Source: an uncultured Candidatus Saccharibacteria bacterium
GTDB lineage: Bacteria > Patescibacteriota > Minisyncoccia > GWC2-36-17 > WO2-46-25
Assembly: GCA_964366905.1 (NCBI GenBank)
Contig: CAYIVQ010000001.1
Span: 1 to 45,156, forward strand
Direction of reading: 5' to 3'
Length of the DNA stretch: 45,156 nucleotides
In this document: one piece after another, positions 1 through 45,156 of the stretch
How positions within the stretch are numbered: the first letter of the stretch is position 1
How the letters are laid out: every line of letters begins with the position of its first letter
Notes under the pieces: generated by a model
What the model saw: only the letters and a program-made list of their open reading frames with translations
Database searches by the model: none
What the model was told of the DNA's origin: nothing
Position numbers and translations under genes: made by a program

Positions 1-2
1 AT

Positions 3-602
3 GGCAAAATCGTCAAAGAAGAAATCAATCCGATGAAAGTGAAGCCGGAATTGATGACGGAAAAAGCGTCAAAAGATATGCGCGAAAAACATGTTCGCGA
101 ATTCGCTGACGCGCTTTCCGATTATTTCTTGAATGTGTCCGAGATTCACCTTAAAGACAAAATGGACGAATTAGTCATAAAAAATTTAACGGGAGAGATG
201 TCTCTTGAAGAATTAAAAAAGATGGCGGCGCTTCCGATGCGAGATGGAGGACTTGGATTTGGAGAGGGAAGGACAGACGAATTGGTTGCGCGCTTGGAAA
301 TGATTATTTTCGAAAGCGAAATTCTAAAACAGGTAGATGATGAGAAAGCCCGTTTCCTGCCTTTAAATAAAGAAGTCGGCGAACTAAGAAGATATGTGTT
401 GTCCGATTACGGAAAGCCGCTGACTTTTTTACGGATTAAACGATTGGAAGAAGCGATAGGAAGCTTGATTCGGGGCGCCATAGACGGCGAAGCGTTTTCA
501 AAAATAGTCGCTCTACCGGAAATTTCCGGCGGAGTCGGGTTTCCCGCTTCCGACGCGTTCCGATTTTTATTTAAATTGAAAATGGTGATGAAGCTGCGTT
601 AA
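3..602 (+). CDS. hypothetical protein, 5' end probably beyond the window edge
   Basis: Frame is open from nt 3 to the stop at 600-602. First in-window ATG is at 33. Two internal copies of an ALPxxxGG[LV]GF motif. No family recognised. Confidence 0.5.
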   Translation, partial: GKIVKEEINPMKVKPELMTEKASKDMREKHVREFADALSDYFLNVSEIHLKDKMDELVIKNLTGEMSLEELKKMAALPMRDGGLGFGEGRTDELVARLEMIIFESEILKQVDDEKARFLPLNKEVGELRRYVLSDYGKPLTFLRIKRLEEAIGSLIRGAIDGEAFSKIVALPEISGGVGFPASDAFRFLFKLKMVMKLR

Positions 603-636
603 CAACTTAACGGCTTACAACTAACAACTTATAACT

Positions 637-768
637 CTTTGAATTACGAAATAGCCATTTTTGTGTCTTTCTGAGGGAGTCAGCGACCGAAGAATCTCTG
701 AAAATCAAGTAAAATACTAGATTCTTCGCAAGCTCAGAATGACAAACTACGCATTTCGTAATTCAAAG
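637..768. mobile_element. 132-bp MITE-like element, copy A
   Basis: Perfect 16-bp terminal inverted repeats CTTTGAATTACGAAAT / ATTTCGTAATTCAAAG. Flanked by direct TATAACT (630-636 and 769-775). Internal 10-bp stem CGAAGAATCT/AGATTCTTCG. Identical to copy B at 5829-5960. Confidence 0.8.
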
Positions 769-814
769 TATAACTACAATAATGAAAAAGTTTAGATTTT
801 TAGATTAGTTATTT

Positions 815-2752
815 ATGTGGCAAACTGAATTAAAACAATATATTGCTAATGTTTCTAAAATGGGATTTCCTGAAGCAAAAATTCGGGATGTTTTGCGCGG
901 CGCGGGATGGAAAGACGACCAAATTAATGGCGGATTCAAAGCCATAAAATTGATGACAATAATAAACGCGCCTGCTATCGCGCTGGATTTGGAAAAAATC
1001 GCGAAAGTGCAAAGAACTTTTCATGACGATTTGAAAAAAGTAAAATCTCAAGAAAAAACCGTTATTTCGCGTCATTCTGAGGAAGTCGGTGACCGAAGAA
1101 TCTCTGAAAATCAAGCAAAATACCGGATTCTTCGCAAGCTCAGAATGACAAATAAGAAGCTTAGTAATCCAAAGTTAATAAAAGAAACATACGAGCATGA
1201 TTATTTTTTGCCGGAAGCCCATGATTATTATCTCGCGCCATCTTCCGCAAGACAACCCGCCGCATTGCTTGCCGGCGCTTCCGCGCCGGCGCCACTAATG
1301 CTTGCTTCGCCGTCATACCTGACGATATGGTGGCGAAAAATTCAATTTTGGACGGAATATTTTTTTACATCATTGGAAGGAGCTCTTGTCATCTTAGGGA
1401 AAACTGCTCTTTTGCCGATTGTGATTATTAGTTTTATTGTCACTGCCATTACTGTATCCATTAAGTCGGTCGCGGCAAAAAAACCTAAAATAAAACAAAC
1501 TCCTGCAATAGAATCTATTACCGAATTTGCATCCGTCTCTGAACAAAATTTTCCGGAACATATTTTAATCCGAGATGTTTTTAGGCTTGCGGGAAGAATG
1601 TTTCGGACCCGCCGCCTGCGGACATTTTTGACAATATTGGGTATCAGCGTCGGCATCGGCACTATTTTATTTTTAGTTTCGCTCGGTTATGGAATGCAAA
1701 ATGTTTTATTTGAAAAAATCACAACCGAAGAAGCATTATTGACTCTAGACGCGATGCCGCCATCCGATAATACTGTGGTTGCTATTAATAAACAATTGGT
1801 GGATAAAATTAAAGAAATCAACGGAGTAGCGGAAGTAAGCGCTATGACAACATTAAGCGGCTCGATTTTGTGGAAAGATTTTTCCGCCGCCGGACTTGTC
1901 AATGTAGTTGACCCGTCTTATTTAAGACTTGCAGGAGTCAAACCTATTGCCGGGATGATGCCCGGATTAAGCGAAAAAAACGTGATTGTTGTTTCTTCGG
2001 CTATTATGCAATTATTTAATTTAAATTCTCCGGAAGAAGCGCTTGGCAAAGAATTAACTTTTGTCGTGTCTTTGGAGAACGGAGAAGAGATGAAATCAGT
2101 AAATTTGGATAATAATTTCAAAGTAGTCGGGGTTGTTGATGACTCATTTTCGGTATTTGCGTATATCTCAAAAGAAGATATTCCGGATTTTGATATTTCC
2201 GAATATTCGCAATTAAAAGTTAAAGTCGCGGACTCTCAATTATTGGAGCCTGTCAGAGAACAATTATTGACTCACGGGCTTTTAGTGTCCGCTCTTTCGG
2301 AAACAGTCGATCAAGCGCGTAAAGTTTTCAATATTGTCCGATTGATACTCGGATTATTTGGCATCATCACTTTAGTGGTTTCCGCTATCGGCATGTTAAA
2401 CACTATGACCATCGCCTTGCTTGAAAGAACGCAGGAAGTAGGGATAATGAAAGCGATTGGCGCTTCTGATTTTGATATTTGGAAGCTGTTTTTAGCTGAA
2501 GCTATGATTATGGGATTTTTTGGAGGAATAGGAGGGATAGCGATGGGTTACTTGAGCGCTAATCTGTTTAATTTAGGCATCAACGCTTTGGCGAAAGCTT
2601 TTGGCGGTCAAAGCCTCAACTTCTTTCAAACCCCGTCATGGTTTGTGCTGACAATCGTAATATTCTCGGTGACTGTCGGCATGATCACCGGTCTTTGGCC
2701 AGCTCGTCGAGCGTCAAGATTGGACCCATTGGACGCGTTGAAATACAAATAA
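815..2752 (+). CDS. ABC transporter permease, MacB/FtsX-like, with ~250-aa N-terminal extension
   Basis: First TM RTFLTILGISVGIGTILF, a large extracytoplasmic loop, then a C-terminal FtsX-type region (IMKAIGASDFDIWKLFLAEAMIMGFFGG). The consensus-like N-terminus (IRDVFRLAGRMFRTRRLR) has no nearby ATG, which supports the long ORF. Confidence 0.8.
   Translation: MWQTELKQYIANVSKMGFPEAKIRDVLRGAGWKDDQINGGFKAIKLMTIINAPAIALDLEKIAKVQRTFHDDLKKVKSQEKTVISRHSEEVGDRRISENQAKYRILRKLRMTNKKLSNPKLIKETYEHDYFLPEAHDYYLAPSSARQPAALLAGASAPAPLMLASPSYLTIWWRKIQFWTEYFFTSLEGALVILGKTALLPIVIISFIVTAITVSIKSVAAKKPKIKQTPAIESITEFASVSEQNFPEHILIRDVFRLAGRMFRTRRLRTFLTILGISVGIGTILFLVSLGYGMQNVLFEKITTEEALLTLDAMPPSDNTVVAINKQLVDKIKEINGVAEVSAMTTLSGSILWKDFSAAGLVNVVDPSYLRLAGVKPIAGMMPGLSEKNVIVVSSAIMQLFNLNSPEEALGKELTFVVSLENGEEMKSVNLDNNFKVVGVVDDSFSVFAYISKEDIPDFDISEYSQLKVKVADSQLLEPVREQLLTHGLLVSALSETVDQARKVFNIVRLILGLFGIITLVVSAIGMLNTMTIALLERTQEVGIMKAIGASDFDIWKLFLAEAMIMGFFGGIGGIAMGYLSANLFNLGINALAKAFGGQSLNFFQTPSWFVLTIVIFSVTVGMITGLWPARRASRLDPLDALKYK
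1043..1174 (+). repeat. decayed 132-bp MITE copy C, translated inside the permease CDS
   Basis: Core 1071-1153 is about 90% identical by eye to copies A/B. The right end is collinear (28 nt from GACAAA to CAAAG, as in A). The left end is degenerate. Read in frame as SRHSEEVGDRRISENQAKYRILRKLRMTNKKLSNPK. Confidence 0.7.
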
Positions 2753-2771
2753 AACTAATTTCTAATAAACT

Positions 2772-2813
2772 AAATTACGCATATAATTACTATAGTAACT
2801 ATACACGTAATTT
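2772..2813. promoter_or_regulatory. 42-bp imperfect palindrome (18/21 pairs) upstream of the PaaX-like gene; candidate operator and/or terminator of the permease gene
   Basis: AAATTACGCATATAATTACTA|TAGTAACTATACACGTAATTT centred on CTATAG. Related to the perfect palindrome at 3410-3467. Ends 21 nt before the ATG at 2835. Confidence 0.5.
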
Positions 2814-2834
2814 GCGGTTAAGTGATTAGGTATT

Positions 2835-3419
2835 ATGAAAAAACAAAATAGATCAAAAAATTTACCAAGATTAAAAATTGGCCACACAGGTCAAAAGATT
2901 TTGCTTTTAATCAGCGCTGGGTTAACACTTAGTTTAACACACAGACCGGATCAATATTTTCGAATCATCGCAAACACTAGATATGAATGGCAGAAAATCA
3001 ACAACAGATGTTTGCATGAAGCGATTAAAAGATTATATCAATCAAAGTTAATAGATTATAAAGAAAACAACGATGGGACGATTGTTTTAGTTTTATCCGA
3101 ACAGGGGACACAAAAAATATTAAAATATAATTTAGACACAATAAAATTACAGAGACATGATGAATGGGACGGATTATGGCGATTAGTGATATTTGATATT
3201 CCCGAGCATTTTAAGAAAGGAAGAAGCGCGTTATCAAATAAATTAAAACAACTCGGTTTTTACCCTCTTCAAAAAAGTGTTTTTATTTATCCTTATGAGT
3301 GTAAAAATGAAACTGATTTTATTATTGAGTTTTTTGGAATGAAACCATATGTTAGATTCATTTTAGCCAAAGAAACTGATATTGATTTAGACTTGAAAAA
3401 TAAATTTAATCTAACCTAA
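2835..3419 (+). CDS. PaaX-like regulator (winged-helix N-terminus, PaaX/Cas2-like C-terminal domain)
   Basis: WDGLWRLVIFDIPEHFKKGRSALSNKLKQLGFYPLQKSVFIYP matches the PaaX-family C-terminal signature as I remember it. The central HEAIKRLYQSKLIDYKENNDGTIVLVLSEQG looks like a wHTH. Confidence 0.55.
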   Translation: MKKQNRSKNLPRLKIGHTGQKILLLISAGLTLSLTHRPDQYFRIIANTRYEWQKINNRCLHEAIKRLYQSKLIDYKENNDGTIVLVLSEQGTQKILKYNLDTIKLQRHDEWDGLWRLVIFDIPEHFKKGRSALSNKLKQLGFYPLQKSVFIYPYECKNETDFIIEFFGMKPYVRFILAKETDIDLDLKNKFNLT

Positions 3420-3467
3420 ATTACGTGTATAATTACTATAGTAATTATACACGTAATTTAGGTTAGA
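3410..3467. repeat. 58-bp perfect palindrome between convergent PaaX-like gene and recG
   Basis: Verified base by base: 3438-k pairs with 3439+k for k=0..28, with no loop and no mismatch. Overlaps the stop codon at 3417-3419. Core shared with 2772-2813. Confidence 0.9.
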
Positions 3468-3485
3468 GATGATTATTGTTTATGT

Positions 3486-5774
3486 TTATTCAAAATGAAT
3501 TTTTGCGTTAAATCGCGCAAGATAATTTTTCAGTTTCGGATGGCGGGTTAGTTCCGAGTCTTCTTTAAGCAATTGTATTGCTTCTTCGCGCGCTTCTTTT
3601 ATTAAAATTTTGTTAGTGAGCGACGCCATGGTTAAATCCGGCAGACCGGATTGGCGAGTGCCGAGAAAATCCCCCGGCCCTCTGATTTCCAAATCCTTTT
3701 CCGCGAGCTCAAACCCGTTCTGGCAATTTATTAATGCTTTCAGCCGTCTGCTATTTGCCAATGTCGTATTTTCCGCGAATAAAAGGCAGTATGATTGATA
3801 TTCTCCTCGGCCCACTCTGCCTCTGAATTGATGAAGTTGCGCCAAACCGAAATGCTCCGCCCCTTCAATAAGCATCAAAACGGCATTTGGCACATCAATG
3901 CCGACTTCTATGACTGAAGTTGAAACTAAAATATTGAAGCGATTGGCCTTGAATTCCTTCATGATCCGCTCTTTTTCTTGCGGCTTCATTTTGCCGTGCA
4001 ACATTTCTATTTTCAGATCGGGGAAAATTTCACTGGAAAGTTTTTGATATTCTTCTTTGACAGTTTTGACTTCTTTTTTAAGCAATTCTTGCTGATATGT
4101 TTTTTCGCTTTTGATTTTTGAATCTTCCTGCGCGTCTATTCTCGGACAAATCACAAATGCTTGCCTGCCTTTTCTAATCTCTTCGCGAACAAAATCATAA
4201 GCAGACGTTCGTTCTGAAGGAGTTATTATTTTTGTAACAATATTTTTACGATTTTTCGGCATCTCATTAAGCAAAGAAATATCCAAATCGCCGTATAACG
4301 TGAGAGTGAGAGTGCGCGGTATCGGAGTGGCAGTCATTGATAAAAGATGGGGCATCAGACCGCTTACCGTTTTATATCTTTGCAAAAGTTCAGCCCGCTG
4401 ATTAACACCAAAACGATGCTGTTCATCAAGCACGATAAGTCCTAAGGAAGGGAAAGAGACTTTTTCTGAAATTAGCGCGTGAGTTCCAGTAGTAATTAAA
4501 AGCTTTTTGGACGTTAGCTGATTTAAAAATTCCTGTTTTTTCAGCTTATATTCCGACTTAACTTCAGAATCAAATATTTCAGCGCTGTTGCCGGTAAGCA
4601 GACCGACATTAAAGCCAAATTCGGCAACCATACTGCTTAAAGTATGAAAATGCTGGCGGGCAAGCACTTCGGTTGGCGCCATTATGGCAATTTGGCGGCC
4701 TTTAGAAGCCGCGTTTAACGCGGCAATCGCCGCCACGACCGTTTTACCGGATCCAACATCGCCTTCAAGCAAGCGATTCATCGGGATATTTTTTGACATA
4801 TCCTGTAAAATTTCCCACGCGGCCTTGCGTTGAGAATCAGTCAGCGTGAAAGAAAGAGAAGCGACGAATTTTTTTGTTTTTTCTATGTCAAAAGGTATCG
4901 GTGGCGCGGCAGATTTTTTTATTTTTCGTCTTGCTTTCAGTATAATCAGTTGAATGAGAAGCAATTCTTCAAAAGCCAGCCGTCTTTTCGCTTCTTTCAC
5001 TTCATCAGTATTTTCAGGAAAATGAATTTTTAAAATAGCGGAGCTTATGGGAAGCAGATTATGCTTCTTTATGATTTCTTGCGGGAGAATCTCTTCCATT
5101 TGCGCGGCTTGCCCGTCATACGGCGAGTGCTCCCGTTTTGTCCAAGAGCTTTGCGATTGGCGCACAAAACGCAGTCCAGCGAGGCTTTTGCCGAGTCGTG
5201 GCTCCGCTTTCTCCGTTCGCGGGTTGCCGATCGCGTTTTTCACCAGGAATCTGATCCAACGAGAAGTAATGCCCGCGGTTTCACGATATATCGGCACCAA
5301 TCCTCCAGTATGCGTATGTTCGGAAGTCGAACTTTCAAATATTCTTTCATAAGCGGGATTTTGCAAATATAAAGAGTTGCCGTAAGAAACCGCCTTTCCG
5401 GCCAAATTCACTAAACTGCCGATTTTCAGATTTCGAATCAAAAACGGCTGGTTGAACCACACTGCTTTTATCATGCCGCTTTCATCTGAAACTTCCGCTT
5501 CAGTAACATACATATTTTTTTTCCATGTCCGTTTGTTCGTTATTTTATCTATTTTCGCGCGAATAGTCGCAGTTTCACCAGGAGTCAATTCGGCTATATT
5601 TACAATTTTTGAGAAATCATCATATCGAAATGGAATATGCCGCAAAAGATCATAAACAGTATGAATGCCCAAAACTTTAAGTGGTTTGACAATCTTATAG
5701 TTGACTCCTTTTAACTTTTCTATCGGGTCGGATAAACCGATATTTTTTATATGAGTTTTACCTATCATAAACAA
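3486..5774 (-). CDS. recG: ATP-dependent DNA helicase RecG
   Basis: 762 aa. N-terminal wedge region (HIPFRYDD), Walker A GDVGSGKT, DEQHRFG box, C-terminal helicase motifs (QLHQFRGRVGRG), TRG-like end. Confidence 0.93.
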   Translation of the reverse strand: MFMIGKTHIKNIGLSDPIEKLKGVNYKIVKPLKVLGIHTVYDLLRHIPFRYDDFSKIVNIAELTPGETATIRAKIDKITNKRTWKKNMYVTEAEVSDESGMIKAVWFNQPFLIRNLKIGSLVNLAGKAVSYGNSLYLQNPAYERIFESSTSEHTHTGGLVPIYRETAGITSRWIRFLVKNAIGNPRTEKAEPRLGKSLAGLRFVRQSQSSWTKREHSPYDGQAAQMEEILPQEIIKKHNLLPISSAILKIHFPENTDEVKEAKRRLAFEELLLIQLIILKARRKIKKSAAPPIPFDIEKTKKFVASLSFTLTDSQRKAAWEILQDMSKNIPMNRLLEGDVGSGKTVVAAIAALNAASKGRQIAIMAPTEVLARQHFHTLSSMVAEFGFNVGLLTGNSAEIFDSEVKSEYKLKKQEFLNQLTSKKLLITTGTHALISEKVSFPSLGLIVLDEQHRFGVNQRAELLQRYKTVSGLMPHLLSMTATPIPRTLTLTLYGDLDISLLNEMPKNRKNIVTKIITPSERTSAYDFVREEIRKGRQAFVICPRIDAQEDSKIKSEKTYQQELLKKEVKTVKEEYQKLSSEIFPDLKIEMLHGKMKPQEKERIMKEFKANRFNILVSTSVIEVGIDVPNAVLMLIEGAEHFGLAQLHQFRGRVGRGEYQSYCLLFAENTTLANSRRLKALINCQNGFELAEKDLEIRGPGDFLGTRQSGLPDLTMASLTNKILIKEAREEAIQLLKEDSELTRHPKLKNYLARFNAKIHFE
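5112..5228 (-). repeat. intragenic GC-rich repeat, 114-nt long form, in recG
   Basis: Read on the recG strand as (G)NPRTEKAEPRLGKSLAGLRFVRQSQSSWTKREHSPYDG. The 72-nt internal segment is identical to that at 24330-24401. Confidence 0.85.
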
Positions 5775-5828
5775 TATACTATCATGTTCTTTAGTATTTT
5801 TGAATTATATTATATAATAGCTATAATC

Positions 5829-5960
5829 CTTTGAATTACGAAATAGCCATTTTTGTGTCTTTCTGAGGGAGTCAGCGACCGAAGAATCTCTGAAAATCAA
5901 GTAAAATACTAGATTCTTCGCAAGCTCAGAATGACAAACTACGCATTTCGTAATTCAAAG
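5829..5960. mobile_element. 132-bp MITE-like element, copy B
   Basis: Identical to copy A. Flanked by direct TATAATC (5822-5828 and 5961-5967). Fills most of the recG / GGDEF divergent intergenic region. Confidence 0.8.
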
Positions 5961-5980
5961 TATAATCAGTAAAACACAAG

Positions 5981-6607
5981 ATGGACTTCGAAGATAACAT
6001 AAAAAAACTCAAAACAGAACTCAAAAAGAAAGAGCTGGAAATAACCAAATTAAAGACTTTGGTCAGCAGAGATGAGCTGACCGGAGTTTATAACAGGCGG
6101 GGATTCAAAGAAGAAATCAACAGAATTTTTAACGATATCGCTTTCGCCCGCGCCAATCCGGAGGCAAGAAAACATTTTTATATCGCTCATTTAAGCTTGT
6201 TGTTTTTTGACATAGATAATTTCAAGAAAATTAACGATACTTACGGCCATAAAACCGGGGATCATATTTTGCAATATGTTACCGGCGTTATATCAAAAAA
6301 AGTCCGCAGCATTGATATGGTGGGAAGATGGGGCGGGGAAGAGATAGCCGTGGCTCTAATAGGTTCAGACTCGGAAAACGCGTATAGAAAAGCGGAAGAA
6401 ATAAGAAAAGCAATCAAGCAAAGAGTCAGAATACCTTCAAAGGATATGGTGCCAATCACCGTAAGCATCGGGGTGGCGCAAATCATAAACGGAATGAATC
6501 TTGACGAGCTTGTAAAGGCCGCCGATTCCGCAATGTACAAAGCGAAAAAAACAGGCAAGAATAAAACTATCAGGTTTGATGAAAATGAAAAAACTATGTT
6601 AAAATAA
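5981..6607 (+). CDS. diguanylate cyclase (coiled-coil + GGDEF domain)
   Basis: LTGVYNRRGF, DIDNFKKINDTYGH, active-site variant GGEEI, RSID (RxxD I-site) five residues upstream, AMYKAKKTGKN. Confidence 0.85.
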   Translation: MDFEDNIKKLKTELKKKELEITKLKTLVSRDELTGVYNRRGFKEEINRIFNDIAFARANPEARKHFYIAHLSLLFFDIDNFKKINDTYGHKTGDHILQYVTGVISKKVRSIDMVGRWGGEEIAVALIGSDSENAYRKAEEIRKAIKQRVRIPSKDMVPITVSIGVAQIINGMNLDELVKAADSAMYKAKKTGKNKTIRFDENEKTMLK

Positions 6608-6634
6608 ACATGCGCCATAATTAACTCATATCGT

Positions 6635-7144
6635 ATGCAAATCAATCAAAAACAAACAAATATATTTTTAATAATCGGGGTAATCGCGGCAATAATAATA
6701 ATCGGCATGCTTTTTTATCTCGGCGCGCAAAAAACCGGAAAACAAGAAAAGTCAGCCGGCGAAAAAAAAGCGACATCCGTCGCGACCCAAAAATTAATAG
6801 AGACGGATGCAACCGATCCATCTCATATCAACAATATAAAATATACTCAAGGCGCGCTGGAACGATATTATAACGACAAAAGCCAATATCCAAAACAATT
6901 GGAAGACCTAGTGCCGTATTATTTAACTATCTTGCCAAAATACTCTTCCAGTCGTAATTATTTCTATGCTTATTATCCGGCGGAAAAGCCTCAAAAATAC
7001 CACATAGGCGCTTTGCTCGGAGGACGAAATGAAGCAAGCCCAGCGGCATTTCGTTCTGATTCCGACCTTGATTCGGCAAAAGCAGGATATATCAATGGCT
7101 TTAATGGTATGGACCCGGTGTATGATCTTGCCGGAGATAAATAA
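6635..7144 (+). CDS. hypothetical N-terminally anchored extracytoplasmic protein
   Basis: Single N-terminal hydrophobic helix IFLIIGVIAAIIIIGMLFYLGA. The rest is hydrophilic. No family recognised. Confidence 0.5.
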   Translation: MQINQKQTNIFLIIGVIAAIIIIGMLFYLGAQKTGKQEKSAGEKKATSVATQKLIETDATDPSHINNIKYTQGALERYYNDKSQYPKQLEDLVPYYLTILPKYSSSRNYFYAYYPAEKPQKYHIGALLGGRNEASPAAFRSDSDLDSAKAGYINGFNGMDPVYDLAGDK

Positions 7145-7160
7145 ATTCTAAACACAAAGT

Positions 7161-8525
7161 TCAATGTCCTTCTCTTTTTAACACTACAGGAATGGTTTTG
7201 AGTATCACATCCAGGTCTAATATCAAATCTCTGTTTTTAATATAGTAAAGATCGTATTGTAGTTTTTCCAGACTATCTTCCACAGACGCGCCTCCGTGAG
7301 GTTGATTGATTTGCGCCCAACCTGTCAATCCCGGCCTGACAAGATGCCTCATTTGATAATAGGGAATCGCTTTTTCCAAAGTGCCGACAAATTCCGGGCG
7401 TTCCGGTCGCGGACCGGCAAAACTCATATCGCCTTTAATGACATTCCATAATTGCGGCAATTCATCAATTCGCGATTTTCTTAAAAATCTTCCTACTCTG
7501 GTCACGCGCGCGTCGCTGGCGGAAGTCCATCGCGCTCCATGAGCTTCCGCGTTTTTCACCATAGTCCTGAATTTAAGCAAAGAAAAAACTTTGCCATTTT
7601 TGCCTATTCTGGTTTGAGTGTAAAAAGCTCCTCCCCGGCTGTCTATTATGATCGCCAGAGCTATCAAAGGCGCGAATGGAAGAAAGACGGTTGTCAATAA
7701 AATCGCCAACAAAATATCCAATGTCCGCTTACCTGTTTCATACGGCTTTTTCTCTGTTTCAATCAAGTTTTCCAAAAACCAAGTTTCACCGATAATTGAA
7801 ATGGGTATCTTTTTCGTAATTTCAGCATAGAATTTCGACAATTCAACAATACCGACCCCCAAAGGAATCAGATTGTAAAGCATCTTGGAAATTATCTGTT
7901 TTTCCGATTCCGATTGATGCTGATTAGAATGTACAATCGTATGAATATTAAACTCTCGCGCTACTTTTAAAATATCAATATTTAAAACCTCATTATAATC
8001 AAACACCCTGATAATTTTATATCCTAATTGAGGATGTTCTGATAGTATATTTATGATATCCCGCGCCTCTTTATTTACTCCTATGAATATAGTATTATTA
8101 AGAAAACGATTGGATCGAAAAAATAGATTGCACGCGTATCGCCACGCGAAAAAAAACACCGAATAAAATACCGCGGTTAAAACCAAATTTGTTTTCGGAG
8201 CAATCTGCGGGGTAAGCGATGAAGTAATGGCAAGATACAGGAATATTACAGTCAATACAACTGCCGTGAATATCGCTTTTGCCGAGTTAAGATAAAATCG
8301 ATGGCTGTTTTGGAATGACTTTCCTTCATATAAATTAAAAAGGTAAAAAATCAAAATCCAGACCGCGAATATCGGCAAAAATAGCCGCATATGCTCGCTC
8401 CACATATAACTGTCAAAATTGTCGCCATATCTTGCGGTTAATACCAAAAAAAGCGCGAGATAGAGCAATACAAAGTCACCGGCCGCTAAAATTAATTTTC
8501 TAAAAGAGGATATTATTTGAATCAT
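7161..8525 (-). CDS. polyprenyl-phosphate sugar phosphotransferase (bacterial sugar transferase, WbaP/EpsL-like)
   Basis: N-terminal TM bundle, then KRTLDILLAI...SLLKFRTM...DARVTRVGRFLRKSRIDELPQLWNVIKGDMSFAGPRPERPEF. Confidence 0.88.
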   Translation of the reverse strand: MIQIISSFRKLILAAGDFVLLYLALFLVLTARYGDNFDSYMWSEHMRLFLPIFAVWILIFYLFNLYEGKSFQNSHRFYLNSAKAIFTAVVLTVIFLYLAITSSLTPQIAPKTNLVLTAVFYSVFFFAWRYACNLFFRSNRFLNNTIFIGVNKEARDIINILSEHPQLGYKIIRVFDYNEVLNIDILKVAREFNIHTIVHSNQHQSESEKQIISKMLYNLIPLGVGIVELSKFYAEITKKIPISIIGETWFLENLIETEKKPYETGKRTLDILLAILLTTVFLPFAPLIALAIIIDSRGGAFYTQTRIGKNGKVFSLLKFRTMVKNAEAHGARWTSASDARVTRVGRFLRKSRIDELPQLWNVIKGDMSFAGPRPERPEFVGTLEKAIPYYQMRHLVRPGLTGWAQINQPHGGASVEDSLEKLQYDLYYIKNRDLILDLDVILKTIPVVLKREGH

Positions 8526-8568
8526 ATAGTTAAAAATACAATAATATTAACGATTTGGCAATATTTTC

Positions 8569-9282
8569 ATGTACACCGTTAAACTTGAAAAATTTGAGGG
8601 ACCTCTTGAGCTTCTGCTGGAGCTTATAGAAAAGGCTAAACTGGACATTTCCGAAATATCGCTGGCAGCGATTGCCGATCAATTTTTGTCCCATCTGAGC
8701 GAAATACAAGAAAAAGAGCCGGCATATCTTGCCGATTTTTTGGTGGTGGCGGCAAAACTTATACTTATAAAATCCAAAGCAATGCTCCCGTTTTTCAGTA
8801 TTACTCAAGAAGAAGAGGAAGAAATCAAAGAACTCAAAGACAGGCTTGCCGCCTATCAAAAAATACGAGAGAGAGCGAAATTAATTTCGGAATTGGATAA
8901 AAAACAGGCAATCGCTTATCATCGGACTTCGAATCTTAAAAATTTTCGAGTATTTGTCATGCCGGAAGGATTGACCGCGGAGATTTTACTTGAGCATTTT
9001 AAGAATGTCTTGGCTTTCGCGCACAAGCCGGAGATCATCATGGAAGAACGGAAAATTGAAACCATTATTTCTTTTGAAGAGAAAATCAAAGAAATCAGAG
9101 AGAGATTGCGCGCTCAATTGCAAACAAGCTTTAGGCAAATCACTTCAAGCGCTTCGCGCGCGCATACGATAATTTCTTTTCTGGCAATTCTTGAACTTGC
9201 CAGACAAAGGTTTTTAACCGCGGAGCAAGAAGAAATATTCGGAGAAATTGAACTGACCCACGTGCATATAACAAATGTCTGA
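8569..9282 (+). CDS. scpA: segregation and condensation protein A
   Basis: LEKFEGPLELLLELIEKAKLDISEISLAAIADQFL is the typical ScpA N-terminus. Followed by an overlapping scpB. Confidence 0.85.
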   Translation: MYTVKLEKFEGPLELLLELIEKAKLDISEISLAAIADQFLSHLSEIQEKEPAYLADFLVVAAKLILIKSKAMLPFFSITQEEEEEIKELKDRLAAYQKIRERAKLISELDKKQAIAYHRTSNLKNFRVFVMPEGLTAEILLEHFKNVLAFAHKPEIIMEERKIETIISFEEKIKEIRERLRAQLQTSFRQITSSASRAHTIISFLAILELARQRFLTAEQEEIFGEIELTHVHITNV

Positions 9283-9805
9283 TCTAAAATCTAAAATCGA
9301 ATCGATATTATTCATATCCGGCGACGCGTTAAGCGTAAAGCAGATTAAACACGCTTTGGGGGAAGAGATTGACAATGATAAAATAAAAAAAGCCGTCGAA
9401 GACTTGGGGAAAGAGTATCAAGACAAAGGATTAAGAATACTTTCCAAAGAAGAAAGAATCCAAATGGTAACCGCCCCGGAAAACGCGGCGATAATAGAAA
9501 AACTTGTTAAATCCCAACTGACGGAAGAATTAACGCCGGCGGCATTGGAAACTCTTGCTTGCGTCGCATACAAAGAGCCGATTTCAAAAATCGAGATTGA
9601 TGAATTAAGAGGGTTGAATTCTATTTTTTCATTGAGAAGCTTAATGATAAGGGGGCTAATTGAAAAGACCGCCTGCAAATCCGAGGTTGGAGAAAAAGCC
9701 GATTGCTTTAAAACAACATTGGATTTTTTGAAAAAATTAGGAATAGAAAAAGTAAGCGATTTGCCGAAGTTCAATGATTATGAAGAAATTACAAAGAATA
9801 ATTGA
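9275..9805 (+). CDS. scpB: segregation and condensation protein B
   Basis: IESILFISGDALSVKQI, LETLACVAYKEPISKIEIDELRG. 8-nt overlap with scpA. Confidence 0.85.
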   Translation: MSDLKSKIESILFISGDALSVKQIKHALGEEIDNDKIKKAVEDLGKEYQDKGLRILSKEERIQMVTAPENAAIIEKLVKSQLTEELTPAALETLACVAYKEPISKIEIDELRGLNSIFSLRSLMIRGLIEKTACKSEVGEKADCFKTTLDFLKKLGIEKVSDLPKFNDYEEITKNN

Positions 9806-10874
9806 TAACGCTGACAGCCAGACATTAAACAGCGCCAGATTTATATGCGTACTGGCTCTTGTTTTAATTTTCGGCGTGGTTTTATACCGACACGCTAAAT
9901 CTCCGCGGCTTGATGAACGGCTGGCTATCGCAAAAACCCAAACCGCAATGGCAGTTATGCAACCGCAATCACAACCGCAAAATAATCATGAAGAAGCCGG
10001 TGGCGACATTGGGATTGAAACGCCGATAATAAATTCAAATCAAAATAATAATAAAGAAAATAGTTTTTACGCCAATACGGCAAACCCGGTCGCTCCATTG
10101 ATGGTATTAAAAGACGATGTAAACGATGCCGCGTCATCTGAATCACTATCAGATTTTTCCGCAAGAGTGCTGATTGCCGTTGACGCCGCCGATGGAAGTA
10201 TTTTATTGAAAAAAGAAATGGATAAGAAATTGCCGATAGCAAGTGTTACGAAATTGATGACCGCGATAGCAGTGCTGGAAAATTTAAATTCTGAAGAAAA
10301 AATCAAAATAAGCCAAACCGCCATTGATACCGAGGGGTGGGTAGGCAAATTAATTGTCGGGGAAGAATTTTTAGCTATCGATTTGCTAAGAATAATGCTT
10401 GTCGCGTCTAGCAACGATGCAGCCGCCGCCTTTGCCGAGCACTTTGAGAAAAAAAATCTTAATTTAATTGATATAATGAACGAAAAAGCAAAAATGCTTG
10501 GCATGGTAAACACTTCTTTTAATAATCCGAGCGGATTGGACGCGCAAAACCATTATTCAACCGCCGCTGATTTGGCGCGGCTTGGAATTTACGTGGCAAA
10601 CAATCAGACAATTATCAAAATTATATCGCAAAAATCCGTTTCAATTTTTTCTGATAATACAAATATCTTGCACAACGCGCTTTCCACTAATCAACTTTTG
10701 CATCAGAACGTCACGGAAGTAATCGGCGGCAAAACAGGATATACTAAAGAAGCGCGGGGCTGTATTTTGAGTATTTTAAATATTAACGGAAGAAAAATAA
10801 TAAGCATAGTTTTGGGATCGGAAGATAGATTTGAGGAGACAAAGCAAATTATAAAAATCTTGAAAAATGGTTGA
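9774..10874 (+). CDS. D-alanyl-D-alanine carboxypeptidase (S11 PBP)
   Basis: SxxK (SVTK), SxN (SSN) and KTG (KTGYT) motifs in the right order. N-terminal membrane anchor. Exact start is uncertain (32-nt overlap with scpB). Confidence 0.82.
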   Translation: MIMKKLQRIIDNADSQTLNSARFICVLALVLIFGVVLYRHAKSPRLDERLAIAKTQTAMAVMQPQSQPQNNHEEAGGDIGIETPIINSNQNNNKENSFYANTANPVAPLMVLKDDVNDAASSESLSDFSARVLIAVDAADGSILLKKEMDKKLPIASVTKLMTAIAVLENLNSEEKIKISQTAIDTEGWVGKLIVGEEFLAIDLLRIMLVASSNDAAAAFAEHFEKKNLNLIDIMNEKAKMLGMVNTSFNNPSGLDAQNHYSTAADLARLGIYVANNQTIIKIISQKSVSIFSDNTNILHNALSTNQLLHQNVTEVIGGKTGYTKEARGCILSILNINGRKIISIVLGSEDRFEETKQIIKILKNG

Positions 10875-11916
10875 CCCGTTTCTTATCATAAAAATTTTGG
10901 GATTTTCCGCTCTTGCTTTCGCGGCGGCGGTTTTATTTACCCCGATTCTGACACATTTTTTATACAAATATAAACTTGGCAAACAAATCAGAACGGCCGA
11001 AAATGCTCCGGTTTACAACAGTTTGCATGCCAAAAAAACCGGCACTCCAACGATGGGAGGGATTATGATTTGGTTTGTCGTTCTTTCCATATCAATCATA
11101 TTTCTTATTCTCGCGATTGTGTTCCCAGATTCCCAATTTGAAAAACTGAATTTCCTCACCCGCGAACAGACTTATCTGCCGCTTGGCATATTGATTCTTG
11201 CCGCGATTGTCGGATTGATAGACGACTTGATGGGTGTGTGGAAAATAGGGCCGAATGGCGGCGGTCTGCGCATGAAACACAGGCTTCTGCTTTATTTGCT
11301 TGTGGCAGGCGTCGGCGCGTACTGGTTTTATTTCAAGCTCGGGTGGGATTTTATTTATGTTCCGTTTTTCGGCAATTTTGAAATCGGCTGGTGGTATATC
11401 CCGATTTTTATGTTCGTCATCACCGCGGCGGCGCATTCCGCCAATATTACCGATGGATTGGACGGCCTTGCCGGCGGCTCGATTGCAATCGCTTTTGCCG
11501 CATATATCTTCGTGGCGGCGACTCTTAATAAGCCTGAACTGGCGGTTTTTTGCGCGGTTGTTGTTGGAGCATTACTGGCATTTTTGTGGTTTAATATCAA
11601 TCCGGCGCGGTTTTTTATGGGCGATACCGGCTCCATGGCGCTCGGTGTTACGCTCGGCGTTATGGCAATGCTGACAAATACCGTTTTATTTTTGCCATTT
11701 TTCGGATTCATACTGGTTGTTGAAACGCTGTCGGTTATAATCCAAACCGCGTCAAAAAAATTGCGCGGGAAAAAGATTTTCTTATCAACACCGATTCATC
11801 ATCATTTCGAAGCAATCGGCTGGCCGGAAACAAAAATCACCATGCGATTCTGGATTATTTCAGCAGTTTTTTCCTTTATTGGTATAGCGTTGTTTGTTCT
11901 TGAACGTAATTTATAA
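10867..11916 (+). CDS. mraY: phospho-N-acetylmuramoyl-pentapeptide transferase
   Basis: Polytopic. KKTGTPTMGG, NITDGLDGLA, FMGDTGSMALG, PIHHHFE. Confidence 0.95.
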   Translation: MVDPFLIIKILGFSALAFAAAVLFTPILTHFLYKYKLGKQIRTAENAPVYNSLHAKKTGTPTMGGIMIWFVVLSISIIFLILAIVFPDSQFEKLNFLTREQTYLPLGILILAAIVGLIDDLMGVWKIGPNGGGLRMKHRLLLYLLVAGVGAYWFYFKLGWDFIYVPFFGNFEIGWWYIPIFMFVITAAAHSANITDGLDGLAGGSIAIAFAAYIFVAATLNKPELAVFCAVVVGALLAFLWFNINPARFFMGDTGSMALGVTLGVMAMLTNTVLFLPFFGFILVVETLSVIIQTASKKLRGKKIFLSTPIHHHFEAIGWPETKITMRFWIISAVFSFIGIALFVLERNL

Positions 11917-11918
11917 CT

Positions 11919-13523
11919 ATGTACGATTTAATAATCAAAAACGGCACTATTATAGATGGAACGGGAAGAGAGGCATACAAAGCCGATATTTGCGTGTTGG
12001 GTGATAAAATCGCCGGTATAGGAAGTTTCCAATATGAACTCGCAAAAACTGAAATTGACGCAACCGGCTTAATAATATCTCCCGGATTTATTGATGTTTT
12101 AAACCATTCAGACACTTATCTGACACTTTTCACCATGCCGAGTCAGGAAAGTTTGCTCACTCAAGGTGTGACGACAATTATCGGTGGCAACTGCGGTTAT
12201 TCGCTCGCGCCATTAGTTTCCGGTAATGCGCTGGAAACCGTTCAAAAATGGGCAAATCCGGATCAAATAAACATTGACTGGCTCAAAATGTCTGAATTTT
12301 TAGATTGTCTATCGGCGAAAAAAATGAGTCTTAATTTCGGAACATTGGTAGGATTTAATACATTAATAAAAGGAGTCTTGAAAAACGAACATAGATCGCC
12401 GACCGAAACTGAAAAAGAAATTATGGGTAATTTGTTTAGGCAAGCGCTTGAGGAAGGAGCCTTCGGATTATCGGTGGGAATGGCTTATTGGCATCTACGC
12501 GAAGACTCCGGCGATACTTTGGACTATTTTTTTAAAATAACGGCTGAAAAAGATGCGATTGTTTCCGTGCATTTAAAGGACGAGTGGGATAAATTCATGG
12601 ATTCTCTGATTGCTATTTTAGACAAAGCTAAAACAACAAACGCCAAAACGCATATTTCTCATCTGAAAGTAATCGGCAAAAAATTCTGGGGAAATTTCGA
12701 TAGGGCTGTGAAAGAATTGGAGAAAAACTATCAAGACGGCGCGAAGATAAGCTTTGATGTTTTCCCGTACGCGTCAAGCTCGCTCGCGCTTTATCTTTTA
12801 TTGCCGGCTTGGGCAAAGAACGGAGGAAATGATGCTATGCTGGATCGACTGAAAGATCCATTCGACCGCAAACAAATACTCAAAGATCTTAAAGCGCAGG
12901 AAATAGATTTCGACAAAATAACCATAGCGTCATTCTCCACCGGTCCGCTTGAAAATGCCAAACAAAATATGTTGTTTGTCGGGAAGACAATTTCCGAAAT
13001 CGCCAAAGACTGGCAAACAACAGGCGAAGAAGCGATTATAGATTTATTATCCGCCTCAAAATTAAACGCCATAGTGTTCGCGAATTTACTCGATGAATCG
13101 AATGTAAAAACCGCGATAGCTCATCCGCTATCAGTCATAGCTTCAGCAGGCGCCGGCTATGATTTGTCAAAAATAAATTCTGTCAGCGATTTGCCGCATC
13201 CGAAATCTTTCGGCGCTTTCCCGCGATTTTTGCGCAAATACGCGCGTGAAGGCGGATTATTCGCGCTTGAACAGGCAATAGAAAAAATAACTTCAAAACC
13301 GGCAAAATTATTCGGAATAAAAAACAGGGGAGTCATGCAAAAAGGCAATTTCGCGGATTTAGTTATTTTTGATCCGGAAAAAATCACCGATAAAGCGACA
13401 TTTAAAAATCCGTATCAATACAGTGTGGGCATAAAAGAGGTATTGGTCAACGGCCGGTTCGCGCTTCACGAAGGCAAATTCGTAAAAAGTTTTTCCGGAA
13501 AAGTCTTAAAACGCGAAGAATGA
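11919..13523 (+). CDS. D-aminoacylase-family amidohydrolase (N-acyl-D-amino-acid deacylase-like)
   Basis: YDLIIKNGTIIDGTG...DATGLIISPGFIDVLNHSD N-terminus and an overall length of 534 aa fit the family. The first His of the usual HxH is Leu here. Confidence 0.72.
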   Translation: MYDLIIKNGTIIDGTGREAYKADICVLGDKIAGIGSFQYELAKTEIDATGLIISPGFIDVLNHSDTYLTLFTMPSQESLLTQGVTTIIGGNCGYSLAPLVSGNALETVQKWANPDQINIDWLKMSEFLDCLSAKKMSLNFGTLVGFNTLIKGVLKNEHRSPTETEKEIMGNLFRQALEEGAFGLSVGMAYWHLREDSGDTLDYFFKITAEKDAIVSVHLKDEWDKFMDSLIAILDKAKTTNAKTHISHLKVIGKKFWGNFDRAVKELEKNYQDGAKISFDVFPYASSSLALYLLLPAWAKNGGNDAMLDRLKDPFDRKQILKDLKAQEIDFDKITIASFSTGPLENAKQNMLFVGKTISEIAKDWQTTGEEAIIDLLSASKLNAIVFANLLDESNVKTAIAHPLSVIASAGAGYDLSKINSVSDLPHPKSFGAFPRFLRKYAREGGLFALEQAIEKITSKPAKLFGIKNRGVMQKGNFADLVIFDPEKITDKATFKNPYQYSVGIKEVLVNGRFALHEGKFVKSFSGKVLKREE

Positions 13524-14623
13524 ATCTTCTGTCAAAGAACAACTTATTCCCGATTTCCGTTTTTTTGCTGGTTTTTTTTGGCCTCGCCATGCTTTCCACA
13601 GCTTCGGCTGTGCTCGGTTTTAATAAAACAGGGGATAGTTATTTCTTTCTTAAACGGCAAATCATCAACGGCCTGATTCCCGGCATTTTATTTTTCTTTA
13701 TCGCGAGCCGATTTCCGTATTACAAACTCAAAAAATTGGTATTGCCGATTATAATGCTGGCCATATTCTTTTTATTCTTGATTTTTATTCCTCAATTTGG
13801 GATAGAAACCAAAGGAGCGGCCAGATGGATTGATTTTTGGGGATTTTCTTTTCAGCCATCGGAAATTCTCAAGCTTTCTTTTGTTCTATACCTTGCCGCG
13901 CTGTTTGAAGCGAAAAAAGACAATGTCTCGAGTCTAAAAGAAGGCTTTGCTCCTTTTTTAGTTCTTATAACGATTATAACCGCGCTTCTAATATCTCAAC
14001 CGGACTTAGGAACGCTTAGCGTAATAATTTCTACCGCGCTTGCCGTTTATTTTATCGCTGGCGCCAAAAAAACTCATATATTGGCGGCAATTCTCATCGG
14101 TCTTTTTAGCGTAGCGGCATTTGTGTATTTCCACGGCTACGGGATGGAAAGAATACAGGTTTACTTAAATCCGGAAAGTGACAGACTCGGGGCAGGATAC
14201 CAGCTCAATACCGCGCTTGCCACTATAAGTTCCGGGGGATTTAAGGGTTTAGGTTACGGCCAATCACAGCAAAAATCAGGAATATATCTACCGGAGCCGA
14301 TGGGAGATTCAATATTTGCAATTGTGGCGGAAGAACTTGGATTCATAGGGATAAGCGCCACGATATTTCTTTTCGCGCTTTTCGGATGGCAAGGATTAAG
14401 AATCGCCAAACTGTGCCCTGATCTTTTTGGCAGTCTGGTCGCGGCTGGAATAACTTTCTGGGTGCTTATCCAGGCCTTTATAAATATAGGGGCGATGACC
14501 GCGATACTGCCGTTAACAGGATTGCCGCTTCCTTTTATGAGTTATGGAGGCACTTCAATGGCAATTTTATTGACCGCTTGCGGTATTTTATATAACATAC
14601 AAAGAACAACATCTGACATTTGA
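13520..14623 (+). CDS. ftsW: SEDS peptidoglycan polymerase FtsW/RodA
   Basis: 10-TM profile, QPSEILKL, SQPDLGT, GLPLPFMSYGGTSM. Sits between mraY and murG. Confidence 0.9.
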   Translation: MNLLSKNNLFPISVFLLVFFGLAMLSTASAVLGFNKTGDSYFFLKRQIINGLIPGILFFFIASRFPYYKLKKLVLPIIMLAIFFLFLIFIPQFGIETKGAARWIDFWGFSFQPSEILKLSFVLYLAALFEAKKDNVSSLKEGFAPFLVLITIITALLISQPDLGTLSVIISTALAVYFIAGAKKTHILAAILIGLFSVAAFVYFHGYGMERIQVYLNPESDRLGAGYQLNTALATISSGGFKGLGYGQSQQKSGIYLPEPMGDSIFAIVAEELGFIGISATIFLFALFGWQGLRIAKLCPDLFGSLVAAGITFWVLIQAFINIGAMTAILPLTGLPLPFMSYGGTSMAILLTACGILYNIQRTTSDI

Positions 14624-14634
14624 TTTTTTAACTT

Positions 14635-15771
14635 ATGAAAGTAATTCTAACCGGTGGCGGAAGCGGAGGGCATATAATCCCTCTAATCACCGTCGCGCAA
14701 AAAATTCAACAATTCGCCAAAGACAGAGGCATAGAAAACATCAGTTTTTTATATGTGGGGCCGAAGTTTTCAAACATTTCCGAAGATATGGAGGAGATGT
14801 TTAAGCGCGCCGGAATAGAAAGAAAATATATATTGTCCGGCAAAATAAGAAGATACGCGAGCGCGTTAAATGTTATCGATATTTTAAAATTTCCTTTTAT
14901 AATGCTCCACGCGCTTTGGATTGTTTTCTGGAATATGCCCGACGCTGTGTTTTCCAAAGGAGGGTTCGGCAGTTTTCCGGTTATGTTTTCCTGCTGGCTT
15001 TTTTTCGTACCGTCGCGAGTCATTCATGAATCAGACAGCGTGCCGGGACTCGCGAATAGAATGTCTGCGATATTCGCCAAACGCATCGGCGTGGCATTCA
15101 CAACTGCCGCTTTGAAATTCCCGATAGAAAAAACCGCCGCCGTAGGATTACCAGTGCGCGACGATCTTTGCCGCCAAGATCCGAAAAAAGCAAGGCTGTT
15201 TTTTGACATTCAAACCGACCGCAAAGTGATTTTTATTATAGGCGGTTCGCAAGGAGCCGACAGTATAAATCAAAATATTATCCAGATTTTGCCTCAATTA
15301 TTAATTAAATACGAGGTCATACATCTTTGCGGCCAAAGAAATTACGAAAGTTTCAAGTCCCAGCTGAAAGAAATGCACGGAGATAAACTTGGCGGCAGTT
15401 ATCATTTATATCCATTTCTAACCGAAGAAATAAAATTCGCTTTCACGCTTGCCAGCATCGTCGTGTCGCGCGCGTCAGCAACCAGCATATTTGAAATAGC
15501 CAATTGCGCCAAACCAAGCATACTGATCCCGCTCAAAAATTCCGCCCAGGATCATCAGCGCCAAAATGCTTATGAATATTCAAAAACCGGCGCGGCGATA
15601 GTAATGGAAGAAAACAACCTGACGCCGCATTTATTATTTTCAAATATCGAATCAATATTGGAGAATAAAGAAACTTCCGACAAAATATCTTCCAACGCCG
15701 CCGCTTTTATCACTAAAAATTCCGCGGAAATCATCGCGAAAGAAATATTGCAATTAAGAGGAATAGTATAA
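14635..15771 (+). CDS. murG: UDP-GlcNAc:lipid I N-acetylglucosaminyltransferase
   Basis: ILTGGGSGGHIIP N-terminus, GGSQGA, SRASATSIFE. Confidence 0.92.
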   Translation: MKVILTGGGSGGHIIPLITVAQKIQQFAKDRGIENISFLYVGPKFSNISEDMEEMFKRAGIERKYILSGKIRRYASALNVIDILKFPFIMLHALWIVFWNMPDAVFSKGGFGSFPVMFSCWLFFVPSRVIHESDSVPGLANRMSAIFAKRIGVAFTTAALKFPIEKTAAVGLPVRDDLCRQDPKKARLFFDIQTDRKVIFIIGGSQGADSINQNIIQILPQLLIKYEVIHLCGQRNYESFKSQLKEMHGDKLGGSYHLYPFLTEEIKFAFTLASIVVSRASATSIFEIANCAKPSILIPLKNSAQDHQRQNAYEYSKTGAAIVMEENNLTPHLLFSNIESILENKETSDKISSNAAAFITKNSAEIIAKEILQLRGIV

Positions 15772-16862
15772 TGGAAAACTTAGCGCTTTATAGAAAATAC
15801 CGTCCCCGTGATTTCAATGAAGTCATCGGGCAGGAACATATTGTCCAGACTGTTCAAAATGCCATCGCTCAAAACCGGCTGTCGCACGCTTATTTATTTA
15901 CCGGCCCGCGAGGCACAGGCAAAACCACTCTTGCGAGAATTCTCGCGAAAACCATCAATTGTGAAAAACTTTCCGGTGGACAGCCGTGCAATAAATGCGC
16001 AAGCTGTACGGAAATCGCCGCCGGCCGCGCGCTGGACATCATAGAAATAGACGCCGCTTCAAACCGCGGCATAGACGAAATCCGCGAATTGCGGGAAGGT
16101 ATCCGCTCCGTGCCAGTTCAGTTAAAATACAAAGTATACATTATTGATGAATCTCATCAGCTTACCAAAGAAGCGTTCAACGCTCTACTAAAAACTCTGG
16201 AAGAACCGCCTGCTCATGCCGTTTTTATTTTGGCAACAACCGAAGCGGATAAAATGCCGGCGACTATCCTTTCGAGGGTGCAAAGGTTTGATTTTAAACA
16301 ACTTTCAATTGACCAAATTGTCGCCAAACTGGAAAAAATATTGAAAGAAGAAAAAGTTAAATTCAGCCAAGATGCCCTGCGAATAATAGCTATTTACGCC
16401 AGCGGGGGATTGCGGGACGCGGAATCAATGCTCGCGCAGATACTTGCCCATTCTCCCGAAAAAGTCACCGATTTAGCCGTTGAAGAAGCGCTTGGAGTGC
16501 CCGCTTTGAGTAAAATATCGGCGTTCGCGGACTTGCTTCAAGCTAAAGATTTAAAAGAAGCTATCATCGGACTCAACAGCTTGCAGAAAGAAGGAGTGCG
16601 ACTGGACGAGTTTTTAAAATCGCTTCTCGGATATTTGCGAAAAATGATGCTTTTGCAGATAGACGAAAAACTGCGGCCTTTCGCCGCGCCGGAATTGACC
16701 GATAACCAATTTTTAACTATTATAGCCCAGTGCAAGAAATTTGAGAGAGCCGAACTGGAAAGGGCTTTAATCGTCTTGATGGAAGCCGAGATAAATCTCA
16801 AAAAAACCTCCATCACGGTCCTCCCGATTGAACTTGCGCTGATAAAAATAATACAACCATAA
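15771..16862 (+). CDS. dnaX: DNA polymerase III gamma/tau subunit (short form)
   Basis: YRKYRPRDFNEVIGQEH, GPRGTGKTT, zinc module CNKCASC, IIDESHQL, SRVQRF. 1-nt overlap with the murG stop. Confidence 0.9.
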   Translation: MENLALYRKYRPRDFNEVIGQEHIVQTVQNAIAQNRLSHAYLFTGPRGTGKTTLARILAKTINCEKLSGGQPCNKCASCTEIAAGRALDIIEIDAASNRGIDEIRELREGIRSVPVQLKYKVYIIDESHQLTKEAFNALLKTLEEPPAHAVFILATTEADKMPATILSRVQRFDFKQLSIDQIVAKLEKILKEEKVKFSQDALRIIAIYASGGLRDAESMLAQILAHSPEKVTDLAVEEALGVPALSKISAFADLLQAKDLKEAIIGLNSLQKEGVRLDEFLKSLLGYLRKMMLLQIDEKLRPFAAPELTDNQFLTIIAQCKKFERAELERALIVLMEAEINLKKTSITVLPIELALIKIIQP

Positions 16863-16871
16863 TTTTTTATT

Positions 16872-16940
16872 GCGGGATCGTCTAATGGTAGGACAGCGGC
16901 CTTTGAAGCCGTTTATCTTGGTTCGAATCCAGGTCCCGCA
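16872..16940 (+). tRNA. tRNA-Gln (anticodon UUG); CCA not encoded
   Basis: Acceptor GCGGGAU/GUCCCGC (one G-U). Anticodon stem GCGGC/GCCGU with loop CUUUGAA. T arm CUUGG-UUCGAAU-CCAGG. Hand-folded only. Confidence 0.85.
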
Positions 16941-17054
16941 GCACTTCGGCAAGCTCAGTGCGAGTTTATAAAATAAGAATACGAGTTAGATTCCAGAAAG
17001 AGGCATAAGCAAGACGTCCTTATCTTACTTGTCAAATTTATCAACACTCAATGC

Positions 17055-17082
17055 TTGACTTTTTTACATTTATAAATATACT
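17055..17082 (+). promoter_or_regulatory. candidate sigma70-type promoter of the antitoxin/toxin pair
   Basis: TTGACT (17055-17060), 16-nt spacer, TATACT (17077-17082). The ATG at 17089 implies a near-leaderless transcript. Confidence 0.4.
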
Positions 17083-17088
17083 AGAAGT

Positions 17089-17766
17089 ATGACTAATAAG
17101 CATGCAAAATTTATAAAAGCGCTTAGAACAGAGCGGGGTTTTTCGCAGTCTTTTGTAGCGGATAAATTAGATCTTTCACGCCCATCTTATGTGTCAATAG
17201 AAAATGGAAGCAGAGGTCTTACCCTGGCAGAAGCAGAAAAATTAAAAGATTTATTTGGAATCTCTATTGGGGAGTTTGCAAAAGCCACTTTACCAAAATA
17301 TGAAAAGTATAAGCAAATGATTCTTGCTTATTTACAATCACCACTTTCGTCAGATGGAAAAGTTCCAAAAACAAAACTTGCTAAGCTTTTATATTTGGCT
17401 GATTTTGCTTGGTATTACAATAAACTCGAAAGTATGAGTGGAATGCAATATCTCCGTAGAACATATGGGCCAGTTCCTGATCCGTATTTTAGAGCGCTGG
17501 CTGAACTTGAAGAAGAAGGAAAAATAACAGTTGACTATAAAGGCGACGCTGTTCTTGTTGGCGCAGGCGCCAAACATCAAAAACTCGACTTAATAAGTGA
17601 AGATGAGTTAAATTTAATGAAAAAAATATCCACTAAATGGAAAAATAAAAGAACACAGGAAATTGTGGACTTCACTCATGAGCAGTTGCCTTATAAACTT
17701 TGTTCTCCTGACGAAGCAATTCCGTACGAATTGATAATCCAGCAAGATCCGGACTATGTTTACTAA
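17089..17766 (+). CDS. HTH-XRE + Panacea (DUF4065/SocA-like) domain protein, putative PanA-type antitoxin
   Basis: N-terminal IKALRTERGFSQSFVADKLDLSRPSYVSIENG (XRE HTH). C-terminal KTKLAKLLYLADFAWYY...RRTYGPVPDPYF resembles the DUF4065 signature. Confidence 0.7.
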   Translation: MTNKHAKFIKALRTERGFSQSFVADKLDLSRPSYVSIENGSRGLTLAEAEKLKDLFGISIGEFAKATLPKYEKYKQMILAYLQSPLSSDGKVPKTKLAKLLYLADFAWYYNKLESMSGMQYLRRTYGPVPDPYFRALAELEEEGKITVDYKGDAVLVGAGAKHQKLDLISEDELNLMKKISTKWKNKRTQEIVDFTHEQLPYKLCSPDEAIPYELIIQQDPDYVY

Positions 17767-18151
17767 TTATGTTGTTGTTATAGAACAATATGCGGAAAGA
17801 CACTTTATCTCTACTTTTAAAAAGAAATATAAAGGCGCTTGGGATGTCACGTGGGTAGGTATGCATGAGGAATTTAAGCGCATTAATACATTAATTGGTC
17901 GAACAAATATCGCGGAAACCATTACTGAAGCCGGAGATATTAAAATATGTAAAACAGAATTTCGTGTTCATGGCAAACAAGAATCAAGGCATTCATCTGG
18001 AAATAGGTGTATTATCGCTATTCACAAAAATACATCAACAGTTCATGTCTTATTGGTGTATAGTAAAACTGATTTAGGCGGTGGGAATGAAACAGCGAAT
18101 TGGAAAAATAAAGTAAGAGAAAATTATAATCAGTATTCTAAAATAATCTAA
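17756..18151 (+). CDS. putative toxin partner (RelE/HigB-like fold suspected)
   Basis: 11-nt overlap with the upstream antitoxin-like gene. KTEFRVHGKQESRHSSGNRCIIAIHKNTSTVHVLLVYSKTD resembles the GKSGGYR-I...LL.IY.K core of RelE/HigB-type toxins. Assignment is from memory only. Confidence 0.45.
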   Translation: MFTNYVVVIEQYAERHFISTFKKKYKGAWDVTWVGMHEEFKRINTLIGRTNIAETITEAGDIKICKTEFRVHGKQESRHSSGNRCIIAIHKNTSTVHVLLVYSKTDLGGGNETANWKNKVRENYNQYSKII

Positions 18152-18178
18152 GGAGCCTCGCTCGCATTCTCTCGTCAT

Positions 18179-18493
18179 TTGTTTGAGATGGAGGGACTTA
18201 AGCCAGACGGCAAAGAGCCGTACGTGGTGGAGATAAACGAAGTACCGGATATTAACAACGACGGCGCGATAAGTTTGGAAGATGTCGAGGCACTACTTAG
18301 ACGTAATAAAAAATCATCTCGGAAATTACAGGGTAACGGCGATTTCCGAAGTGAAGAATGTATTGAATTACTCAAAGAAGCTGACGTTGTGGTCACGAAT
18401 CCTCCATTTTCACTCTTTCGTGAATATATTGCCCAGCTTGTCGAATACAATAAGAAGTTTCTGATTATCGGTAATGTAAATGCGATTACTTAG
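18179..18493 (+). pseudogene. internal fragment of an EcoRI-methylase-family N6-adenine DNA methyltransferase
   Basis: GDFRSEECIELLKEADVVVTNPPFSLFREYIAQLVEYNKKFLIIGNVNAIT then a stop. Family members normally have ~100 aa more upstream (DEFYT region) and continue after NAITYKE. Both ends are missing here. Confidence 0.65.
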
Positions 18494-18494
18494 A

Positions 18495-18683
18495 AAATGG
18501 GGTCAGGTACCTTTTTAAAAATGAGTCGCAAACAAACACAGAACCAGATGCTTTAAGATATTCAATAAACAAATGGAAACCTTACGAATCAGAAAACTGG
18601 GTAAATAAAATAATTGATAAGTTTGATTTAAAACCAACATTAAGAAGCCTATGGCGGCCTAAAAAAGGTACCTGACCCCATTT
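18495..18683. repeat. 189-bp unit bounded by 22-bp perfect inverted repeats
   Basis: AAATGGGGTCAGGTACCTTTTT (18495-18516) and its exact reverse complement (18662-18683), with a 145-bp AT-rich interior. Begins 1 nt after the truncated methylase ORF. Confidence 0.8.
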
Positions 18684-18733
18684 CTCCAATTTAAAAAAAA
18701 CAGTAAAGAAGATTAGCTATAGAAAAATAATTC

Positions 18734-19300
18734 ATGAAAAAGCAAATAGAGCTTAATGCTAAAAAAGTTGAATATACCCTGAAAGTGAGCAAGCGGGCGC
18801 GAATGATGCGGCTGACTGTTTATTGCGGAGGCGATTTTGTGGTGACGGCTCCGCAAAGCGTAGGAGAAAATGTTATTGAGCAGTTTATCATTAAAAAATC
18901 ACAGTGGGTTATTGATAAGATAAATTATTTAAAACAGTTTCCCGCCGGAACTTTTACAAAAAGTAATCGGGGAGATTTTTTAAAACACAAAGATGTCGCG
19001 TTGAAGCTGGCGGAGAGGCAGATAGAATATTTTAATGATTTTTATAAACTCAAGTTTAATAAGATAAATATAAGAAATCAAAAAACTCGCTGGGGCAGCT
19101 GTTCTAAAAAAGGTAATTTGAATTTTAATTACAAAATCGTACTACTACCGCAACAACTCGCCGACTATATTATTGTCCATGAATTATGCCATCTTGGTGA
19201 ATTTAATCACTCTAAAAGATTTTGGAATCTGGTCGCCAAAATGATCCCAAACTATCAAGAGATGAGAAATGAGTTGAGGAAAAACAGAATTAGTTTATGA
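18734..19300 (+). CDS. M48/YgjP-like (DUF45) metal-dependent hydrolase
   Basis: RWGSCSKKGNLNFNYKIVLLPQQLADYIIVHELCHLGEFNHSKRFW (HExxH). Confidence 0.8.
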   Translation: MKKQIELNAKKVEYTLKVSKRARMMRLTVYCGGDFVVTAPQSVGENVIEQFIIKKSQWVIDKINYLKQFPAGTFTKSNRGDFLKHKDVALKLAERQIEYFNDFYKLKFNKINIRNQKTRWGSCSKKGNLNFNYKIVLLPQQLADYIIVHELCHLGEFNHSKRFWNLVAKMIPNYQEMRNELRKNRISL

Positions 19301-19572
19301 ACTATTTCGTCTATATTCTCAAATGTGCTGATGATACTCTTTATGTCGGCTCTACTAATGATTTGGCAAAGAGGATTATTCAACATAATACGGCAAAGGC
19401 GGGGGCGCATTACACAAAAATCCGGCGGCCGGTGGAGCTGGTATATTCGGAAACTGTGGAAACTCTTTCAAGGGCGCTCAAGCGAGAAGCTGAAATTAAA
19501 CTCTGGCGCAGGGATAAGAAAATAAAACTCATTCAACCCGCGAACACAGAGAGCGGAGCAGTCGCCGTATGA
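19297..19572 (+). CDS. GIY-YIG nuclease-family protein (UPF0213-like)
   Basis: YFVYILKCADDTLYVGSTNDLAKRIIQH...REAEIK. The last 11 codons and the stop come from the intragenic repeat. Confidence 0.85.
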   Translation: MNYFVYILKCADDTLYVGSTNDLAKRIIQHNTAKAGAHYTKIRRPVELVYSETVETLSRALKREAEIKLWRRDKKIKLIQPANTESGAVAV

Positions 19573-19576
19573 CGGC
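19535..19576 (+). repeat. intragenic GC-rich repeat, 42-nt unit, supplying the GIY-YIG C-terminus and TGA
   Basis: AACCCGCGAACACAGAGAGCGGAGCAGTCGCCGTATGACGGC. Read in its third frame (ANTESGAVAV*), with TGA at 19570-19572. Confidence 0.85.
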
Positions 19577-19618
19577 AATCTACGCGGTAAGGGCATATTT
19601 TGTTATTTATTTTATCCT

Positions 19619-19660
19619 TTTCGTCTATCTGTTAAGCTATAGCTTAACAGATAGACGAAA
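19619..19660. repeat. 42-bp perfect palindrome
   Basis: TTTCGTCTATCTGTTAAGCTA|TAGCTTAACAGATAGACGAAA, checked base by base. Centre CTATAG, as in the 2772/3410 palindromes. Confidence 0.9.
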
Positions 19661-19716
19661 CTATAATAAGTTTAAATAGTTTTCGATAGGACTTCCTCTT
19701 TTTCTTAAGATGAGAT

Positions 19717-21195
19717 ATGCTAAGAACTCATCATAAAAGTATGTCTCAAGATAAAATTATCATTAGATTTGACGAAGTGTCCTTTGAATACGGGCACGCG
19801 AAACCCATTTTAGACGAGGTTAGTTTTTCGGTGCGGCAGGGGATGAAGTTTGCCCTGATGGGCCAAAACGGCGCCGGCAAAAGCACGCTTTTTACATTGA
19901 TAACCGGGGACGCAAAACCGGATTCCGGAAAAGTAAGCATAGATGCAAATCTTTCCATCGCGACGGCGCGGCAAGTTATTCCGCGCGATCAATTGGATTT
20001 GACGGTGCGGGAATTTTTTGAAAAGCGCTTCTCAAAAAAAGCGTATGATATAGACCCGAAAATAGACGCGGTCTTAGATATAGTGCATCTTTCAGCGCCG
20101 CGCGACAGAATAATCAAATCATTTTCCGGAGGACAGCAGGCGCGGCTTTTACTCGCTTCCGCGCTTATTCAAAACCCGGATATTTTGCTTCTGGACGAAC
20201 CGACTAATAATTTAGATAAAGAAGGCATCGCGCATCTCACCGATTTTCTCAAAAAATATCAAAAGACGGTCGTCGTTATTTCTCACGATGCCGAATTTTT
20301 AAATTCATTCACCGACGGAGTTTTATATCTTGATGTGTTTACCAGAAAAATTGAGCGGTATGTCGGGAATTATTTTGACGCGGTCAATGAGATTTCCGCC
20401 CGCATAGAAAAAGAAAATAGCAAGAATGCCCAACTCGCGAAAGAGATTCAGGAAAATAAGGACAAGGCGAATTTCTTCGCGCAAAAAGGCGGAGGAATGC
20501 GTATGGTTGCCAAACGCATGCGCGACAAAGCCGAAAAACTTGAAGAAGAAAAAGTTGATGTGAGAAGGGAAGATAAAACTATCCGCCATTTCACGATACC
20601 CGCGCAACAGGATTTAACTGGAGAAATTATCCGCATTACTTCATTTACCACGCTTAAAAATCATAAGCCAACGGCACACAAAACAAATATTTCTTTGAAG
20701 AAGAATAATCATCTTTTGCTTTCCGGTCCTAACGGCATCGGCAAAAGCACTTTGCTTGAGTTAATTACAGAGAATAATGCGCCGGGCATAAGCGTCGCCC
20801 CCAGAGTGAGAATCGGGTATTATCGCCAGGATTTTTCAACGCTCAATTTTGACGATACGGTATATGATTCTCTTTTTTCCATTATGAAAGAGCGGGACGA
20901 ACATGAAATGCGATCAACCGCCGCCGGTTTTCTCATTACGGCAGAGAGTATGCGTATAAAAATTGGGGATCTGTCCGAAGGACAAAAAGGCTTAGTCGCT
21001 TTCGCGCGGCTGGTACTTCAAAAGCCGGGGCTTCTTATTTTAGATGAGCCGACCAATCATATCAATTTCCGCCACATTCCGCTTATCGCCGAAGCGCTTA
21101 ATACCTATCAGGGAGCGATGATTTTAGTCAGCCATGTGCCTTCGTTCGTGAAAAAAATCCGCATTGACGAAGTTTTGGATTTGGAAAAATTATAG
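19717..21195 (+). CDS. ABC-F family ATPase (two ABC domains, no TM)
   Basis: GQNGAGKST / LSGGQQARLLLA / LLLDEPTN, charged linker, then GPNGIGKST / LSEGQKG / LILDEPTNH. Confidence 0.88.
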   Translation: MLRTHHKSMSQDKIIIRFDEVSFEYGHAKPILDEVSFSVRQGMKFALMGQNGAGKSTLFTLITGDAKPDSGKVSIDANLSIATARQVIPRDQLDLTVREFFEKRFSKKAYDIDPKIDAVLDIVHLSAPRDRIIKSFSGGQQARLLLASALIQNPDILLLDEPTNNLDKEGIAHLTDFLKKYQKTVVVISHDAEFLNSFTDGVLYLDVFTRKIERYVGNYFDAVNEISARIEKENSKNAQLAKEIQENKDKANFFAQKGGGMRMVAKRMRDKAEKLEEEKVDVRREDKTIRHFTIPAQQDLTGEIIRITSFTTLKNHKPTAHKTNISLKKNNHLLLSGPNGIGKSTLLELITENNAPGISVAPRVRIGYYRQDFSTLNFDDTVYDSLFSIMKERDEHEMRSTAAGFLITAESMRIKIGDLSEGQKGLVAFARLVLQKPGLLILDEPTNHINFRHIPLIAEALNTYQGAMILVSHVPSFVKKIRIDEVLDLEKL

Positions 21196-21200
21196 AAAGA

Positions 21201-21261
21201 TGCTATAATTTAAATACCGACATTTTTATGTATTTACAAGTTCTGTTTCTGATGCTATACT
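21201..21261 (+). promoter_or_regulatory. two extended -10-like boxes upstream of the SWIB gene
   Basis: TGCTATAAT (21201-21209) and TGCTATACT (21253-21261), each inside a repeated GATGCTATA motif. Confidence 0.4.
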
Positions 21262-21293
21262 AAATAAGGTCTTAATAATTAATAAAAAAATAT

Positions 21294-21548
21294 ATGCCAA
21301 AAGCAAATTCTGCGTTTATGAAGCCGCTGACAGTGAGTGCTGAATTAGCGGAAGTAGTGGGCAAAGGCCCGATGCCTAGATCTGAAGTAGTCAAAAAACT
21401 TTGGGTTTACATCAAAGGAAAGAATCTTCAAGATCCTAAAAATAAGCGCAACATCGTTGCTGATGAAAGCTTAAAGAAAGTATTTGGAGGCAAAGCGGTG
21501 GTCAATATGTTCGAAATGACAAAACTGGTTTCCAAACATCTTTCTTAA
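21294..21548 (+). CDS. SWIB/MDM2-domain protein
   Basis: 84 aa. LTVSAELAEVVGKGPMPRSEVVKKLWVYIKGKNLQDPKNKRNIVADESLKKVFG is a close match to the SWIB consensus. Confidence 0.8.
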   Translation: MPKANSAFMKPLTVSAELAEVVGKGPMPRSEVVKKLWVYIKGKNLQDPKNKRNIVADESLKKVFGGKAVVNMFEMTKLVSKHLS

Positions 21549-21581
21549 AGAGAGAATGAAATAATTTAGTATTTTATTTAG

Positions 21582-21609
21582 AAAAAACGGCGCTTAGCGC
21601 CGTTTTTTT
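21582..21609. terminator. bidirectional rho-independent terminator
   Basis: AAAAAA-CGGCGC-TTA-GCGCCG-TTTTTTT. Confidence 0.8.
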
Positions 21610-21898
21610 GTTGGTAATCTGCACTCGTTGTCTATCTAATCCATGACAGGAAGTGGAAGGAGCGGTATCATCACAACATGTTTGATGCGGTGGCGCTGGG
21701 GGTGGTGGAAATCCAGGGAAAATGATTGGGGCTTGCAAACGCTTATTTCCTATGCCCCATCGAATTCTCAAGGAATTGAATGACTTTTATCTGGTTATCC
21801 ACAGAGGCTCTGAGGAGGTAATAAGCAGGGAGATAGAGACGGAAGGTCAAAGCTCTTAACAATGCTATCAAAGCAATTTAAATTCAAAGTTTAGAAAA

Positions 21899-22429
21899 TT
21901 AGGGAGGGAATAATTCAATATGAAATACTCCTATCCTAATAATATCAAAATAATTAAGAATCATTGCTATAGTATAAATTAAGGGGGTTATGCCTGTAAA
22001 AGCCCCTAGAAATATTAAGGCCAATTTTAATTTCAATCCGTTAATAGTAGTTCCTTTTAATTGTAATTTTTTTATGACACGTATGGCGAAAAGAGTAGAT
22101 GGGATAGAGATAATAGTAGAAACAGGAAAATAATATGGAATAATCACTAAAGAAATAAGCAACGGTGTGAATAAAAAGTCAATACTTTTAAGAGTACCTT
22201 CATGAAGAATATGGAAAATATAATAACGAATAATAAGAATTAAAATGAAAAGTGAAATAAAAAAGATAACGGGTAATATACCAAATACACCCAAGCCAAA
22301 ACTAATCCACGCATCTCGGCGTATCTTTTGATCTAGAAGATTTTGTGATGGAGGAATATCCATAGAGTTACTGACTATAATGATATGATTAAAATTAGAT
22401 TCAATCAACAACATCTGTGGATAATGCAA
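21899..22429 (-). CDS. hypothetical polytopic membrane protein
   Basis: 4-5 hydrophobic helices. A more likely start is MDIPPSQ, internal to the track ORF. No family recognised. Confidence 0.45.
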   Translation of the reverse strand: MHYPQMLLIESNFNHIIIVSNSMDIPPSQNLLDQKIRRDAWISFGLGVFGILPVIFFISLFILILIIRYYIFHILHEGTLKSIDFLFTPLLISLVIIPYYFPVSTIISIPSTLFAIRVIKKLQLKGTTINGLKLKLALIFLGAFTGITPLIYTIAMILNYFDIIRIGVFHIELFPP

Positions 22430-22540
22430 ATACTAACAGGTATGCTGGAATGTGTTTATAGCTTTGTAATTCGAGCACAAAAATAGAAAATATTTTTTGT
22501 GAGTAAGCTGGTTGGCTCTGGCAGTATAAATTTGGATATA

Positions 22541-22806
22541 CTACTTCAACTGAATATACCTTGTTCTTATGGTTCCATCATCCAACTGCACCTGTAACTG
22601 CCAGAGACATTGAGATAATCCTTTTGTGTTTAGATTAAAAATATACTGTTCATTGTTAATGTCATATCTAAATATATTACCTGTATCTGCTCCACTCGTT
22701 GATTCAACAACAATAGGATCTCCTATGGGAGTATCGTTTGAATACTGTTGTAAAGTTAGTGTCGCCTTTGCTGTTGATATGTGTGCGCCATTGAAATCCT
22801 TAATTT
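22541..22806 (-). pseudogene. 3' remnant of a gene (C-terminal ~85 codons), 5' part replaced at a MITE-type terminal repeat
   Basis: The minus strand reads FKEIKDFNGAHISTAKATLTLQQYSNDTPIGDPIVVESTSGADTGNIFRYDINNEQYIFNLNTKGLSQCLWQLQVQLDDGTIRTRYIQLK*. No start codon. A TAA lies immediately upstream, inside the TIR sequence. Confidence 0.5.
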
Positions 22807-22821
22807 CTTTGAATTACGAAA
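22807..22821. repeat. solo MITE terminal repeat
   Basis: CTTTGAATTACGAAA equals the first 15 nt of the 132-bp element. The sequence beyond it is unrelated. Confidence 0.6.
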
Positions 22822-22950
22822 CTCCGCGGACGCTGTTTTTCACAGCCATTATCTAAAACACTCGCTCCTCAGCGATTTCTCTCTTTTTGATATTAATGAA
22901 GAATAAAGTTGTCCTAAAATATGAAGCGCTTCTACCTAAGTTGAGCCATC

Positions 22951-22981
22951 TTGACACATCTGATACACTTTTGATACACTT
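22951..22981 (+). promoter_or_regulatory. candidate promoter/operator of the RHH-RelE pair
   Basis: TTGACA (22951-22956), then direct repeats TGATACACTT at 22961-22970 and 22972-22981 (11-nt period) overlapping a weak -10 (TACACT). Confidence 0.4.
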
Positions 22982-22989
22982 AAATTGAT

Positions 22990-23211
22990 ATGCCAATCAC
23001 CAAAACAAGACTTAATATAAGTTTGCCGGATGATGTACGAAATGCATTAAGCAGGCTTGCCCGTCGCGACCAAGTTCCTCAAGCGACTAAAGCGGCGCGT
23101 CTGCTCGAAACAGCTCTTGAGTTAGAAGAAGACCAAGTCTGGGACGCTATTGCCAAACAGCGAGATATTAAAAATGCGCGTTATCTTTCCCATGATAAAG
23201 CATGGAAATAA
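22990..23211 (+). CDS. ribbon-helix-helix (CopG-like) antitoxin
   Basis: TRLNISLPDDVRNALSRLARRDQVPQATKAARLLE. 10-nt overlap with the downstream toxin. Confidence 0.75.
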   Translation: MPITKTRLNISLPDDVRNALSRLARRDQVPQATKAARLLETALELEEDQVWDAIAKQRDIKNARYLSHDKAWK

Positions 23212-23483
23212 TGTTTAATGTTGTCTATCATTATTTAGTGGTTTCTCATGACATTCCTAAGCTTTCCAGTGAATGGAAGAAAAAGATTAGACGAGCGATC
23301 GAAGAGCGTCTCTCTATATATCCTGATCTTTATGGCAGACCGCTAAGACGATCATTGAAAGGATACCGGAAGCTCCGCATAGGTAATTATCGAGTTATTT
23401 TTAGCATTGAGGAAAATACGGTAAAAATTCTCATTATTCAGCACCGTTCAGTGGTTTATGATGAAGTTTCAAAACGAATATAG
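23202..23483 (+). CDS. RelE/StbE-family toxin
   Basis: 93 aa. LKGYRKLRIGNYRVIFSIEENTVKILIIQHRS is the typical RelE/ParE core. Confidence 0.8.
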   Translation: MEIMFNVVYHYLVVSHDIPKLSSEWKKKIRRAIEERLSIYPDLYGRPLRRSLKGYRKLRIGNYRVIFSIEENTVKILIIQHRSVVYDEVSKRI

Positions 23484-23493
23484 ATTGCAGAAA

Positions 23494-24933
23494 CTATAAA
23501 ATATTTTTGCTTGCCGCGGTGCCGGCAACGAATCCGGTGGTCCAGCAGAGTTGGAGCGAATAGCCGCCGGATGGGCGGTCAATGTTGAGCATATCTCCGA
23601 TGATATAAAGATTGGGGAAAAGGCGCGAACGCATCGTCTTTGGATCAATTTCCTCAAGCGAAACTCCACCGCTAGTAATGACGGCTTTGTCCGCACCGAG
23701 AAGTTTGTCCGCGCGCATCGGCAGGTTTTTCAGGCAAGCGATTAATTTCATTCGCTCCTCGCGCGTGATGCTATTTACTACTGTTTCCGGATTGATTTTG
23801 CACTTCGCGATAATAATGGGAGCGAGAGCGGATGGAATAATGCTGTCCAATGAATTCCTGATTTTTTTATTGCTATGTTTTTTAAATAGATCTTTCAGCG
23901 CAATATCAAGCTGTTCGTTATTTAATGATGGGAGAATATCAAGCGACATAACCACTTCTCCGCTTTTTAAAAGTTCGCCGATTGCCTTGCTCATATGCAA
24001 TACCGCGGGTCCGCTGATACCGAAATGGGTAAAAAGAATTTTTCCTCTATTTGTATTATGAACGATTTCATTTTGAATAGCGTTGATTTTTACATCCGCA
24101 ATGCTGACGCCGGAAAGTTGTTTTGCCCATGAGTCTTTTATGGCAACCGGCACAAGCGAAGGAGTGGGTATAGCGATATTATGCCCGAGCTTTTTTAGCC
24201 ACGCAAAGCCATCTCCCGCAGATCCGGTTTCCGGGTGAGAGCCTCCGCCGGCGGCAACAATGATCGCGTTGGCATGGATTTCTTTACCGTCGCGCAATAT
24301 TACGCCAGTTGCCGTCATACGACGACTGCTCCCGTTTTGTCCAAGAGCTTTGCGATTGGCGCACAAAACGCAGTCCAGCGAGGCTTTTGCCGAGTCGTGG
24401 CTCCGCTCTCTGCGTTCGCGGGTTGCCATCATACGGTGACTGCTCCGCTCTCTGCGTTCGCGGGTTGCCTTTGGCATAGACGCGCGGGAAACAATGATAT
24501 CACTAACAGGAGAATCGGATATTACCGTTACTCCGCCTTCGCGCATATATTTCACTAACACATCCCATACCGATCTCGCGCTGTCGCTGGCGGGGAAAAC
24601 CCGCTGTTCATTTTCTATTTTAGTCGCCATCCCGCGAGTATTGAAAAAGTTGAGAGTATCTTGAACGCTCCATTGCGAAAAAGCAGAAAAAAGAAATTTG
24701 CCGTCGTCTTTAAATTTTTCCAAGAATTTTCGCGTATTAAATTCCGCGTTGGTGAGATTGCATCTGCCTCCGCCGGTGATCAAAAGCTTTTTGCCAAGCG
24801 TATCATTTTTTTCAATCAACGCCACGCGCGCTCCGCATTCAGCCGCCCGCCCGGCCGCCATCATCCCCGCAGACCCTCCGCCGATGACAATGACATCCCA
24901 TATGTTATCCGTTTTTGATTTCATATAATTCAT
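23494..24933 (-). CDS. HI0933/BaiN-like FAD-dependent oxidoreductase
   Basis: WDVIVIGGGSAGMMAA, LITGGGRCNLTN, C-terminal GGYSLQLCWTTG. Interrupted in frame by 156 nt of repeat. Confidence 0.85.
   Translation of the reverse strand: MNYMKSKTDNIWDVIVIGGGSAGMMAAGRAAECGARVALIEKNDTLGKKLLITGGGRCNLTNAEFNTRKFLEKFKDDGKFLFSAFSQWSVQDTLNFFNTRGMATKIENEQRVFPASDSARSVWDVLVKYMREGGVTVISDSPVSDIIVSRASMPKATRERRERSSHRMMATRERRERSHDSAKASLDCVLCANRKALGQNGSSRRMTATGVILRDGKEIHANAIIVAAGGGSHPETGSAGDGFAWLKKLGHNIAIPTPSLVPVAIKDSWAKQLSGVSIADVKINAIQNEIVHNTNRGKILFTHFGISGPAVLHMSKAIGELLKSGEVVMSLDILPSLNNEQLDIALKDLFKKHSNKKIRNSLDSIIPSALAPIIIAKCKINPETVVNSITREERMKLIACLKNLPMRADKLLGADKAVITSGGVSLEEIDPKTMRSRLFPNLYIIGDMLNIDRPSGGYSLQLCWTTGFVAGTAASKNIL
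24311..24469 (-). repeat. intragenic GC-rich repeat, tandem 114-nt + 42-nt units
   Basis: 24311-24424 (long) and 24425-24466 (short), plus GCC. Translated on the gene strand in the alternative frame as ATRERRERSSHRMM-ATRERRERSHDSAKASLDCVLCANRKALGQNGSSRRMT. Confidence 0.9.
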
Positions 24934-25012
24934 GATAAAAAACTATCAGAATAGTAACCCGCGGTCAAATTAATATTTGCATTTTTACCGCAATACTGTT
25001 TAATATACGCGT

Positions 25013-26041
25013 ATGACAAAAGGATTTTGGGAAAAAGATAAGTCGCTTTTCACGCTTGCGCCAATGGCGGACGTGACGGACGCGGCATTCCGGCAAATTA
25101 TTGCCAAATACAGCAGGCCTTATGGCCCCGACGCAATATGGACGGAATTTGTTTCCTGTGACGGCTTGTGTTCTGACGGCAAAGACGCACTGATGCATAA
25201 TCTCTGGTTCACGGAAGTCGAGCGCCCGATTGTGGCGCAATTTTTCGGATCCAAGCCGGATAATTTTTACCGGTGCGCTTTGCTTGCTCAAGAACTCGGT
25301 TTTGACGGCATTGATATCAATATGGGATGTCCGGATAAAAAAGTTGAAAAACAGAATGCCGGCGCGGCGCTGATGCGCAATCATGAATTGGCTCAAAAAA
25401 TAATCATTGAAACGAAGCGTGGAGCGGGAAATCTGCCTGTGTCTGTTAAAACCCGCATCGGGTACGATTCCGATATTTTAGACGAATGGCTGCCAAGATT
25501 GCTTGAAACGGAACCGGACGCCATCACAATTCACGCGCGCACGCGCAAAGAAATGTCTTTAGTGCCAGCTCGCTGGGAAGCGATAGCGCGAGCGGTAGAA
25601 ATCGCACGCCGATATGATTCTTCGCCGAATCGCGCGCTGATTATAGGAAACGGAGATATCGTGAGCATGATAGACGCGGAAGAAAAAGTGCGGCAATCAG
25701 GCGCGGACGGCGCGATGATAGGGCGGGGGATTTTCGGCAACCCATGGTTTTTTAATAGAGAAAAAGATATAAACACAATAAGCATTGAAGAAAAATTATT
25801 AGTGCTGATTGAACACGCTTTTTTGTTTGAAAAATTATTTGCCGGCAACCCGCGAACAGAGAGAGCGGAGCAGTCGTCGTATGACGGCATAAAAAGTTTT
25901 AGCGTAATGAAAAAGCATTTTAAAGCGTATGTGAGCGGATTTGACGGGGCCAAAGATTTGCGAATTAAACTAATGGCCGCGCGCGACGCCAACGACGTCG
26001 CGCAAATCGTAGAAAAATATCGTGCTTTTTTTGTAAAGTAA
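25013..26041 (+). CDS. tRNA-dihydrouridine synthase
   Basis: LAPMADVTDAAFR, DGIDINMGCP, ITIHARTR, GNGDI, IGRG. Confidence 0.9.
   Translation: MTKGFWEKDKSLFTLAPMADVTDAAFRQIIAKYSRPYGPDAIWTEFVSCDGLCSDGKDALMHNLWFTEVERPIVAQFFGSKPDNFYRCALLAQELGFDGIDINMGCPDKKVEKQNAGAALMRNHELAQKIIIETKRGAGNLPVSVKTRIGYDSDILDEWLPRLLETEPDAITIHARTRKEMSLVPARWEAIARAVEIARRYDSSPNRALIIGNGDIVSMIDAEEKVRQSGADGAMIGRGIFGNPWFFNREKDINTISIEEKLLVLIEHAFLFEKLFAGNPRTERAEQSSYDGIKSFSVMKKHFKAYVSGFDGAKDLRIKLMAARDANDVAQIVEKYRAFFVK
25847..25888 (+). repeat. intragenic GC-rich repeat, 42-nt unit, in dus
   Basis: AACCCGCGAACAGAGAGAGCGGAGCAGTCGTCGTATGACGGC read as NPRTERAEQSSYDG. Confidence 0.85.
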
Positions 26042-26056
26042 TGATAGAGTAATATT

Positions 26057-27994
26057 ATGGAACAAAAAAATATAAAATCAGTCACAAAAGGGATTGTCAG
26101 CATAACTTCGATGGGGACGGGCTATGTAACCGCCGCTGGGTTTAACGAGGATATTTTGATAGAACAACAATTTTTAAACACCGCGTTGCATGGCGACGAG
26201 GTAGAAGTTTCTTTATTTCCTAAAATAGATAAGGAAAGATTGGGCGGTGAAGTTATAAAGATATTGAATAGGGTAAAAATGGAATTTGTCGGAACAGTGG
26301 ACAAAAGAAAAGGAAGCTCTGTTGCTTTCATTATTCCCGATGACAAGAGAATGTATATGGATATTTTCTTGCCTCCGTCCGAGTCCGGCAAAATTAAAAA
26401 TAACTTAAAAGTTTTCGCGCAGATTAAAAAATGGGACGACCCTAAAAAAAATCCCGAAGGCAAGATTTTAAAAGTCATCGGCAAGAAAGGGGATAATAAC
26501 GCGGAAATGGAATCCATCGTGCTTGGGAAAGGATTTCAGATGGGATTTCCGCATAGCGTCGAAAAAGAGTCGGAGATATTGGGGAAAAAATCGAAACCGA
26601 TACCGCAAAAAGACATCGCCGAAAGAAGAGATTTCAGAAATATCACGACATTTACCATTGACCCTGAAGACGCGAAAGATTTCGATGACGCCATTTCATT
26701 TAAAAAAATCTCCGATAATTTATTTGAAATCGGCGTGCATATAGCCGATGTGTCGCATTATGTGAGAGAAGGCAGCCGGCTTAATGAGGAAGCGGCTCAT
26801 CGCGGCGTTTCCATTTATCTGGTGGATAGAACCATCCCGATGCTTCCGGAAATTTTATCCAATGACATCTGCAGTTTGAATCCCCGACAGGATAAGTTGA
26901 CATTTTCGGCAGTAATGACGATTTCCGCGGACGGGCATATTAAAAATGTTTGGCTCGGGAGGACGGTGATAAACTCAAATAAAAGATTCGTCTATGAAGA
27001 AGCTCAAAAGGTTCTGGACGAAAAAAGAGGCGAGTATTACGGCGAACTGGACTGCCTGAATAAATTGGCGAAAGTATTTAAAGGCAAAAGAATGGTAATG
27101 GGAGCGCTGGATTTTGACAAAGAAGAAGTGAAATTCAAACTGGATGAGAAAGGAAAGCCGGTGAGCATAGCTGAAAAACCGCGATTGGATGTTCATAAAC
27201 TTGTGGAAGAATTTATGATTTTAGCCAACAGGGAAGTGGCCTCATATCTTAGCCGAGAAATAAAGAAAATAAATAAAGGGGCTTCCATTTATCGCATTCA
27301 TGACGCGCCGAAAAAAGAAGCCGTGAATGAACTTTTGGTTTTTTTAAGGGCGCTGGGACATGAAATAGAATCCAAAGGAGAAAATATCTCGTCAAAAGAA
27401 TTAAACGATATTTTTGAAAAAATCAAAGGCAGACCGGAAGAGTCGCTTGTGAAAACAGTCGCCATGAGGTCTATGGCAAAAGCGATATATTCGGTCAGAA
27501 ACATCGGGCATTACGGGCTGGCACTGGAAAACTATACGCATTTTACCTCTCCGATCAGAAGATACGCCGATTTATTGGTTCACAGGATATTGGAAAAACA
27601 TTTAAAAGGCGGAGGCTTGAGCAGTCATGAGATTGCTTGGCATCATAATCTCGCGATATCGCTGTCTCAAAGAGAGGTTGACGCGGTTGATGCCGAAAGA
27701 TCTTCCATTTCTTACAAGCAGGTTGAATACATGATGGATAAAATCGGCAATGTTTACGACGGGGTGATTTCCGGCATCACCAATTGGGGAGTATATGTGG
27801 AAGAATCGCATACCAAAGCAAGCGGAATGGTAAAATTCAAAGATATGAAAGATGATTTTTATGTTTTTAACAAAGAGACATACTCTCTCGTCGGGACAAA
27901 CAGCAAGAAAAAATATTCCGTCGGCGACGAAGTGAAGATAAAAATCATCGCAGGCGATCTGGAAAGAAAAACTCTAGATTATGCATTTATTTGA
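26057..27994 (+). CDS. rnr: ribonuclease R / RNase II family exoribonuclease
   Basis: RNB catalytic region (TIDPEDAKDFDDAI, HIADVSHYV, SIYLVDRTIPMLP, HFTSPIRRYADLLVHR) and a C-terminal S1 domain. Confidence 0.92.
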   Translation: MEQKNIKSVTKGIVSITSMGTGYVTAAGFNEDILIEQQFLNTALHGDEVEVSLFPKIDKERLGGEVIKILNRVKMEFVGTVDKRKGSSVAFIIPDDKRMYMDIFLPPSESGKIKNNLKVFAQIKKWDDPKKNPEGKILKVIGKKGDNNAEMESIVLGKGFQMGFPHSVEKESEILGKKSKPIPQKDIAERRDFRNITTFTIDPEDAKDFDDAISFKKISDNLFEIGVHIADVSHYVREGSRLNEEAAHRGVSIYLVDRTIPMLPEILSNDICSLNPRQDKLTFSAVMTISADGHIKNVWLGRTVINSNKRFVYEEAQKVLDEKRGEYYGELDCLNKLAKVFKGKRMVMGALDFDKEEVKFKLDEKGKPVSIAEKPRLDVHKLVEEFMILANREVASYLSREIKKINKGASIYRIHDAPKKEAVNELLVFLRALGHEIESKGENISSKELNDIFEKIKGRPEESLVKTVAMRSMAKAIYSVRNIGHYGLALENYTHFTSPIRRYADLLVHRILEKHLKGGGLSSHEIAWHHNLAISLSQREVDAVDAERSSISYKQVEYMMDKIGNVYDGVISGITNWGVYVEESHTKASGMVKFKDMKDDFYVFNKETYSLVGTNSKKKYSVGDEVKIKIIAGDLERKTLDYAFI

Positions 27995-28000
27995 CAATAT

Positions 28001-28029
28001 TTGACAAAATACTGTTTTTCTGATAACTT
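28001..28029 (+). promoter_or_regulatory. candidate promoter of the cold-shock gene
   Basis: TTGACA (28001-28006; a second TTGACA at 27991), 17-nt spacer, TG-n-TAACTT (28021-28029). Leaves a ~55-nt leader. Confidence 0.4.
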
Positions 28030-28089
28030 TGAAATACAATTAGAGACATAGTCGAGTTTCTAGACGAAAAAATAATCAAAAAATTAATT

Positions 28090-28308
28090 ATGACCGGAAA
28101 AATAAAAACGAAAACAGACAGAGGATTTGGATTTATTACCCCAGACGGGGAAACAAAAGATATTTTCTTCCACTCCACAAAATTGAGCGGCGTCACATTT
28201 GATGAGCTCAGTGATGGCAAGGATGGTAGAGAAGCTACCGCTGTCACCTTTGATGTCGTTCAAGGCGACAAAGGTCCTGCAGCGGAGAACGTATCTCGCG
28301 CTGAATAA
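28090..28308 (+). CDS. cold-shock domain protein
   Basis: GKIKTKTDRGFGFITPDG...DIFFH (RNP1/RNP2-like). Confidence 0.9.
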   Translation: MTGKIKTKTDRGFGFITPDGETKDIFFHSTKLSGVTFDELSDGKDGREATAVTFDVVQGDKGPAAENVSRAE

Positions 28309-28322
28309 GAGCCGACGTTTTT

Positions 28323-28359
28323 AAAAACCACTCTCCTGTCTACGAGAGTGGTTTTTATT
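28323..28359 (+). terminator. rho-independent terminator of csp
   Basis: AAAAACCACTCTC-CTGTCTAC-GAGAGTGGTTTTT followed by ATT. Confidence 0.8.
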
Positions 28360-28362
28360 ATT

Positions 28363-28541
28363 AATAGGACTTACGCGCTTGAGCAGATAGGTAATTAATT
28401 CAAGAGGTATTATCTTCTCAAGCCACAAGGGTTTGCCCAATTTCTTCGTTAAAATCTGCGTTTGAGACTCGCCGTACCAATGTACGCCTCGTCTCAAGCC
28501 TCGATTTTGCCTCGAACTTAGGCAAACGCGCAAGTCCTATT
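28363..28541 (+). other. 179-nt highly self-complementary intergenic element (candidate structured RNA leader or MITE)
   Basis: Closing helix AATAGGACTTACGCG / CGCGCAAGTCCTATT (15 bp, 1 mismatch). Internal helices CTTGAGcAGATA/TATCTtCTCAAG, TTGAGAC/GTCTCAA enclosing CGTAC-CAAT-GTACG, and GTTTGCC/GGCAAAC. Confidence 0.5.
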
Positions 28542-28565
28542 CCAAACAACATTCAAAGTTATTTT

Positions 28566-30416
28566 ATGAAAAAAACCGGTCCGACAATCAGAATATTGGA
28601 ATTGTTCAAAAGCCGAAAGAAAGCGGTTCTGATAATGGCGGTTTTTATCACGGCCTCGACAGGACTTGATTTGTCCGTGCCTCTTATTTCTCAAAAACTG
28701 ATTGACAGGCTTATTGAATTTTTCAAAACAGGCGGAGCGCCGCCATTTGGTTTTCTTTTTATATCTGCAATCGGTATTTTAGCTGCTACCATCTTGAGTC
28801 GCGTCTTCAGTTCGCTTTATAATTACAATCTTTTTAAAACCGTGACTCAAGTGGAAGATGAGGCAAGACATGCGGCTTTTGAAAAATATTTGCGTTTGCA
28901 CGCTCTATTTCATCACAAATCATCAAGCGGCCAAATTATCGGCAGGATTGAGCGGGGCGGCGGGGCAATTTACGCAATCGCGCATGATATTTTCGGCCAC
29001 AATCTCATACCGCCGCTAATAGTGTTTATCAGCACATTGGGAGTGCTTTTATTTAAAAATCCATTTATCGCTTTGGTAGTATTCGTGCCATTTCCTCTTT
29101 ACCTTTTAACCATACGGCGGCTTACCGATAAAATATATAATATTGAGAAAGTGGTTAACGAGCAATTTGAAGATGTATCTAAAGAAGCGTATGACGTGGC
29201 CGGCAATGTGCTGACCGTCAAAAAATTCGCTGAAGAGAACGCGGAAGCTGCTAAGCAAAAAAGATTGATGGATAAAGCGAGGCTGACGCAATACGGAGCT
29301 GAACAGCTTTGGAATGTATTAGAAAATATCCAAACATTATTCGCGACCTTAGGTAGAATAGCGGTTATTATTTTGGGAGGCTTTCTAGTCTTGAAAGGTA
29401 TGAGCACTATCGGCGAATTTGTATTGTTCGTTTCCCTTCAAAATATGGTGTATTCTCCTTTAGTGAAATTATCAATCGTATTTCCTCGCTTGCGACGCAA
29501 CACAGCCCGCGCGGAGCGTTTATTTGATATAATAGATGAACCTATCAGCGTTACCGACAAGCTGGACGCGAAAACGCTGCCTCCGCTGGAAAATTCAATT
29601 ATATTCCACGATGTTTCATTCCGCTATGGCAACCCGCAAACGCAGAGAGCAGAGCAGTCATCGTATGATGGCCAAGCTCATCAATGGGCTGTACAAAATA
29701 TCAATATTGAAATTCCGGCGCGCGCGACAGTGGCGCTGGTGGGAAGAAGCGGTAGCGGCAAAACCACTTTTATCAATTTATTGCTTCGCTCATACGACCC
29801 GACAGAAGGAGATATATTGATTGATGGGCAGAATCTGAAGGATGTTAAACGCGAAAGTTTGCTTAAGCAAGTAGCTGTAGTTCCGCAAGAGGTAGATCTC
29901 TTTTCCCGCTCTATTTTAGGCAATATCGCGTACGGGAAGCCGGAAGTAAGTCGTGAAGAAGTCATTCAGGCGGCAAAGACCGCTCTCGCGCATGACTTTA
30001 TTATGAAAACAGAGAATAGATATGATACTATAGTAGGGGAACGAGGCATGAAGCTTTCCGGAGGCGAACGCCAGCGGATCGGAATCGCGCGGGCTGTATT
30101 GCGCGACCCGAAAATCCTGATTTTAGACGAAGCTACCAGCCATTTAGATACCGAAAGCGAACAACTAATCTCTCAAGCAACAGACGATTTAGTAAAAAAC
30201 AGGACAACTATTATCATCGCGCATCGCCTCTCCACAGTTTTAAACGCTGATATGATTTTAGTGTTCAATGATGGAAAAATTGAAGCAAGCGGAAAACACA
30301 ATGAATTATTGAAAACAAGCGCCACATATCAAAAACTTTATTCTTTGCAGTTCCGCGATAACGACAACCCGCGAACACAGAGAGCGGAGCAGTCGCCGTA
30401 TGACGACAAATCTTAA
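28566..30416 (+). CDS. ABC exporter, fused permease/ATPase (MsbA-like)
   Basis: Six-TM N-terminal half. NBD with GRSGSGKTT, LSGGERQRIGIARA, ILILDEATSHLD. Confidence 0.92.
   Translation: MKKTGPTIRILELFKSRKKAVLIMAVFITASTGLDLSVPLISQKLIDRLIEFFKTGGAPPFGFLFISAIGILAATILSRVFSSLYNYNLFKTVTQVEDEARHAAFEKYLRLHALFHHKSSSGQIIGRIERGGGAIYAIAHDIFGHNLIPPLIVFISTLGVLLFKNPFIALVVFVPFPLYLLTIRRLTDKIYNIEKVVNEQFEDVSKEAYDVAGNVLTVKKFAEENAEAAKQKRLMDKARLTQYGAEQLWNVLENIQTLFATLGRIAVIILGGFLVLKGMSTIGEFVLFVSLQNMVYSPLVKLSIVFPRLRRNTARAERLFDIIDEPISVTDKLDAKTLPPLENSIIFHDVSFRYGNPQTQRAEQSSYDGQAHQWAVQNINIEIPARATVALVGRSGSGKTTFINLLLRSYDPTEGDILIDGQNLKDVKRESLLKQVAVVPQEVDLFSRSILGNIAYGKPEVSREEVIQAAKTALAHDFIMKTENRYDTIVGERGMKLSGGERQRIGIARAVLRDPKILILDEATSHLDTESEQLISQATDDLVKNRTTIIIAHRLSTVLNADMILVFNDGKIEASGKHNELLKTSATYQKLYSLQFRDNDNPRTQRAEQSPYDDKS
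29631..29672 (+). repeat. intragenic GC-rich repeat, 42-nt unit, in the ABC exporter NBD
   Basis: AACCCGCAAACGCAGAGAGCAGAGCAGTCATCGTATGATGGC read as NPQTQRAEQSSYDG, between FRYG and the Walker A strand. Confidence 0.85.
30366..30407 (+). repeat. intragenic GC-rich repeat, 42-nt unit, forming the ABC exporter C-terminal tail
   Basis: AACCCGCGAACACAGAGAGCGGAGCAGTCGCCGTATGACGAC read as NPRTQRAEQSPYDD, 3 codons before the stop. Confidence 0.85.
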
Positions 30417-30428
30417 AAAAATAAATTT

Positions 30429-31391
30429 ATGCTTATAGACGATATCACAATCAAAATAAAGGCGGGAAACGGCGGGAGAGGGGCGGTCGCGTTCAATAAG
30501 AACATGATGTCTCTCGGTCCGGTCGGAGGAGACGGCGGAAACGGCGGGAGTGTTTACTTTGAAGGCGTTTCTGATTTAAGCGCGTTATCGCAATTCAGAA
30601 ATCAAAAAGAATTTGAGACTGAAAACGGAGAAAACGGCAGGGGACAATCCATGGACGGCGCCGACGGGAAAGATCTAACGCTAAAAATCCCCGTGGGGAC
30701 TGTTATATATAATCTTGAAACAGGGAATACCCAAGAAATAATAAAAACTCATGAAAGAATTTTAGCGGCGCAAGGCGGACGCGGAGGGAAAGGAAATTTT
30801 AAATTTAGATCGGCTACAAATAGAAGCCCGCAACAATTCCAGGAAGGCAAGGAAGGGGAAGTGTTTGCCATTCGGCTCGAACTGAAGCTTATTGCCGATG
30901 TGGGGCTTATCGGCTTGCCTAACGCGGGGAAATCCAGCTTGATCAACGAACTTACAAACGCGAAAAGCAAAGTGGCGAATTATCCTTTCACAACGCTTGA
31001 ACCAAGTCTGGGAGTATATTATGAATTGATACTGGCCGATATCCCGGGCCTTATCGAAGGCGCGTCAACAGGAAAAGGACTCGGGATAAAATTCCTCCAG
31101 CACATCGAACGGACAAAAATTCTTTTTCATCTGATTTCCGCCGAATCGGAAAATCTTGCCGGTGATTATAGAGTTATCAGAAAAGAACTGGAAAGCTACA
31201 GCAAAGAGCTTGCGGAAAAACCGGAGTATCTGTTTTTAACCAAAAGCGATATGACAACTCCAGCGGAAATAAAGAAAAAAATAATCGCTTTAAAAAAATT
31301 GAATAAAAATATCGTCGCCATCTCCATCCATGATGAAGACGCTCTGGAAAAAGTCAAAGTAATCCTGAACAAAATAAAGGAGGAGAAATAG
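30429..31391 (+). CDS. obg: GTPase Obg
   Basis: Glycine-rich Obg fold (GNGGRGAVAF, GGDGGNGGSV), GLPNAGKSS, DIPGLIEGA, TKSD. Confidence 0.95.
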   Translation: MLIDDITIKIKAGNGGRGAVAFNKNMMSLGPVGGDGGNGGSVYFEGVSDLSALSQFRNQKEFETENGENGRGQSMDGADGKDLTLKIPVGTVIYNLETGNTQEIIKTHERILAAQGGRGGKGNFKFRSATNRSPQQFQEGKEGEVFAIRLELKLIADVGLIGLPNAGKSSLINELTNAKSKVANYPFTTLEPSLGVYYELILADIPGLIEGASTGKGLGIKFLQHIERTKILFHLISAESENLAGDYRVIRKELESYSKELAEKPEYLFLTKSDMTTPAEIKKKIIALKKLNKNIVAISIHDEDALEKVKVILNKIKEEK

Positions 31392-31470
31392 CTTCACTTA
31401 GTATCATTATCATATTGCTTTCTTGTGCGTCTCTATTATTTATAGCCTTTTCTTCAGATAAAAACAGGGT

Positions 31471-32121
31471 ATGTATAAACGATATATCGGTATTTTCTTA
31501 ATCATCGCTGTTTCGGCGCTAATTTTCTGGTATTCGTTATCTTTACAGCAATATTTTCTCGTGATTATTTTATGGCTGGAAAATTATATCAGAGAACGTC
31601 AATTTTTAGGCGTATTGATTTTCATCGGCTTGGCGGCAATCTCATCAATGCTTTCGCCGTTCAGCAGCGTCCCTTTGGTGCCGGCAGCGGCAATGCTTTG
31701 GGGTAATATTTTTGCTTCGTTGCTGTTAATTGCCGGGTGGCTCGTTGGGCATACGCTAACATACGCGATAGGCCGGTATACCGGCTACCCGATCGCGAAA
31801 CGCTTGATTCCTTTCGCGAAAATAGAAGAATACCGCAAGCATTTCTCTTCGCGCTCAGAATTCATTCTTGTCTTGTTATTCAGATTATCCATGCCGGCGG
31901 AAATCCCCGGATATGTTCTCGGAATTATCCGTTACAATTTCGGCAAATATTTTCTGGCAACTCTGATATCGGAATTGCCTTTCGGGTTTCTCGTAGTCTA
32001 CGGCAGCGAAGCATTAATAATGAAGAAAACGATAATATTTTTTGTTTTAACGGCAAGCGGAATCGCGACAATGAGCGCGATGTTTTACTTATTCACTAAA
32101 AAAATAAAATCCCGCCGTTGA
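31471..32121 (+). CDS. TVP38/TMEM64 (DedA-related) membrane protein
   Basis: Polytopic, with the pattern GxxxG...RLSMPAEIPGYVLGI typical of the VTT/SNARE-associated family. Confidence 0.7.
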   Translation: MYKRYIGIFLIIAVSALIFWYSLSLQQYFLVIILWLENYIRERQFLGVLIFIGLAAISSMLSPFSSVPLVPAAAMLWGNIFASLLLIAGWLVGHTLTYAIGRYTGYPIAKRLIPFAKIEEYRKHFSSRSEFILVLLFRLSMPAEIPGYVLGIIRYNFGKYFLATLISELPFGFLVVYGSEALIMKKTIIFFVLTASGIATMSAMFYLFTKKIKSRR

Positions 32122-32130
32122 AATTTCTAT

Positions 32131-32159
32131 TTGACTAATTACATTATTTGCATTATCAT
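32131..32159 (+). promoter_or_regulatory. candidate promoter
   Basis: TTGACT, 17 nt, TATCAT. A strong SD (AAGGGGGGTGA) lies just before the ATG at 32217. Confidence 0.4.
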
Positions 32160-32216
32160 AAGCCGAAATTACGGGCTGTTTAAAAACTTAATAATAAAAC
32201 AAAGGGGGGTGATCTT

Positions 32217-33341
32217 ATGGATGAGAACGTGAAAGAAATAGTTTTAACCGGCGGACCATGCGGAGGAAAAACCACGGCATTAAGCTATGTATCAGAAAAA
32301 CTTATGGATCAGGGATTCAGAGTTTTTATCATTCCTGAAGTCGCCACCAAGTTCATCGGCGGAGGCATCCATGATATAGGCAAAATAGCTAAAAAAGAGC
32401 CTAAAAAATATTTTGAAATAGAAAGGCAGATATTGCTGGAACAGATGTCTCAGCACGAAAGATTCCGCGAGCTCGCCGGAATATTCCCGAAAGAGAAGCG
32501 AGTGATAATATCAGACCGGGGCCCTATGGATGTAAAACCATATATGCATCCGGAAGAATTTGGCATTATAAGGCGGCAGCATAAATTCAGAATGCATGAT
32601 TTGCGCGATGTCTTTGATTCAATCATTCATCTTGTCACGGCGGCAAAAGGAGCTGAAAAATTTTATACGACAAAAAACAATAAAGCTCGCCGGGAAAGCA
32701 TCGGAGAAGCCCGCATCGCGGACAGCAAAACTATGAACGCGTGGACAGGGCATTCGCATTTGAAAATAATAGATAACCCGGAAGGATATGGCTTTGAACA
32801 TAAAATGAAAAGGACTATGCAAGCCATATGCAGGACCATGGGCATTCCCGTGCCGTTGGAAATAGAGCGTAAATTTCTGTTGGCCGAAATGCCTAATTTC
32901 AACACTATCCTCTTCAAATACGCCCAGCGGATATTCATAGAACAGATGTATCTGAACCAAAGATGCGACAAGGAAGAATCTCGCATCCGAAAACGCGCTC
33001 AAAAAAGATCAGTGACTTATTATCAAACTCGCAAGCTTAAACTGGCGCCCGGAATAAGACGGGAAACGGAGAGAATAATAAAACCGGAAGAGTATTCCAT
33101 TTTATCACAGCTAAGAAATCCATCTGCGCGGATCATAAGAAAGTATCGTTATTGCTTCATCTATAAATTCCAATACTTTGAATTGGATGTCATCTTCCAG
33201 CCAGTTCCTTTGTGCTTGTTGGAAATTGAATTAACTGAAGAAAACGATCATGTTGAGCTACCTCCTTTCCTGAAAATAGCGAAAGAAGTGACGGAAGATT
33301 CTCGATATGAAAACTTTTCCATCGCATACGGAGACCATTAA
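32217..33341 (+). CDS. P-loop ATPase (AAA_28-like) fused to a CYTH (triphosphate tunnel) domain
   Basis: N-terminal IVLTGGPCGGKTT. C-terminal half starts with the CYTH signature EIERKFLL and has the alternating charged beta-strand pattern (RIRKR, RRETERII, LLEIELTEE). Confidence 0.6.
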   Translation: MDENVKEIVLTGGPCGGKTTALSYVSEKLMDQGFRVFIIPEVATKFIGGGIHDIGKIAKKEPKKYFEIERQILLEQMSQHERFRELAGIFPKEKRVIISDRGPMDVKPYMHPEEFGIIRRQHKFRMHDLRDVFDSIIHLVTAAKGAEKFYTTKNNKARRESIGEARIADSKTMNAWTGHSHLKIIDNPEGYGFEHKMKRTMQAICRTMGIPVPLEIERKFLLAEMPNFNTILFKYAQRIFIEQMYLNQRCDKEESRIRKRAQKRSVTYYQTRKLKLAPGIRRETERIIKPEEYSILSQLRNPSARIIRKYRYCFIYKFQYFELDVIFQPVPLCLLEIELTEENDHVELPPFLKIAKEVTEDSRYENFSIAYGDH

Positions 33342-33358
33342 GGTCTCCGTATTTTTTT
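33326..33358 (+). terminator. rho-independent terminator overlapping the stop codon
   Basis: ATACGGAGACC-ATTAA-GGTCTCCGTAT followed by TTTTTT. Confidence 0.85.
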
Positions 33359-33461
33359 GCAATATTTTTTTTAATTATGCAATACACAATACAAGTTGAC
33401 TCAAGTATAAAATTTTTGTATCATTATTGGTTATCTTAACGACAAAGTAGAATATTAAAAT

Positions 33462-35597
33462 ATGGAAAACCACGAGTCATTTTTTTATGTCATTATTCTG
33501 ACGGTCAGCTTTCTATTATTTATCTCTTCGCTGGCTGCCGTTTTTATTAAACGATTATACCTGCCGTACACGGTGGTTTTAGTCATAGTCGGAATAATTT
33601 TAAGCGTATTTTCCAGATTTGAATTGTTTGATTTTCTAAATGTTCTACAACTCTCTCCTGATCTTGTATTTTACCTGTTCCTGCCAATGCTTGTGTTTGA
33701 AGGAGCGTATAATATACGCTTTTTAGAGCTCAAATCATCATTAAAAACGGTTTCCGTCATGTCGATAGTAAGTTTGTTGATATCGGCATTCTTCATAGGC
33801 GCCGTATTATTTTATCTTTTTTCATATTTTGGGATCGCTGTTCCATTTATTACACTTTTGCTTTTCGGATCGTTGATTTCCGCGACTGACCCTATAGCCG
33901 CTCTTGCCATATTTCGCGAAATCGGCGTAGCGAAGCGCCTGCGCCTTCTGCTTGACGGAGAGAGTTTGTTTAACGACGGTACCGCTTTGGTTTTATTTCA
34001 AGTTGTTATGAGCGTAGCGCTTGCCGGCACGTTTTCAACAGGGATATTGGGCACTGCTTTCGTTAAGTTTTGGATTTTAGTCATAGGCGGGGCGGCGCTT
34101 GGCGCGATAATGGGCTGGATTTTTTCAAAAATCATTGAGCGGGTTCACAATCTTGCCACTGTTGAAATCACGCTGACTCTTATTCTGGCCCACACAGCTT
34201 TTATCTTCGCTGAAAAATTCTTCGGAGTTTCCGGCGTAATCGCCGCTCTGTCCGCCGGACTTATGGTGGGTAATTTCGGACGTTATAAAATTTCTCCGTC
34301 AGTTCGCGATTTTATGGAGCATTTTTGGTCATACGCCGCTTTTCTTGCTAATTCGCTTATATTCCTTCTGATAGGCCTTTCTCTGCGCGGGGTATCGCTG
34401 TTTGAATACTGGCTACCTGTATTAATCACCCTTATCGTGGTAATGATTGCCAGATTTGTTTCAGTTTTCGGCGTTGTTCCGTTTACCAATAAATTATTCA
34501 AAAGAGAAGGAAAAATCCCGGCTTCCTGGCAATTCCTGCTCTCATGGGGAGGATTGCGCGGGGCATTGCCTCTTGCCATAGTATTATTGCTGCCAGCTGA
34601 TTTTGAACACAAAAATCTGCTTTTAGTACTCACTTTAAGTACGGTATTTTTCACTTTGCTTATCCAGGCCACTACCATTAAAAAATTTATCAAGCATTTC
34701 AAGCTGGATATCTTTTCATCCGAAGAAGAGCTCGCGCGCGAAGAAGTGTTTCTTATGATGGACAAAAGAATCAAACGCCAGCTTGAAAATATGGCAGGAG
34801 ACAACCGCATTCCGAAAGAAGTTTATGAAAAGCTGGACAAAATGTACTCCGACCTTTACGCAGAATCTAAAAACCGGCTGGACAAACTCGTCAAGAAAAA
34901 AGGCGAATTTTCAAATTACGAAGAAATGCTCGTTTTATTGCGCAAACAAGCGCTGAATCTTGAAAGACGCGCTTATTTAAAACTTTTTGACCAGCATGAA
35001 TTAAGCGAACGCATATTCGCTTCGCTTGACGCGAAAATAGAACGGCAAATAGACCGCATTGATCGCAAAATGCCCCAAATTTTAGAGAAGAAAATTTCTT
35101 TTTCGCACATCAAAAAAATCAAAGATTATAGTTATTGGCTTCTGCAATCAATACAGCATCCATTGGCAAAAAAATTAAGCAATCGTTTGAAACTTTCCGA
35201 AACCATACATGATTATATTCTATACAGGACAAGAAAATTCGGTTCGGAAGAAGTATTGAGAGAATTGGCCGAGCTTCACGAAGACGCCAATGATACGGAA
35301 CATCAAAAAGCGCTTCAAATTATTATGGCGCAATACAAAAAATGGCGGCAGGAAAATACTGAACGACTGGGAAATATCAGGCAAGCCGACCCTAAATTAG
35401 TCGCCGCGCTAGAATACACTCTCGCGAACTTAAGTTCGCTTAACACAGAAATAGAAATTTTGGAGGATATGCATAAAAAAGGCATAGTCCCGGAAAACAT
35501 ATTTTCTGATGTTTATGAATACTACCAGCGCCTCTACGCGCAAAAACAAAATTTACTTCTCCAGTCTAAATACAGAATGAAAAAAGACAGCATCTAA
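33462..35597 (+). CDS. CPA1-family Na+(K+)/H+ antiporter with long cytoplasmic C-terminal domain
   Basis: About 12 TM. SATDPIA, ESLFNDGTALVLF, GGLRGALPLA. ~300-aa charged helical tail. Confidence 0.85.
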   Translation: MENHESFFYVIILTVSFLLFISSLAAVFIKRLYLPYTVVLVIVGIILSVFSRFELFDFLNVLQLSPDLVFYLFLPMLVFEGAYNIRFLELKSSLKTVSVMSIVSLLISAFFIGAVLFYLFSYFGIAVPFITLLLFGSLISATDPIAALAIFREIGVAKRLRLLLDGESLFNDGTALVLFQVVMSVALAGTFSTGILGTAFVKFWILVIGGAALGAIMGWIFSKIIERVHNLATVEITLTLILAHTAFIFAEKFFGVSGVIAALSAGLMVGNFGRYKISPSVRDFMEHFWSYAAFLANSLIFLLIGLSLRGVSLFEYWLPVLITLIVVMIARFVSVFGVVPFTNKLFKREGKIPASWQFLLSWGGLRGALPLAIVLLLPADFEHKNLLLVLTLSTVFFTLLIQATTIKKFIKHFKLDIFSSEEELAREEVFLMMDKRIKRQLENMAGDNRIPKEVYEKLDKMYSDLYAESKNRLDKLVKKKGEFSNYEEMLVLLRKQALNLERRAYLKLFDQHELSERIFASLDAKIERQIDRIDRKMPQILEKKISFSHIKKIKDYSYWLLQSIQHPLAKKLSNRLKLSETIHDYILYRTRKFGSEEVLRELAELHEDANDTEHQKALQIIMAQYKKWRQENTERLGNIRQADPKLVAALEYTLANLSSLNTEIEILEDMHKKGIVPENIFSDVYEYYQRLYAQKQNLLLQSKYRMKKDSI

Positions 35598-36601
35598 GCT
35601 TTGATTATAAATTTACTACCGAGGTAAAAATCATATCCGCTCATCGGTTTCTTACCTTCCGGCTGGACTGTTTCCAAAATCAGGCAATCTTTAGCAGTAT
35701 TTAGCGCTAATTTTTTGTCGCTGGTCAAGAAAAAACTCATAGGCGGCAATTTATTTCCACACTCTGAAATTCTTGCTTTTAATATTTTTAATATTTTCTT
35801 TTTTGATTTGTGATTCTTGATTTGTGATTCATAATTCATGTATGCCCCAGGCCATGGATTAAACGCTCTTATCATCCGTTCTATATATTCCGCATCCATA
35901 TCCGGCTTGATTTCACCGTCTTCTTTCTGAAATATTTTAGTCAATGTGGCTTTTGAATCGTTCTGCTCTTTTGGTTGGATTTTGCCGGCAAACCAAAGCG
36001 ACAAAACCTCAAGAAGCAAATCGGCGCCAACTTCAGCCATTTTCCGCATCAGAGTAATCGCGGTTTCGTCCAAAGCAATTGGAAACGCTTTTTGCGCCAA
36101 TATCGGTCCATGGTCCAATTCCTCGTCCACAACCATAATCGTCGGACCGGTTTCTTTATGGCCTTCCAAAATCGCAGTCTGAACAGGGGATGCGCCGCGC
36201 AAAAGCGGCAAAAGAGAGCCATGAACATTTAATATGCCGAATGGCGGAATATCTAATATCTCTTGCGGAATAATTTTCCCATAAGCGGCCACGATAATTA
36301 TATCGGGTTTTTCTTCCTTGATTTTAGCTATGACGCCAGCATCTTTTAATTTATCGGGTTGAAAAATTTTGATACCGCCCTTGATTCGTGATTCGTGATT
36401 CATGATTCTTTGTTTAACCGGCGGGGAAGTGAGAATTTGTTTCCTGCCTGTCGGCTTGTCTGGTTGTGTTATAACTAAATCAGGTTTGTATATTTCTGAT
36501 TGAATAAGTCTATCCAGAATATCAGCCGCAAGTTCGGTAGTGCCCATAAATATTATACGATGTTTATTTATCATATTCTTAATTCTTGATTCATAATTCA
36601 T
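35594..36601 (-). CDS. fmt: methionyl-tRNA formyltransferase
   Basis: IIFMGT, VAAYGKIIP, NVHGSLLPLLRGASPVQ, PWPGAY. The true start may be the downstream MINKH. Confidence 0.9.
   Translation of the reverse strand: MNYESRIKNMINKHRIIFMGTTELAADILDRLIQSEIYKPDLVITQPDKPTGRKQILTSPPVKQRIMNHESRIKGGIKIFQPDKLKDAGVIAKIKEEKPDIIIVAAYGKIIPQEILDIPPFGILNVHGSLLPLLRGASPVQTAILEGHKETGPTIMVVDEELDHGPILAQKAFPIALDETAITLMRKMAEVGADLLLEVLSLWFAGKIQPKEQNDSKATLTKIFQKEDGEIKPDMDAEYIERMIRAFNPWPGAYMNYESQIKNHKSKKKILKILKARISECGNKLPPMSFFLTSDKKLALNTAKDCLILETVQPEGKKPMSGYDFYLGSKFIIKA
35804..35838 (-). repeat. period-7 repeat motif H1 inside fmt
   Basis: TGATTTG TGATTCT TGATTTG TGATTCA TAATTCA on the + strand. Translated as MNYESQIKNHKS. 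Confidence 0.8.
36382..36409 (-). repeat. period-7 repeat motif H2 inside fmt
   Basis: TGATTCG TGATTCG TGATTCA TGATTCT on the + strand. Translated as RIMNHESRI. Confidence 0.85.
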
Positions 36602-36608
36602 GATTCGT
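36574..36608 (-). repeat. period-7 repeat motif H3 spanning the def stop / fmt start
   Basis: TATTCTT AATTCTT GATTCAT AATTCAT GATTCGT on the + strand. Encodes the fmt MNYESRIKN and the def ...ITNHEL*. Confidence 0.8.
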
Positions 36609-37073
36609 TATGCTTTCCGCCTTATCTTTAAATAAAATCCCATTCAAATGGTCTATTTCGTGCTGGAATAGTTGCGCGACAAGACCATCCGCTTTCATTT
36701 TGAATTTTCTGCCGTTTTGATTGTATGCTTCAATCTTTAATGATTCCGCGCGCTTGATTTTGCCATACAAGCCCAGCACTGAAAGACATCCTTCGTCCAT
36801 CAGTTTAGCTTTCTCTGAAATTTTTGTTATTACCGGATTGATAAAAACAACTTGATTTAATCCCAAAGCGGAAGACACGACAAATATCCTTAAATTCCTG
36901 CCGACTTGAGGCGCCGCTATGCCAATCCCGTTTTTCGCGATTGCCAGCGTATCTTGCATATCCTCGATAAGATTTTGGATCTCCGTATTTAAAATATCGG
37001 CTACCTCTTCAGATCTTGCCCTTAAAATGGGGTTTTTCACTTCTGATTCGATTACTATGGTAAGTATTGACAT
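36591..37073 (-). CDS. def: peptide deformylase
   Basis: GIGIAAPQVG, EGCLS, HEIDHLNG. Confidence 0.93.
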   Translation of the reverse strand: MSILTIVIESEVKNPILRARSEEVADILNTEIQNLIEDMQDTLAIAKNGIGIAAPQVGRNLRIFVVSSALGLNQVVFINPVITKISEKAKLMDEGCLSVLGLYGKIKRAESLKIEAYNQNGRKFKMKADGLVAQLFQHEIDHLNGILFKDKAESITNHEL

Positions 37074-37155
37074 ATTTATAGGTTATGATATAATATAGCG
37101 TATTAATTGTCAATTTTTTAGCTTTTCAGTAATTTAACAATCAAAGGAGGTTTAA

Positions 37156-37452
37156 ATGGAAAATGAAACAAAAAGGGAAATTTTGTTATTATTGTCGCTT
37201 ATGGTTTTTGCTATAGAAGCGATAATATTCATCTACAATGTAGCACTTTATAATATAGTGCTACATTGGGAGCCATTTTGGCTTCAATTGAAGCTCTACT
37301 GGGTGCATTTGGCAATCACAACATTTATGGGATTTCTGCTCTTGTGGGCAAGAAAAGAAATTCCGAAAAAAACCAACCTCCCCGGCCAAATCACCGTCGG
37401 GAAACTTTATGCCGGTCAAGAACTTAACCGACAACGCAAGTTTAGACGCTAA
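37156..37452 (+). CDS. hypothetical small membrane protein
   Basis: Two or three hydrophobic helices. SD-like AAAGGAGG 6 nt upstream. Terminator follows. Confidence 0.45.
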   Translation: MENETKREILLLLSLMVFAIEAIIFIYNVALYNIVLHWEPFWLQLKLYWVHLAITTFMGFLLLWARKEIPKKTNLPGQITVGKLYAGQELNRQRKFRR

Positions 37453-37457
37453 CATTG

Positions 37458-37496
37458 GGCTCTCTAGAAAAAACTCTAGGGGGCCTTTATTTTTAT
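37458..37496 (+). terminator. rho-independent terminator
   Basis: GGCTCTCTAG-AAAAAACT-CTAGGGGGCC (two G-U pairs) followed by TTTATTTTTAT. Confidence 0.7.
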
Positions 37497-37497
37497 G

Positions 37498-37578
37498 TAC
37501 AAAATACTTATATTATCAGGGGATTCTTCGCAAAGCTCAGAATGACAACCATGATTTACTGAGTTTCATAACCCAAAG
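37498..37578. repeat. partial (right-half) copy D of the 132-bp MITE
   Basis: AAAATACT...GGATTCTTCGCAAAGCTCAGAATGACAAC...CCCAAAG matches the loop, right stem and right end of copies A/B with indels. Confidence 0.6.
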
Positions 37579-37587
37579 TAATTGGCA

Positions 37588-39504
37588 TTACAATATACTC
37601 TCCGGGTCTGCATCCACAGTCGCGTGTTCTGCCACGCGTTTTAATATCTGCGTCCGCGATTGCGCGTCCATATTTATTATTTTTAACACTACCTGATAAA
37701 TATATTGGTTTTTCACTTTCGGAATATACGCTGGCGACGGGCCGAGCGCTTCAATATTCGCCCCGATTTTTTGCGCCGTTTTTTCCAGATAATCGGCAAT
37801 TTTTTGCGCTTTCGCTTTGGCCGAGCGCTCGTTTATGTCTTTTACAATAATTTTCACTATATCTGAAAACGGCGGATAATCAAAATCTTCTCTTGAACTG
37901 ATTTCTTTTTGATAAAAATCATCATAGTCTTGCCGCAAAATATTTCGCAATGCTTCATTTTCCGGCGTGTAAGTTTGAAATAATAATCGGGTATTCGGAT
38001 TGGCATACGCCCATATTCCGTGAATCAACCGATAAATTCTTTCCCCGATTTTATAATCCGGAATATAGAGCAGATTATCAAGCGACACGACCGCGAGCAT
38101 GTCCGCTTTCGGCATTTCCGGTTTGCCAAGTAGCGCTTGCGTGCCGATTAAAATCCGGTTTTTTTCTTCTTTGAATTGAGCAATGATTTTTTGCCGGTCT
38201 TTGTGTGCCGGCGCGGTATCATAATCCAAAACAAGAGTATTTTTATAACCCCACAATTTCTCAATTTCTTCCAATGCTTTTTGCGTGCCTCCGCCGAAAG
38301 TTCTGATGTGTCGGCTTTGGCATTTGCCGCACAATGACGGCGGCTCTTTCTGCCAGCCGCATTGATGGCAAATCAAATTTCTTTTCGGAACCGTATGAAA
38401 AATAAGATGCGCTTCGCATTTGTCGCATTTTTCCATATACTTGCAATCCGGACAAAAAATAAACGATTGATTGCCGCGACGGGAAACAAATAAAATCGCT
38501 TTTTTTGATTTACTTTCCAAAATTTCCGCCAACGCATTTTGAAGTTGGTGTGAAAAAACGGAATAATTTTTTCCAAAGATTTCGTTTCGCATATCTATTA
38601 TATCTGTCGGATGCTTTCCTGCTTCCGCTGTTTTCTCTCCCGCTTCAAGCTCATAATCGCCATGCTTTGCAAAATAATAACTTTCAACTGATGGAATTTC
38701 ACTGCCCAGCGCTGCTTGCGCCCCGCAAAGCTCGGCAAGTTTTAAAGCAGTCGTTTTCGCATGATAATAAGGCATCATGTCCCAAGATTTGTAATGCGGG
38801 CTGTGCTCCTCGTCTATAATGAGCAATCCGAGATTTATCAAATTGGCAAAAATGGCGACGCGAGTGCCGATTATCAATCGCGTTTTTCCGTTCCTGATTT
38901 TTTGCCATTCTTCAAAATAATTTTTCGGCGTCAACTCGCTGGTAAGCAGAGCGGGGGAATAATCTTTCAATATTTTTTGCCATTCTTGCGCTTGCGCAAG
39001 TTCCGGAGAAAGCAAAAGGATTTGCTTGCCGGCTTTGAGTTGAGCGTCAATGAGTTTTTTATAAATTTCAACTCTGTTTTTTTGTTTTATCAATATCGGT
39101 TTTACCGATTGACGCTCTGCCGTGTTTTCCGGCGCGGAAATATGCTCAAGCGCCACGGATTGTTTCTTTTTCAATAAATATTCCGGCAAAAAAGTTTTCA
39201 AAAAAAGTGTCAGCGGAACGGCATAATAATCGGAGAGATACTTCAATAAAGCTACTTGATAAACATTCAGCGCCGGCTCTTCGGAGATAACTTTGGATAT
39301 GCTTTTCATCTGAAAAGCCGAGGACTTAACGCTCATTTTCTGTTTTGACAGCGAATGAGAGCCGGCAACCAAACCGTTTATTTTTTGCCTGCCAACGCTT
39401 ATCTGCGCCAAAGCGCCAGATGGCAAATCGCGCTGGCTAAAATAGCTCAAAATCTGCATTTCCATCTTTGGGATTTTAGAAGGAATTATGTCTAAAATAA
39501 ACAT
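37588..39504 (-). CDS. priA: primosomal protein N' (replication restart helicase PriA)
   Basis: DEEHSPHYKS (DExH), Cys-rich zinc module CPDCKYMEKCDKCEAHL...CHQCG...CGKC, C-terminal helicase lobe. Confidence 0.9.
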   Translation of the reverse strand: MFILDIIPSKIPKMEMQILSYFSQRDLPSGALAQISVGRQKINGLVAGSHSLSKQKMSVKSSAFQMKSISKVISEEPALNVYQVALLKYLSDYYAVPLTLFLKTFLPEYLLKKKQSVALEHISAPENTAERQSVKPILIKQKNRVEIYKKLIDAQLKAGKQILLLSPELAQAQEWQKILKDYSPALLTSELTPKNYFEEWQKIRNGKTRLIIGTRVAIFANLINLGLLIIDEEHSPHYKSWDMMPYYHAKTTALKLAELCGAQAALGSEIPSVESYYFAKHGDYELEAGEKTAEAGKHPTDIIDMRNEIFGKNYSVFSHQLQNALAEILESKSKKAILFVSRRGNQSFIFCPDCKYMEKCDKCEAHLIFHTVPKRNLICHQCGWQKEPPSLCGKCQSRHIRTFGGGTQKALEEIEKLWGYKNTLVLDYDTAPAHKDRQKIIAQFKEEKNRILIGTQALLGKPEMPKADMLAVVSLDNLLYIPDYKIGERIYRLIHGIWAYANPNTRLLFQTYTPENEALRNILRQDYDDFYQKEISSREDFDYPPFSDIVKIIVKDINERSAKAKAQKIADYLEKTAQKIGANIEALGPSPAYIPKVKNQYIYQVVLKIINMDAQSRTQILKRVAEHATVDADPESIL

Positions 39505-39523
39505 ATTACTATTGAGTCATAAT

Positions 39524-39630
39524 CTATCATCAGAAACTCTTTCTGTAATCTTAACGGAAGCGCAGCCCTTCTTGATTATTATTTTAATAAATGGGCGTGA
39601 GCGGATGAAAGAAAGAGTTTCTGATGATAG
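39524..39630. repeat. 20-bp perfect inverted repeats with a 67-nt spacer in the priA / glycosyltransferase divergent region
   Basis: CTATCATCAGAAACTCTTTC (39524-39543) and GAAAGAGTTTCTGATGATAG (39611-39630). AATCTATCAT/ATGATAGATT is repeated once more just outside. Confidence 0.8.
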
Positions 39631-39679
39631 ATATGATAGATTAGCATTATAGCTCTATTTTTGCTAAAATTGAACTGCT

Positions 39680-40426
39680 ATGAACAGATATAAAATATTT
39701 GATATTCCGATTGATAATGTCAGTATGGTCGAAGCGCTGGAAACTGCGAAAAATATATTAGCAAAAGGGGAGCAGCGCAAAATTTTCACTATAAATCCGG
39801 AGATTTTGCTTTTAGGAAGGAAAGACCAAAATTATAGAAAAATTCTACAATCGGTTGATTTGGCTTTGCCTGACGGGATCGGTCTTGTGTGGTTGGGACG
39901 AATTTTTGGTATACCGTTTAAAGAGCGTGTTACTGGAACAGATTTTATGGAAAAATTGGCGGGAATGGCGGAGCAAGAAGATAAATCAATTTTTCTTTTA
40001 GGCGGAGAAAACGGCGCGTCAGAGAAAACGACAAAAACTTTAAAAAAAAAGTTTCCGAACTTAAAAATCGCCGGTTTTTTGGAATACCAAAATCAATGGC
40101 AAAACTATGAGCAAATTTTCCGAGCCGATATTTTATTTGTCGCGCTTGGCGCGCCAAAACAAGAAATATGGATATACGATAATCTGCCAAAACTGCCAAA
40201 CATAAAAATCGCCGTTGGGATAGGGGGGGCTTTTGACTTTATTTCCGGCAAAATTCCGCGCGCCCCTAAACTTTTGCGTGAAATTGGGTTAGAATGGATG
40301 TGGAGATTAATAATGGAACCGAAGAAGAGATGGAAGAGAGCGTTAAACGCGGTGATTATATTTCCGATTCATTTTATATCCTACGCTAAACACGCTAAAT
40401 TCGAAGCACGAAATCCGAAATCCTAA
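39680..40426 (+). CDS. WecB/TagA/CpsF-family glycosyltransferase
   Basis: NPEILLLG, LALPDGIGLVW, FLLGG, VALGAPKQEIW, GVGGAFDF-like GIGGAFDF, GLEWMWRL. Confidence 0.85.
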   Translation: MNRYKIFDIPIDNVSMVEALETAKNILAKGEQRKIFTINPEILLLGRKDQNYRKILQSVDLALPDGIGLVWLGRIFGIPFKERVTGTDFMEKLAGMAEQEDKSIFLLGGENGASEKTTKTLKKKFPNLKIAGFLEYQNQWQNYEQIFRADILFVALGAPKQEIWIYDNLPKLPNIKIAVGIGGAFDFISGKIPRAPKLLREIGLEWMWRLIMEPKKRWKRALNAVIIFPIHFISYAKHAKFEARNPKS

Positions 40427-40503
40427 ACAGATCACAATAACCAAAATTAAAAATTCTAAACGTTTTGAATGTTGAGTGTTAGGATTTAGAATTTCGAATT
40501 TTT
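40409..40503. repeat. inverted period-7 motifs bracketing the intergenic region
   Basis: CGAAATC CGAAATC CTAAAC at the 3' end of the CDS (encoding ARNPKS*) and GGATTTA GAATTTC GAATTTT just before the next ATG. Confidence 0.55.
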
Positions 40504-43170
40504 ATGAAACAAACTTTACTACCATTAATACTAATTGCGGTTTTATTTCCATTATTTACGCAAGCAGGAACATACTCTGATTCCGATGTTCCTCTGATTT
40601 TGCCGCGGTCAGTTTGGGAAAATACCGCCGATATGGTTAAACTGCTTGACTGGCTCCCGGAAGATAAAAATGGGACTTCAACTGCCGATGACAATCCGAA
40701 CAGCAATGACGCCATTCCGGATTACGCACCGATTGAAAGAATTGTAATCCACGACACCGGCTGTTCGCCAAAAAATAGCACCTGTAATAATGATAATGTC
40801 GATGAAAAGGCGATCATACAGAGCATCTACCGCAATCATGCGAAAACTCGCGGATGGGGCGATATCGGCTATCATTACATAATCGACCGCAAAGGAAATA
40901 TTTATGAGGCGCGGTTCGGCGGCAATGGCGTTCGCGGAGCGCATATTTACGACAGCAAAAACTGCCGCAATTTCAATGTAGGCACAATCGGCATCACAGT
41001 GCTTGGAAACTACGACTATTCACAGGCGCCGGAGCCCGCTTTTGTCGCGCTCGCTCAATTAACCGGTTGGCTTTCTGCCGCCAATGGAATTGATGCCGGA
41101 GCGACCGCGAAAACTTCTGTCGTTTGGGGGAATCCAAAAGTTAACGGCAATGGGAAATGCGACCTGAACTACGGCAGTTTTTCCTCGTCATTTACCGGAC
41201 CGGTTGTCTTAGGGCACAACGAAATTGAGCTGGCAAATTCCGATCCCGGCAAAAATTTTGACATGAACCGTCTGCGTGCGGAAGCAAAAAAATGGCAAGA
41301 TAAATATCAGTCTTATCTTTATCAAGAAAAAGGCAATAGCGCGGTAATGGAAATTAAAGGCGGGACAATGAAAAAAATTGCCGAATCGCCATCCGCGCTC
41401 GAAGCAGGTATTCAGCCAAAAATTATAAGCATCAACAGTTCTCAACTGTTTTTATTCCCTGAAGAAAATACCGTTAAACTTCCTGAAGGCAGTTTGGTAA
41501 AATCACGAAATAGACCGGAAATTTTCTTGATTGAAAACGGCAAAAGACGGCATATCGTCTCCGCGGCTCTATTCAATAAATTCGGCTTTATGCTTTCACA
41601 AGTCAAGGTATTATCCGACCGCGAATTGATGGGATATTCCGCCGGCGAATCATTGACTTATCCGGACGACACTCTGCTTGGCGTTAAATCAAACGGGAAA
41701 ACTTATTTGATCAAGAACGGAGGAAAACGGCATATCATATCGCAAAAAGCATTTAGACAAAACGGATTCAAAGAGAAAAACATTACTTGGGTCCAGCAAG
41801 AAGAAATTGATTCTTTGCAGGACAACGGAATCGTCGGTTTGCCGGAAGGAACTCTGGTGTCTTTAAGTAACAGCGCCAAAGCTCCAAATTACATAATAAT
41901 GGATGGTGGCAGGAAGTTAATCCCTTCATGGGAAATGTTCAATCTCTGGAAACTCAAGCGCAATAAAATATCGCTGATAGCCAAAAAAGATTTTGAAATG
42001 TATCCGGATAAAGGCGTTCTTTCATATCCCAACGGCACATTAATAACACAATCCGGCAAACCGGAAATGTATCTTGTGCATGCCGGAATAAAATATTGGG
42101 TATCAAACTATGAGACATTTAAAAAGCTGGGGTTGAACGCGGCAAAAACGGTTAAATTAAGCGCGGGAGAATTGAATAATTATCCGCGCGGGAAAGAAAT
42201 CACCACGGGGGATGATTGGCAAAAAATATTAAACCCCGCGGCTTTCGCAAAAACGCAATACGTTTTAGCAGTTGCTCCTGATAACAAAACTGCCGTAGCG
42301 CAAACGCAATCAACCTCAACTACCGATTTAATTATTAGAGTAGGACTATTTGAAGTCGGCGAAAAAGAAAATGTTTCCATAACCGCGGATAAAGACTTCA
42401 CTGTTTCCTCCGCGAAAATCGCAACTAAAAATCATAAAGCCGGAGAAACGGCGGAAATCAATTGGAATGAATCCGGCGATGCTAAACTTATATCAGATGC
42501 CGCGATTTTTACCATAAAAAGCCATGAGGCATGGAATTGGAATAAATCGGTGAATTTTAACAGTTATCGCGGATCGCTGGAGCTTGCGCGTTCGCCAAAA
42601 ACAGGCAAAATTTGGCTAATCAATCAGCTCCCACTTGAACAATATTTGCGAGGAATAGGAGAGGCGCTTAACTCCGACCCAGCAGAATATCAAAAAGCGT
42701 TTGTCATCGCCTCAAGAAGCTACGCGATGTTCCATCTGCAAAATGGCGGAAAATACGGTAAGGAAGAGATATTTCATCTGAATAATTCTTCTTCCGACCA
42801 AGTATATAAAGGCTACGCGTGGGAAAATTACGCGCCGCTTCTACCAAAAGCGGTTGAAGCAACAACCGGGGAAGTAATGAAATACAATAACAAAATCGCT
42901 AGGTCTGTTTACTCTTCAGATTCAGGCGGAATAACGAAAAACGCTTGTTCTTATTTCGGCAAAGAATTCTGCACTCCGGACTACGGATATTTAGCCGGAG
43001 GAGTCAAAGATCCTGAAGGAACAATCCGCCGAGACGCGGCGTCAATTAAGGCAAGCCACGGCGTTGGCATGAGCGCCACCGGCGCCCGTCGTCTTGCTCA
43101 ACTTGGGAAAAATTATCAGGAAGTATTGAAATACTATTATAAAGATATAACGATAGAAAAGATTTATTGA
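40504..43170 (+). CDS. secreted multidomain peptidoglycan hydrolase (Amidase_2/PGRP + four ~60-aa repeats + SpoIID/LytB domain)
   Basis: Signal peptide. IVIHDTG...GWGDIGYHYIIDRKGNIYEARFGG...TIGITVLGNY. Repeats P[ED]G[ST]L[VI]x7-10[YF]LIxNGxxRHI. C-terminal LEQYLRGIGEA...SSSDQVYKGY...SVYSSDSGG. Confidence 0.8.
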   Translation: MKQTLLPLILIAVLFPLFTQAGTYSDSDVPLILPRSVWENTADMVKLLDWLPEDKNGTSTADDNPNSNDAIPDYAPIERIVIHDTGCSPKNSTCNNDNVDEKAIIQSIYRNHAKTRGWGDIGYHYIIDRKGNIYEARFGGNGVRGAHIYDSKNCRNFNVGTIGITVLGNYDYSQAPEPAFVALAQLTGWLSAANGIDAGATAKTSVVWGNPKVNGNGKCDLNYGSFSSSFTGPVVLGHNEIELANSDPGKNFDMNRLRAEAKKWQDKYQSYLYQEKGNSAVMEIKGGTMKKIAESPSALEAGIQPKIISINSSQLFLFPEENTVKLPEGSLVKSRNRPEIFLIENGKRRHIVSAALFNKFGFMLSQVKVLSDRELMGYSAGESLTYPDDTLLGVKSNGKTYLIKNGGKRHIISQKAFRQNGFKEKNITWVQQEEIDSLQDNGIVGLPEGTLVSLSNSAKAPNYIIMDGGRKLIPSWEMFNLWKLKRNKISLIAKKDFEMYPDKGVLSYPNGTLITQSGKPEMYLVHAGIKYWVSNYETFKKLGLNAAKTVKLSAGELNNYPRGKEITTGDDWQKILNPAAFAKTQYVLAVAPDNKTAVAQTQSTSTTDLIIRVGLFEVGEKENVSITADKDFTVSSAKIATKNHKAGETAEINWNESGDAKLISDAAIFTIKSHEAWNWNKSVNFNSYRGSLELARSPKTGKIWLINQLPLEQYLRGIGEALNSDPAEYQKAFVIASRSYAMFHLQNGGKYGKEEIFHLNNSSSDQVYKGYAWENYAPLLPKAVEATTGEVMKYNNKIARSVYSSDSGGITKNACSYFGKEFCTPDYGYLAGGVKDPEGTIRRDAASIKASHGVGMSATGARRLAQLGKNYQEVLKYYYKDITIEKIY

Positions 43171-43174
43171 AACA

Positions 43175-44101
43175 ATGAATAATTTCCCAAAAGTCAGTAT
43201 TATAATCGTCAATTACAACGGCATTGATGACACGCTTGAATGTCTGAATTCACTCAAAAGCTTAGGTTATCCTAATTGCGAGGTGATTGTAATTGATAAC
43301 GCTTCACGAGACGCGAGCTCCGCGTTAAATAAAATCTATAATGATTTCCCGAATGTAAAAATAATTTCTTTGGGACAAAATCTCGGTTTTGCCGGAGGCA
43401 ATAATGTTGGAATAGATTACGCGCTCAAACAACAAAAAGCGGAATATGTATTATTACTTAATAATGATACGATAGTCGCGCCGGACTTTTTAAAAAAAAT
43501 GGTGGGAGCAGGGGAGTCAGATAAAAAAATCGGCATCGTGGGAGCAAAAATTTATTATCATAGCGATCCGACGCGAATTTGGTATAATGGCGGATATTTT
43601 AGCTGGACTGACGGAGGCAAACATAAAGAATGCGGCCAAATTGACGCGAATCCTAACGACGCAAAAATCAAACCGACAAATTTCATTACCGGATGCGCTA
43701 TGCTCGTTAAAGCGGAAACAATATTGAATATCGGCTTAATGGACGAGAGTTTTTTTATGTATTACGAAGACATAGACTGGAGCCTGCGAGCGAAAGAAGC
43801 TGGTTATAAAATAGTAGTGGCAACAGGCGCTCATATTTGGCATAAAGTTTCCCGCTCTGCCATAAAAATGGGCGGGCCGAAAAGACATTATTATCACATC
43901 AGAAACGCTTTGTTTTTTGCCAAAAAACACGCTTCGCCGATGACTTTAAAAATATTGATATTGTGGAGCCGATATTATTATTTTAAACAAATAATCAAAT
44001 CGGTTTTACTACCATCAAAAAAAGAAATTTCTCAAATGATTATGCTTGGCATTAAAGATTTTAACCGAAAAAGATTCGGCGAGCTAAAAAATGATTTATG
44101 A
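43175..44101 (+). CDS. family 2 glycosyltransferase
   Basis: VSIIIVNYNG, VIVIDNAS, GFAGGNN, LLNNDT, FFMYYEDIDW. Confidence 0.87.
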   Translation: MNNFPKVSIIIVNYNGIDDTLECLNSLKSLGYPNCEVIVIDNASRDASSALNKIYNDFPNVKIISLGQNLGFAGGNNVGIDYALKQQKAEYVLLLNNDTIVAPDFLKKMVGAGESDKKIGIVGAKIYYHSDPTRIWYNGGYFSWTDGGKHKECGQIDANPNDAKIKPTNFITGCAMLVKAETILNIGLMDESFFMYYEDIDWSLRAKEAGYKIVVATGAHIWHKVSRSAIKMGGPKRHYYHIRNALFFAKKHASPMTLKILILWSRYYYFKQIIKSVLLPSKKEISQMIMLGIKDFNRKRFGELKNDL

Positions 44102-45156
44102 TAAGAGTCGGTTTTGAATGCGAACAATTGGAGGGAAATAGGTTTGGAGTGGGGCATACTCTCGCCCAGCTTTTGGAAGTGTTCGCGCAAATTCCGGAGA
44201 TAGAAAAACAATTCCGGTTTGTTTTACATTTCAAAAAAGAAATCCCGAAAGATAATTTTTTATCGCATCCGGTTTTTGAAAAAAGAATTTTAACAGGAGG
44301 GATAATCCCGCCCAGTTTTAATGTTTTCTATCATATCCTTATTCCGATTGCGTATTGGCGCGATAAACTAGACTTATACTTTTTCCCTTCATACATGCTA
44401 CCGGCGTTTTTTGTCGGCAAATCTATCGTTGTGCTGACCAATGATGTTTATTGGGAAGCGCATCATAGCAATCTTCCATTCAAATACCGCTTAGCTTACA
44501 GATTATTTTGCTGGTGGGCGGCAAAACGAGCCGATAAGATTTTGACTATTTCGGAATTTTCCGCCAGTGAATTGCGAAAGTTTTATAATATTTCCCGCGA
44601 AAAAATCTTTGTGAACTCATGGGGATTGGAAAAAATATTTCAAGAACTACCTAAAGACGAAAAATATCTCTCGGAAATTCAAAAAATTAAAATCCAATTT
44701 GGCATTGAGAATAAATTCTTCCTTTCCATTGGTCAAGCGTTCCCGCGCAGACATATTAAAGAAGCAATGCTCGCGTTCGCTTCAATCGCGAATCAATATT
44801 CGGACACGCAATATCTTGTCACCGCTACTGACAAATATGAACCGCCTATATTGGAGAATTTAGTCAAAGAAATCAACCAAAAAGCCGGCAGACGAGCGAT
44901 TATTTACGTCAAATATCTTGATCGAAAAATATTGCCGCATTTGATGAACGAAACGCTCGCGCTGATTTACGTTTCCGATAAAGAAGCGCTCGGCCTGCCG
45001 CCGCTTGAAGCGCTCGCTTGCGGCCGTCCGGCGATCGTGAAAGACAACGAGATCTCGCGCGAACTTTTCGGCGAGCAAGGATATTTCGTTGCAGATACAA
45101 ACAACCCGCGAACGCAGAGAGCGGAGCAGTCACCGTATGATGGCAACCCGCGAACG
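44098..45156 (+). CDS. GT4 (GT-B fold) glycosyltransferase, 3' end beyond the window
   Basis: Not in the ORF track because no stop is reached. ATG at 44098 overlaps the upstream TGA. My own translation gives MIRVGFECEQLEGNRFGVGH...SDKEALGLPPLEALACGRPAIV (E-x7-E type motif), then runs into the 42-nt repeats. Confidence 0.78.
   Translation, partial: MIRVGFECEQLEGNRFGVGHTLAQLLEVFAQIPEIEKQFRFVLHFKKEIPKDNFLSHPVFEKRILTGGIIPPSFNVFYHILIPIAYWRDKLDLYFFPSYMLPAFFVGKSIVVLTNDVYWEAHHSNLPFKYRLAYRLFCWWAAKRADKILTISEFSASELRKFYNISREKIFVNSWGLEKIFQELPKDEKYLSEIQKIKIQFGIENKFFLSIGQAFPRRHIKEAMLAFASIANQYSDTQYLVTATDKYEPPILENLVKEINQKAGRRAIIYVKYLDRKILPHLMNETLALIYVSDKEALGLPPLEALACGRPAIVKDNEISRELFGEQGYFVADTNNPRTQRAEQSPYDGNPRT
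45103..45156 (+). repeat. intragenic GC-rich repeat, tandem units (second truncated by the window edge)
   Basis: 45103-45144 is AACCCGCGAACGCAGAGAGCGGAGCAGTCACCGTATGATGGC. It restarts at 45145. Read as NPRTQRAEQSPYDG-NPRT. Confidence 0.85.

What the first reader, a model, noticed from the sequence alone, without database searches (positions are those of the whole stretch)
637..768. A 132-bp MITE-like element with perfect 16-bp terminal inverted repeats and a 7-bp target-site duplication, with two identical copies 5 kb apart
Positions 637-768 and 5829-5960 are identical over 132 bp. The termini are CTTTGAATTACGAAAT and ATTTCGTAATTCAAAG. Copy A is flanked by TATAACT on both sides and copy B by TATAATC on both sides. 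The flanks differ between copies in their last two bases, so they are target-derived duplications, with an apparent TATAA target preference.

The interior is an extended imperfect palindrome (TTCTGAG/CTCAGAA and CGAAGAATCT/AGATTCTTCG). No transposase is present in the window, so the element is non-autonomous. The identity of the two copies implies recent mobility.
Basis: seen in the sequence. Interest (0 to 1): 0.7.

Follow-up and report, generated by a model that had tools for sequence, protein, structure and literature searches.

The report
IS982-derived MITE in a groundwater CPR bacterium
The two identical 132-bp repeats are real miniature transposons whose ends exactly match a 1-kb IS982-family insertion sequence common in Patescibacteria (CPR bacteria), so this is an ordinary kind of mobile element found in a group where it had not been described.

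Summary
Window 637-768 and 5829-5960 are 132/132 identical. Each has perfect 16-bp terminal inverted repeats (CTTTGAATTACGAAAT) and its own 7-bp direct flank (TATAACT; TATAATC).

The MITE interpretation is supported and can now be made specific.
- The same terminal sequence bounds 85 short elements (50-411 bp, many subfamilies) in about 100 Patescibacteria MAG contigs. They carry 6-7-bp target duplications of differing AT-rich sequence: 17 of 85 match 7/7, against 0.5 expected.
- The same terminal sequence also bounds intact 991-1025-bp insertion sequences. These encode a 267-aa DDE transposase of the IS982 family and have 6-7-bp duplications.
- A sister strain whose GGDEF protein is 96% identical has a collinear RecG-GGDEF spacer without copy B.
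- The window encodes no transposase.

The claimed TATAA target preference does not generalise. The target is roughly T-W-W-W-W-T-A.

The window also holds older remnants: a decayed copy read in frame inside the FtsX-type permease gene (1065-1174), a solo end (22807-22822) and a fragment (about 37501-37578).

IS982-derived MITEs are already known (MITECca01 in Cardinium). This is therefore a new member of a known kind. It is notable mainly for its near-invariant ends and its wide spread among Patescibacteria lineages.

The parts
630..636 (.). Left target-site duplication of copy A (TATAACT)
   Evidence: identical 7-mer on both sides of copy A.
637..768 (+). MITE copy A, 132 bp. It lies in the 212-bp spacer between the ABC ATPase gene (ends 602) and the FtsX/MacB-type permease gene (starts 815).
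   Evidence: Sister contigs L180 and L181 have these two genes 5 bp apart with no element.
637..652 (+). Left terminal inverted repeat of copy A, CTTTGAATTACGAAAT. This is the presumed transposase binding and cleavage site.
   Evidence: The same 16-mer ends the IS982-family insertion sequences in L169-L178, L075 and L014.
753..768 (-). Right terminal inverted repeat of copy A
769..775 (.). Right target-site duplication of copy A (TATAACT)
5822..5828 (.). Left target-site duplication of copy B (TATAATC). Its first six bases are the -10 hexamer of a predicted promoter, TTGAAT-16-TATAAT (5800-5827).
5829..5960 (+). MITE copy B, 132 bp, identical to copy A. It lies in the divergent spacer between recG (minus strand) and the GGDEF gene (starts 5981).
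   Evidence: It is absent from the collinear spacer of sister strain L182.
5829..5844 (+). Left terminal inverted repeat of copy B
5945..5960 (-). Right terminal inverted repeat of copy B
5961..5967 (.). Right target-site duplication of copy B (TATAATC)
1065..1174 (+). Copy C, an older 5'-truncated copy. It is 85.6% identical to element positions 23-132 and its right TIR has decayed to AGTAATCCAAAG. It is read in frame within ORF 815-2752 and falls within the protein segment ...EKTVISRHSEEVGDRRISENQAKYRILRKLRMTNKKLSN...
   Evidence: The segment is missing from the closest homologues P0121 and P0123 and differs in P0122.
22807..22822 (+). Solo left TIR (CTTTGAATTACGAAAC, one mismatch) with no partner; a remnant of a further copy.
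   Evidence: By my own estimate, a 16-mer with at most one mismatch is expected about 0.001 times by chance in 2 x 45 kb.
37501..37578 (+). Decayed 3' part of a further copy. GATTCTTCGCAAAGCTCAGAATGACAAC is followed by a degenerate right end, TTTCATAACCCAAAG.
   Evidence: (26/27 match, seen in L162-L167).

Best explanation
The 132-bp repeats are non-autonomous miniature inverted-repeat transposable elements (MITEs). They belong to a family mobilised in trans by the DDE transposase of a roughly 1-kb IS982-family insertion sequence that is widespread in Patescibacteria (CPR bacteria).

Inferred mechanism, based on how DDE transposases of the IS4/IS5/IS982 group work: the transposase recognises the 16-18-bp termini (CTTTGAATTACGAAAT[GC]), cleaves at the element ends, and joins them to a target cut with a 7-bp (sometimes 6-bp) stagger. 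Repair of the stagger produces the flanking direct repeat.

Shown here:
- The termini are identical to those of transposase-bearing copies.
- Copy-specific 7-bp duplications are present.
- There are many independent insertions in intergenic AT-rich sites.
- One sister strain has an empty site.
- No transposase is encoded in the window.

Inferred: that this transposase is the one that moves the element, that movement was recent (the two copies are identical and copy B is absent from a close sister), and that the source of transposase lies elsewhere in the genome or community.

The interior is a long imperfect hairpin. Beyond the TIR I found no similarity between it and the sampled insertion sequences. 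Its core also occurs without these TIRs in an unrelated metagenome contig. This subfamily was therefore probably built by TIRs coming to flank a pre-existing hairpin repeat rather than by a simple internal deletion.
For: - Identity, TIRs and flanks.
- Short elements: 85 short TIR pairs of 50-411 bp fall into many subfamilies.
- Duplications: 17 of 85 have perfect 7/7 flank matches (shuffled mean 0.49, maximum 5), 32 of 85 have at most one mismatch (shuffled mean 2.8), and 36 of 85 have a perfect 6- or 7-mer. The sequences differ between copies.
- Location: 81 of 84 copies are intergenic.
- Autonomous partner: L075 825-1821 is a 997-bp element with the same TIRs and a frameshifted DDE gene (PF13612; NF033520, 123 bits).
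- Intact transposases: 267-aa homologues number 1600 hits, some named 'IS982 family transposase' by NCBI. They sit in 991-1025-bp elements ending in the same 16-mer, with duplications TATAATA, TCCTAAA, TAATTTA and TGGATA.
- Family assignment: NF033520 scores 118-132 bits, against at most 47 bits for any other transposase family.
- Partial derivation: some MITE subfamilies share about 36 nt with the IS left end.
- Empty site: L182 has a GGDEF protein 96% identical, a collinear spacer, and 23 nt before the ATG where the window has 23 nt plus 139 nt.
- No transposase in the window.
Against: - No autonomous copy was found in the window or shown to be in the same genome, so trans-mobilisation in this organism is inferred.
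- The interior of this 132-bp subfamily shows no similarity to the sampled insertion sequences beyond the TIR, so derivation from the IS is not shown for the interior.
- Most intact transposases score just under NCBIfam's IS982 cut-off (118-128 bits against 130; one scores 131.8). They form a divergent branch.
- The sister contigs lacking copy A also lack about 73 bp around it, so that site is not a clean empty site.
- The identity of the two copies could in principle be maintained by gene conversion rather than reflect recent insertion.
Confidence: 0.9

Rival explanations
1. The element is a structured cis-regulatory RNA or small RNA gene that was duplicated upstream of two genes. On this reading it is not mobile, and its 'TIRs' are simply the base of a functional hairpin.
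For: Both copies lie in the same orientation, 46 and 20 bp upstream of a plus-strand gene start. The element folds into a very stable hairpin (-45 kcal/mol, z = -6.5). Copy B sits directly downstream of a predicted promoter and would then be transcribed as a 5' leader.
Against: No Rfam family matches. The fold is equally good on the other strand. Each copy has its own 7-bp duplication. The same ends bound a transposase gene elsewhere. A sister strain lacks copy B. The interior is not conserved across the family; only the ends are. A secondary regulatory effect of the insertion is not excluded.
Confidence: 0.03
2. The repeats are a REP/BIME-like or IS200/IS605-type palindromic element (PATE) moved by a single-strand HUH (Y1) transposase such as a RAYT or TnpA.
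For: The whole element is an extended imperfect palindrome. The core of the interior hairpin occurs elsewhere without these TIRs (L183).
Against: HUH-mobilised elements make no target-site duplication and have no terminal inverted repeats matched to a DDE insertion sequence (established knowledge of these families). Here 6-7-bp duplications are the rule, and the ends equal those of a DDE (IS982-type) insertion sequence. No Y1 transposase turned up near any copy.
Confidence: 0.02
3. The two identical copies are an assembly or segmental-duplication artefact, or are kept identical by gene conversion, rather than the result of two independent recent insertions.
For: The copies are only 5.2 kb apart and 100% identical. 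One contig (L003) breaks in both copies.
Against: Two other independent assemblies contain both copies with different flanking genes (L001 and L002). Each copy has a different 7-bp duplication. A composite or duplicated segment would share outer flanks only. Gene conversion cannot create the duplications or the empty site in L182, although it could contribute to the identity.
Confidence: 0.03

Closest known systems
MITECca01 / MITECca02, MITEs derived from ISCca4 (IS982 family) in Cardinium cOegib (PMC9769881)
   Same: Both are short, non-coding elements whose inverted repeats match those of a roughly 1-kb IS982-family insertion sequence. Both are mostly intergenic and are thought to be kept mobile by intact parental copies (compared).
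   Different: The host phylum differs (Bacteroidota endosymbiont versus Patescibacteria). Size differs: about 240 bp in a single lineage-specific family, versus many subfamilies of 50-411 bp here that share one near-invariant 16-bp end across many candidate phyla. The 132-bp subfamily here shares only the TIR with the sampled insertion sequences, whereas MITECca01 keeps subterminal IS sequence.
IS982 family insertion sequences (for example IS982, IS1187, ISAba825, ISAba9, ISCca4)
   Same: The parental element here is about 1 kb with a single DDE transposase ORF. That ORF is best matched by NF033520 (IS982) and PF13612. It has short TIRs and a small target duplication of 6-7 bp. IS982 members are known to alter expression of neighbouring genes through outward or hybrid promoters (PMC9330008).
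   Different: This is a divergent branch: most members score just below the NCBIfam cut-off. The ends start CT/CC, not the 'AC' that I recall from ISfinder's family table (from memory, not tested). No outward promoter was detected at the ends of the 132-bp element.
Classical bacterial MITEs such as Correia elements (Neisseria), RUP (Streptococcus pneumoniae) and Nezha (cyanobacteria)
   Same: The anatomy is the same: 100-200 bp, TIRs, target duplication, hairpin-forming, intergenic and multicopy, sometimes co-transcribed with neighbouring genes (own knowledge).
   Different: Those families have other TIR sequences, other parental transposases (IS630-type or unknown) and mostly TA or other duplications. 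No sequence relationship was seen here.
Rickettsia palindromic elements (RPEs)
   Same: Copy C is read through in frame inside a protein-coding gene, adding about 40 residues to a variable linker. RPEs do the same (own knowledge).
   Different: Only one such case was seen here. 81 of 84 family members are intergenic, and there is no sequence similarity to RPEs.

Membership tests
Bacterial MITE (non-autonomous DDE-type element) | Short (tens to a few hundred bp) and without coding capacity for a transposase | tested here: met
   The element is 132 bp. tblastn with four IS982-type transposases finds nothing in the window. Pfam annotation of the window's genes shows no transposase.
Bacterial MITE (non-autonomous DDE-type element) | Terminal inverted repeats | tested here: met
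   Perfect 16-bp TIRs in both copies.
Bacterial MITE (non-autonomous DDE-type element) | Target-site duplication that differs between copies | tested here: met
   The flanks are TATAACT and TATAATC here. Across the family, 17 of 85 match 7/7 and 32 of 85 have at most one mismatch, against 0.49 and 2.8 in shuffled pairings.
Bacterial MITE (non-autonomous DDE-type element) | TIRs shared with an autonomous element that encodes a transposase | tested here: met
   Elements of 991-1025 bp with the same 16-mer ends encode an intact 267-aa DDE transposase. A frameshifted copy is in L075.
Bacterial MITE (non-autonomous DDE-type element) | Presence/absence polymorphism (empty site) between related genomes | tested here: met
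   Copy B is absent from the collinear spacer of L182, whose neighbouring protein is 96% identical. Copy C is absent from homologues that are 84-89% identical. The copy A site is inconclusive because the surrounding spacer is also missing.
Bacterial MITE (non-autonomous DDE-type element) | Interior derived from the parental IS by internal deletion | tested here: not met
   For the 132-bp subfamily, only the TIR matches the four insertion sequences sampled. Other subfamilies share up to about 36 nt with the IS left end. This feature is usual in MITEs but not obligatory.
Bacterial MITE (non-autonomous DDE-type element) | Mobilisation in trans by the parental transposase | not testable with these tools
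   This needs a transposition assay or population time series.
IS982 family (parental insertion sequence) | DDE transposase recognised by the IS982 family models | tested here: met
   NF033520 scores 117.8-131.8 bits against a cut-off of 130. One of four intact proteins passes; the others fall just short. The next best family scores at most 47 bits. PF13612 DDE_Tnp_1_3 also matches. NCBI names P0001 'IS982 family transposase'.
IS982 family (parental insertion sequence) | About 1 kb, single ORF, flanked by short TIRs | tested here: met
   Elements are 991, 997, 1006, 1014, 1016 and 1025 bp, each with one 267-279-aa ORF and 16-18-bp TIRs.
IS982 family (parental insertion sequence) | Small target duplication (3-9 bp according to ISfinder, recalled from memory) | tested here: met
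   Duplications of 6-7 bp at L168, L171/L174, L179 and L014.
IS982 family (parental insertion sequence) | Ends beginning 'AC' (ISfinder family table, recalled from memory) | tested here: not met
   The ends are CTTTG or CCTTG. I could not check ISfinder, and this is a tendency rather than a defining trait.
REP/RAYT or IS200/IS605-type palindromic elements | No target-site duplication; mobilised by an HUH Y1 transposase | tested here: not met
   Duplications are the rule, and the ends match a DDE insertion sequence.
Known RNA families (Rfam 15) | Match to a covariance model at gathering score | tested here: not met
   Only a tRNA at 16871-16941 matches in the whole window.

The most novel reading that the evidence does not exclude
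The element may be one face of a MITE/IS982 superfamily, spread across many Patescibacteria lineages and so far undescribed, whose near-invariant 16-bp ends have moved repeatedly between very distant CPR lineages and at least one predicted viral contig. On this reading the superfamily actively reshapes these tiny genomes in three ways:
- It inserts at promoter -10 boxes and becomes a 132-nt hairpin leader (copy B).
- It is absorbed in frame into protein linkers (copy C).
- It possibly carries cargo genes between two MITEs as a composite transposon (L060: sortase plus glycosyltransferase between two MITEs, with identical outer 7-mers).

If so, it would be a major vehicle of gene regulation change and horizontal transfer in CPR bacteria rather than junk DNA.
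Probability: 0.15. Interest if true: 0.55.

Novelty: new member of a known kind. Interest (0 to 1): 0.3.

Why it matters
CPR/Patescibacteria have very small genomes and are usually described as poor in mobile DNA. This work shows that one IS982-type insertion sequence and a swarm of MITE subfamilies derived from it share the same 16-bp ends across Saccharibacteria, Staskawiczbacteria, Nealsonbacteria, Campbellbacteria, Kuenenbacteria, Magasanikbacteria and other lineages.

That has three practical uses:
- It explains many contig breaks in CPR MAGs. Dozens of contigs end 35-55 nt inside the element.
- It provides a simple marker (CTTTGAATTACGAAAT) for annotating these repeats.
- It offers strain-level presence/absence markers.

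For the window itself, copy B separates the GGDEF gene from its predicted promoter by a 132-nt hairpin, and an older copy contributes about 40 residues to a permease. Both are testable cases of MITE impact on gene expression and protein sequence. None of this changes how MITEs are thought to work.

Tried and rejected
- **Rfam scan of the window:** no RNA family at the element.
- **16-mer scan of viral contigs:** 39 single hits, nearly all chance. One (L014) later proved to be a real IS.
- **Transposase next to solo TIRs and long TIR pairs:** all neighbours are housekeeping genes except L075.
- **Clustering of all ORFs in the 119 loci:** no recurrent transposase. The recurrent families are IF-2, VirD4-like, histidine kinase, MreB and the like.
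- **Literature searches:** searches for CPR/Patescibacteria MITEs and for the TIR sequence itself found nothing relevant.
- **Outward or hybrid promoter at the element's right end (plus manual inspection):** none with sigma-70 spacing. The only promoter-like site is upstream of copy B and uses the left duplication as its -10.
- **Composite transposon made of copies A and B:** rejected, because each copy has its own different duplication.
- **L060 MITE-flanked composite:** the outer 7-mers are identical, but the first MITE also has its own 6/7 duplication and the target consensus is loose. Unresolved.
- **Metagenome scan for the 132-bp subfamily interior:** no further copies, only an unrelated hairpin and a chance hit.
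- **Clean empty site for copy A:** not obtained, because the sisters lack the whole spacer.
- **Showing the IS in the same genome or the same ERZ12926xx samples:** not achieved. The IS was found in the ERZ272547xx series, which also holds the sister-strain contigs.

Full report
**Observation.** Window 637-768 and 5829-5960 are identical over 132 bp. The 16-mer CTTTGAATTACGAAAT occurs exactly four times, as the two ends of each copy in inverted orientation. Copy A is flanked on both sides by TATAACT and copy B by TATAATC. The inverted repeat stops at 16 bp (AGCC on the left, GCGT on the right). The element folds into one long imperfect hairpin (-45 kcal/mol, z = -6.5; equally good on the other strand). 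Both copies are present unchanged in two independent assemblies of the same groundwater site (L001 and L002).

**Context.** The window (about 40% G+C) matches contigs from the Hainich H52 groundwater metagenomes, 0.1-0.2 µm fractions. Its proteins find their closest named relatives among Patescibacteria/CPR. Copy A lies between an ABC ATPase gene and an FtsX/MacB-type permease gene. Copy B lies in the divergent spacer between recG and a GGDEF gene. No gene in the window is a transposase (tblastn). Rfam finds only a tRNA.

**The family.** I scanned one genome per species (GTDB) for the end sequence plus two half-specified bases. About 104 of them are labelled Saccharibacteria, Staskawicz-, Nealson-, Campbell-, Kuenen-, Magasanik-, Morani-, Vogel- or Jorgensenbacteria, Paceibacteria, or 'Patescibacteria group', including Hainich bins. 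In these loci I found 85 short elements bounded by the same inverted ends, 50-411 bp long. They fall into many subfamilies (110, 122, 124, 133, 153, 172 bp and others) whose interiors are unrelated or only distantly related. Positions 3-16 of the end are nearly invariant, and positions 17-18 are mostly GC. Many contigs stop 35-55 nt inside the element, as expected for a repeat that breaks assemblies.

**Target-site duplications.**
- In 17 of 85 elements the 7 bases on the left equal the 7 on the right. Shuffled left/right pairings give a mean of 0.49 and a maximum of 5.
- In 32 of 85 the two flanks differ by at most one base (shuffled mean 2.8).
- In 36 of 85 there is a perfect 6- or 7-mer.

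The duplicated sequences differ from copy to copy (TAAGTTA, TATTTTA, TAGACTA, TCCATAA, TTGACAA and others). They therefore come from the target, not the element. The family-wide target is a loose AT-rich T-W-W-W-W-T-A, so a specific TATAA preference is not supported. Of 84 copies, 81 are intergenic.

**The autonomous partner.** ORFs next to solo ends and ORFs recurrent across the loci were all housekeeping genes, with one exception. L075 825-1821 is a 997-bp element with the same ends and a frameshifted DDE transposase gene (PF13612; NF033520 IS982, 123 bits). A conceptual join of its two ORF pieces found 1600 homologues, mostly 267 aa. Many sit on contigs of about 1 kb, and NCBI names some of them 'IS982 family transposase [Candidatus Kuenenbacteria]'. 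I fetched the contigs of six of these proteins:
- P0058 lies in a 991-bp element ending exactly in CTTTGAATTACGAAATGG...GCATTTCGTAATTCAAAG. One insertion has the duplication TATAATA.
- P0002 lies in a 1014-bp element with the duplication TCCTAAA.
- P0032 lies in a 1006-bp element with the duplication TAATTTA.
- P0044 lies in a 1016-bp element with ends CCTTGAATTACGAAATGC.
- P0025's 1039-bp contig (L189) shows only the left end.

A transposase that is 51% identical, in a predicted viral contig (L014), has the same ends, a length of 1025 bp and the duplication TGGATA. Intact proteins score 118-132 bits on the IS982 model (cut-off 130) and at most 47 bits on any other family. This is a divergent branch of IS982. 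Some MITE subfamilies share about 36 nt with the IS left end. The window's 132-bp subfamily shares only the TIR.

**Empty sites.** The closest GGDEF homologue (96% identical, L182) lies in a collinear recG-GGDEF spacer. In L182, 23 nt separate a conserved TATATAAT block from the ATG. The window has the homologous 23 nt plus exactly the element and one extra 7-mer. The closest permease homologues (84-89% identical, L180 and L181) have the ABC and permease genes 5 bp apart. Copy A is therefore absent, but so is the roughly 73 bp around it, and that site is not a clean empty site.

**Older copies in the window.**
- Window 1065-1174 is 85.6% identical to element positions 23-132. It lies inside ORF 815-2752 and is read in frame. 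Part of the region that looked like a decayed left TIR is native gene sequence shared with the sisters, while the right TIR is recognisable but decayed. The encoded segment is missing from P0121 and P0123 and differs in P0122.
- A solo left end with one mismatch sits at 22807-22822.
- A decayed 3' part sits at about 37501-37578.

The element therefore has a longer history in this lineage than the two identical copies suggest.

**Mechanism.**
- Shown: shared ends with a DDE insertion sequence, copy-specific 6-7-bp duplications, intergenic AT-rich targets, presence/absence between close relatives, and no transposase in cis.
- Inferred from established knowledge of DDE transposases: the IS982-type transposase binds the 16-18-bp ends, excises or copies the element, and inserts it at a 7-bp staggered cut.
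- Not shown: that a functional transposase exists in this genome.

The interior hairpin core (GTCATTCTGAG...GAAGAATCT / AGATTCTTCG...CTCAGAATGAC) also occurs without these ends in an unrelated contig (L183). This subfamily may therefore have arisen when TIRs came to flank a pre-existing hairpin repeat.

**Possible consequences (inference only).** The left duplication of copy B is the -10 hexamer of the only promoter-like site upstream of the GGDEF gene (TTGAAT-16-TATAAT, 5800-5827). Transcription from that site would have to read through the 132-nt hairpin. I found no outward or hybrid promoter with proper spacing at the element's right end.

**Comparison with what is known, and verdict.** MITEs derived from IS982-family elements are already described: MITECca01 and MITECca02 from ISCca4 in Cardinium (PMC9769881). 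IS982 members are known to influence neighbouring genes (PMC9330008). The held literature contains no description of MITEs in CPR/Patescibacteria or of this end sequence. The finding is a genuine MITE, correctly read by the first stage, and is a new member of a known kind. Its modest interest lies in how widely one near-invariant end sequence has spread across Patescibacteria lineages, and in the two local cases of possible functional impact.

Noticed in passing
window 5113-5228, 19534-19578, 24312-24469, 25844-25889, 29628-29672, 30362-30409, 45102-45146: A G+C-rich dispersed repeat with core GGCAACCCGCGAACRCAGAGAGCGGAGCAGTCRCCGTATGAYGGC occurs at least 8 times, mostly inside unrelated housekeeping ORFs (recG, an HI0933-like flavoprotein, dus, and an ABC transporter twice). 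It always has the same orientation relative to the gene. It is read as GNPRTQRAEQSPYDG in one frame and ATRERRERSSHRMM in another. It looks like an in-frame mobile insertion, similar in effect to Rickettsia palindromic elements. The apparent 456 versus 479 aa polymorphism of the HI0933-like gene is only a difference in start-codon call.
   Followed up: partly
window 815-2752 (protein residues about 70-125) and homologues P0127, P0129: The variable N-terminal linker of this FtsX/MacB-type permease has taken up repeat-derived peptides independently in different lineages. The window has the MITE-derived segment ...HSEEVGDRRIS...ILRKLRMT.... P0129 has DRHSEGVGDRRISGILRKTQDD. P0127 has IPAKAGIQTGFP.
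   Followed up: partly
window 2766-2813 and 3410-3467: Two near-identical palindromes of about 48 nt (AAATTACGTGTATAATTACTATAGTAATTATACACGTAATTT) bracket the 194-aa PaaX_M/Cas2-like ORF at 2835-3419. They may be operators, terminators or the ends of a small cassette.
   Followed up: no
L060 1300-3742 (Staskawiczbacteria MHPA01000020.1): Two MITEs of this family (195 bp and 100 bp) flank a 2.1-kb segment that encodes a sortase-like protein and a family-2 glycosyltransferase. The outer flanks are the identical 7-mer TAAATTA, which suggests a MITE-bounded composite transposon. However, the first MITE also has its own 6/7 duplication, so the case is unresolved.
   Followed up: partly
L014 about 2866-3890, minus strand (IMGVR_UViG_3300005683_000207): A contig classed as viral carries a 1025-bp IS982-type insertion sequence with the same 16-bp ends, a transposase 51% identical to the CPR ones, and a 6-bp duplication TGGATA. 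This is a possible route of transfer between hosts, or the contig may be misclassified.
   Followed up: partly
L183 1131-1246 (Ga0136611_10054553): The core of the MITE's interior hairpin (GTCATTCTGAGCG..GAAGAATCT / AGATTCTTCGCAAGCTCAGAATGACAAAC) occurs in an unrelated, more G+C-rich metagenome contig without the IS982-type ends. The hairpin module seems to exist independently of this MITE.
   Followed up: partly
window 35802-36609: Short tandem or dispersed TTGATTCGTGATTC-type repeats lie inside the methionyl-tRNA formyltransferase gene (35594-36601, minus strand). Strain contigs differ in this gene's length (335 versus 317 aa), and likewise for priA (638 versus 623 aa).
   Followed up: no
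L044, L104, L128, L141 (MAGs labelled Poribacteria, Gammaproteobacteria, Methylomirabilis): Bona fide MITEs of this family, some with duplications, occur on contigs binned to non-CPR taxa. This could be mis-binning of CPR contigs or real transfer outside Patescibacteria. I did not resolve which.
   Followed up: no
window 17089-18151 and about 22990-23480: Two small toxin-antitoxin-like modules are present: HTH plus SocA/Panacea antitoxin (17089-17766) with a downstream 131-aa ORF, and an RHH/ParE pair seen in the matching contigs. The second lies next to the solo MITE end at 22807.
   Followed up: no

What the first reader, a model, noticed from the sequence alone, without database searches (positions are those of the whole stretch)
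1043..1174. A decayed copy of the 132-bp MITE is translated as part of an ABC permease N-terminal extension, 275 bp from an intact copy
The segment 1071-1153 matches the MITE core nearly base for base (GACCGAAGAATCTCTGAAAATCAAG.AAAATAC..GATTCTTCGCAAGCTCAGAATGACAAA). The distance from the core to the CAAAG end is exactly the same as in the intact copies. The left terminus is degenerate. The whole 132 nt (44 codons) is open in the permease frame, giving ...SRHSEEVGDRRISENQAKYRILRKLRMTNKKLSNPK.... This could be exaptation of the element, or it could be recent 5' extension of the ORF through MITE-derived DNA.
Basis: partly seen in the sequence, partly recalled or inferred. Interest (0 to 1): 0.65.

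Follow-up and report, generated by a model that had tools for sequence, protein, structure and literature searches.

The report
Transposon remnant translated inside a transporter gene
About 104 bases of a small non-coding transposon (a MITE) sit in frame in the variable linker of an ABC-transporter permease of a candidate-phyla-radiation bacterium and are almost certainly translated as a 27-35 residue basic stretch, a known kind of event not described for this group and with no sign of an acquired function.

Summary
The window has two identical 132-bp MITEs (637-768, 5829-5960). Each has perfect 16-bp terminal inverted repeats and a 7-bp target duplication. A third, partial copy lies in ORF 815-2752.

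Only 1071-1174 (104 nt) of that copy is MITE-derived: a 79-nt hairpin 91% identical to the intact copies, and a right terminus matching 12/14 in exact register.

The 250-aa N-terminal extension is real. It is found in 15 orthologs down to 48% identity, with dN/dS 0.14-0.18 on both sides of the insert. Translation therefore starts at ATG 815 and runs through the insert. The closest orthologs (84-89% identity) lack the segment.

The TAG in the intact element's loop would be in frame here. In this copy alone it is CGG.

The insert lies in a hypervariable, low-confidence linker, so I read it as a tolerated passenger, not an exaptation. "Recent 5' extension of the ORF" is refuted.

Two other lineages of the same permease carry related hairpins in the same linker. 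A 1,025-bp IS982-like element with the same termini is the likely autonomous partner.

In-frame MITE insertions are known (Rickettsia RPEs, ERIC, Coxiella QMITEs). This is a new member of a known kind.

The parts
1071..1174 (+). Copy B: the MITE-derived segment inside the permease ORF (aa 86-120, RHSEEVGDRRISENQAKYRILRKLRMTNKKLSNPK; pI 11.0)
   Evidence: 88/104 identical to A 665-768 without gaps. Absent from orthologs L001 and L002.
1071..1149 (+). Core hairpin of copy B: GTCATTCTGAG / CTCAGAATGAC outer stem and CGAAGAATC / GATTCTTCG inner stem
   Evidence: 72/79 identical to A. The 88-nt stretch 1066-1153 that contains it folds at -26.5 kcal/mol, z = -3.4.
1124..1126 (+). CGG codon (R104) where A and C, and the copies in L019 and L020/L021, have TAG. 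TAG would be an in-frame stop here.
1161..1174 (+). Remnant of the right terminal inverted repeat (TTAGTAATCCAAAG, 12/14)
   Evidence: It is at the same distance from the core as in A and C.
1052..1070 (+).
   Evidence: 15/19 identical, in the same frame, to L002 GAAAAAACAGTTTTCTTGC. The element's left 28 nt, aligned to 1043-1070, match at only 8/28.
1175..1181 (+). TTAATAA: host heptamer next to the right end, and the likely target site. Orthologs have CTAATAG or TCAATCG here.
   Evidence: Other copies sit in T/A-rich heptamers.
815..2752 (+). MacB/FtsX-type ABC permease, 645 aa. N-terminal small domain aa 1-50, variable linker aa 51-170, extra hydrophobic helix aa about 168-220, MacB_PCD aa 270-484, FtsX aa 514-638.
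637..768 (+). Copy A: intact 132-bp MITE between the ABC ATPase gene and the permease gene. Its 7-bp duplication TATAACT is at 630-636 and 769-775.
   Evidence: -44.3 kcal/mol, z = -6.4. In L001 the two genes are 5 nt apart.
5829..5960 (+). Copy C: intact MITE identical to A. Its 7-bp duplication TATAATC is at 5822-5828 and 5961-5967. It sits on a promoter-like TTGAAT-16-TATAAT site between the RecG and GGDEF genes.
1..602 (+). 3' part of the partner ABC ATPase gene, which has a long C-terminal extension
   Evidence: 92% identical to aa 234-422 of the 422-aa ABC_tran protein of L001.
22807..22822 (+). Solitary terminal repeat of the same family (CTTTGAATTACGAAAC, 15/16) with no partner

Best explanation
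The element is a non-autonomous transposon (MITE). Its 16-bp termini and 6-8-bp target duplications match those of a 1,025-bp IS982-like insertion sequence, which probably moves it in trans. Its interior is a long hairpin. One copy landed in the poorly conserved linker between the small N-terminal domain and the membrane part of a MacB/FtsX-type permease, next to a T/A-rich heptamer (TTAATAA).

An intact insertion of 132 + 7 nt would have shifted the frame and brought stop codons. What survives is the right-hand 104 nt. That is what a 58-nt deletion removing the left duplication, the left 28 nt of the element and 23 nt of host would leave, for a net gain of 81 nt, or 27 codons. The loop TAG, the only stop in the remaining stretch in this frame, has become CGG.

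The gene is read from ATG 815 through the remnant. The remnant contributes a basic 27-35 residue stretch to a flexible linker and is tolerated rather than used.

Shown: the homology and its limits; absence of the segment from the closest orthologs; purifying selection on both sides of the insert; loss of the stop; the MITE features of the intact copies.

Inferred: the order of events (insertion, deletion, stop loss); mobilisation by an IS982-type transposase; the lack of a function for the peptide.
For: Three copies against 0 expected by chance. A and C are identical, with TIRs and TSDs. Family members with the same TIRs and 7-8-bp TSDs occur in other Patescibacteria MAGs and metagenomes: L010, L015, L019, L020/L021. 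In L037, bases 2866-3890 carry the same termini (15/16 and 16/16), a TATCCA duplication and a 268-aa DDE transposase (Pfam DDE_Tnp_1_3 99 bits; NCBIfam IS982 E = 8e-33).

P0001 and P0003 lack 33 aa at the site. The window has +99 nt against L001 and +57 nt against L002. The N-terminal extension is conserved in 15 orthologs. dN/dS is 0.14-0.18 flanking the insert, against 0.04-0.06 in the permease core. TAG is CGG only in B. The linker has pLDDT below 50.

Related hairpins sit in frame in the same linker of two other lineages. L003/P0009 has +93 nt against L022/L023, and the proteins are 87% identical. L024/P0005 has a hairpin in a different frame with a recognisable right TIR.
Against: There is no expression or proteomic data, so translation is inferred from conservation. 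The route from a full insertion to an open frame needs at least three changes, and so either a period with an interrupted gene or a one-step aberrant insertion. Neither can be shown. No target duplication can be identified for B. The IS982-like element comes from a different, unidentified contig (IMG/VR), not from this genome. Its NCBIfam score (114 bits) is below the curated cut-off (130), and no transposase is found in the window. The recurrence of hairpins in the same linker of three lineages could point to something more than tolerance.
Confidence: 0.8

Rival explanations
1. Exaptation: the inserted hairpin, or the basic peptide it encodes, has acquired a role in the permease. Examples would be an RNA structure that tunes translation between the N-terminal domain and the membrane part, or a basic linker segment that contacts the membrane or the ATPase.
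For: The stop codon was removed and the frame kept open. Related hairpins occupy the same linker in three lineages of the family, two of them at the same junction. The hairpin stems are intact in B, and its outer stem is better paired than in A or C.
Against: The segment is absent from the closest orthologs. The three lineages carry different subfamilies, read in two frames, so no common peptide is kept. pLDDT is 33-48. No protein in the 5.8-billion-sequence collection shares three 5-residue words with the peptide. An open frame is a precondition for the gene to survive, not evidence that the insert is used.
Confidence: 0.1
2. The permease really starts downstream of the insert at an internal ATG, GTG or TTG, for example M162 or M262. 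The upstream 'extension' would then be an untranslated or separately translated region, and the MITE remnant would be non-coding.
For: Most MacB/FtsX permeases of Patescibacteria are about 400 aa and align only from about aa 250 of this ORF. In-frame ATGs exist at 1298 and 1598.
Against: All 15 aligned relatives keep one continuous ORF with a conserved N-terminal domain and a hydrophobic extension. dN/dS is 0.14-0.18 in the extension and 0.06 in its hydrophobic helix. In L001 the ATG follows 5 nt after the ATPase stop, a coupled arrangement. The N-terminal domain recurs in other proteins.
Confidence: 0.05
3. Only the hairpin (about 81 nt, 1072-1152) was inserted, as a mobile module of its own. 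The match of 1161-1174 to the MITE terminus would be chance, and KKLSNPK would be diverged host sequence orthologous to KPPETPP of L002.
For: The net gain over an L002-like ancestor is exactly 81 nt, and the two stretches have equal length. The hairpin occurs without these TIRs in Binataceae and proteobacterial MAGs and in L003.
Against: The terminus matches 12/14 in exact register, about 1e-5 by chance at a fixed position. Over the eight codons 1151-1174 (N K K L S N P K), by hand count, identity is 15/24 to the MITE and 9/24 to L002. B's loop is the one found only in TIR-bearing copies: A, C, L019, L020.
Confidence: 0.1

Closest known systems
Rickettsia palindromic elements (RPEs; Ogata et al. 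2000, 2002, as summarised in PMC10969869)
   Same: Short palindromic repeats of 100-150 bp, inserted in frame into otherwise conserved protein-coding genes and read through as extra peptide segments at tolerant positions. Their contribution to protein function is unexplored.
   Different: RPEs are found in frame in dozens of genes of one genome and encode a conserved peptide. Here one gene in the window carries the MITE remnant. Other lineages of the same gene carry other subfamilies in other frames. The element has classical TIRs and TSDs and an IS982-like candidate partner. Sequence relatedness to RPEs was not tested.
Bacterial MITEs that form in-frame fusions: intragenic ERIC elements, Coxiella QMITE1/QMITE2, Anabaena MITEs (PMC10969869, PMC5896051, PMC3184786)
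   Same: Small non-coding elements with TIRs, TSDs and a strongly folding interior. They are mostly intergenic and occasionally sit in frame inside ORFs, where they add basic peptides. QMITE1 peptides have pI about 12; here pI is 11.0.
   Different: The host is a candidate-phyla-radiation bacterium. The terminal sequence is different. The in-gene copy is a truncated right-hand part whose in-frame stop was lost.
IS982-family insertion sequences
   Same: The candidate autonomous element is about 1 kb, with a single DDE transposase ORF of 268 aa, short TIRs and a 6-7-bp TSD. Its TIR equals the MITE TIR at 15/16 and 16/16 positions.
   Different: The window element encodes nothing. The transposase scores below NCBIfam's IS982 cut-off (114 against 130 bits). 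It was found on an unrelated contig, not in this genome.
REP / REPIN-type extragenic palindromes
   Same: A multicopy hairpin-forming repeat. The core hairpin also occurs without TIRs in other phyla.
   Different: It has no GTAG or CGTC tag and no RAYT gene was seen. The window copies have TIRs and TSDs, which REPs lack.

Membership tests
MITE (miniature inverted-repeat transposable element) | Small size (about 50-500 bp) and no coding capacity of its own | tested here: met
   132 bp. Five of the six frames of the intact copy contain 2-3 stops and one contains 1.
MITE (miniature inverted-repeat transposable element) | Terminal inverted repeats | tested here: met
   A and C have perfect 16-nt TIRs. 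B has only the right TIR, at 12/14.
MITE (miniature inverted-repeat transposable element) | Target-site duplication that differs between copies | tested here: met
   TATAACT (A), TATAATC (C), TAATTAT (L015), TTACTTAG (L010), TTTGTTA (L019), TAACTAA (L020). None can be identified for B.
MITE (miniature inverted-repeat transposable element) | Multiple dispersed copies, and filled versus empty sites in relatives | tested here: met
   Three copies plus a solo TIR in 45 kb. The B site is empty in L001 and L002. At the A site the ATPase and permease genes are 5 nt apart in L001.
MITE (miniature inverted-repeat transposable element) | An autonomous element with the same termini that can supply transposase | tested here: inconclusive
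   L037 2866-3890 has the same TIRs, a TATCCA duplication and an IS982-like DDE transposase. It is on another contig. None is in the window, and the rest of the source genome is not available.
IS982 family (for the candidate partner in L037) | Transposase matches the family model above the curated cut-off | tested here: inconclusive
   NCBIfam transpos_IS982: E = 8.3e-33, 114 bits against a cut-off of 130. Pfam DDE_Tnp_1_3: 99 bits against a cut-off of 27.
RPE-like protein-coding palindromes | In-frame insertion into a conserved gene at a position that orthologs lack | tested here: met
RPE-like protein-coding palindromes | The same element in frame in many unrelated genes, encoding a conserved peptide | tested here: not met
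   Only one gene in the window carries this element, and the peptide search found nothing. A different repeat, D2/D3, does show this behaviour.
RPE-like protein-coding palindromes | Sequence homology to Rickettsia RPE families | not tested
   No RPE sequences were compared.
MacB/FtsX-type ABC permease (the host gene) | MacB periplasmic core domain followed by the FtsX C-terminal permease domain | tested here: met
   PF12704 at aa 270-484 (68.8 bits) and PF02687 at aa 514-638 (73.1 bits). An ABC ATPase gene lies upstream.

The most novel reading that the evidence does not exclude
The linker of this Azambacteria-type permease may be a recurrent landing pad that tolerates in-frame insertions of an IS982-derived MITE family. 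The cargo of that family is a hairpin module whose 30-nt left arm is conserved base for base in MAGs whose record titles name Patescibacteria, Binataceae and proteobacteria. A second repeat, translated as NPRTQRAEQSPYDG, sits in frame in RecG, Dus and an ABC exporter (and, in another frame, in an HI0933-like flavoprotein) of the same 45 kb. Together these would mean that candidate-phyla-radiation genomes carry a Rickettsia-like population of protein-coding selfish repeats, and that the hairpin is a functional unit spread horizontally, for example a protein-binding site or an RNA structure.
Probability: 0.25. Interest if true: 0.6.

Novelty: new member of a known kind. Interest (0 to 1): 0.4.

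Why it matters
The case shows step by step how a small transposon can end up as protein sequence: insertion into a tolerant linker, trimming back into frame, and loss of the one remaining stop. Empty-site orthologs are available as controls. It extends a phenomenon known from Rickettsia, enterobacteria and Coxiella to the reduced genomes of the candidate phyla radiation. For annotators, it is a warning that odd basic segments in these proteins can be repeat-derived. It also gives a MITE family a candidate IS982-type partner, and it flags a hairpin module shared across phyla that no Rfam family matches and that my sequence-string searches of the paper library did not find.

Tried and rejected
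- Rfam, at gathering threshold on the whole window and at permissive E-value on 560-1260: only a tRNA-Gln, and chance-level hits with E above 2.
- Literature searches by sequence strings and by translated motifs (GTCATTCTGAG, CTCAGAATGAC, AQNDK and others): only unrelated primers and plasmids. A search for MITEs in Patescibacteria found nothing relevant.
- Hairpin arm in IMG/VR: 0 hits.
- The 16-mer TIR in IMG/VR: 49 single hits, which by my rough estimate is about what chance would give. Only L037 has both ends in inverted orientation.
- tblastn of the L037 transposase against the window: nothing below E = 1.
- Automatic alignment of the variable segment to L001 and L002: ambiguous. I resolved the boundaries by codon-level comparison by hand.
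- Rejected, the MITE captured a piece of the gene: the orthologs lack the segment and the hairpin is widespread.
- Rejected, a downstream start: see conservation and dN/dS.
- Considered, a single ancient insertion shared by all three lineages: unlikely. The copies belong to different subfamilies, are read in different frames, and remain close to intergenic copies while the host genes are only about 50% identical. It is not excluded for L003 and L024, which share a junction.
Full report
**1. What is in the sequence**

No dinucleotide-preserving shuffle gave a match. The repeat finder groups 630-773, 1036-1179 and 5822-5965 into one family.

Copies A (637-768) and C (5829-5960) are identical at all 132 positions. 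Both have perfect 16-nt terminal inverted repeats, CTTTGAATTACGAAAT ... ATTTCGTAATTCAAAG. Both are flanked by a 7-bp direct repeat that differs between them: TATAACT for A and TATAATC for C. As single strands they fold into a long hairpin of -44.3 kcal/mol, z = -6.4. These are the features of a recently active MITE.

**2. Anatomy of the copy in the gene**

Copy B is in ungapped register with A.

| Part of the element | Window coordinates in B | Identity to A | Source |
|---|---|---|---|
| Left 28 nt | 1043-1070 | 8/28 (chance level) | |
| 79-nt hairpin | 1071-1149 | 72/79 | |
| Terminal 14 nt | 1161-1174 | 12/14 | |

A 14-mer match of that quality is expected 1.13 times in the whole window on both strands. 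At one fixed position that is about 1e-5, so the right terminus is real.

The left terminus is not there. Bases 1052-1070, GAAAAAACCGTTATTTCGC (E K T V I S), line up in the same frame with GAAAAAACAGTTTTCTTGC (E K T V F L) of the ortholog in L002. That DNA is host sequence. The MITE-derived part is therefore 1071-1174, encoding aa 86-120.

B is not a worn-out copy of A or C. At 1074 and 1088 it has the base found in family members from other genomes (GTCATTCTGAG, TCGG), at 1083 it shares GGAAG with the L015 copy, and at 1116 it shares AAGC with L019 and L020/L021. At 1074, 1088 and 1116 A and C carry the unusual state.

One B-specific change (besides a lone C-to-T at 1090) is telling. The loop TAG would be an in-frame stop in the permease frame, and A, C, L019 and L020/L021 all keep it. 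In B it is CGG, at 1124-1126.

**3. Is it translated?**

ORF 815-2752 encodes 645 aa, with MacB_PCD at aa 270-484 and FtsX at aa 514-638. Most Patescibacteria relatives are about 400 aa and align only from about aa 250. A subfamily of 15 proteins at 48-89% identity covers most or all of the query (82-100%).

In the alignment the extension has three parts:
- a conserved N-terminal domain of about 50 aa (W-Q-x-E-L-K-x-Y-I ... G-F ... L-R-x-x-G-W, with seven invariant positions);
- a linker that varies in length and sequence;
- a conserved hydrophobic helix.

Against the two closest orthologs, dN/dS by region is as follows.

| Region | dN/dS |
|---|---|
| aa 1-76 (upstream of the insert) | 0.14-0.17 |
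| aa 126-262 (downstream of the insert) | 0.18 |
| Extra hydrophobic helix | 0.06 |
| Permease core | 0.04-0.06 |

In L001 the permease ATG lies 5 nt after the stop of the partner ATPase gene. The window's upstream ORF is 92% identical to that ATPase. The N-terminal domain also recurs, sometimes in tandem, in a few other proteins.

Translation therefore begins at 815 and must pass through the remnant.

**4. Is it an insertion?**

Yes. P0001 and P0003 lack 33 aa exactly at this place, and P0002 has a shorter, unrelated stretch. At the DNA level the segment between AAATCTCAA and CATGATTATTTTTTGCCGG is 45 nt in L001, 87 nt in L002 and 144 nt in the window.

The simplest history that fits every boundary has three steps:
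1. A full element inserted with a 7-bp duplication at the heptamer now read as TTAATAA (CTAATAG in L002, TCAATCG in L001).
2. A 58-nt deletion then took out the left duplication, the left 28 nt of the element and 23 nt of host. This left a net gain of 81 nt, or 27 codons.
3. The loop stop was lost.

The arithmetic fits, but the order of events is inference. A one-step aberrant insertion of the right-hand part is also possible.

**5. Function**

The remnant lies in the part of the AlphaFold model with pLDDT 33-48. The N-terminal domain reaches 64-77 and the periplasmic domain about 80. The encoded 35 aa are basic, with pI 11.0. No protein in the large collection shares three 5-residue words with the peptide.

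I see no evidence for exaptation. The open frame is what any surviving copy inside a needed gene must show.

**6. The same linker in other lineages**

P0009 (L003) carries GTCATTCTGAGGGAGTCGGCGACCGAAGAATCTC...CTCAGGATGAC in the same frame (RHSEGVGDRRIS). Its 87%-identical relative P0010 (L022, L023) lacks 93 nt there.

P0005 (L024) carries another subfamily, read in a different frame (VILSQQAKDP...). It is followed by a recognisable right terminus, CGCATCTCGTGATTCAAAA.

L003 and L024 share the junction CAAAA|TTAATA, just before the conserved K-L-I-(L)-S-A motif. P0008 (L025) has unrelated perfect palindromes in the linker.

The linker is thus repeatedly occupied by palindromic DNA. Whether this reflects a target preference for T/A-rich heptamers plus tolerance, or an old resident element that keeps being replaced, is unresolved.

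**7. The element family**

Copies with the same termini and 7-8-bp duplications occur in two Patescibacteria MAGs (L010, L015) and in groundwater-type metagenome contigs (L019, L020/L021). Their interiors are modular: the outer and inner stems are kept while small internal hairpins are swapped.

In IMG/VR the 16-mer terminus gave 49 single hits, which by my rough estimate is about what chance would give. One contig (L037) has both ends in inverted orientation, bounding 1,025 bp, with a TATCCA duplication. It encodes a 268-aa DDE transposase that matches Pfam DDE_Tnp_1_3 (99 bits). Its best NCBIfam match is IS982, at E = 8e-33 and 114 bits, below the 130-bit cut-off. This is the best candidate for the autonomous partner. 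It is not from this genome, and the window has no transposase.

**8. The hairpin beyond this phylum**

The left arm TTCTGAGGNAGTCNGNGACCGAAGAATCTC (27 specified bases) is present exactly in 15 stretches of species-representative genomes:
- 6 in a Candidatus Binataceae MAG;
- 7 in two MAGs titled 'uncultured proteobacterium';
- 2 in Patescibacteria MAGs.

Outside Patescibacteria these copies lack the IS982-type termini. Several end AAGTCATTCTGAGG...CCTCAGAATGACTT, and the loops and right arms vary. No Rfam family matches, and none of my sequence-string searches of the paper library found it. I cannot explain this conservation.

**9. Comparison with what is known**

In-frame MITE insertions are documented for Rickettsia palindromic elements, intragenic ERIC elements and Coxiella QMITEs. 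The QMITE cases include the addition of basic peptides (PMC10969869, PMC5896051, PMC3184786).

The present case works the same way. It is a new family in a new host group. It has an unusually clear reconstruction, because empty sites exist and the stop loss is visible. It does not show the RPE hallmark of one conserved peptide in many genes.

**10. Verdict**

Translation through the remnant is well supported by comparative evidence. Exaptation and 'recent ORF extension' are not supported. The finding is a new member of a known kind and of moderate interest. The cross-phylum hairpin and the second in-frame repeat family (see the items noticed in passing) add some interest.

Noticed in passing
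window 5113-5228, 24312-24427, 19526-19578, 25838-25890, 29622-29674, 30357-30409, 45094-45146: A second repeat family. The short form is about 45 nt (CAACCCGCGAACRCAGAGAGCGGAGCAGTCRCCGTATGAYGGCAA). The long form is 116 nt (two copies, 97% identical) and is the reverse complement of the short form split by about 70 nt. It lies inside real genes and is read in one frame as NPRTQRAEQSPYDG in RecG, Dus, an ABC exporter (twice, once at the C-terminus) and the ORF that runs off the window end. In an HI0933-like flavoprotein it is read in another frame. In RecG it is a roughly 37-aa insertion between the wedge and helicase domains relative to PDB 1GM5. Only one protein in the large collection (P0121, 63 aa) shares the motif. 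This is RPE-like behaviour and may be more remarkable than the finding itself.
   Followed up: partly
L004-L018 (genome-contig hits), e.g. L017 3429-3458, L006 2861-2890: The 30-nt left arm of the MITE's hairpin is conserved exactly in MAGs titled Candidatus Binataceae and 'uncultured proteobacterium'. It is multicopy there, lacks the Patescibacteria TIRs and has variable loops. No Rfam family matches and my sequence-string paper searches found nothing. The reason for conservation across phyla is unknown.
   Followed up: partly
L037 2866-3890: A 1,025-bp IS with the MITE's terminal repeats, a TATCCA duplication and a 268-aa IS982-like DDE transposase. It is the candidate autonomous partner of the MITE family and was found on an IMG/VR contig.
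   Followed up: partly
window 5800-5828 and 5961-5967: Copy C is inserted exactly at a promoter-like site (TTGAAT-16-TATAAT) in the divergent region between the RecG and GGDEF genes. Its target duplication TATAATC repeats the -10-like hexamer downstream of the element. Known targets of the family are all T/A-rich heptamers.
   Followed up: no
window 603-814; L001 1299-1303; L022 1075-1446: The junction between the ABC ATPase and permease genes is 5 nt in L001. It is 212 nt in the window, where copy A plus its duplication accounts for 139 nt and about 70 nt remain unexplained. In L022 and L023 it holds a 23S_rRNA_IVP-family gene. The junction is another insertion hot spot in the operon.
   Followed up: no
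window 2772-2813 and about 3420-3465: Two related, near-perfect AT-rich palindromes of about 42 nt (TAAATTACGTGTATAATTACTATAGTAATTATACACGTAATTTA) flank a PaaX_M/Cas2-like gene (2835-3419). That gene is a conserved neighbour of the permease in L001, L022 and L023. They may be operator sites of that regulator.
   Followed up: no
window 22807-22822 and 22993-23480: A solitary copy of the MITE/IS terminal repeat (15/16) has no partner. It sits next to what look like two small overlapping toxin-antitoxin-like ORFs, which I did not test. It may be the remnant of an element.
   Followed up: no
L025 about 675-720 and 765-800 (linker of P0008); L025 2609-3064: The linker of another ortholog contains an unrelated perfect palindrome (AGCCCAGCTTCCA-CT-TGGAAGCTGGGCT) read in frame. 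A Y1 (IS200/IS605-type) transposase gene lies just downstream of that permease.
   Followed up: no
window 815-964 (aa 1-50): The N-terminal three-helix domain of the permease (WQxELKxYI...GF...LRxxGW) has no Pfam match. It recurs as tandem repeats in a few other proteins (P0123, P0124, P0125), so it is a small uncharacterised domain.
   Followed up: partly

What the first reader, a model, noticed from the sequence alone, without database searches (positions are those of the whole stretch)
2772..3467. A PaaX-like regulator gene is bracketed by two related long palindromes, the downstream one a 58-bp perfect palindrome
The upstream palindrome (2772-2813) is 42 bp with 18 of 21 pairs. The downstream one (3410-3467) has 29 of 29 pairs, no loop, and overlaps the stop codon. 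They share the core AAATTACG(C/T)(A/G)TATA(A/G)TTACTATAG..., and similarity continues about 15 nt to the right (GGTTA(A)G.GAT.A). The gene is therefore flanked by directly repeated units of about 60 bp that are each self-complementary.

There are two readings. In the first, they are operators for the encoded winged-helix protein, giving autoregulation plus a second site for looping or roadblock of convergent recG transcription. In the second, they are the boundaries of a one-gene mobile cassette. A loopless 58-bp perfect palindrome is itself unusual, because long perfect palindromes are generally unstable in bacteria that have SbcCD.
Basis: partly seen in the sequence, partly recalled or inferred. 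Interest (0 to 1): 0.65.

Follow-up and report, generated by a model that had tools for sequence, protein, structure and literature searches.

The report
Regulator gene bracketed by its operators
A small DNA-binding protein gene of an ultra-small groundwater bacterium (Patescibacteria) sits between two copies of a roughly 40-bp palindrome that is very probably its own binding site, and this layout recurs across a large, undescribed protein family, which makes its target genes predictable from sequence.

Summary
A 42-bp imperfect palindrome (2772-2813) and a 58-bp perfect palindrome (3410-3467) flank ORF 2835-3419, and they are the only two copies in 45 kb.

The protein has a winged-helix domain plus a PaaX_M (Cas2-like) domain. 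It has no PaaX C-terminal domain, so it is PaaX-like in architecture only.

The layout is family-wide. In 68 of 81 homologous loci the gene has a 32-66-bp palindrome with a conserved centre C-K-R-Y-M-G next to it, and 46 of 81 have one on each side. Arms differ between lineages and paralogs, match between the two copies of a locus, and track protein identity.

Upstream copies lie just 5' of a -10 box. Downstream copies have no terminator T-tract and no G·U bias.

A close relative (L087) lacks the whole 733-bp block. In a sister lineage the same palindrome, joined to a promoter, also precedes rpsP, the glycyl-tRNA synthetase gene and rpsO.

Best reading: a PaaX-type dimer binds these long operators, as E. 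coli PaaX binds TGATTC-N27-GAATCA. This gives autoregulation plus a second site at the 3' end, in a unit that is gained or lost whole. A transposon-like role for the protein is not excluded.

The parts
2772..2813 (.). Upstream palindrome (42 bp, 18 of 21 pairs, dyad between 2792 and 2793): proposed operator 1, overlapping the probable promoter of the gene
   Evidence: Homologous loci carry a site at the same place, with a median of 46 nt from dyad to start codon.
2782..2787 (+). TATAAT inside the left arm (TATAGT at 2791-2796 is an alternative): candidate -10 box of the gene, inferred only
   Evidence: Read directly from the sequence. No TAnnnT hexamer lies between the palindrome and the ATG in this window. 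In most homologous loci the -10 box lies just 3' of the palindrome. The consensus promoter scan gave nothing useful here.
2835..3419 (+). Gene for a 194-aa protein: N-terminal winged-helix domain plus a PaaX_M (Cas2-like) domain, with no PaaX C-terminal domain
   Evidence: Pfam PF20803, E = 6e-21. AlphaFold2 model with pLDDT 78; best Foldseek match is E. coli PaaX 8a39, followed by Cas2 structures. About 2,449 clusters (50% identity) of relatives at E <= 1e-10.
3410..3467 (.). Downstream palindrome (58 bp, perfect; the 42-bp core shared with the upstream copy is 3418-3459): proposed operator 2, between the convergent 3' ends of this gene and recG
   Evidence: Sixty of 81 homologous loci have a downstream site, at a median of 46 nt from stop codon to dyad. 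These sites have no T-tract and no fixed -10 box.
2753..3485 (+). The whole block (palindrome, gene, palindrome and short flanks) that is present here and in L089 but absent in L087, where the permease and recG stop codons are 2 nt apart
19619..19660 (.). Orphan palindrome of the same class: 42 bp, perfect, centre GCTATAGC, unrelated arms. It is followed by TATAAT at 19662-19667, 49 nt before the ABC-F ATPase gene (19717-21195). Proposed operator-promoter unit for a paralogous regulator encoded outside the window.
   Evidence: There is no second family gene in the window, and no matching half-site among the 68 lineages sampled.

Best explanation
The 194-aa protein is a stripped-down PaaX-type DNA-binding protein. 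It has a winged-helix domain plus a Cas2-like domain and lacks the effector-binding C-terminal domain.

I propose that it binds double-stranded DNA as a dimer. The Cas2-like domains pair over the conserved centre of the palindrome (C-K-A|T-M-G). The two winged helices read the lineage-specific outer arms, about 11-19 bp from the dyad. This geometry would explain why the site is about 40 bp long.

The upstream palindrome overlaps the gene's own core promoter, so occupancy sets the protein's own level. Autorepression is the more likely sign. Activation from about -40 is not excluded.

The second palindrome, at the 3' end, is a further high-affinity site. I propose that it either pairs with the upstream site, looping out the roughly 650-bp gene, or acts as a protein roadblock. 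A roadblock would stop transcription leaving the gene and convergent recG transcription entering it.

Gene plus sites form a self-contained unit that is gained or lost as a whole. Copies of the same operator joined to a promoter can put other genes under the same protein's control, as seen in a sister lineage.

**Shown:** the repeats; the family-wide association; co-variation of sites with the protein; proximity to a -10 box; presence or absence of the block among relatives.

**Inferred:** binding, dimer geometry, the sign of regulation, and looping or roadblock.
For: 1. **Association.** Sites are defined as a CKRYMG centre with at least 10 of 14 arm pairs. 116 such sites lie within about 240 nt of the gene ends, against 12 in the remaining ~580 kb of 81 loci. 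46 loci have a site on both sides, 8 upstream only, 14 downstream only and 13 none.
2. **Site anatomy.** Symmetry between half-sites and agreement between the upstream and downstream copies are 82-99% out to position 17 from the dyad. Both decline to background (~35%) by positions 21-22. Flanks beyond the palindrome are unrelated.
3. **Sites follow the protein.** Half-site identity is 0.33 between proteins 40-50% identical, 0.57 at 70-80% and 0.87 above 80%. Paralogs on one contig (L048, L084) have different arms. Window and L089 share the same locus with 77% identical proteins and differ at 4 positions, changed in the consensus of all four half-sites.
4. **Residue-base co-variation.** Residue 127, in helix 1 of the Cas2-like domain, co-varies with position 4 of the site. 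Lys goes with G in 42 of 50 cases and Arg with A in 11 of 15, spread over the tree. Recognition-helix residues 57, 58, 61 and 62 co-vary with positions 11-19.
5. **Promoter proximity.** -10-like hexamers, many of the extended TGnTAnnnT type, give 44 hits at +25 to +42 on the gene side of 54 upstream sites. The mirror side gives 10.
6. **No RNA signature.** On the sense strand there are 12 G·T against 8 A·C mismatches. Downstream sites have no T-tract. No Rfam family matches.
7. **Precedent.** E. coli PaaX binds TGATTC-N27-GAATCA, a 39-bp site, and represses its own promoter (PMC9493321). PaaX is the best structural match of the model.
8. **Sister lineage.** The same palindrome plus -10 box precedes the genes for S16, glycyl-tRNA synthetase and S15, among others.
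Against: - No binding data exist.
- The co-variation analysis is not corrected for phylogeny.
- About a third of the sites are perfect over 34 bp or more. In the sister lineage the dispersed copies are nearly identical, including about 27 nt of non-palindromic flank. That is more uniform than operators of a regulon usually are, and it hints at copying rather than selection alone.
- One dispersed copy (L103) points into the 3' end of def, not at a gene start.
- The Cas2-like domain keeps the Asp that is catalytic in Cas2, together with many invariant polar residues. An enzymatic role is therefore possible.
- Dyad-to-dyad distances show no helical phasing, so there is no positive evidence for looping.
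- In this window no -10 box lies between the palindrome and the ATG, so the local promoter is only guessed.
Confidence: 0.65

Rival explanations
1. The unit is a mobile or domesticated mobile system comparable to REP elements with their RAYT transposase, or to an IS element with its MITEs. In this reading the protein uses its Cas2-like domain as a nuclease or recombinase, acting on the palindromes, possibly as extruded hairpins. It moves or copies the palindrome-bounded gene and the solo palindrome-promoter units. This is not exclusive of the operator reading, because the protein would still bind the sites.
For: - The whole block is present or absent among close relatives.
- There is no conserved neighbourhood, all four neighbour orientations occur, and neighbours are housekeeping genes.
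- Nine genomes among the 80 best loci carry 2-3 divergent paralogs, each with its own palindrome.
- In Hainich assembly ERZ1292623 the same 44-bp palindrome lies on at least 8 contigs. A conserved unit of about 90 nt surrounds it, and one copy points at no gene.
- A different HTH gene is bracketed by the same palindrome (L097).
- Asymmetric centres occur in both relative orientations.
- The Cas2 catalytic Asp position (D121) is invariant in the 27-sequence family alignment, and the family profile aligns that stretch with the Asp-containing strand of Cas2 3exc.
Against: - No target-site duplications were found, and no similarity extends beyond ±20 nt from the dyad at the gene's own sites.
- No two identical gene copies in different contexts were seen.
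- The gene diverges at the same rate as the adjacent smpB in one clade (79% against 81%), and it sits at the same locus in window and L089. Movement is therefore rare at best.
- The family is absent from IMG/VR viral contigs.
- Cas2-fold proteins are not known to be transposases.
- Five of six dispersed copies point at a downstream gene start.
Confidence: 0.2
2. The palindromes act as RNA or transcription-level hairpins. They would be terminators or mRNA-stabilising stem-loops at the ends of the transcript, possibly bound by the Cas2-like (RNase-fold) domain. They would look alike only because they derive from one duplicated element.
For: - The downstream palindrome overlaps the stop codon and lies between convergent genes, where a bidirectional terminator would be expected.
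- It would form a very stable hairpin.
- The terminator scan flags the upstream one on the minus strand.
- Some Cas2 proteins are reported to be RNases (PMC3506569).
Against: - Downstream sites have no T-tract (T fraction 0.33, which is background).
- There is no excess of G·U-compatible mismatches on the sense strand (12 against 8).
- In most loci the -10 box lies 3' of the upstream palindrome, so that palindrome is not in the mRNA.
- Terminator function does not explain lineage-specific arms that co-vary with the protein, or a centre conserved across the family.
Confidence: 0.07
3. Chance, or an assembly artefact such as palindromic chimeras created by the assembler.
For: Short Logan contigs end inside the 58-bp palindrome (L005, L006), so the sequence does disturb assembly.
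Against: - The same structure is present in independent assemblies of several samples (L001-L004).
- It recurs in 68 of 81 homologous loci from many studies.
- Shuffles give 0 expected matches.
Confidence: 0.01

Closest known systems
E. coli / Pseudomonas PaaX repressor and its operator
   Same: - Same first two domains: a winged helix plus the central Cas2-like 'dimerisation' domain (Pfam PaaX_M; the best Foldseek match is 8a39).
- The operator is a very long palindrome, TGATTC-N27-GAATCA (39 bp), compared with a 42-bp core here.
- PaaX represses its own promoter by steric hindrance (PMC9493321).
   Different: - There is no C-terminal effector (phenylacetyl-CoA) domain.
- The NCBIfam PaaX score is far below the cut-off.
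- There are no paa genes nearby.
- Here the whole 40 bp is symmetric, with a family-wide conserved centre.
- A second site sits at the 3' end of the gene.
- Genomes carry many paralogs, each with its own site.
Cas2 (CRISPR adaptation protein) and VapD
   Same: - Same ferredoxin-like fold.
- The strand-1 motif (VIFDIPE here) and the QKSVF motif align with Cas2.
- The position of the catalytic Asp is conserved.
   Different: - Scores fall just below the Cas2 cut-offs (22.9 against 24.5 bits).
- No cas1 or CRISPR array is nearby.
- The domain is fused to a DNA-binding domain.
- The two 'repeats' are separated by a gene, not by spacers.
REP elements and their RAYT transposases (REPINs); description from general knowledge
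   Same: - A single-copy gene flanked by its cognate palindromic repeats.
- Each paralog has its own repeat family.
- Inheritance is largely vertical.
- In one lineage the repeat is dispersed in intergenic regions.
   Different: - The protein is not a HUH/Y1 transposase.
- The dispersed copies carry a promoter and mostly face genes.
- Dispersal has been shown for only one lineage, not for the genome this window comes from.
Lrp/AsnC-type regulators (HTH plus a ferredoxin-like RAM domain); from general knowledge
   Same: - A small DNA-binding domain followed by a βαββαβ domain that mediates oligomerisation.
- Autoregulation through palindromic sites at the regulator's own promoter.
   Different: - A different sequence family.
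- Lrp-type sites are short (about 13-15 bp) and degenerate.
- No bracketing of the gene is known for that family.
Auxiliary-operator looping systems (lac O1/O2, phage lambda OL/OR around cI); from general knowledge
   Same: A repressor with a promoter-proximal operator and a second operator hundreds of bp away. In lambda the two operators lie on either side of the repressor gene.
   Different: Looping is not demonstrated here, and no helical phasing was detected. The proteins are unrelated.

Membership tests
PaaX regulators (TIGR02277 / Pfam PaaX, PaaX_M, PaaX_C) | Winged-helix N-terminal domain followed by the central Cas2-like domain | tested here: met
   PF20803 scores E = 6e-21 on residues 109-181. 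TIGR02277 aligns residues 55-179 to PaaX 32-152. The top Foldseek match is PaaX 8a39, E = 7e-5.
PaaX regulators (TIGR02277 / Pfam PaaX, PaaX_M, PaaX_C) | C-terminal helical effector-binding domain (PaaX_C), and a whole-protein score above the curated cut-off | tested here: not met
   The protein ends at residue 194, and Pfam gives no PaaX_C hit. NCBIfam scores 27.4 bits against a cut-off of 264.55. Most listed relatives are about 180-200 aa long.
PaaX regulators (TIGR02277 / Pfam PaaX, PaaX_M, PaaX_C) | Long palindromic operator (about 39 bp span) at its own promoter, giving autorepression | tested here: inconclusive
   Span and position fit: the core is 42 bp, symmetry reaches about ±20 bp, and a -10 box is adjacent in homologs. 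Binding and repression were not tested.
PaaX regulators (TIGR02277 / Pfam PaaX, PaaX_M, PaaX_C) | Association with phenylacetate catabolic (paa) genes | tested here: not met
   The neighbours here are an FtsX-type permease and recG. The neighbour survey of 75 + 75 genes shows housekeeping genes and no paa genes.
Cas2 | Ferredoxin-like fold with the conserved Asp at the end of strand 1 | tested here: met
   The family profile aligns with Cas2 3exc across the Asp-containing first strand (VVYDV against VIFDI). D121 is invariant in 27 sequences. Foldseek finds many Cas2 structures.
Cas2 | Score above the family cut-off, and linkage to cas1 and a CRISPR array | tested here: not met
   TIGR01573 scores 22.9 against 24.5 bits, and PF09827 scores 21.4 against 23.8. 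No Cas1 appears among the neighbours. There are only two repeats, separated by the gene.
REP/RAYT-type repeat systems | Gene flanked by its cognate palindromic repeat | tested here: met
REP/RAYT-type repeat systems | The same repeat dispersed through intergenic regions of the genome | tested here: inconclusive
   This is seen in one sister lineage, with at least 8 contigs of one assembly. In this window only the two flanking copies occur in 45 kb. The rest of this genome could not be scanned, because the metagenome scan for this palindrome found nothing.
REP/RAYT-type repeat systems | Protein is a HUH/Y1 (IS200/IS605-like) transposase | tested here: not met
   The only domains found are a winged helix and PaaX_M/Cas2-like.
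IS element / MITE | Terminal inverted repeats with target-site duplication, and several near-identical copies | tested here: not met
   Flanks beyond ±20 nt are unrelated in either orientation. There is one family gene per locus and per window. Paralogs within a genome are divergent.
Intrinsic (Rho-independent) terminator | G+C-rich stem followed by a T-run | tested here: not met
   The stem is A+T-rich. The T fraction after downstream sites is 0.33, which is background. The tool flags only the upstream palindrome, on the minus strand.

The most novel reading that the evidence does not exclude
The family is a Cas2-fold counterpart of the REP/RAYT arrangement. In this reading the protein does more than bind its palindromes. 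It would cut or recombine them, using the conserved Asp of the Cas2-like domain and possibly acting on extruded hairpins. It would thereby copy palindrome-promoter units in front of housekeeping genes and move the palindrome-bounded gene itself. That would make it a DNA-mobilising enzyme built on the Cas2 fold, operating without Cas1.
Probability: 0.15. Interest if true: 0.85.

Novelty: new variant of a known kind. Interest (0 to 1): 0.6.

Why it matters
Patescibacteria have tiny genomes, few recognisable regulators and almost no experimentally known regulatory sites. This work identifies a large family: about 2,400 clusters (50% identity) at E <= 1e-10, often with several paralogs per genome. 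Its probable binding sites can be read directly from the DNA next to each gene.

That makes two things possible from sequence alone. Target genes can be predicted for uncultivated organisms; in one lineage the same site precedes ribosomal-protein and tRNA-synthetase genes. The link between protein residues and recognised bases can also be tested, because there are many natural protein-site pairs.

The regular bracketing of the gene by two sites, and the spread of operator-promoter units, are unusual. They may show how small genomes rewire regulation. If the Cas2-like domain proves to be catalytic, the finding would also bear on the origin of Cas2.

Tried and rejected
- **Rfam** on 2500-3800 gave only sub-threshold miRNA-like hairpin matches.
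- **Consensus promoter scan** of the region was no better than shuffles.
- **PDB sequence searches** found only a weak Cas2 match. PaaX was found only by fold comparison.
- **PHROGs** gave no hit, and PADLOC gave only weak Cas2 hits.
- **IMG/VR viral contigs** hold no relatives.
- **Metagenome scan for this window's own palindrome** gave 0 matches, so the rest of this genome could not be examined.
- **Helical phasing** of dyad-to-dyad distances: none (Rayleigh p > 0.3).
- **G·U bias** as a test for RNA structure: none.
- **Target-site duplications or terminal repeats** beyond the palindromes: none.
- **Gain or loss of the block:** the three relatives give conflicting trees. The permease groups window with L089, while the RecG C-terminus groups window with L087. 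The direction of the event is therefore unresolved.
- **Matching the orphan palindrome at 19619** to the half-site of any sampled lineage: best 13 of 20, not convincing.
- **Literature searches** on PaaX-like or Cas2-like proteins and palindromes in Patescibacteria found no description of this arrangement.
- **CRISPR-like mini-array:** rejected. There are only two repeats, the 'spacer' is the gene, and there is no cas1.
Full report
**The observation.** The sequence is as described. Positions 2772-2813 form a 42-bp palindrome with 18 of 21 pairs. Positions 3410-3467 form a 58-bp palindrome with 29 of 29 pairs and no loop. The second one overlaps the TAA stop (3417-3419) of ORF 2835-3419. The two units are direct repeats, 84% identical over 63 nt. 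The 42-bp core occurs exactly twice in the 45-kb window, against 0 expected. Only six strong palindromes exist in the whole window. The gene lies between an FtsX-type permease gene (815-2752, + strand) and a convergent recG (3486-5774, - strand). Contigs carrying the identical protein come from Hainich groundwater metagenomes, and one source names it as a Patescibacteria protein.

**The protein.** Pfam finds only the central Cas2-like domain of PaaX (PaaX_M, E = 6e-21, residues 109-181) and a sub-threshold Cas2 match. NCBIfam gives PaaX 27 bits against a cut-off of 264, and Cas2 22.9 against 24.5. PADLOC gives only weak Cas2 hits and PHROGs gives none. An AlphaFold2 model (pLDDT 78) shows helices and a β-hairpin in the N-terminal part, read here as a winged-helix domain on the strength of the PaaX match. 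A βαββαβ domain follows. The best Foldseek match is E. coli PaaX (8a39, E = 7e-5), followed by many Cas2 structures and Rv0674. The protein therefore has the first two domains of PaaX and lacks the effector-binding C-terminal domain. It is PaaX-like in architecture but is not a PaaX.

The family is large and uniform. There are 2,449 clusters (50% identity) at E <= 1e-10, and most listed members are about 180-200 aa long. Relatives listed are 56-77% identical to the query, and the genomic loci analysed below go down to 42%. At least 573 genomic hits were found, nearly all in Patescibacteria genomes assembled from metagenomes. Nine genomes among the best 80 loci carry two or three paralogs. The family is absent from viral contigs.

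**The arrangement is a property of the family.** I scanned 80 homologous loci and the window for palindromes. In most of them the gene has a 32-66-bp palindrome upstream and another downstream. I then anchored the scan on the shared centre C-[G/T]-[A/G]-[T/C]-[C/A]-G and required at least 10 of 14 arm pairs. By this measure 116 sites lie within about 240 nt of the gene ends, and 12 lie in the remaining ~580 kb. Sites occur on both sides in 46 loci, upstream only in 8, downstream only in 14, and in neither place in 13. The median distance is 46 nt from the upstream dyad to the start codon, and 46 nt from the stop codon to the downstream dyad. The median length is 38 bp. The window's 58-bp copy is the second longest perfect one.

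**Anatomy of the site.** I aligned 228 half-sites on the dyad.
- Position 1 is A in 96% of half-sites.
- Position 2 is G or T.
- Position 3 is C. This position was fixed by the search pattern.
- Position 4 is G (64%) or A (28%) and never T.
- Positions 5-7 vary.
- Positions 8-12 are A/T-rich.
- Positions 13-17 vary between loci but are 85-95% symmetric within a site.

Symmetry and agreement between the upstream and downstream copies both decline to background (~35%) by positions 21-22. Beyond ±20 nt the flanks of the two copies are unrelated in either orientation. At family level the repeated thing is therefore the palindrome itself, not a larger duplicated segment.

**The sites follow the protein.**
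- Half-site identity (positions 4-20) is 0.33 for protein pairs 40-50% identical, 0.57 at 70-80%, and 0.87 above 80%.
- Two paralogs on one contig (L048, L084) have different arms.
- L089 carries the gene at the same locus as the window, between permease and recG, and its protein is 77% identical. Its half-site consensus differs from the window's at positions 12, 13, 14 and 16.
- A mutual-information scan gave its strongest signals between residues 127 and 131 (first helix of the Cas2-like domain) and position 4 next to the centre. Lys127 goes with G in 42 of 50 cases and Arg127 with A in 11 of 15, and these loci are not one tight clade.
- Recognition-helix residues 57, 58, 61 and 62 co-vary with outer positions 11-19.

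The scan is not corrected for phylogeny, so it is suggestive only. It fits a dimer whose Cas2-like domains sit on the centre while the winged helices read the outer arms.

**DNA or RNA?**
- On the gene side of the upstream sites, -10-like hexamers are concentrated at +25 to +42 from the dyad. Many are of the extended TGnTAnnnT type. There are 44 hits for 54 sites, against 10 on the mirror side and 10-13 around downstream sites. In most loci the palindrome therefore lies just upstream of the -10 box, over the -35 and spacer region, and outside the mRNA.
- In this window no such hexamer lies between the palindrome and the ATG. Candidate -10 boxes lie inside the palindrome (TATAAT 2782-2787, TATAGT 2791-2796). 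This is inference.
- Downstream sites have no T-tract (T fraction 0.33) and no fixed -10 box.
- Arm mismatches show no G·U preference on the sense strand (12 G·T against 8 A·C).
- Rfam gives nothing above threshold.

Together these points favour a function on duplex DNA.

**Cassette behaviour.** L087 is a contig whose RecG is 88% identical to the window's and whose gene order is the same: ScpB, ScpA, a sugar transferase, a 169-aa protein, a GGDEF protein, RecG, the permease and an ABC ATPase. In L087 the recG and permease stop codons are 2 nt apart. The 733-bp block 2753-3485 is absent, with no palindrome left behind. L089 has the block. The permease groups window with L089 (88% against 78% identity). 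The RecG C-terminus groups window with L087 (86% against 78%). Gain or loss therefore cannot be decided.

Across the family there is no conserved neighbourhood. All four neighbour orientations occur, and the neighbours are housekeeping genes such as tRNA synthetases, SmpB, DNA polymerase III subunits and MiaA. Within the smpB-linked clade (L007, L009, L012, L091) the protein diverges about as fast as SmpB (79% against 81%). Units therefore stay in place for long periods.

**Dispersed copies in a sister lineage.** A metagenome scan with the clade-specific core GTTATTYCARCGATCGYTKRAATAAC returned 16 loci. In one Hainich assembly (ERZ1292623, contigs of similar 3-4x coverage), at least 8 contigs carry the same 44-bp palindrome or a 2-nt variant of it. 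Only one of them (L095) carries the family gene, which is flanked by two copies. I infer that these contigs belong to one population; this is not proven.

The other copies lie in intergenic regions:
- upstream of the S16 gene (L098)
- 45 nt before the glycyl-tRNA synthetase gene (L100)
- facing the S15 gene (L094)
- before a small membrane-protein gene (L092)
- before an unnamed ORF (L107)
- between def and fmt, pointing at the 3' end of def (L103)

Six copies, including the one upstream of the family gene, share a unit of about 90 nt. It consists of a 27-nt distal element, the palindrome, and T(A/G)TGATATAAT, an extended -10 box. The copy downstream of the family gene is the bare palindrome. 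In L097 the same palindrome brackets a different gene, which encodes a 174-aa protein with a LexA-type HTH.

This is what a regulon built from copied operator-promoter units would look like. The near-identity of the copies also leaves room for an active copying mechanism.

**The third palindrome of the window.** Positions 19619-19660 form a perfect 42-bp palindrome with the family centre (GCTATAGC) but unrelated arms. It is followed by TATAAT (19662-19667), 49 nt before an ABC-F ATPase gene. No second family gene lies in the window. No sampled lineage has a matching half-site. I read it as the operator-promoter unit of a paralog encoded elsewhere in the genome. A leftover solo site is the alternative.

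**Mechanism proposed.** A PaaX-type dimer binds the ~40-bp palindrome as duplex DNA. The upstream site controls the gene's own promoter. The downstream site gives a second anchor for looping or a roadblock between convergent transcripts.

The precedent is E. coli PaaX. Its operator is TGATTC-N27-GAATCA (39 bp), and it represses its own promoter by steric hindrance (PMC9493321). The unusual length of these palindromes is thus the expected footprint of this architecture. Confidence is about 0.65.

The main rival is a REP/RAYT-like or IS/MITE-like system in which the protein also cuts or recombines the palindromes. I give it about 0.2. It is compatible with binding. RNA hairpin or terminator roles get about 0.07. 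Artefact is excluded for practical purposes.

**Novelty.** Four full-text literature searches found no description of this family or its palindromes. The mechanism is a variant of a known kind, an autoregulated PaaX/GntR-like repressor with a palindromic operator. Four things are new:
- a minimal two-domain form that is abundant in Patescibacteria
- regular bracketing of the gene by two sites
- a centre conserved across the family, combined with arms specific to each lineage
- the spread of operator-promoter units

**Limits.** There is no experimental evidence of binding. The rest of this genome could not be scanned, because the scan for the window's palindrome returned nothing. The co-variation analysis is not corrected for phylogeny, and the promoter assignments rest on consensus matches.

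Noticed in passing
window 19619-19667: A perfect 42-bp palindrome with the same centre (GCTATAGC) and length as the family sites, but with unrelated arms. It is followed directly by TATAAT and lies 49 nt upstream of an ABC-F ATPase gene (19717-21195). A GIY-YIG gene (19297-19572) lies just before it. It is probably the operator-promoter unit of a paralogous regulator encoded outside the window.
   Followed up: partly
window 18495-18683: A 189-bp element with perfect 22-bp terminal inverted repeats (AAATGGGGTCAGGTACCTTTTT). It begins right at the stop codon of a truncated methyltransferase-like ORF (18179-18493, NPPF motif). It looks like a MITE insertion that cut the gene.
   Followed up: partly
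L097 2243-2920 (Hainich H51 assembly): A different gene, encoding a 174-aa protein with a LexA-type HTH domain (2302-2826, - strand), is bracketed by near-identical copies of the 44-bp palindrome that brackets the PaaX_M gene of that lineage (L095). Bracketing is therefore not exclusive to the family gene.
   Followed up: partly
L098, L100, L094, L103, L107, L095 (alignment A5): A portable unit of about 90 nt is repeated in front of housekeeping genes in one population. It consists of a 27-nt distal element (TTTTACAGGAGAATATTTAATGTTTCAG), the palindrome, and an extended -10 box (TGATATAAT). In L098 parts of it are tandemly duplicated.
   Followed up: partly
L093 1853-1898 and L101 4393-4438 (JGI contigs; L101 comes from a 267-kb contig): A perfect 46-bp palindrome, CAGAATTCACGTTATTCCAGCGATCGCTGGAATAACGTGAATTCTG, lies in frame inside an amine-oxidase / phytoene-desaturase-like ORF. 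The organism does not appear to be a Patescibacterium.
   Followed up: no
L106 186 and 248; L107 1981 and 2078; L047 upstream region: Two different palindromes of this class lie 60-100 nt apart in one intergenic region. This suggests that two paralogous regulators act on the same promoter.
   Followed up: no
L005, L006 (Logan contigs): Short-read contigs end about 20 nt after the gene, inside the 58-bp palindrome. Assemblies tend to break at these sites, which may hide such units in fragmented genomes assembled from metagenomes.
   Followed up: no
window 815-5774 compared with L087 and L089: Mosaic relationships appear around the block. The permease is closest to L089 (88%), while the RecG C-terminus is closest to L087 (86%). 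This suggests recombination at or near the block.
   Followed up: partly

What the first reader, a model, noticed from the sequence alone, without database searches (positions are those of the whole stretch)
5112..5228. The 114-nt form is a 42-nt unit carrying a nested 72-nt insert bounded by a GGAGC duplication, and that insert is identical in recG and the flavoprotein gene
On the sense strand the long form reads ...GCGGAGC|CACGACTCGGCAAAAGCCTCGCTGGACTGCGTTTTGTGCGCCAATCGCAAAGCTCTTGGACAAAACGGGAGC|A(G/C)TCG... The short form reads GCGGAGC|AGTC at the same point. The extra 72 nt ends in GGAGC, the same pentamer that precedes it, which looks like a target duplication.

The 72 nt are identical between 5131-5202 and 24330-24401. 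The surrounding 42-nt parts differ at several positions, so the insert is either younger or more constrained than its carrier. It contains an 8-bp hairpin stem (CGTTTTGT ... ACAAAACG), and its first bases (ACGACT) can pair with AGTCGT in the carrier 3' part.

Seventy-two is again a multiple of three, and all six frames of the long form are open except for the terminal TGA frame. In recG it adds 38 residues (NPRTEKAEPRLGKSLAGLRFVRQSQSSWTKREHSPYDG) upstream of the helicase core.
Basis: seen in the sequence. Interest (0 to 1): 0.75.

Follow-up and report, generated by a model that had tools for sequence, protein, structure and literature searches.

The report
Nested mini mobile repeat inside genes
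A 72-base hairpin-bearing mini-element sits inside a 42-base repeat that is itself inserted in frame in working genes (recG and a flavoprotein gene) of a groundwater Patescibacteria (CPR) bacterium. This is a small, apparently undescribed analogue of the "selfish DNA in protein-coding genes" known from Rickettsia.

Summary
The window holds two 114-nt long forms, in recG (5112-5225, minus strand) and in an HI0933-like flavoprotein gene (24311-24424, minus strand). Each is a 42-nt unit split after GGAGC by the same 72-nt module.

The nested-insert reading holds:
- In metagenomes the module (69-72 nt, always CACGACT...GGGAGC) also lies in two other repeat families, at other sites, and as a bare tandem pair.
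- Empty sites exist for two of those contexts.
- In all 20 nested copies it sits at the same point with GGAGC on both sides, and no intermediate lengths were seen.

GGAGC is not a fixed-length target duplication. The left flank shares 3-6 nt with the module's own end-to-start junction. The 42-nt unit behaves the same way at GACGGC|AA.

Close relatives (about 90% identical) lack the whole insert in recG and in the flavoprotein gene. One of them carries a long form in another gene. Units are always sense to the host gene and mostly in one frame. Modules in coding contexts are 69 or 72 nt; elsewhere they are 70-72 nt.

The best reading is a non-autonomous, translated, selfish mobile element. No transposase is in the window and the mechanism is inferred. 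Nothing matched in Rfam or the searched literature.

The parts
5112..5225 (-). 114-nt long form in recG (ORF 3486-5774, minus strand), made of the 42-nt unit plus the 72-nt module. It encodes NPRTEKAEPRLGKSLAGLRFVRQSQSSWTKREHSPYDG.
   Evidence: It is a clean 114-nt insertion against the empty site of the sister genome L055 (..GCGAT|CGGACAAGCC..), with 3 nt (CGG) shared. It is absent from five 92-93% identical RecG proteins. It maps to the wedge-helicase linker of RecG, between the stretches aligned to 1GM5 residues 110-274 and 282-775.
5129..5200 (-). 72-nt module (CACGACTCGG...ACAAAACGGGAGC) nested in the recG unit.
   Evidence: It is identical to 24328-24399. It forms a hairpin, CGTTTTGT/ACAAAACG plus CCAA/TTGG.
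24311..24424 (-). 114-nt long form in the HI0933-like flavoprotein gene (ORF 23494-24933, minus strand). It is read in another frame (ATRERRERSHDSAKASLDCVLCANRKALGQNGSSRRMT).
   Evidence: The closest orthologue P0129 (88% identical, 427 aa) lacks all 52 residues of the array.
24328..24399 (-). 72-nt module nested in the flavoprotein unit.
24425..24466 (-). Short 42-nt unit, in tandem with and upstream (sense) of the long form in the flavoprotein gene.
19535..19576 (+). Short 42-nt unit at the 3' end of the GIY-YIG ORF 19297-19572. Read in its third frame, it supplies the last 11 codons (PANTESGAVAV) and the TGA stop.
25847..25888 (+). Short 42-nt unit in frame in the Dus (tRNA-dihydrouridine synthase) gene 25013-26041 (NPRTERAEQSSYDG).
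29631..29672 (+). Short 42-nt unit in frame in the ABC transporter gene 28566-30416, at the start of the ATPase domain (NPQTQRAEQSSYDG). Its 3' hairpin carries a compensatory G-C to A-U change.
30366..30407 (+). Short 42-nt unit in frame, 3 codons before the stop of the same ABC transporter gene.
45103..45156 (+). Tandem 42-nt units in a glycosyltransferase gene that runs off the window: one full unit and the start of a second.
   Evidence: (I1).
5822..5965 (.). 144-nt palindromic intergenic repeat (TGTCTTTCTGAGGGAG...CTCAGAATGACA), with further copies at 630-773 and 1036-1179. In other metagenome contigs this family is a landing pad for the same module at its GAGGGAG site. All three window copies are empty.
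   Evidence: (D1). The 5822-5965 copy is absent from the sister genome L055.

Best explanation
Two nested families of very small, non-autonomous mobile DNA.

The 42-nt unit
- It inserts in single or tandem copies at sites that resemble its own end-to-start junction (..ATGACGGC|AA..), mostly inside genes.
- It is always in the sense orientation, and it is translated as a 14-residue hydrophilic loop or as a new C-terminus.

The 72-nt module
- It is a separate element with a conserved 12-bp bulged hairpin.
- It integrates, in one orientation, at sequences that share 3-6 nt with its own junction GGGAGC|CAC.
- The unit contains GCGGAGC in its middle, so it is a preferred landing pad. That produces the 114-nt long form.
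- The composite keeps the unit's ends. It can therefore still spread as a 114-nt unit, which is the state seen gained and lost between sister genomes.

Shown
- Nesting, and independence of the module from the carrier.
- Empty sites, and the junction-homology rule.
- Insertion polymorphism between relatives.
- Sense-only orientation.
- Lengths that are multiples of three in coding contexts, and depletion of stop codons.

Inferred
- The donor is a circular or tandem copy, joined by a site-specific or short-homology-guided strand transfer. The enzyme would be supplied in trans and could be of the HUH/IS200-IS605-RAYT kind or an integron/Xer-like recombinase.
- The inserts are translated and tolerated rather than removed.
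For: 1. Independence of the module. The same 69-72-nt sequence is bounded by CACGACT and GGGAG(C) in five contexts: the 42-nt unit, a TGTCATTCTGAGG palindromic repeat, a third element, two other sites, and a bare tandem pair in L038.
2. Empty sites. GGCGAGC|AACCAC (L052) compares with the filled L036/L054. CTGAGGGAG|TCAGCGACC (L039, L048, window 664/5856) compares with the filled L035 and others. There the inserted piece is the same circle cut 1 nt earlier, as expected for joining inside a short shared core.
3. The same rule holds for the unit. Over 49 arrays the left flank matches the unit's 3' end in a graded way: C 100%, G 82%, G 71%, C 59%, then about 50% out to position -8. The right flank is A/A at 59% and 67%.
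4. Mobility.
   - recG is empty in L055 and in five 92-93% identical orthologues.
   - The flavoprotein gene is empty in P0129.
   - L055 has its own long form in the PBP gene, where the window is empty.
5. Spread. The unit occurs in MAGs labelled Azam-, Giovannoni-, Zambryski-, Lipton- and Saccharibacteria.
6. Fit to coding regions.
   - Modules in the coding carrier are 69 or 72 nt; elsewhere they are 70, 71 or 72 nt.
   - The window's module has 0 stops in six frames against about 5 expected.
   - Inserts fall in variable loops or linkers.
7. About 40 intragenic units are sense and none is antisense.
8. The hairpin is kept by a double compensatory change, CTGTTTGT/ACAAACAG to CGTTTTGT/ACAAAACG.
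9. Independent assemblies (ENA Hainich, an NCBI MAG, JGI, Logan) show the same structures.
Against: - No transposase, recombinase or reverse transcriptase lies in the 45-kb window or next to stand-alone modules. The mobilising enzyme is therefore unknown.
- Neither element has terminal inverted repeats or a fixed-length target duplication.
- Covariation rests on one event in one lineage. Folding energies are only modestly below shuffles, with z from -1.2 to -2.5.
- Sense-only orientation on both DNA strands of one replichore does not fit a purely replication-linked single-strand mechanism. It needs selection or a link to transcription.
- Translation of the inserts is inferred, not observed.
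- No same-locus 'unit without module' intermediate was found.
- Some metagenome contigs are chimeric across the repeat.
Confidence: 0.6

Rival explanations
1. The long form is ancestral. The 42-nt form is a deletion derivative, made by recombination or slippage between the two GGAGC direct repeats.
For: The two GGAGC repeats would allow precise deletion. This could well occur as a reverse reaction. Long/short pairs made by internal deletion are known for Correia elements (from memory). At recG and the flavoprotein gene, relatives lack everything, so no unit-only precursor is seen.
Against: - The module occurs without any 42-nt carrier in at least four other contexts and as a bare tandem, with empty sites.
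- Short units are much commoner and occur in lineages where no long form was found.
- No intermediate lengths were seen.
- The module is much less diverged than its carrier.
Confidence: 0.05
2. The module, or the whole long form, is a functional structured RNA acting in cis in the mRNA (stability, processing or translation control). Its spread reflects recruitment rather than selfish mobility.
For: - Units are strictly sense-oriented.
- The module's nucleotide sequence is conserved across populations, with mean column identity 91% including unpaired stretches.
- The hairpin is kept by a compensatory change.
- The module is better conserved than the translated carrier around it.
Against: - There is no Rfam match, even at E<=10.
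- Folding is not clearly better than shuffles.
- In L038 the tandem modules are antisense to the rplC and tuf genes that flank them.
- Host genes are unrelated housekeeping genes, and close relatives do without the insert.
- Coding-context lengths of 3n and stop depletion point to a constraint from translation.
Confidence: 0.12
3. The copies are made by templated synthesis from an RNA or DNA master (reverse transcriptase or template switching primed by short homology), not by cut-or-copy transposition. The conserved non-coding locus that contains the 42-nt sequence in other Parcubacteria would be the master.
For: - Junctions show variable short homology to the 3' end of the repeat, tandem copies occur, and the phase is fixed.
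- Orientation is sense-only and locations are mostly transcribed.
- Five MAGs of other classes carry the 42 nt, nearly invariant (one substitution each in L007 and L029), inside one conserved ~170-nt non-coding locus with variable hairpins.
Against: - No reverse transcriptase lies next to that locus or in the window.
- The locus has no homologue in the window or in the Azambacteria loci held.
- Its junctions obey the unit's own target rule, so it may simply be another insertion site.
- There is no poly-A or other retro-element signature.
Confidence: 0.1
4. The inserts are selected protein features (a portable flexible linker or tag) rather than selfish DNA.
For: 31 of 39 sense copies use one frame, giving the hydrophilic NPRTQRAEQSSYDG. 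They lie in loops and linkers.
Against: - The same DNA is read in all three frames in different genes: recG uses frame 1, the flavoprotein and PBP genes use frame 2, and GIY-YIG and rplJ use frame 3, which runs into the stop.
- Close orthologues lack the insert.
- Nucleotide identity, including at synonymous positions and in the flanks (GGC 100%), shows a DNA-level process.
Confidence: 0.05

Closest known systems
Rickettsia palindromic elements (RPE)
   Same: Short repeated DNA is inserted in frame in many unrelated housekeeping genes and is translated as extra peptide segments compatible with the fold. RPEs have been described as selfish DNA in coding regions (PMC10969869 for the summary; original reports from memory).
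   Different: RPEs are about 100-150 bp, palindromic over their length, and confined to Rickettsia. Here the basic unit is 42 nt without overall dyad symmetry. It forms tandem arrays, is strictly sense-oriented, carries a second nested element, and occurs in Patescibacteria. No sequence relationship was seen.
REP/BIME sequences with RAYT transposases, and IS200/IS605-derived mini-elements (PATE)
   Same: These are tiny hairpin-bearing repeats without terminal inverted repeats or target duplication. They insert next to a short specific sequence, are mobilised in trans, and are strand-specific (PMC3733652; mechanism from memory).
   Different: REPs are extragenic. Their orientation bias follows replication, whereas here it follows the host gene on both strands. 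The conserved GTAG/CGTC tags were not looked for, and no Y1 transposase was found in the window. The target match here is of variable length (3-6 nt).
Correia elements (Neisseria MITEs) with long and short forms
   Same: Two size classes of one repeat family differ by an internal block of about 50-70 nt. They are abundant and non-autonomous (from memory).
   Different: Correia elements have terminal inverted repeats and a TA duplication, are mostly intergenic, and the short form is an internal deletion. Here the extra block is an independent element with its own insertion sites.
Integron attC-type cassettes and Xer-exploiting integrative elements
   Same: A small folded single-strand site recombines at a short core. 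As a result each inserted unit is bounded by the same core, and arrays form in one orientation (from memory).
   Different: No GTTRRRY core was seen by eye in the sequences. No integrase or attI platform is apparent. There are many dispersed targets inside genes rather than one platform.
[quoted passage not shown]
   Same: These are intragenic tandem coding repeats with dyad symmetry, patchy distribution, and suspected horizontal and intragenomic mobility (PMC2996958).
   Different: PARCELs are 25-residue amphipathic domains in proteins of unknown function. They form long tracts and are not inserted into conserved enzymes. No nesting is described in the abstract read.

Membership tests
Classical MITE (DNA-transposon derivative) | Terminal inverted repeats | tested here: not met
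   The unit ends AACCCGCGAAC / GTATGACGGC and the module ends CACGACTCGGC / ACAGGGAGC are not inverted repeats.
Classical MITE (DNA-transposon derivative) | Target-site duplication of fixed length | tested here: not met
   The shared flank is 3-6 nt for the module (AGC, GAGC, GGAGC, AGGGAG) and 2-9 nt for the unit. It always resembles the element's own end.
Classical MITE (DNA-transposon derivative) | Small, multicopy, non-coding for a transposase, with insertion polymorphism | tested here: met
Rickettsia palindromic elements (as a kind: in-frame coding-region selfish repeats) | In-frame insertion in unrelated conserved genes, at sites tolerated by the fold | tested here: met
   RecG, flavoprotein, Dus, ABC transporter, glycosyltransferase, MnmA, an aminoacyl-tRNA synthetase-like protein, PBP and others. 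Inserts lie in variable loops and linkers.
Rickettsia palindromic elements (as a family) | Sequence or family relationship to RPE-1..10, in a Rickettsia host | tested here: not met
   The host is a Patescibacteria MAG. No Rfam or other match was found. Sequence comparison with RPE consensus sequences was not run.
IS200/IS605-type mini-element or REP (HUH Y1 transposition) | Insertion immediately 3' of a short specific target, with no duplication and one orientation | tested here: inconclusive
   The left flank always ends in (G)(G)AGC for the module and GGC for the unit. However, the element's own 3' end carries the same sequence, and the match length varies.
IS200/IS605-type mini-element or REP (HUH Y1 transposition) | Similar subterminal hairpins at both ends | tested here: not met
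   The module has one large hairpin near its 3' end and only a weak 3-bp hairpin near its 5' end. The two are unrelated in sequence.
IS200/IS605-type mini-element or REP (HUH Y1 transposition) | Y1 (TnpA/RAYT) gene in the genome | not testable with these tools
   None is present among the window's 36 scanned ORFs. The rest of the genome is not available.
IS200/IS605-type mini-element or REP (HUH Y1 transposition) | Orientation tied to the replication direction | tested here: not met
   Units are sense to their host gene on both strands, although cumulative GC skew rises over most of the window (1-34 kb), which holds both minus-strand host genes and most plus-strand units, as expected for one replichore.
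Integron cassette (attC) | R''/R' core sites (RYYYAAC / GTTRRRY), integrase and attI | tested here: not met
   No such cores were seen by eye in the unit or module. No integrase is in the window.
Known structured RNA family (Rfam 15) | Covariance-model match | tested here: not met
   Only tRNA-Gln matched in the window at gathering score. There were no matches at E<=10 over 24250-24520.
Translational bypass elements (T4 gene 60, mitochondrial byps) | Matched take-off and landing codons, with the segment not translated | not testable with these tools
   GGC precedes and ends most units. But lengths are 3n in coding contexts, frames are open, and no stop follows the take-off codon. This argues for read-through translation. 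It needs proteomics.

The most novel reading that the evidence does not exclude
The 42-, 72- and 114-nt repeats may be products of an undescribed insertion mechanism for ultra-small elements. One version is integration of tiny circular or tandem single-strand copies into the exposed non-template strand of transcribed genes. Another is templated copying from an RNA master. The conserved ~170-nt non-coding locus that contains the 42-nt sequence in other Parcubacteria would be the source or template. Either would explain the fixed phase, the variable short junction homology, the tandem arrays and the strictly gene-sense orientation.
Probability: 0.12. Interest if true: 0.85.

Novelty: new variant of a known kind. 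Interest (0 to 1): 0.6.

Why it matters
- It extends the RPE phenomenon, selfish repeats living in frame inside essential genes, to the Candidate Phyla Radiation. These genomes are tiny and otherwise streamlined. The elements here are only 42-114 nt, nest in one another, and are shared across several CPR classes.
- It offers a natural experiment on how proteins such as RecG, Dus and ABC ATPases tolerate 14-52-residue insertions.
- The sense-only orientation and the junction-homology rule point to a mobilisation mechanism that no described transposase family fully explains.
- There are practical consequences. These repeats break and mis-join MAG assemblies, inflate "hypothetical" ORFs, and alter protein lengths in CPR gene catalogues.

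Tried and rejected
1. tmRNA origin. The third frame of the unit, (Q)PANAESGAVVV*, looks like a tmRNA tag. ARAGORN finds no credible tmRNA in the five non-coding loci even at relaxed thresholds (at -ps80 only unrelated low-score calls in two loci), and Rfam finds none either.
2. RNase P RNA. The resemblance I saw by eye to the S-domain is not significant. The local alignment score against M1 RNA is no better than shuffles, and no Rfam hit appears at E<=10.
3. A conserved neighbour (reverse transcriptase or nuclease) of that non-coding locus. None was found.
4. Recurrent association with GIY-YIG genes. Only the window copy shows it. Other genes that take their 3' end from a unit or long form are rplJ and others.
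5. Peptide searches of protein databases for the long form gave only 4-5 hits. They are uninformative on spread, because 50%-identity representatives rarely carry the insert.
6. A same-locus 'unit without module' intermediate in flavoprotein or RecG cluster members. None was found. The length variants are alternative starts or contig breaks.
7. Viral carriage. The viral contig collection gave 0 hits for either pattern.
8. Thermodynamic evidence for a fold of the whole long form. The z-score is only -1.6 to -1.7.
9. Assembly artefact. Rejected, because the same structures appear in independent assemblies and sources.
10. Literature. No paper mentions the sequence, the peptide, or such repeats in CPR.
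Full report
**What is in the window**

The window is about 40% G+C and about 89% coding. Its genes are typical of Patescibacteria. Exact protein look-ups place it in an NCBI MAG named "Patescibacteria group bacterium" and in ENA assemblies of Hainich groundwater. The closest named relatives are Candidatus Azambacteria.

A 42-nt, roughly 60% G+C unit (AACCCGCGAACGCAGAGAGCGGAGCAGTCGTCGTATGACGGC) occurs nine times at seven sites. Its 25-nt 5' part matches 8 times, with none expected by chance.

Two copies are 114-nt long forms:
- 5112-5225 on the minus strand, in recG.
- 24311-24424 on the minus strand, in an HI0933-like flavoprotein gene, next to a short unit at 24425-24466.

In each long form the unit is split after GCGGAGC by 72 nt that begin CACGACT and end GGGAGC. 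The 72 nt are identical in the two genes. The carriers differ at 4 positions. The proposed ACGACT/AGTCGT pairing is broken in the recG copy and is irrelevant in other contexts.

**Is the 72 nt a nested insert?**

A scan of one genome per species with the carrier's 25-mer found 32 loci. Most are from a 50% G+C Candidatus Azambacteria MAG (JACQDT01). Others are from MAGs labelled Giovannoni-, Zambryski-, Lipton- and Saccharibacteria, and from unclassified Patescibacteria.

JACQDT01 has four long forms. Each has a 69-nt version of the module at exactly the same point, with GGAGC on both sides.

A metagenome scan with a module-only pattern found 22 more loci. Nine or more are again nested in the 42-nt unit. 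The rest are not:
- Seven lie inside a different palindromic repeat (TGTCATTCTGAGGGAG|...|TTTACGACCGAAGAATC...CAGGATGACA).
- Two lie inside a third element (..GAGTCGGCGAGC|...|AACCACAAATCGC).
- Three lie at other sites (..GTAGC|, ..TGAGC|).
- L038 has two bare tandem copies in the intergenic stretch between rplC and tuf.

Uninterrupted copies of the second and third carriers give the empty sites CTGAGGGAG|TCAGCGACC and GGCGAGC|AACCAC. The module is therefore an element in its own right. The deletion-derivative alternative is essentially excluded, and no intermediate lengths were seen.

**The insertion rule**

The module always ends GGGAG(C). The left flank ends AGC, GAGC, GGAGC or AGGGAG.

In the second carrier the inserted piece is C+CACGACT...GGGAG. 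This is the same circular sequence opened one base earlier. That is what joining within a short core shared by the target and the module's end-to-start junction (GGGAGC|CAC) would give. It is not what a fixed-length target duplication would give.

The 42-nt unit shows the same behaviour. Over 49 arrays:
- The left flank resembles the unit's own 3' end with graded strength: C 100%, G 82%, G 71%, C 59%, A 49%, G 45%, T 51%, A 49%.
- The first two bases after the array are A at 59% and 67%.
- At recG the empty site in the sister genome is GCGAT|CGGACAAG and the filled site is GCGAT[CGGCAACC...GTATGA]CGGGCAAG. This is exactly 114 nt, with CGG shared.

Because each element carries its own preferred target at its 3' end, tandem arrays follow naturally. 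Because the unit contains GCGGAGC, it is a landing pad for the module.

**Mobility**

- Five RecG proteins 92-93% identical to the window's lack precisely the 38 residues.
- The closest flavoprotein (88% identical) lacks all 52 residues of the short-plus-long array.
- The sister contig L055 (about 90% nucleotide identity over 10 kb) has its own long form in the D-Ala-D-Ala carboxypeptidase gene, where the window has none.
- That L055 copy shares the window-type stem, differs at 4/72 positions in the module, and differs at 8/25 in the 5' carrier half.

Three points follow. The module is better conserved than its carrier. The window-type module predates the split of the two lineages. What differs between sister genomes is the whole 114-nt composite, which may therefore now move as a unit.

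No same-locus "unit without module" state was found.

**Relation to coding**

Every unit that lies in a confidently identified gene is in the sense orientation (about 40 to 0). This includes units in the minus-strand genes of this window, and cumulative GC skew rises over most of the window, as expected for a single replichore. All three antisense frames are open. Target-like motifs are only 2-3 times commoner on the sense strand. Target frequency alone therefore does not explain the bias (P about 2e-6).

Other coding features:
- 31 of 39 copies use the frame giving NPRTQRAEQSSYDG. Others use the ATRERRERSSRRMT frame (flavoprotein, PBP). The third frame runs into the unit's TGA and supplies a new C-terminus (GIY-YIG here, rplJ in L018).
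- Modules in the coding carrier are 69 or 72 nt. Elsewhere they are 70, 71 or 72 nt.
- The window's module has no stop in any of six frames, against about 5 expected (P about 0.003).
- In RecG the insert falls between the stretches that align to T. maritima RecG 1GM5 residues 110-274 (wedge) and 282-775 (helicase), so it lies in the linker.
- In the flavoprotein it falls in a loop where other orthologues carry unrelated insertions.

Together these argue that the inserts are translated and tolerated, as in Rickettsia RPEs. This is inference: no expression data were available.

**Structure**

The module has a consistent hairpin. It consists of an 8-bp stem (CTGTTTGT/ACAAACAG in most copies, CGTTTTGT/ACAAAACG in the window lineage), a 2-3-nt bulge, CCAA/TTGG, and an 11-nt loop. 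Over the three counted helices, 97.6% of cells are paired, against 32-52% for slid controls. There are two pairs with double changes, but both come from one lineage.

Folding energies are only 1.2-2.5 sd below shuffles. The whole long form is at -1.6 to -1.7 sd. The unit's 3' part forms a small hairpin (GUCGUCGUAUGACGGC) with one compensatory G-C to A-U change in the copy at 29631. Rfam has nothing, even at E<=10.

**Mechanism**

None of the 36 scanned window ORFs is a transposase, recombinase or reverse transcriptase. By eye, none lies beside the stand-alone modules either. The elements are therefore non-autonomous here.

The anatomy excludes classical MITEs: there are no terminal inverted repeats and no fixed duplication. 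It partly resembles single-strand, target-guided systems such as IS200/IS605/RAYT or integron/Xer-like recombination. It fails specific membership tests for these (paired subterminal hairpins, replication-linked orientation, attC cores).

I commit to trans-mobilised, junction-homology-directed integration of a circular or tandem copy, with translation-compatible copies retained by selection (confidence 0.6 for the overall picture). The enzyme is unknown. The sense-only bias is unexplained; it could reflect selection or insertion into the non-template strand of transcribed DNA.

**An unexplained lead**

In five MAGs of other Parcubacteria classes, the only match of the 25-mer lies in one conserved ~170-nt non-coding locus. 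The locus has two variable hairpins and promoter-like boxes, and the 42 nt are nearly invariant there, with one substitution each in L007 and L029.

It is not a tmRNA, not RNase P RNA and not any Rfam family. It has no conserved neighbour and no homologue in the sequences held. It could be the source of the unit or an old insertion into an unknown small RNA gene.

**Comparison and novelty**

The closest known kind is the RPE type of in-frame selfish repeat (PMC10969869). This case differs in host phylum, size (42 nt), lack of overall palindromy, tandem arrays, strict sense orientation, the junction-homology rule and the nested second element. PARCELs (PMC2996958), Correia elements, REP/RAYT and attC cassettes each share some traits only.

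No paper in the searchable library mentions the sequence, the peptide, or such repeats in CPR. I rate it a new variant of a known kind, of moderate to high interest.

**Caveats**

- Metagenome contigs can be chimeric across the 114-nt repeat. L041, L050, L043 and L051 share their flanks in all four combinations.
- The taxon labels of some MAG contigs may be binning errors.

Noticed in passing
L007:4000-4260, L013:2880-3120, L014:1265-1460, L023:6125-6290, L029:4735-4900: A conserved ~170-nt non-coding locus in five MAGs of other Parcubacteria classes contains the 42-nt unit sequence nearly invariant (one substitution each in L007 and L029), between two variable hairpins. It has -10-like boxes upstream. 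It matches no Rfam family and is not a tmRNA or RNase P RNA. It may be the source of the unit, or an unknown small RNA gene carrying an old insertion.
   Followed up: partly
window 630-773, 1036-1179, 5822-5965: A ~144-nt palindromic intergenic repeat (TGTC(A/T)TTCTGAGG...CTCAGAATGACA), flanked in two of the three window copies (630-773, 5822-5965) by TTTGAATTACGAAAT inverted repeats. The copy next to recG is absent from the sister genome L055, so this family is also recently mobile. In other contigs it hosts the 72-nt module.
   Followed up: partly
window 2766-2813 and 3410-3467: A perfect 29+29-nt palindrome and 48-nt inverted repeats (AAATTACGTGTATAATTACTATAGTAATTATACACGTAATTT) flank the PaaX-like regulator gene 2835-3419. 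They look like operator sites.
   Followed up: no
window 19297-19572; L018:6773: A GIY-YIG nuclease gene takes its last 11 codons and its stop codon from a 42-nt unit. In JACQDT01 the rplJ (ribosomal protein L10) gene is extended in the same way by a long form. The repeats therefore remodel C-termini as well as loops.
   Followed up: partly
L041, L043, L050, L051; proteins P0248/P0249: Contigs share the left and right flanks of long forms in all four combinations. The NCBI MAG of this organism has the flavoprotein gene split into two partial proteins (173 + 306 = 479 aa). The 114-nt repeat breaks and mis-joins metagenome assemblies.
   Followed up: partly
L055:1-105 (sister genome), window 9774-10874: The sister genome carries a long form in the Peptidase_S11 (D-Ala-D-Ala carboxypeptidase) gene, in a low-complexity N-terminal linker. 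The window's orthologue is empty there. The 5' carrier half of that copy has diverged strongly (8/25) while the module has barely changed (4/72).
   Followed up: yes
window 35802-36609: Short TGATTC(G/T)TGATTC-type direct repeats (family D4 of the repeat scan) lie at both ends of the methionyl-tRNA formyltransferase gene region.
   Followed up: no
L011:7740-7990: An array of at least four units includes a variant subfamily (AACCCGCAAACATGGAAAGCGGAGC). It is interrupted by an assembly gap (a run of N), so arrays can be longer than the two or three units seen elsewhere.
   Followed up: no

What the first reader, a model, noticed from the sequence alone, without database searches (positions are those of the whole stretch)
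19535..19576. A repeat unit read in its third frame supplies the last 11 codons and the stop codon of a GIY-YIG gene
The GIY-YIG domain ends around ...RRDKKIKLIQ. From 19535 the ORF runs through the 42-nt unit in the one sense frame that has a stop, giving PANTESGAVAV then TGA at 19570-19572. The insertion has therefore replaced or redefined the native C-terminus. All three sense frames of the element are thus in use somewhere in this window. This is good evidence that the element is a DNA/RNA-level entity that genes tolerate rather than a protein motif.
Basis: seen in the sequence. Interest (0 to 1): 0.6.

Follow-up and report, generated by a model that had tools for sequence, protein, structure and literature searches.

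The report
Repeat-made tail on GIY-YIG nuclease
A 42-base mobile DNA repeat of an ultra-small groundwater bacterium has landed four codons before the end of a small nuclease gene and now supplies its last 11 amino acids and stop codon; the event itself is of a known kind, but the repeat resembles the hairpin motifs that such nucleases cut and keeps turning up at this gene's end.

Summary
Window 19534-19575 is one copy of a 42-nt GC-rich repeat, with about 47 copies in this 0.86-Mb Patescibacteria genome. It lies in the only one of its six frames that has a stop. It gives the GIY-YIG ORF (19297-19572) the tail PANTESGAVAV and the TGA at 19570-19572.

Removing exactly 42 nt restores an 83-residue protein ending QSTR*. 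That matches repeat-free orthologues in length and pattern. The native end (CAA TCT ACG CGG TAA, 19576-19590) survives untranslated.

The element acts at the nucleic-acid level:
- It is used in five open frames on both strands.
- One hairpin pair covaries independently of frame.
- It inserts next to ATGACGG|CAA, its own unit-to-unit junction.
- It is far better conserved than the adjacent coding DNA.

New here: units sit within about 15 nt of this gene's native stop at three independent positions in different lineages. The unit also resembles the NTS/SRM hairpins cut by Ssn-type GIY-YIG nucleases. A canonical NTS-ssn-NTS element in the same genome likewise takes its last codons and TGA from its motif.

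A functional nuclease-motif link is plausible (about 35%) but unproven. Read-level checks were unavailable.

The parts
19297..19572 (+). Present GIY-YIG (UPF0213-like) ORF, 91 aa. Its start overlaps the stop of the upstream YgjP-like gene (ATGA).
19297..19533 (+). Native part of the gene, codons 1-79. The folded GIY-YIG domain ends with a helix at residues 72-79.
19534..19575 (+). 42-nt repeat unit CAACCCGCGAACACAGAGAGCGGAGCAGTCGCCGTATGACGG, read in sense frame 0. It encodes Q-PANTESGAVAV-stop. It is the only copy in the genome identical to the family consensus.
19538..19556 (+). Hairpin 1 of the unit: CCGC, an 11-nt loop, then GCGG. The CCCGCGAA...GCGG sequence resembles the NTS core.
19561..19576 (+). 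Hairpin 2 of the unit (GTCGCC GTAT GACGGC), the one with the covarying pair. Its 3' arm holds ATGACG, the reverse complement of a CGTCAT tag.
19570..19572 (+). TGA stop codon now used by the gene. It lies inside the unit's ATGACG.
19576..19590 (+). Untranslated relic of the native 3' end: CAA TCT ACG CGG TAA (QSTR*). It is still in frame behind the TGA.
24426..24467 (-). Another unit, in sense frame 1 of the HI0933-like flavoprotein gene. A 114-nt long form lies next to it at 24312-24425.
25846..25887 (+). Another unit, in sense frame 2 of the Dus gene. It is an exact 14-residue insertion (NPRTERAEQSSYDG) relative to four orthologues.
29630..29671 (+). Another unit, in sense frame 2 of the ABC transporter gene.
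30365..30406 (+). Another unit, in sense frame 2, 11 nt before the stop of the same ABC transporter gene.
45102..45143 (+). Another unit, in sense frame 2 of a glycosyltransferase gene. A tandem copy runs off the window end.
5113..5226 (-). 114-nt long form of the unit inside recG.

Best explanation
SHOWN. A 42-nt, GC-rich, hairpin-bearing dispersed element inserted between codons 79 and 80 of an 83-codon stand-alone GIY-YIG (UPF0213-like) nuclease gene. It lies in the only one of its six reading frames that has a stop. Translation therefore runs Q-PANTESGAVAV and ends at the TGA inside the element's ATGACG. The native end (QSTR, TAA) remains untranslated directly behind it. The new tail lies beyond the last helix of the domain and is predicted to be disordered, so the enzyme is most likely unharmed.

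The element is a nucleic-acid-level entity:
- Nearly all copies lie inside housekeeping genes as exact 14-codon insertions, in five stop-free frames on both strands.
- A stem pair covaries independently of frame.
- Units are much better conserved than the neighbouring coding DNA.
- Insertion sites look like the element's own unit-to-unit junction (ATGACGG|CAA). This explains the tandem arrays. It also explains the rarity of frame 0, because in that frame the preferred target itself contains TGA.

INFERRED. The placement at this gene is not random. Units occupy three independent positions within about 15 nt of the native stop of this orthologue group (-15 here, -6 in L038, +9 in G001). The cause is unresolved. 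My leading idea (about 35%) is an Ssn/SRM-type pairing. In this idea the unit is a derived NTS-like motif: a CGTCAT tag plus a CCCGCGAA...GCGG hairpin. A small GIY-YIG single-strand nuclease, this one or a paralogue, would bind it and cut at the unit boundary, driving its spread. The alternative is a sequence-determined hotspot plus tolerance of changes at a C-terminus.

The confidence given applies to the shown part.
For: Gene and unit.

Native end: orthologues stop aligning at residue 80-81 and end ...IESRA*...IESHA*...IKSGA*...IKSHA* at 83 aa. Excision gives ...IQSTR* at 83 aa.

Filled and empty pairs differ by exactly 42 nt: L037 vs L039, and L038 vs L044.

Tail: pLDDT is below 50 for residues 83-91 after the helix at 72-79. 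PDB UPF0213 homology ends at residue 78-80.

Frames: S2 24, S1 9, S0 1, antisense 10 and no ORF 2 in this genome. Other genomes give S2 27, S1 3, S0 0 and antisense 8.

Dus carries an exact 14-aa insertion.

Covariation: pair 31-40 is G-C in 24 copies and A-U in 15. Fisher odds ratio is 216 with p = 2.5e-9. Column 32, which lies between them, is unlinked. Both pair types occur in all frame classes.

Unit versus coding-sequence divergence is 1-2/42 against 38-56/237, with 24-36/79 at third positions (p = 1e-4 to 1e-7).

Target logo: ATGACGG|CAA, with G at position -1 in 85% of 68 sites.

Hotspot: site A, site B and site C in G001.

Ssn parallel:
- A canonical NTS-ssn-NTS element lies on contig C50. 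Its 3' NTS encodes TGFPLSRE plus the TGA.
- 38 of its 120 closest homologues keep that tail.
- The window protein is 39% identical to it.
- An NTS-like hairpin lies in the 3' spacer of the G007, G008 and G010 orthologues and nowhere else in those genomes.
- The window copy is the only one identical to the family consensus.
- Literature: PMC11893778.
Against: No read-level check was possible.

Against the inferred link:
- The unit fails the published SRM search pattern on both strands.
- No canonical NTS or SRM lies in the flanks of 30 orthologue loci.
- The window protein carries the UPF0213-type GA[KH]YT..RRP signature. It scores as well against UPF0213 structures as against the Ssn-type paralogue.
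- This orthologue group is present in many genomes without the unit.
- In eight low-copy genomes no unit shares a contig with the best GIY-YIG homologue.
- The TCCCGC-N6-GCGGGATTG hairpin could simply be a terminator, and its search pattern was designed after the fact.
- Site A is an atypical target: it is the only one of 68 with T at position -1.

Whether site A arose once or several times is undecided. The tree needs 3 changes, but the AU test gives p = 0.37.
Confidence: 0.85

Rival explanations
1. Chance passenger. The unit landed at random, and it persists here only because the C-terminus of a small protein tolerates change. It has no relation to the nuclease.
For: The tail lies outside the fold and is predicted to be disordered. 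C-termini of this family are variable. Coxiella QMITEs likewise overlap only the 3' ends of functional genes, which the authors attribute to tolerance (PMC5896051). There is no unit-to-GIY-YIG proximity in eight other genomes. The orthologue is common in unit-free genomes.
Against: There are three independent positions within about 15 nt of the same orthologue's stop. By my own estimate each has a chance probability of roughly 1-2e-3 (copy number x 30 nt / genome size). Tolerance explains survival, but not arrival at this one gene out of roughly 900.
Confidence: 0.3
2. One ancient insertion that has been retained because the new tail, or the hairpin at the mRNA 3' end, became useful to the gene.
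For: The tail is present at the same junction in orthologues down to 77% identity. The AU test does not reject a single clade. The atypical target makes repeated hits at the same site less likely.
Against: The unit differs by only 2-5% where third codon positions differ by 30-46%. The adjacent relic drifted 5/15 in L037. Peptide-level selection on a disordered tail would not hold all 42 nt constant. The free tree places carriers in three places, each next to empty-site sisters.
Confidence: 0.12
3. The 14-residue stretch is a protein-level repeat motif or a native C-terminal extension, not a DNA element.
For: The 42-nt period is a multiple of three, and most copies share one frame (S2).
Against: The same DNA is read in five frames and on both strands, giving unrelated peptides. 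Covariation follows base pairing, not codons. Orthologues lack it, and the native end lies behind it.
Confidence: 0.02
4. Assembly artefact: a repeat-induced mis-join in a metagenome-assembled genome created the junction.
For: Contigs of related assemblies tend to break inside unit arrays (L035, L040). Reads could not be inspected.
Against: The identical junction, unit and relic occur in independent assemblies from different samples. The flanks are collinear with orthologous loci on both sides.
Confidence: 0.02

Closest known systems
Ssn nucleases and their Ssn-related motifs (NTS/dRS3 of Neisseria; Chenal et al. 2025, PMC11893778)
   Same: The host is a small single-domain GIY-YIG gene with a repeated 20-50-nt hairpin motif at its flank. 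The unit's antisense strand carries a CGTCAT tag, and its sense strand carries CCCGCGAA...GCGG, as in the NTS. A canonical NTS-ssn-NTS element in this same genome also draws its last codons and TGA from the motif.
   Different: The unit fails the published SRM pattern. It has a 12-nt spacer and a 10-11-nt loop, and the tag lies inside a second hairpin. The host protein looks UPF0213-like rather than clearly cd10448. NTS copies are rarely intragenic (2% per the paper), whereas about 95% of these units lie inside genes. No biochemistry exists.
Rickettsia palindromic elements and intragenic CGTC/GTAG-tagged REPs (Ogata et al. as summarised in PMC10969869; Di Nocera et al. 2013, PMC3733652)
   Same: These are selfish repeats inserted in frame in unrelated housekeeping genes and read through as extra peptide. 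Slightly more than 10% of the intragenic REPs in that study lie at the end of a coding region.
   Different: The unit is 42 nt, against about 100-150 bp for RPE-1-type elements. It does not fit the CGTC-REP definition (8-9-bp stem with A/T first pairs, an unpaired CGTC tag, a CCA tail). The host phylum is different (Patescibacteria). Its target motif equals its own junction.
Coxiella burnetii QMITE1/QMITE2 overlaps with gene 3' ends (Wachter et al. 2018, PMC5896051)
   Same: A small repeat supplies the C-terminal residues and/or the stop codon of functional genes (ubiB, pntAA, mutT, enhC) without much change in protein size.
   Different: QMITEs are 190-300 bp with terminal inverted repeats and direct repeats, and they are mostly intergenic. 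Here the element is 42 nt, has no terminal inverted repeats, and is overwhelmingly intragenic.
REP/BIME elements with RAYT, and IS200/IS605 single-strand 'peel and paste' transposition
   Same: Hairpin-dependent small elements, no terminal inverted repeats, no classical target duplication, and insertion next to a short specific motif.
   Different: Y1-transposase genes do not track the element: they are present in 25 of 41 relatives, against the element in 2. No unit lies on the Y1-bearing contigs of this genome.

Membership tests
Ssn-related motif (SRM/NTS) | Matches the degenerate search sequence HGTCWYN(0-2)YYVSBRHN(0-5)WNVSBRGN(0-2)RNCYNB | tested here: not met
   A regex run on tandem unit sequence found no match on either strand. 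The genome has 3 matches against 1.5 expected, and one of them is the canonical NTS on C50.
Ssn-related motif (SRM/NTS) | GC-rich hairpin preceded by a conserved, oriented HGTCWY tag | tested here: inconclusive
   CGTCAT is present on the antisense strand and CCCGCGAA..GCGG is present. However, the tag lies inside hairpin 2 and is 12 nt from hairpin 1.
Ssn-related motif (SRM/NTS) | Found in the flanks of a small single-domain GIY-YIG gene | tested here: met
   Units lie within about 15 nt of the native stop of this orthologue group at three independent positions.
Ssn-related motif (SRM/NTS) | Bound as single-stranded DNA and cut just upstream by the cognate nuclease | not testable with these tools
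   Needs purified protein and oligonucleotides.
Ssn nuclease family (CDD cd10448) | Single-domain GIY-YIG protein shorter than 150 aa | tested here: met
   The protein is 83 aa natively and 91 aa now. Pfam GIY-YIG covers residues 2-76 and is the only domain.
Ssn nuclease family (CDD cd10448) | Falls in the cd10448 clade rather than UPF0213 (cd10456) | tested here: inconclusive
   No CDD is available here. The window protein scores 49.7 bits (39% identity) against the NTS-flanked C50 paralogue and about 46 bits against UPF0213 structures 1ywl and 1zg2. The C50 protein scores only 19 bits against those structures.
Ssn nuclease family (CDD cd10448) | Canonical SRM within the gene's flanks | tested here: not met
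   There were no SRM or NTS (up to 6 mismatches) hits in 30 orthologue loci. Only an NTS-like hairpin, TCCCGC-N6-GCGGGATTG, is present in G007, G008 and G010.
Rickettsia palindromic elements (RPE) | Inserted in frame inside unrelated protein-coding genes and compatible with the host protein | tested here: met
   The frame census and an exact 14-residue insertion in Dus relative to four orthologues.
Rickettsia palindromic elements (RPE) | About 100-150-bp palindromic element encoding a conserved peptide in one frame | tested here: not met
   The unit is 42 nt, has two short hairpins with z about -2, and is read in five frames.
CGTC-tagged REP (Di Nocera et al. 2013) | Stem of 8-9 bp with A/T in the first two pairs, loop of 4-5, unpaired terminal CGTC, CCA tail, mostly head-to-head dimers | tested here: not met
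   The stem is 6 bp, CGTC lies inside the stem, there is no CCA tail, and arrays are head-to-tail (definition read).
MITE | Terminal inverted repeats and a target-site duplication | tested here: not met
   The unit ends (CAACCCGC... and ...TATGACGG) are not complementary. Filled and empty alleles differ by exactly 42 nt. The apparent flanking repeat is the element's own junction motif.
REP/RAYT or IS200/IS605 derivative | Co-occurrence with, or flanking of, a Y1 (HUH) transposase gene | tested here: not met
   PF01797 is present in 25 of 41 relatives regardless of the element. No unit lies on contigs C8 or C12, which carry the Y1 genes.

The most novel reading that the evidence does not exclude
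The 42-nt unit is a diverged Ssn-related motif, and a small GIY-YIG single-strand nuclease (this gene or a paralogue) recognises its hairpin and cuts at the unit boundary. On that reading, this would be the first Ssn-type nuclease-motif pair whose motif multiplies as an in-frame, translated insertion inside essential genes. The copy at the nuclease gene's own end, the only one identical to the family consensus, would be the resident or master copy. This would mechanistically connect Ssn nucleases with RPE-like 'selfish DNA inside genes'.
Probability: 0.3. Interest if true: 0.8.

Novelty: new variant of a known kind. Interest (0 to 1): 0.55.

Why it matters
On its own, a repeat that rewrites a gene's last codons is a known kind of event (Coxiella QMITEs, intragenic REPs).

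It matters here for two reasons. First, this copy is a natural control for the whole family. It is the only copy in the stop-containing frame, and it sits where truncation costs only three residues. It also has an intact native end behind it and near-isogenic filled and empty alleles, so it fixes the element's size at exactly 42 nt and its junction.

Second, the host is a small GIY-YIG nuclease. Since 2025 this kind of enzyme has been known to recognise repeated hairpin motifs in single-stranded DNA. The recurrence of units at this gene's 3' end, and the parallel with the canonical NTS-ssn-NTS element in the same genome, give a concrete and cheap test: does this protein cut the unit? A positive result could explain how such elements spread inside genes of ultra-small bacteria.

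Tried and rejected
- A metagenome scan for the upstream junction of the gene, to find empty alleles of the same strain, gave 0 hits.
- Y1/RAYT transposase as mobiliser: no correlation with the element.
- Viral contigs as a vehicle: 0 hits.
- Rfam: nothing at the unit, only sub-threshold chance hits on the downstream palindrome.
- Single versus multiple origin of the site-A insertion: the tree needs 3 changes, but the AU test (p = 0.37) cannot reject one clade on about 80 columns.
- Proximity of units to GIY-YIG genes generally: 3 of 5 paralogues in G000 and 2 of 7 in G001 lie within 2.5 kb of a unit. I estimated this by hand from the coordinates. It is not above expectation, and I did not formalise it.
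- Eight low-copy genomes show no adjacency.
- Extending the comparison of unit-rich genomes with adjacency to the genomes behind L035, L037 and L038: these are not held.
- A larger autonomous element around the unit in L049, L055, L056 and L064: only a 70-116-nt conserved non-coding block, with no ORF and no Rfam or tRNA/tmRNA match.
- TGA reassignment: table 11 gives normal long ORFs, 124 of 521 ending in TGA, and orthologue lengths agree.
- Frame-0 depletion as pure evidence of selection: rejected as the sole explanation, because the preferred target ATGACGG contains an in-frame TGA in that frame.

Full report
**Observation**

The + strand ORF 19297..19572 encodes 91 residues ending ...WRRDKKIKLIQPANTESGAVAV, with TGA at 19570-19572. 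Pfam GIY-YIG covers residues 2-76. The nearest solved structures are the UPF0213 proteins 1ywl and 1zg2, and homology to them ends at residue 78-80.

The last 39 coding bases belong to a 42-nt unit, CAACCCGCGAACACAGAGAGCGGAGCAGTCGCCGTATGACGG, which I place at 19534-19575. The register is ambiguous by the flanking CAA. The unit is a real dispersed repeat:
- The window has five matches with up to 3 mismatches, against none in shuffles.
- The 864-kb, 79-contig, 41% GC genome holds 45 copies with up to 8 substitutions, and 47 full-length nhmmer hits plus several split 114-nt forms.

**Native end**

In 41 related genomes the element occurs only in this genome (45 pattern hits) and in one same-family genome, G001 (27 hits). 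Orthologues of the GIY-YIG gene align to residues 1-80 or 1-81 and then stop. Their ORFs end ...KKLAFIESRA*...KKMALIESHA*...KKIALIKSGA* and ...KKIELIKSHA*, all at 83 residues.

Deleting exactly 42 nt from the window gives ...KKIKLIQSTR*, also 83 residues. So the bases CAA TCT ACG CGG TAA at 19576-19590 are the native last four codons and stop, now untranslated. An AlphaFold model built on 60 orthologues puts the last helix at residues 72-79. It gives residues 83-91 a pLDDT below 50. The new tail therefore hangs off the fold.

**Nature of the element**

I classified each of the 46 exact-length copies by the longest ORF that contains it:

| Class | This genome | 38 copies from other genomes |
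|---|---|---|
| Sense frame 2 | 24 | 27 |
| Sense frame 1 | 9 | 3 |
| Sense frame 0 | 1 (this copy only) | 0 |
| Antisense (three frames) | 10 | 8 |
| No ORF | 2 | 0 |

- Five of the six frames lack stops.
- In the Dus gene, the unit at 25846-25887 is an exact 14-residue insertion (NPRTERAEQSSYDG) relative to four orthologues.
- Folding gives two short hairpins with z about -2.
- In hairpin 2, pair 31-40 is G-C in 24 distinct copies and A-U in 15, with 3 exceptions. There are also single compensatory double changes at pairs 30-41 and 6-22.
- The 31-40 association is very strong (odds ratio 216, p = 2.5e-9). The variable column 32 lies between them and is linked to neither. Both pair types occur in every frame class.

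**Target**

Across 68 array-first flanks, the upstream consensus is ATGACGG (G at -1 in 85%, G at -2 in 72%). The downstream consensus is CAA (77, 71 and 67%). This is the unit's own 3' end and 5' start.

- Insertion at a junction-like site regenerates the site, which accounts for head-to-tail arrays.
- In sense frame 2 the target reads GAC GGC AAx (Asp-Gly-Lys/Asn).
- In sense frame 0 it contains an in-frame TGA. A good target therefore cannot exist inside an ORF in that frame. The near absence of frame 0 (1 of 64 sense copies; binomial p = 2e-10) reflects target logic as well as selection against truncation.
- The GIY-YIG site (CTCATT|CAA) is the only one of the 68 with T at -1.

**History of this insertion**

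Eight database proteins, 77-100% identical, carry the same tail at the same junction (QPAN[TA]ESGAV[AV]V). Two more carry the unit at a second junction...NFAQSET|QPANTESEAVVA. Their close relatives end ...NFAQNETR*. The DNA confirms this:
- L040 has the same unit and the same relic.
- L037 has the unit, but its relic has drifted (5 of 15 positions) and lost its stop.
- L035 and L036 have tandem units.
- L038 has the unit followed by CAA TAA.

L038 differs from its empty relative L044 by one 42-nt gap across a 598-column alignment at about 93% identity. L037 differs from the empty L039 likewise by 42 gap positions. L041 is a sister of the L037 lineage. It lacks both the unit and the 15-nt native end, and it reads into downstream DNA.

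On a tree of 70 orthologues, site-A carriers fall in three places next to empty sisters. However, an AU test does not reject a single clade (p = 0.37).

Between carriers the unit differs at 1-2 of 42 positions. The adjacent coding sequence differs at 38-56 of 237, and third positions at 24-36 of 79 (p = 1e-4 to 1e-7). So the unit does not evolve like inherited neutral DNA. Re-insertion, homogenisation from other copies, or constraint on the DNA itself is required.

**Link to GIY-YIG/Ssn biology**

That paper describes Ssn proteins as small single-domain GIY-YIG enzymes that bind a repeated hairpin motif (NTS/SRM) in single-stranded DNA and cut just upstream of it. It reports that 71% of ssn homologues have the motif in their flanks.

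I tested the idea as follows.
- The unit does not match the published SRM pattern.
- Contig C50 of this same genome holds a canonical NTS-ssn-NTS element, with NTS copies at 3998-4025(+) and 4355-4382(-).
- The 3' NTS of that gene encodes its last residues, TGFPLSRE, and its TGA. That TGA is the reverse complement of the TGTCAT tag.
- The window gene ends GTA TGA CGG, where ATGACG is the reverse complement of CGTCAT. This is the same tag, orientation and frame.
- Of the 120 closest homologues of the C50 protein, 38 keep the motif-encoded tail TGFPL[SAVPT]RE*. A motif that supplies the end of a small GIY-YIG gene is therefore a common and stable arrangement.
- The window protein is 39% identical to the C50 protein.

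**Recurrence at this gene**

In G001 a unit lies in the same GIY-YIG-to-ABC-F spacer. It is separated from the stop by a 301-bp palindrome bounded by terminal inverted repeats. That palindrome starts 4 nt after the stop and ends 5 nt before the unit. Without it, the unit would begin 9 nt after the stop.

Units thus occupy three independent positions (-15, -6 and +9 nt) around the native stop of one orthologue group. By my own estimate each has a chance probability of order 1e-3.

Two further observations fit a link:
- The window copy is the only one of 46 identical to the family consensus, and it is the most central copy.
- Repeat-free orthologues in G007, G008 and G010 carry TCCCGC-N6-GCGGGATTG 60-80 nt after the stop. 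That pattern occurs only five times in six genomes, always beside a GIY-YIG gene. I designed the pattern after seeing the sequences, however, and the hairpin could be a terminator.

Several observations count against a link:
- The protein has UPF0213-type features and scores equally well against UPF0213 structures.
- No canonical SRM flanks 30 orthologue loci.
- The orthologue is common in unit-free genomes.
- In eight genomes with 1-6 units, no unit shares a contig with the best GIY-YIG homologue.

**What is known and what is new**

- Repeats that overlap gene 3' ends and supply residues or stops are documented for Coxiella QMITEs (PMC5896051).
- Intragenic REPs, including Rickettsia RPE-4 and RPE-6 classed as CGTC REPs, are documented, with slightly more than 10% of them at coding-region ends (PMC3733652).
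- RPEs are the classic in-frame selfish DNA (PMC10969869).
- The unit fails the CGTC-REP definition, the SRM pattern, the MITE criteria and a Y1-transposase association.
- I found no paper describing this element in Patescibacteria. No Rfam family matches it, and it is absent from viral contigs.
- In species-representative genomes it occurs in Azambacteria, Giovannonibacteria, Zambryskibacteria, Liptonbacteria and unnamed Patescibacteria MAGs.

**Verdict**

The event is an ordinary kind of event, caused by an apparently undescribed element. Its placement at a GIY-YIG nuclease gene is probably not accidental, and that can be tested directly.

Noticed in passing
window 19619-19660: A 42-bp perfect palindrome (TTTCGTCTATCTGTTAAGCTA|TAGCTTAACAGATAGACGAAA) lies between the GIY-YIG relic and the ABC-F gene. 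Three more near-identical palindromes exist in the genome (C8:18975, C24:7533, C42:6801). It is probably an operator or a small repeat family. No terminator-like or sigma-70-like site was found there.
   Followed up: partly
G000 contig C50:3998-4382 (outside the window): A canonical NTS-ssn-NTS element. A 99-aa GIY-YIG gene is flanked by inverted near-perfect NTS copies, and the 3' copy encodes the last residues (TGFPLSRE) and the TGA stop. 38 of its 120 closest homologues share that tail.
   Followed up: partly
L049:4127, L055:2986, L056:1338, L064:6175: In four distant Patescibacteria lineages the unit (41 of 42 positions invariant) sits at the same place inside a conserved non-coding block of about 70-116 nt. 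The block has no common ORF and no Rfam, tRNA or tmRNA match. It is either an unknown small RNA gene that was invaded, or the unit's native home.
   Followed up: partly
L005:1175-1475 (G001): A 301-bp palindromic element with 26-nt terminal inverted repeats is inserted between the GIY-YIG stop and a 42-nt unit, 4 and 5 nt from each.
   Followed up: partly
window 19569-19679: The unit's ATGA gives an ATG that overlaps the TGA stop. It opens a 36-codon hydrophobic ORF running through the relic and half of the palindrome. It is probably spurious.
   Followed up: no
window 19570-19590: Because the insert is a multiple of three, the native end stays in frame behind the TGA. Read-through of that TGA would give ...GAVAV-X-RQSTR*, restoring the native last residues.
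   Followed up: no
L041:606-866: A sister lineage of a site-A carrier lacks both the unit and the 15-nt native end. Its ORF runs into downstream DNA (...LISFFFLKR*). This may be an imprecise deletion of the unit plus the relic.
   Followed up: partly
L040:9996-10180 vs window 24312-24469: A strain about 2% divergent seems to carry at least one more tandem unit next to the 114-nt form in the flavoprotein gene. The contig is low-coverage, and its alignment to the window stops inside the unit array, so this is uncertain.
   Followed up: no
window 19297-19300: The GIY-YIG start overlaps the stop of the upstream YgjP-like (DUF45/M48) gene as ATGA, suggesting translational coupling. The same neighbour occurs in L041.
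   Followed up: no
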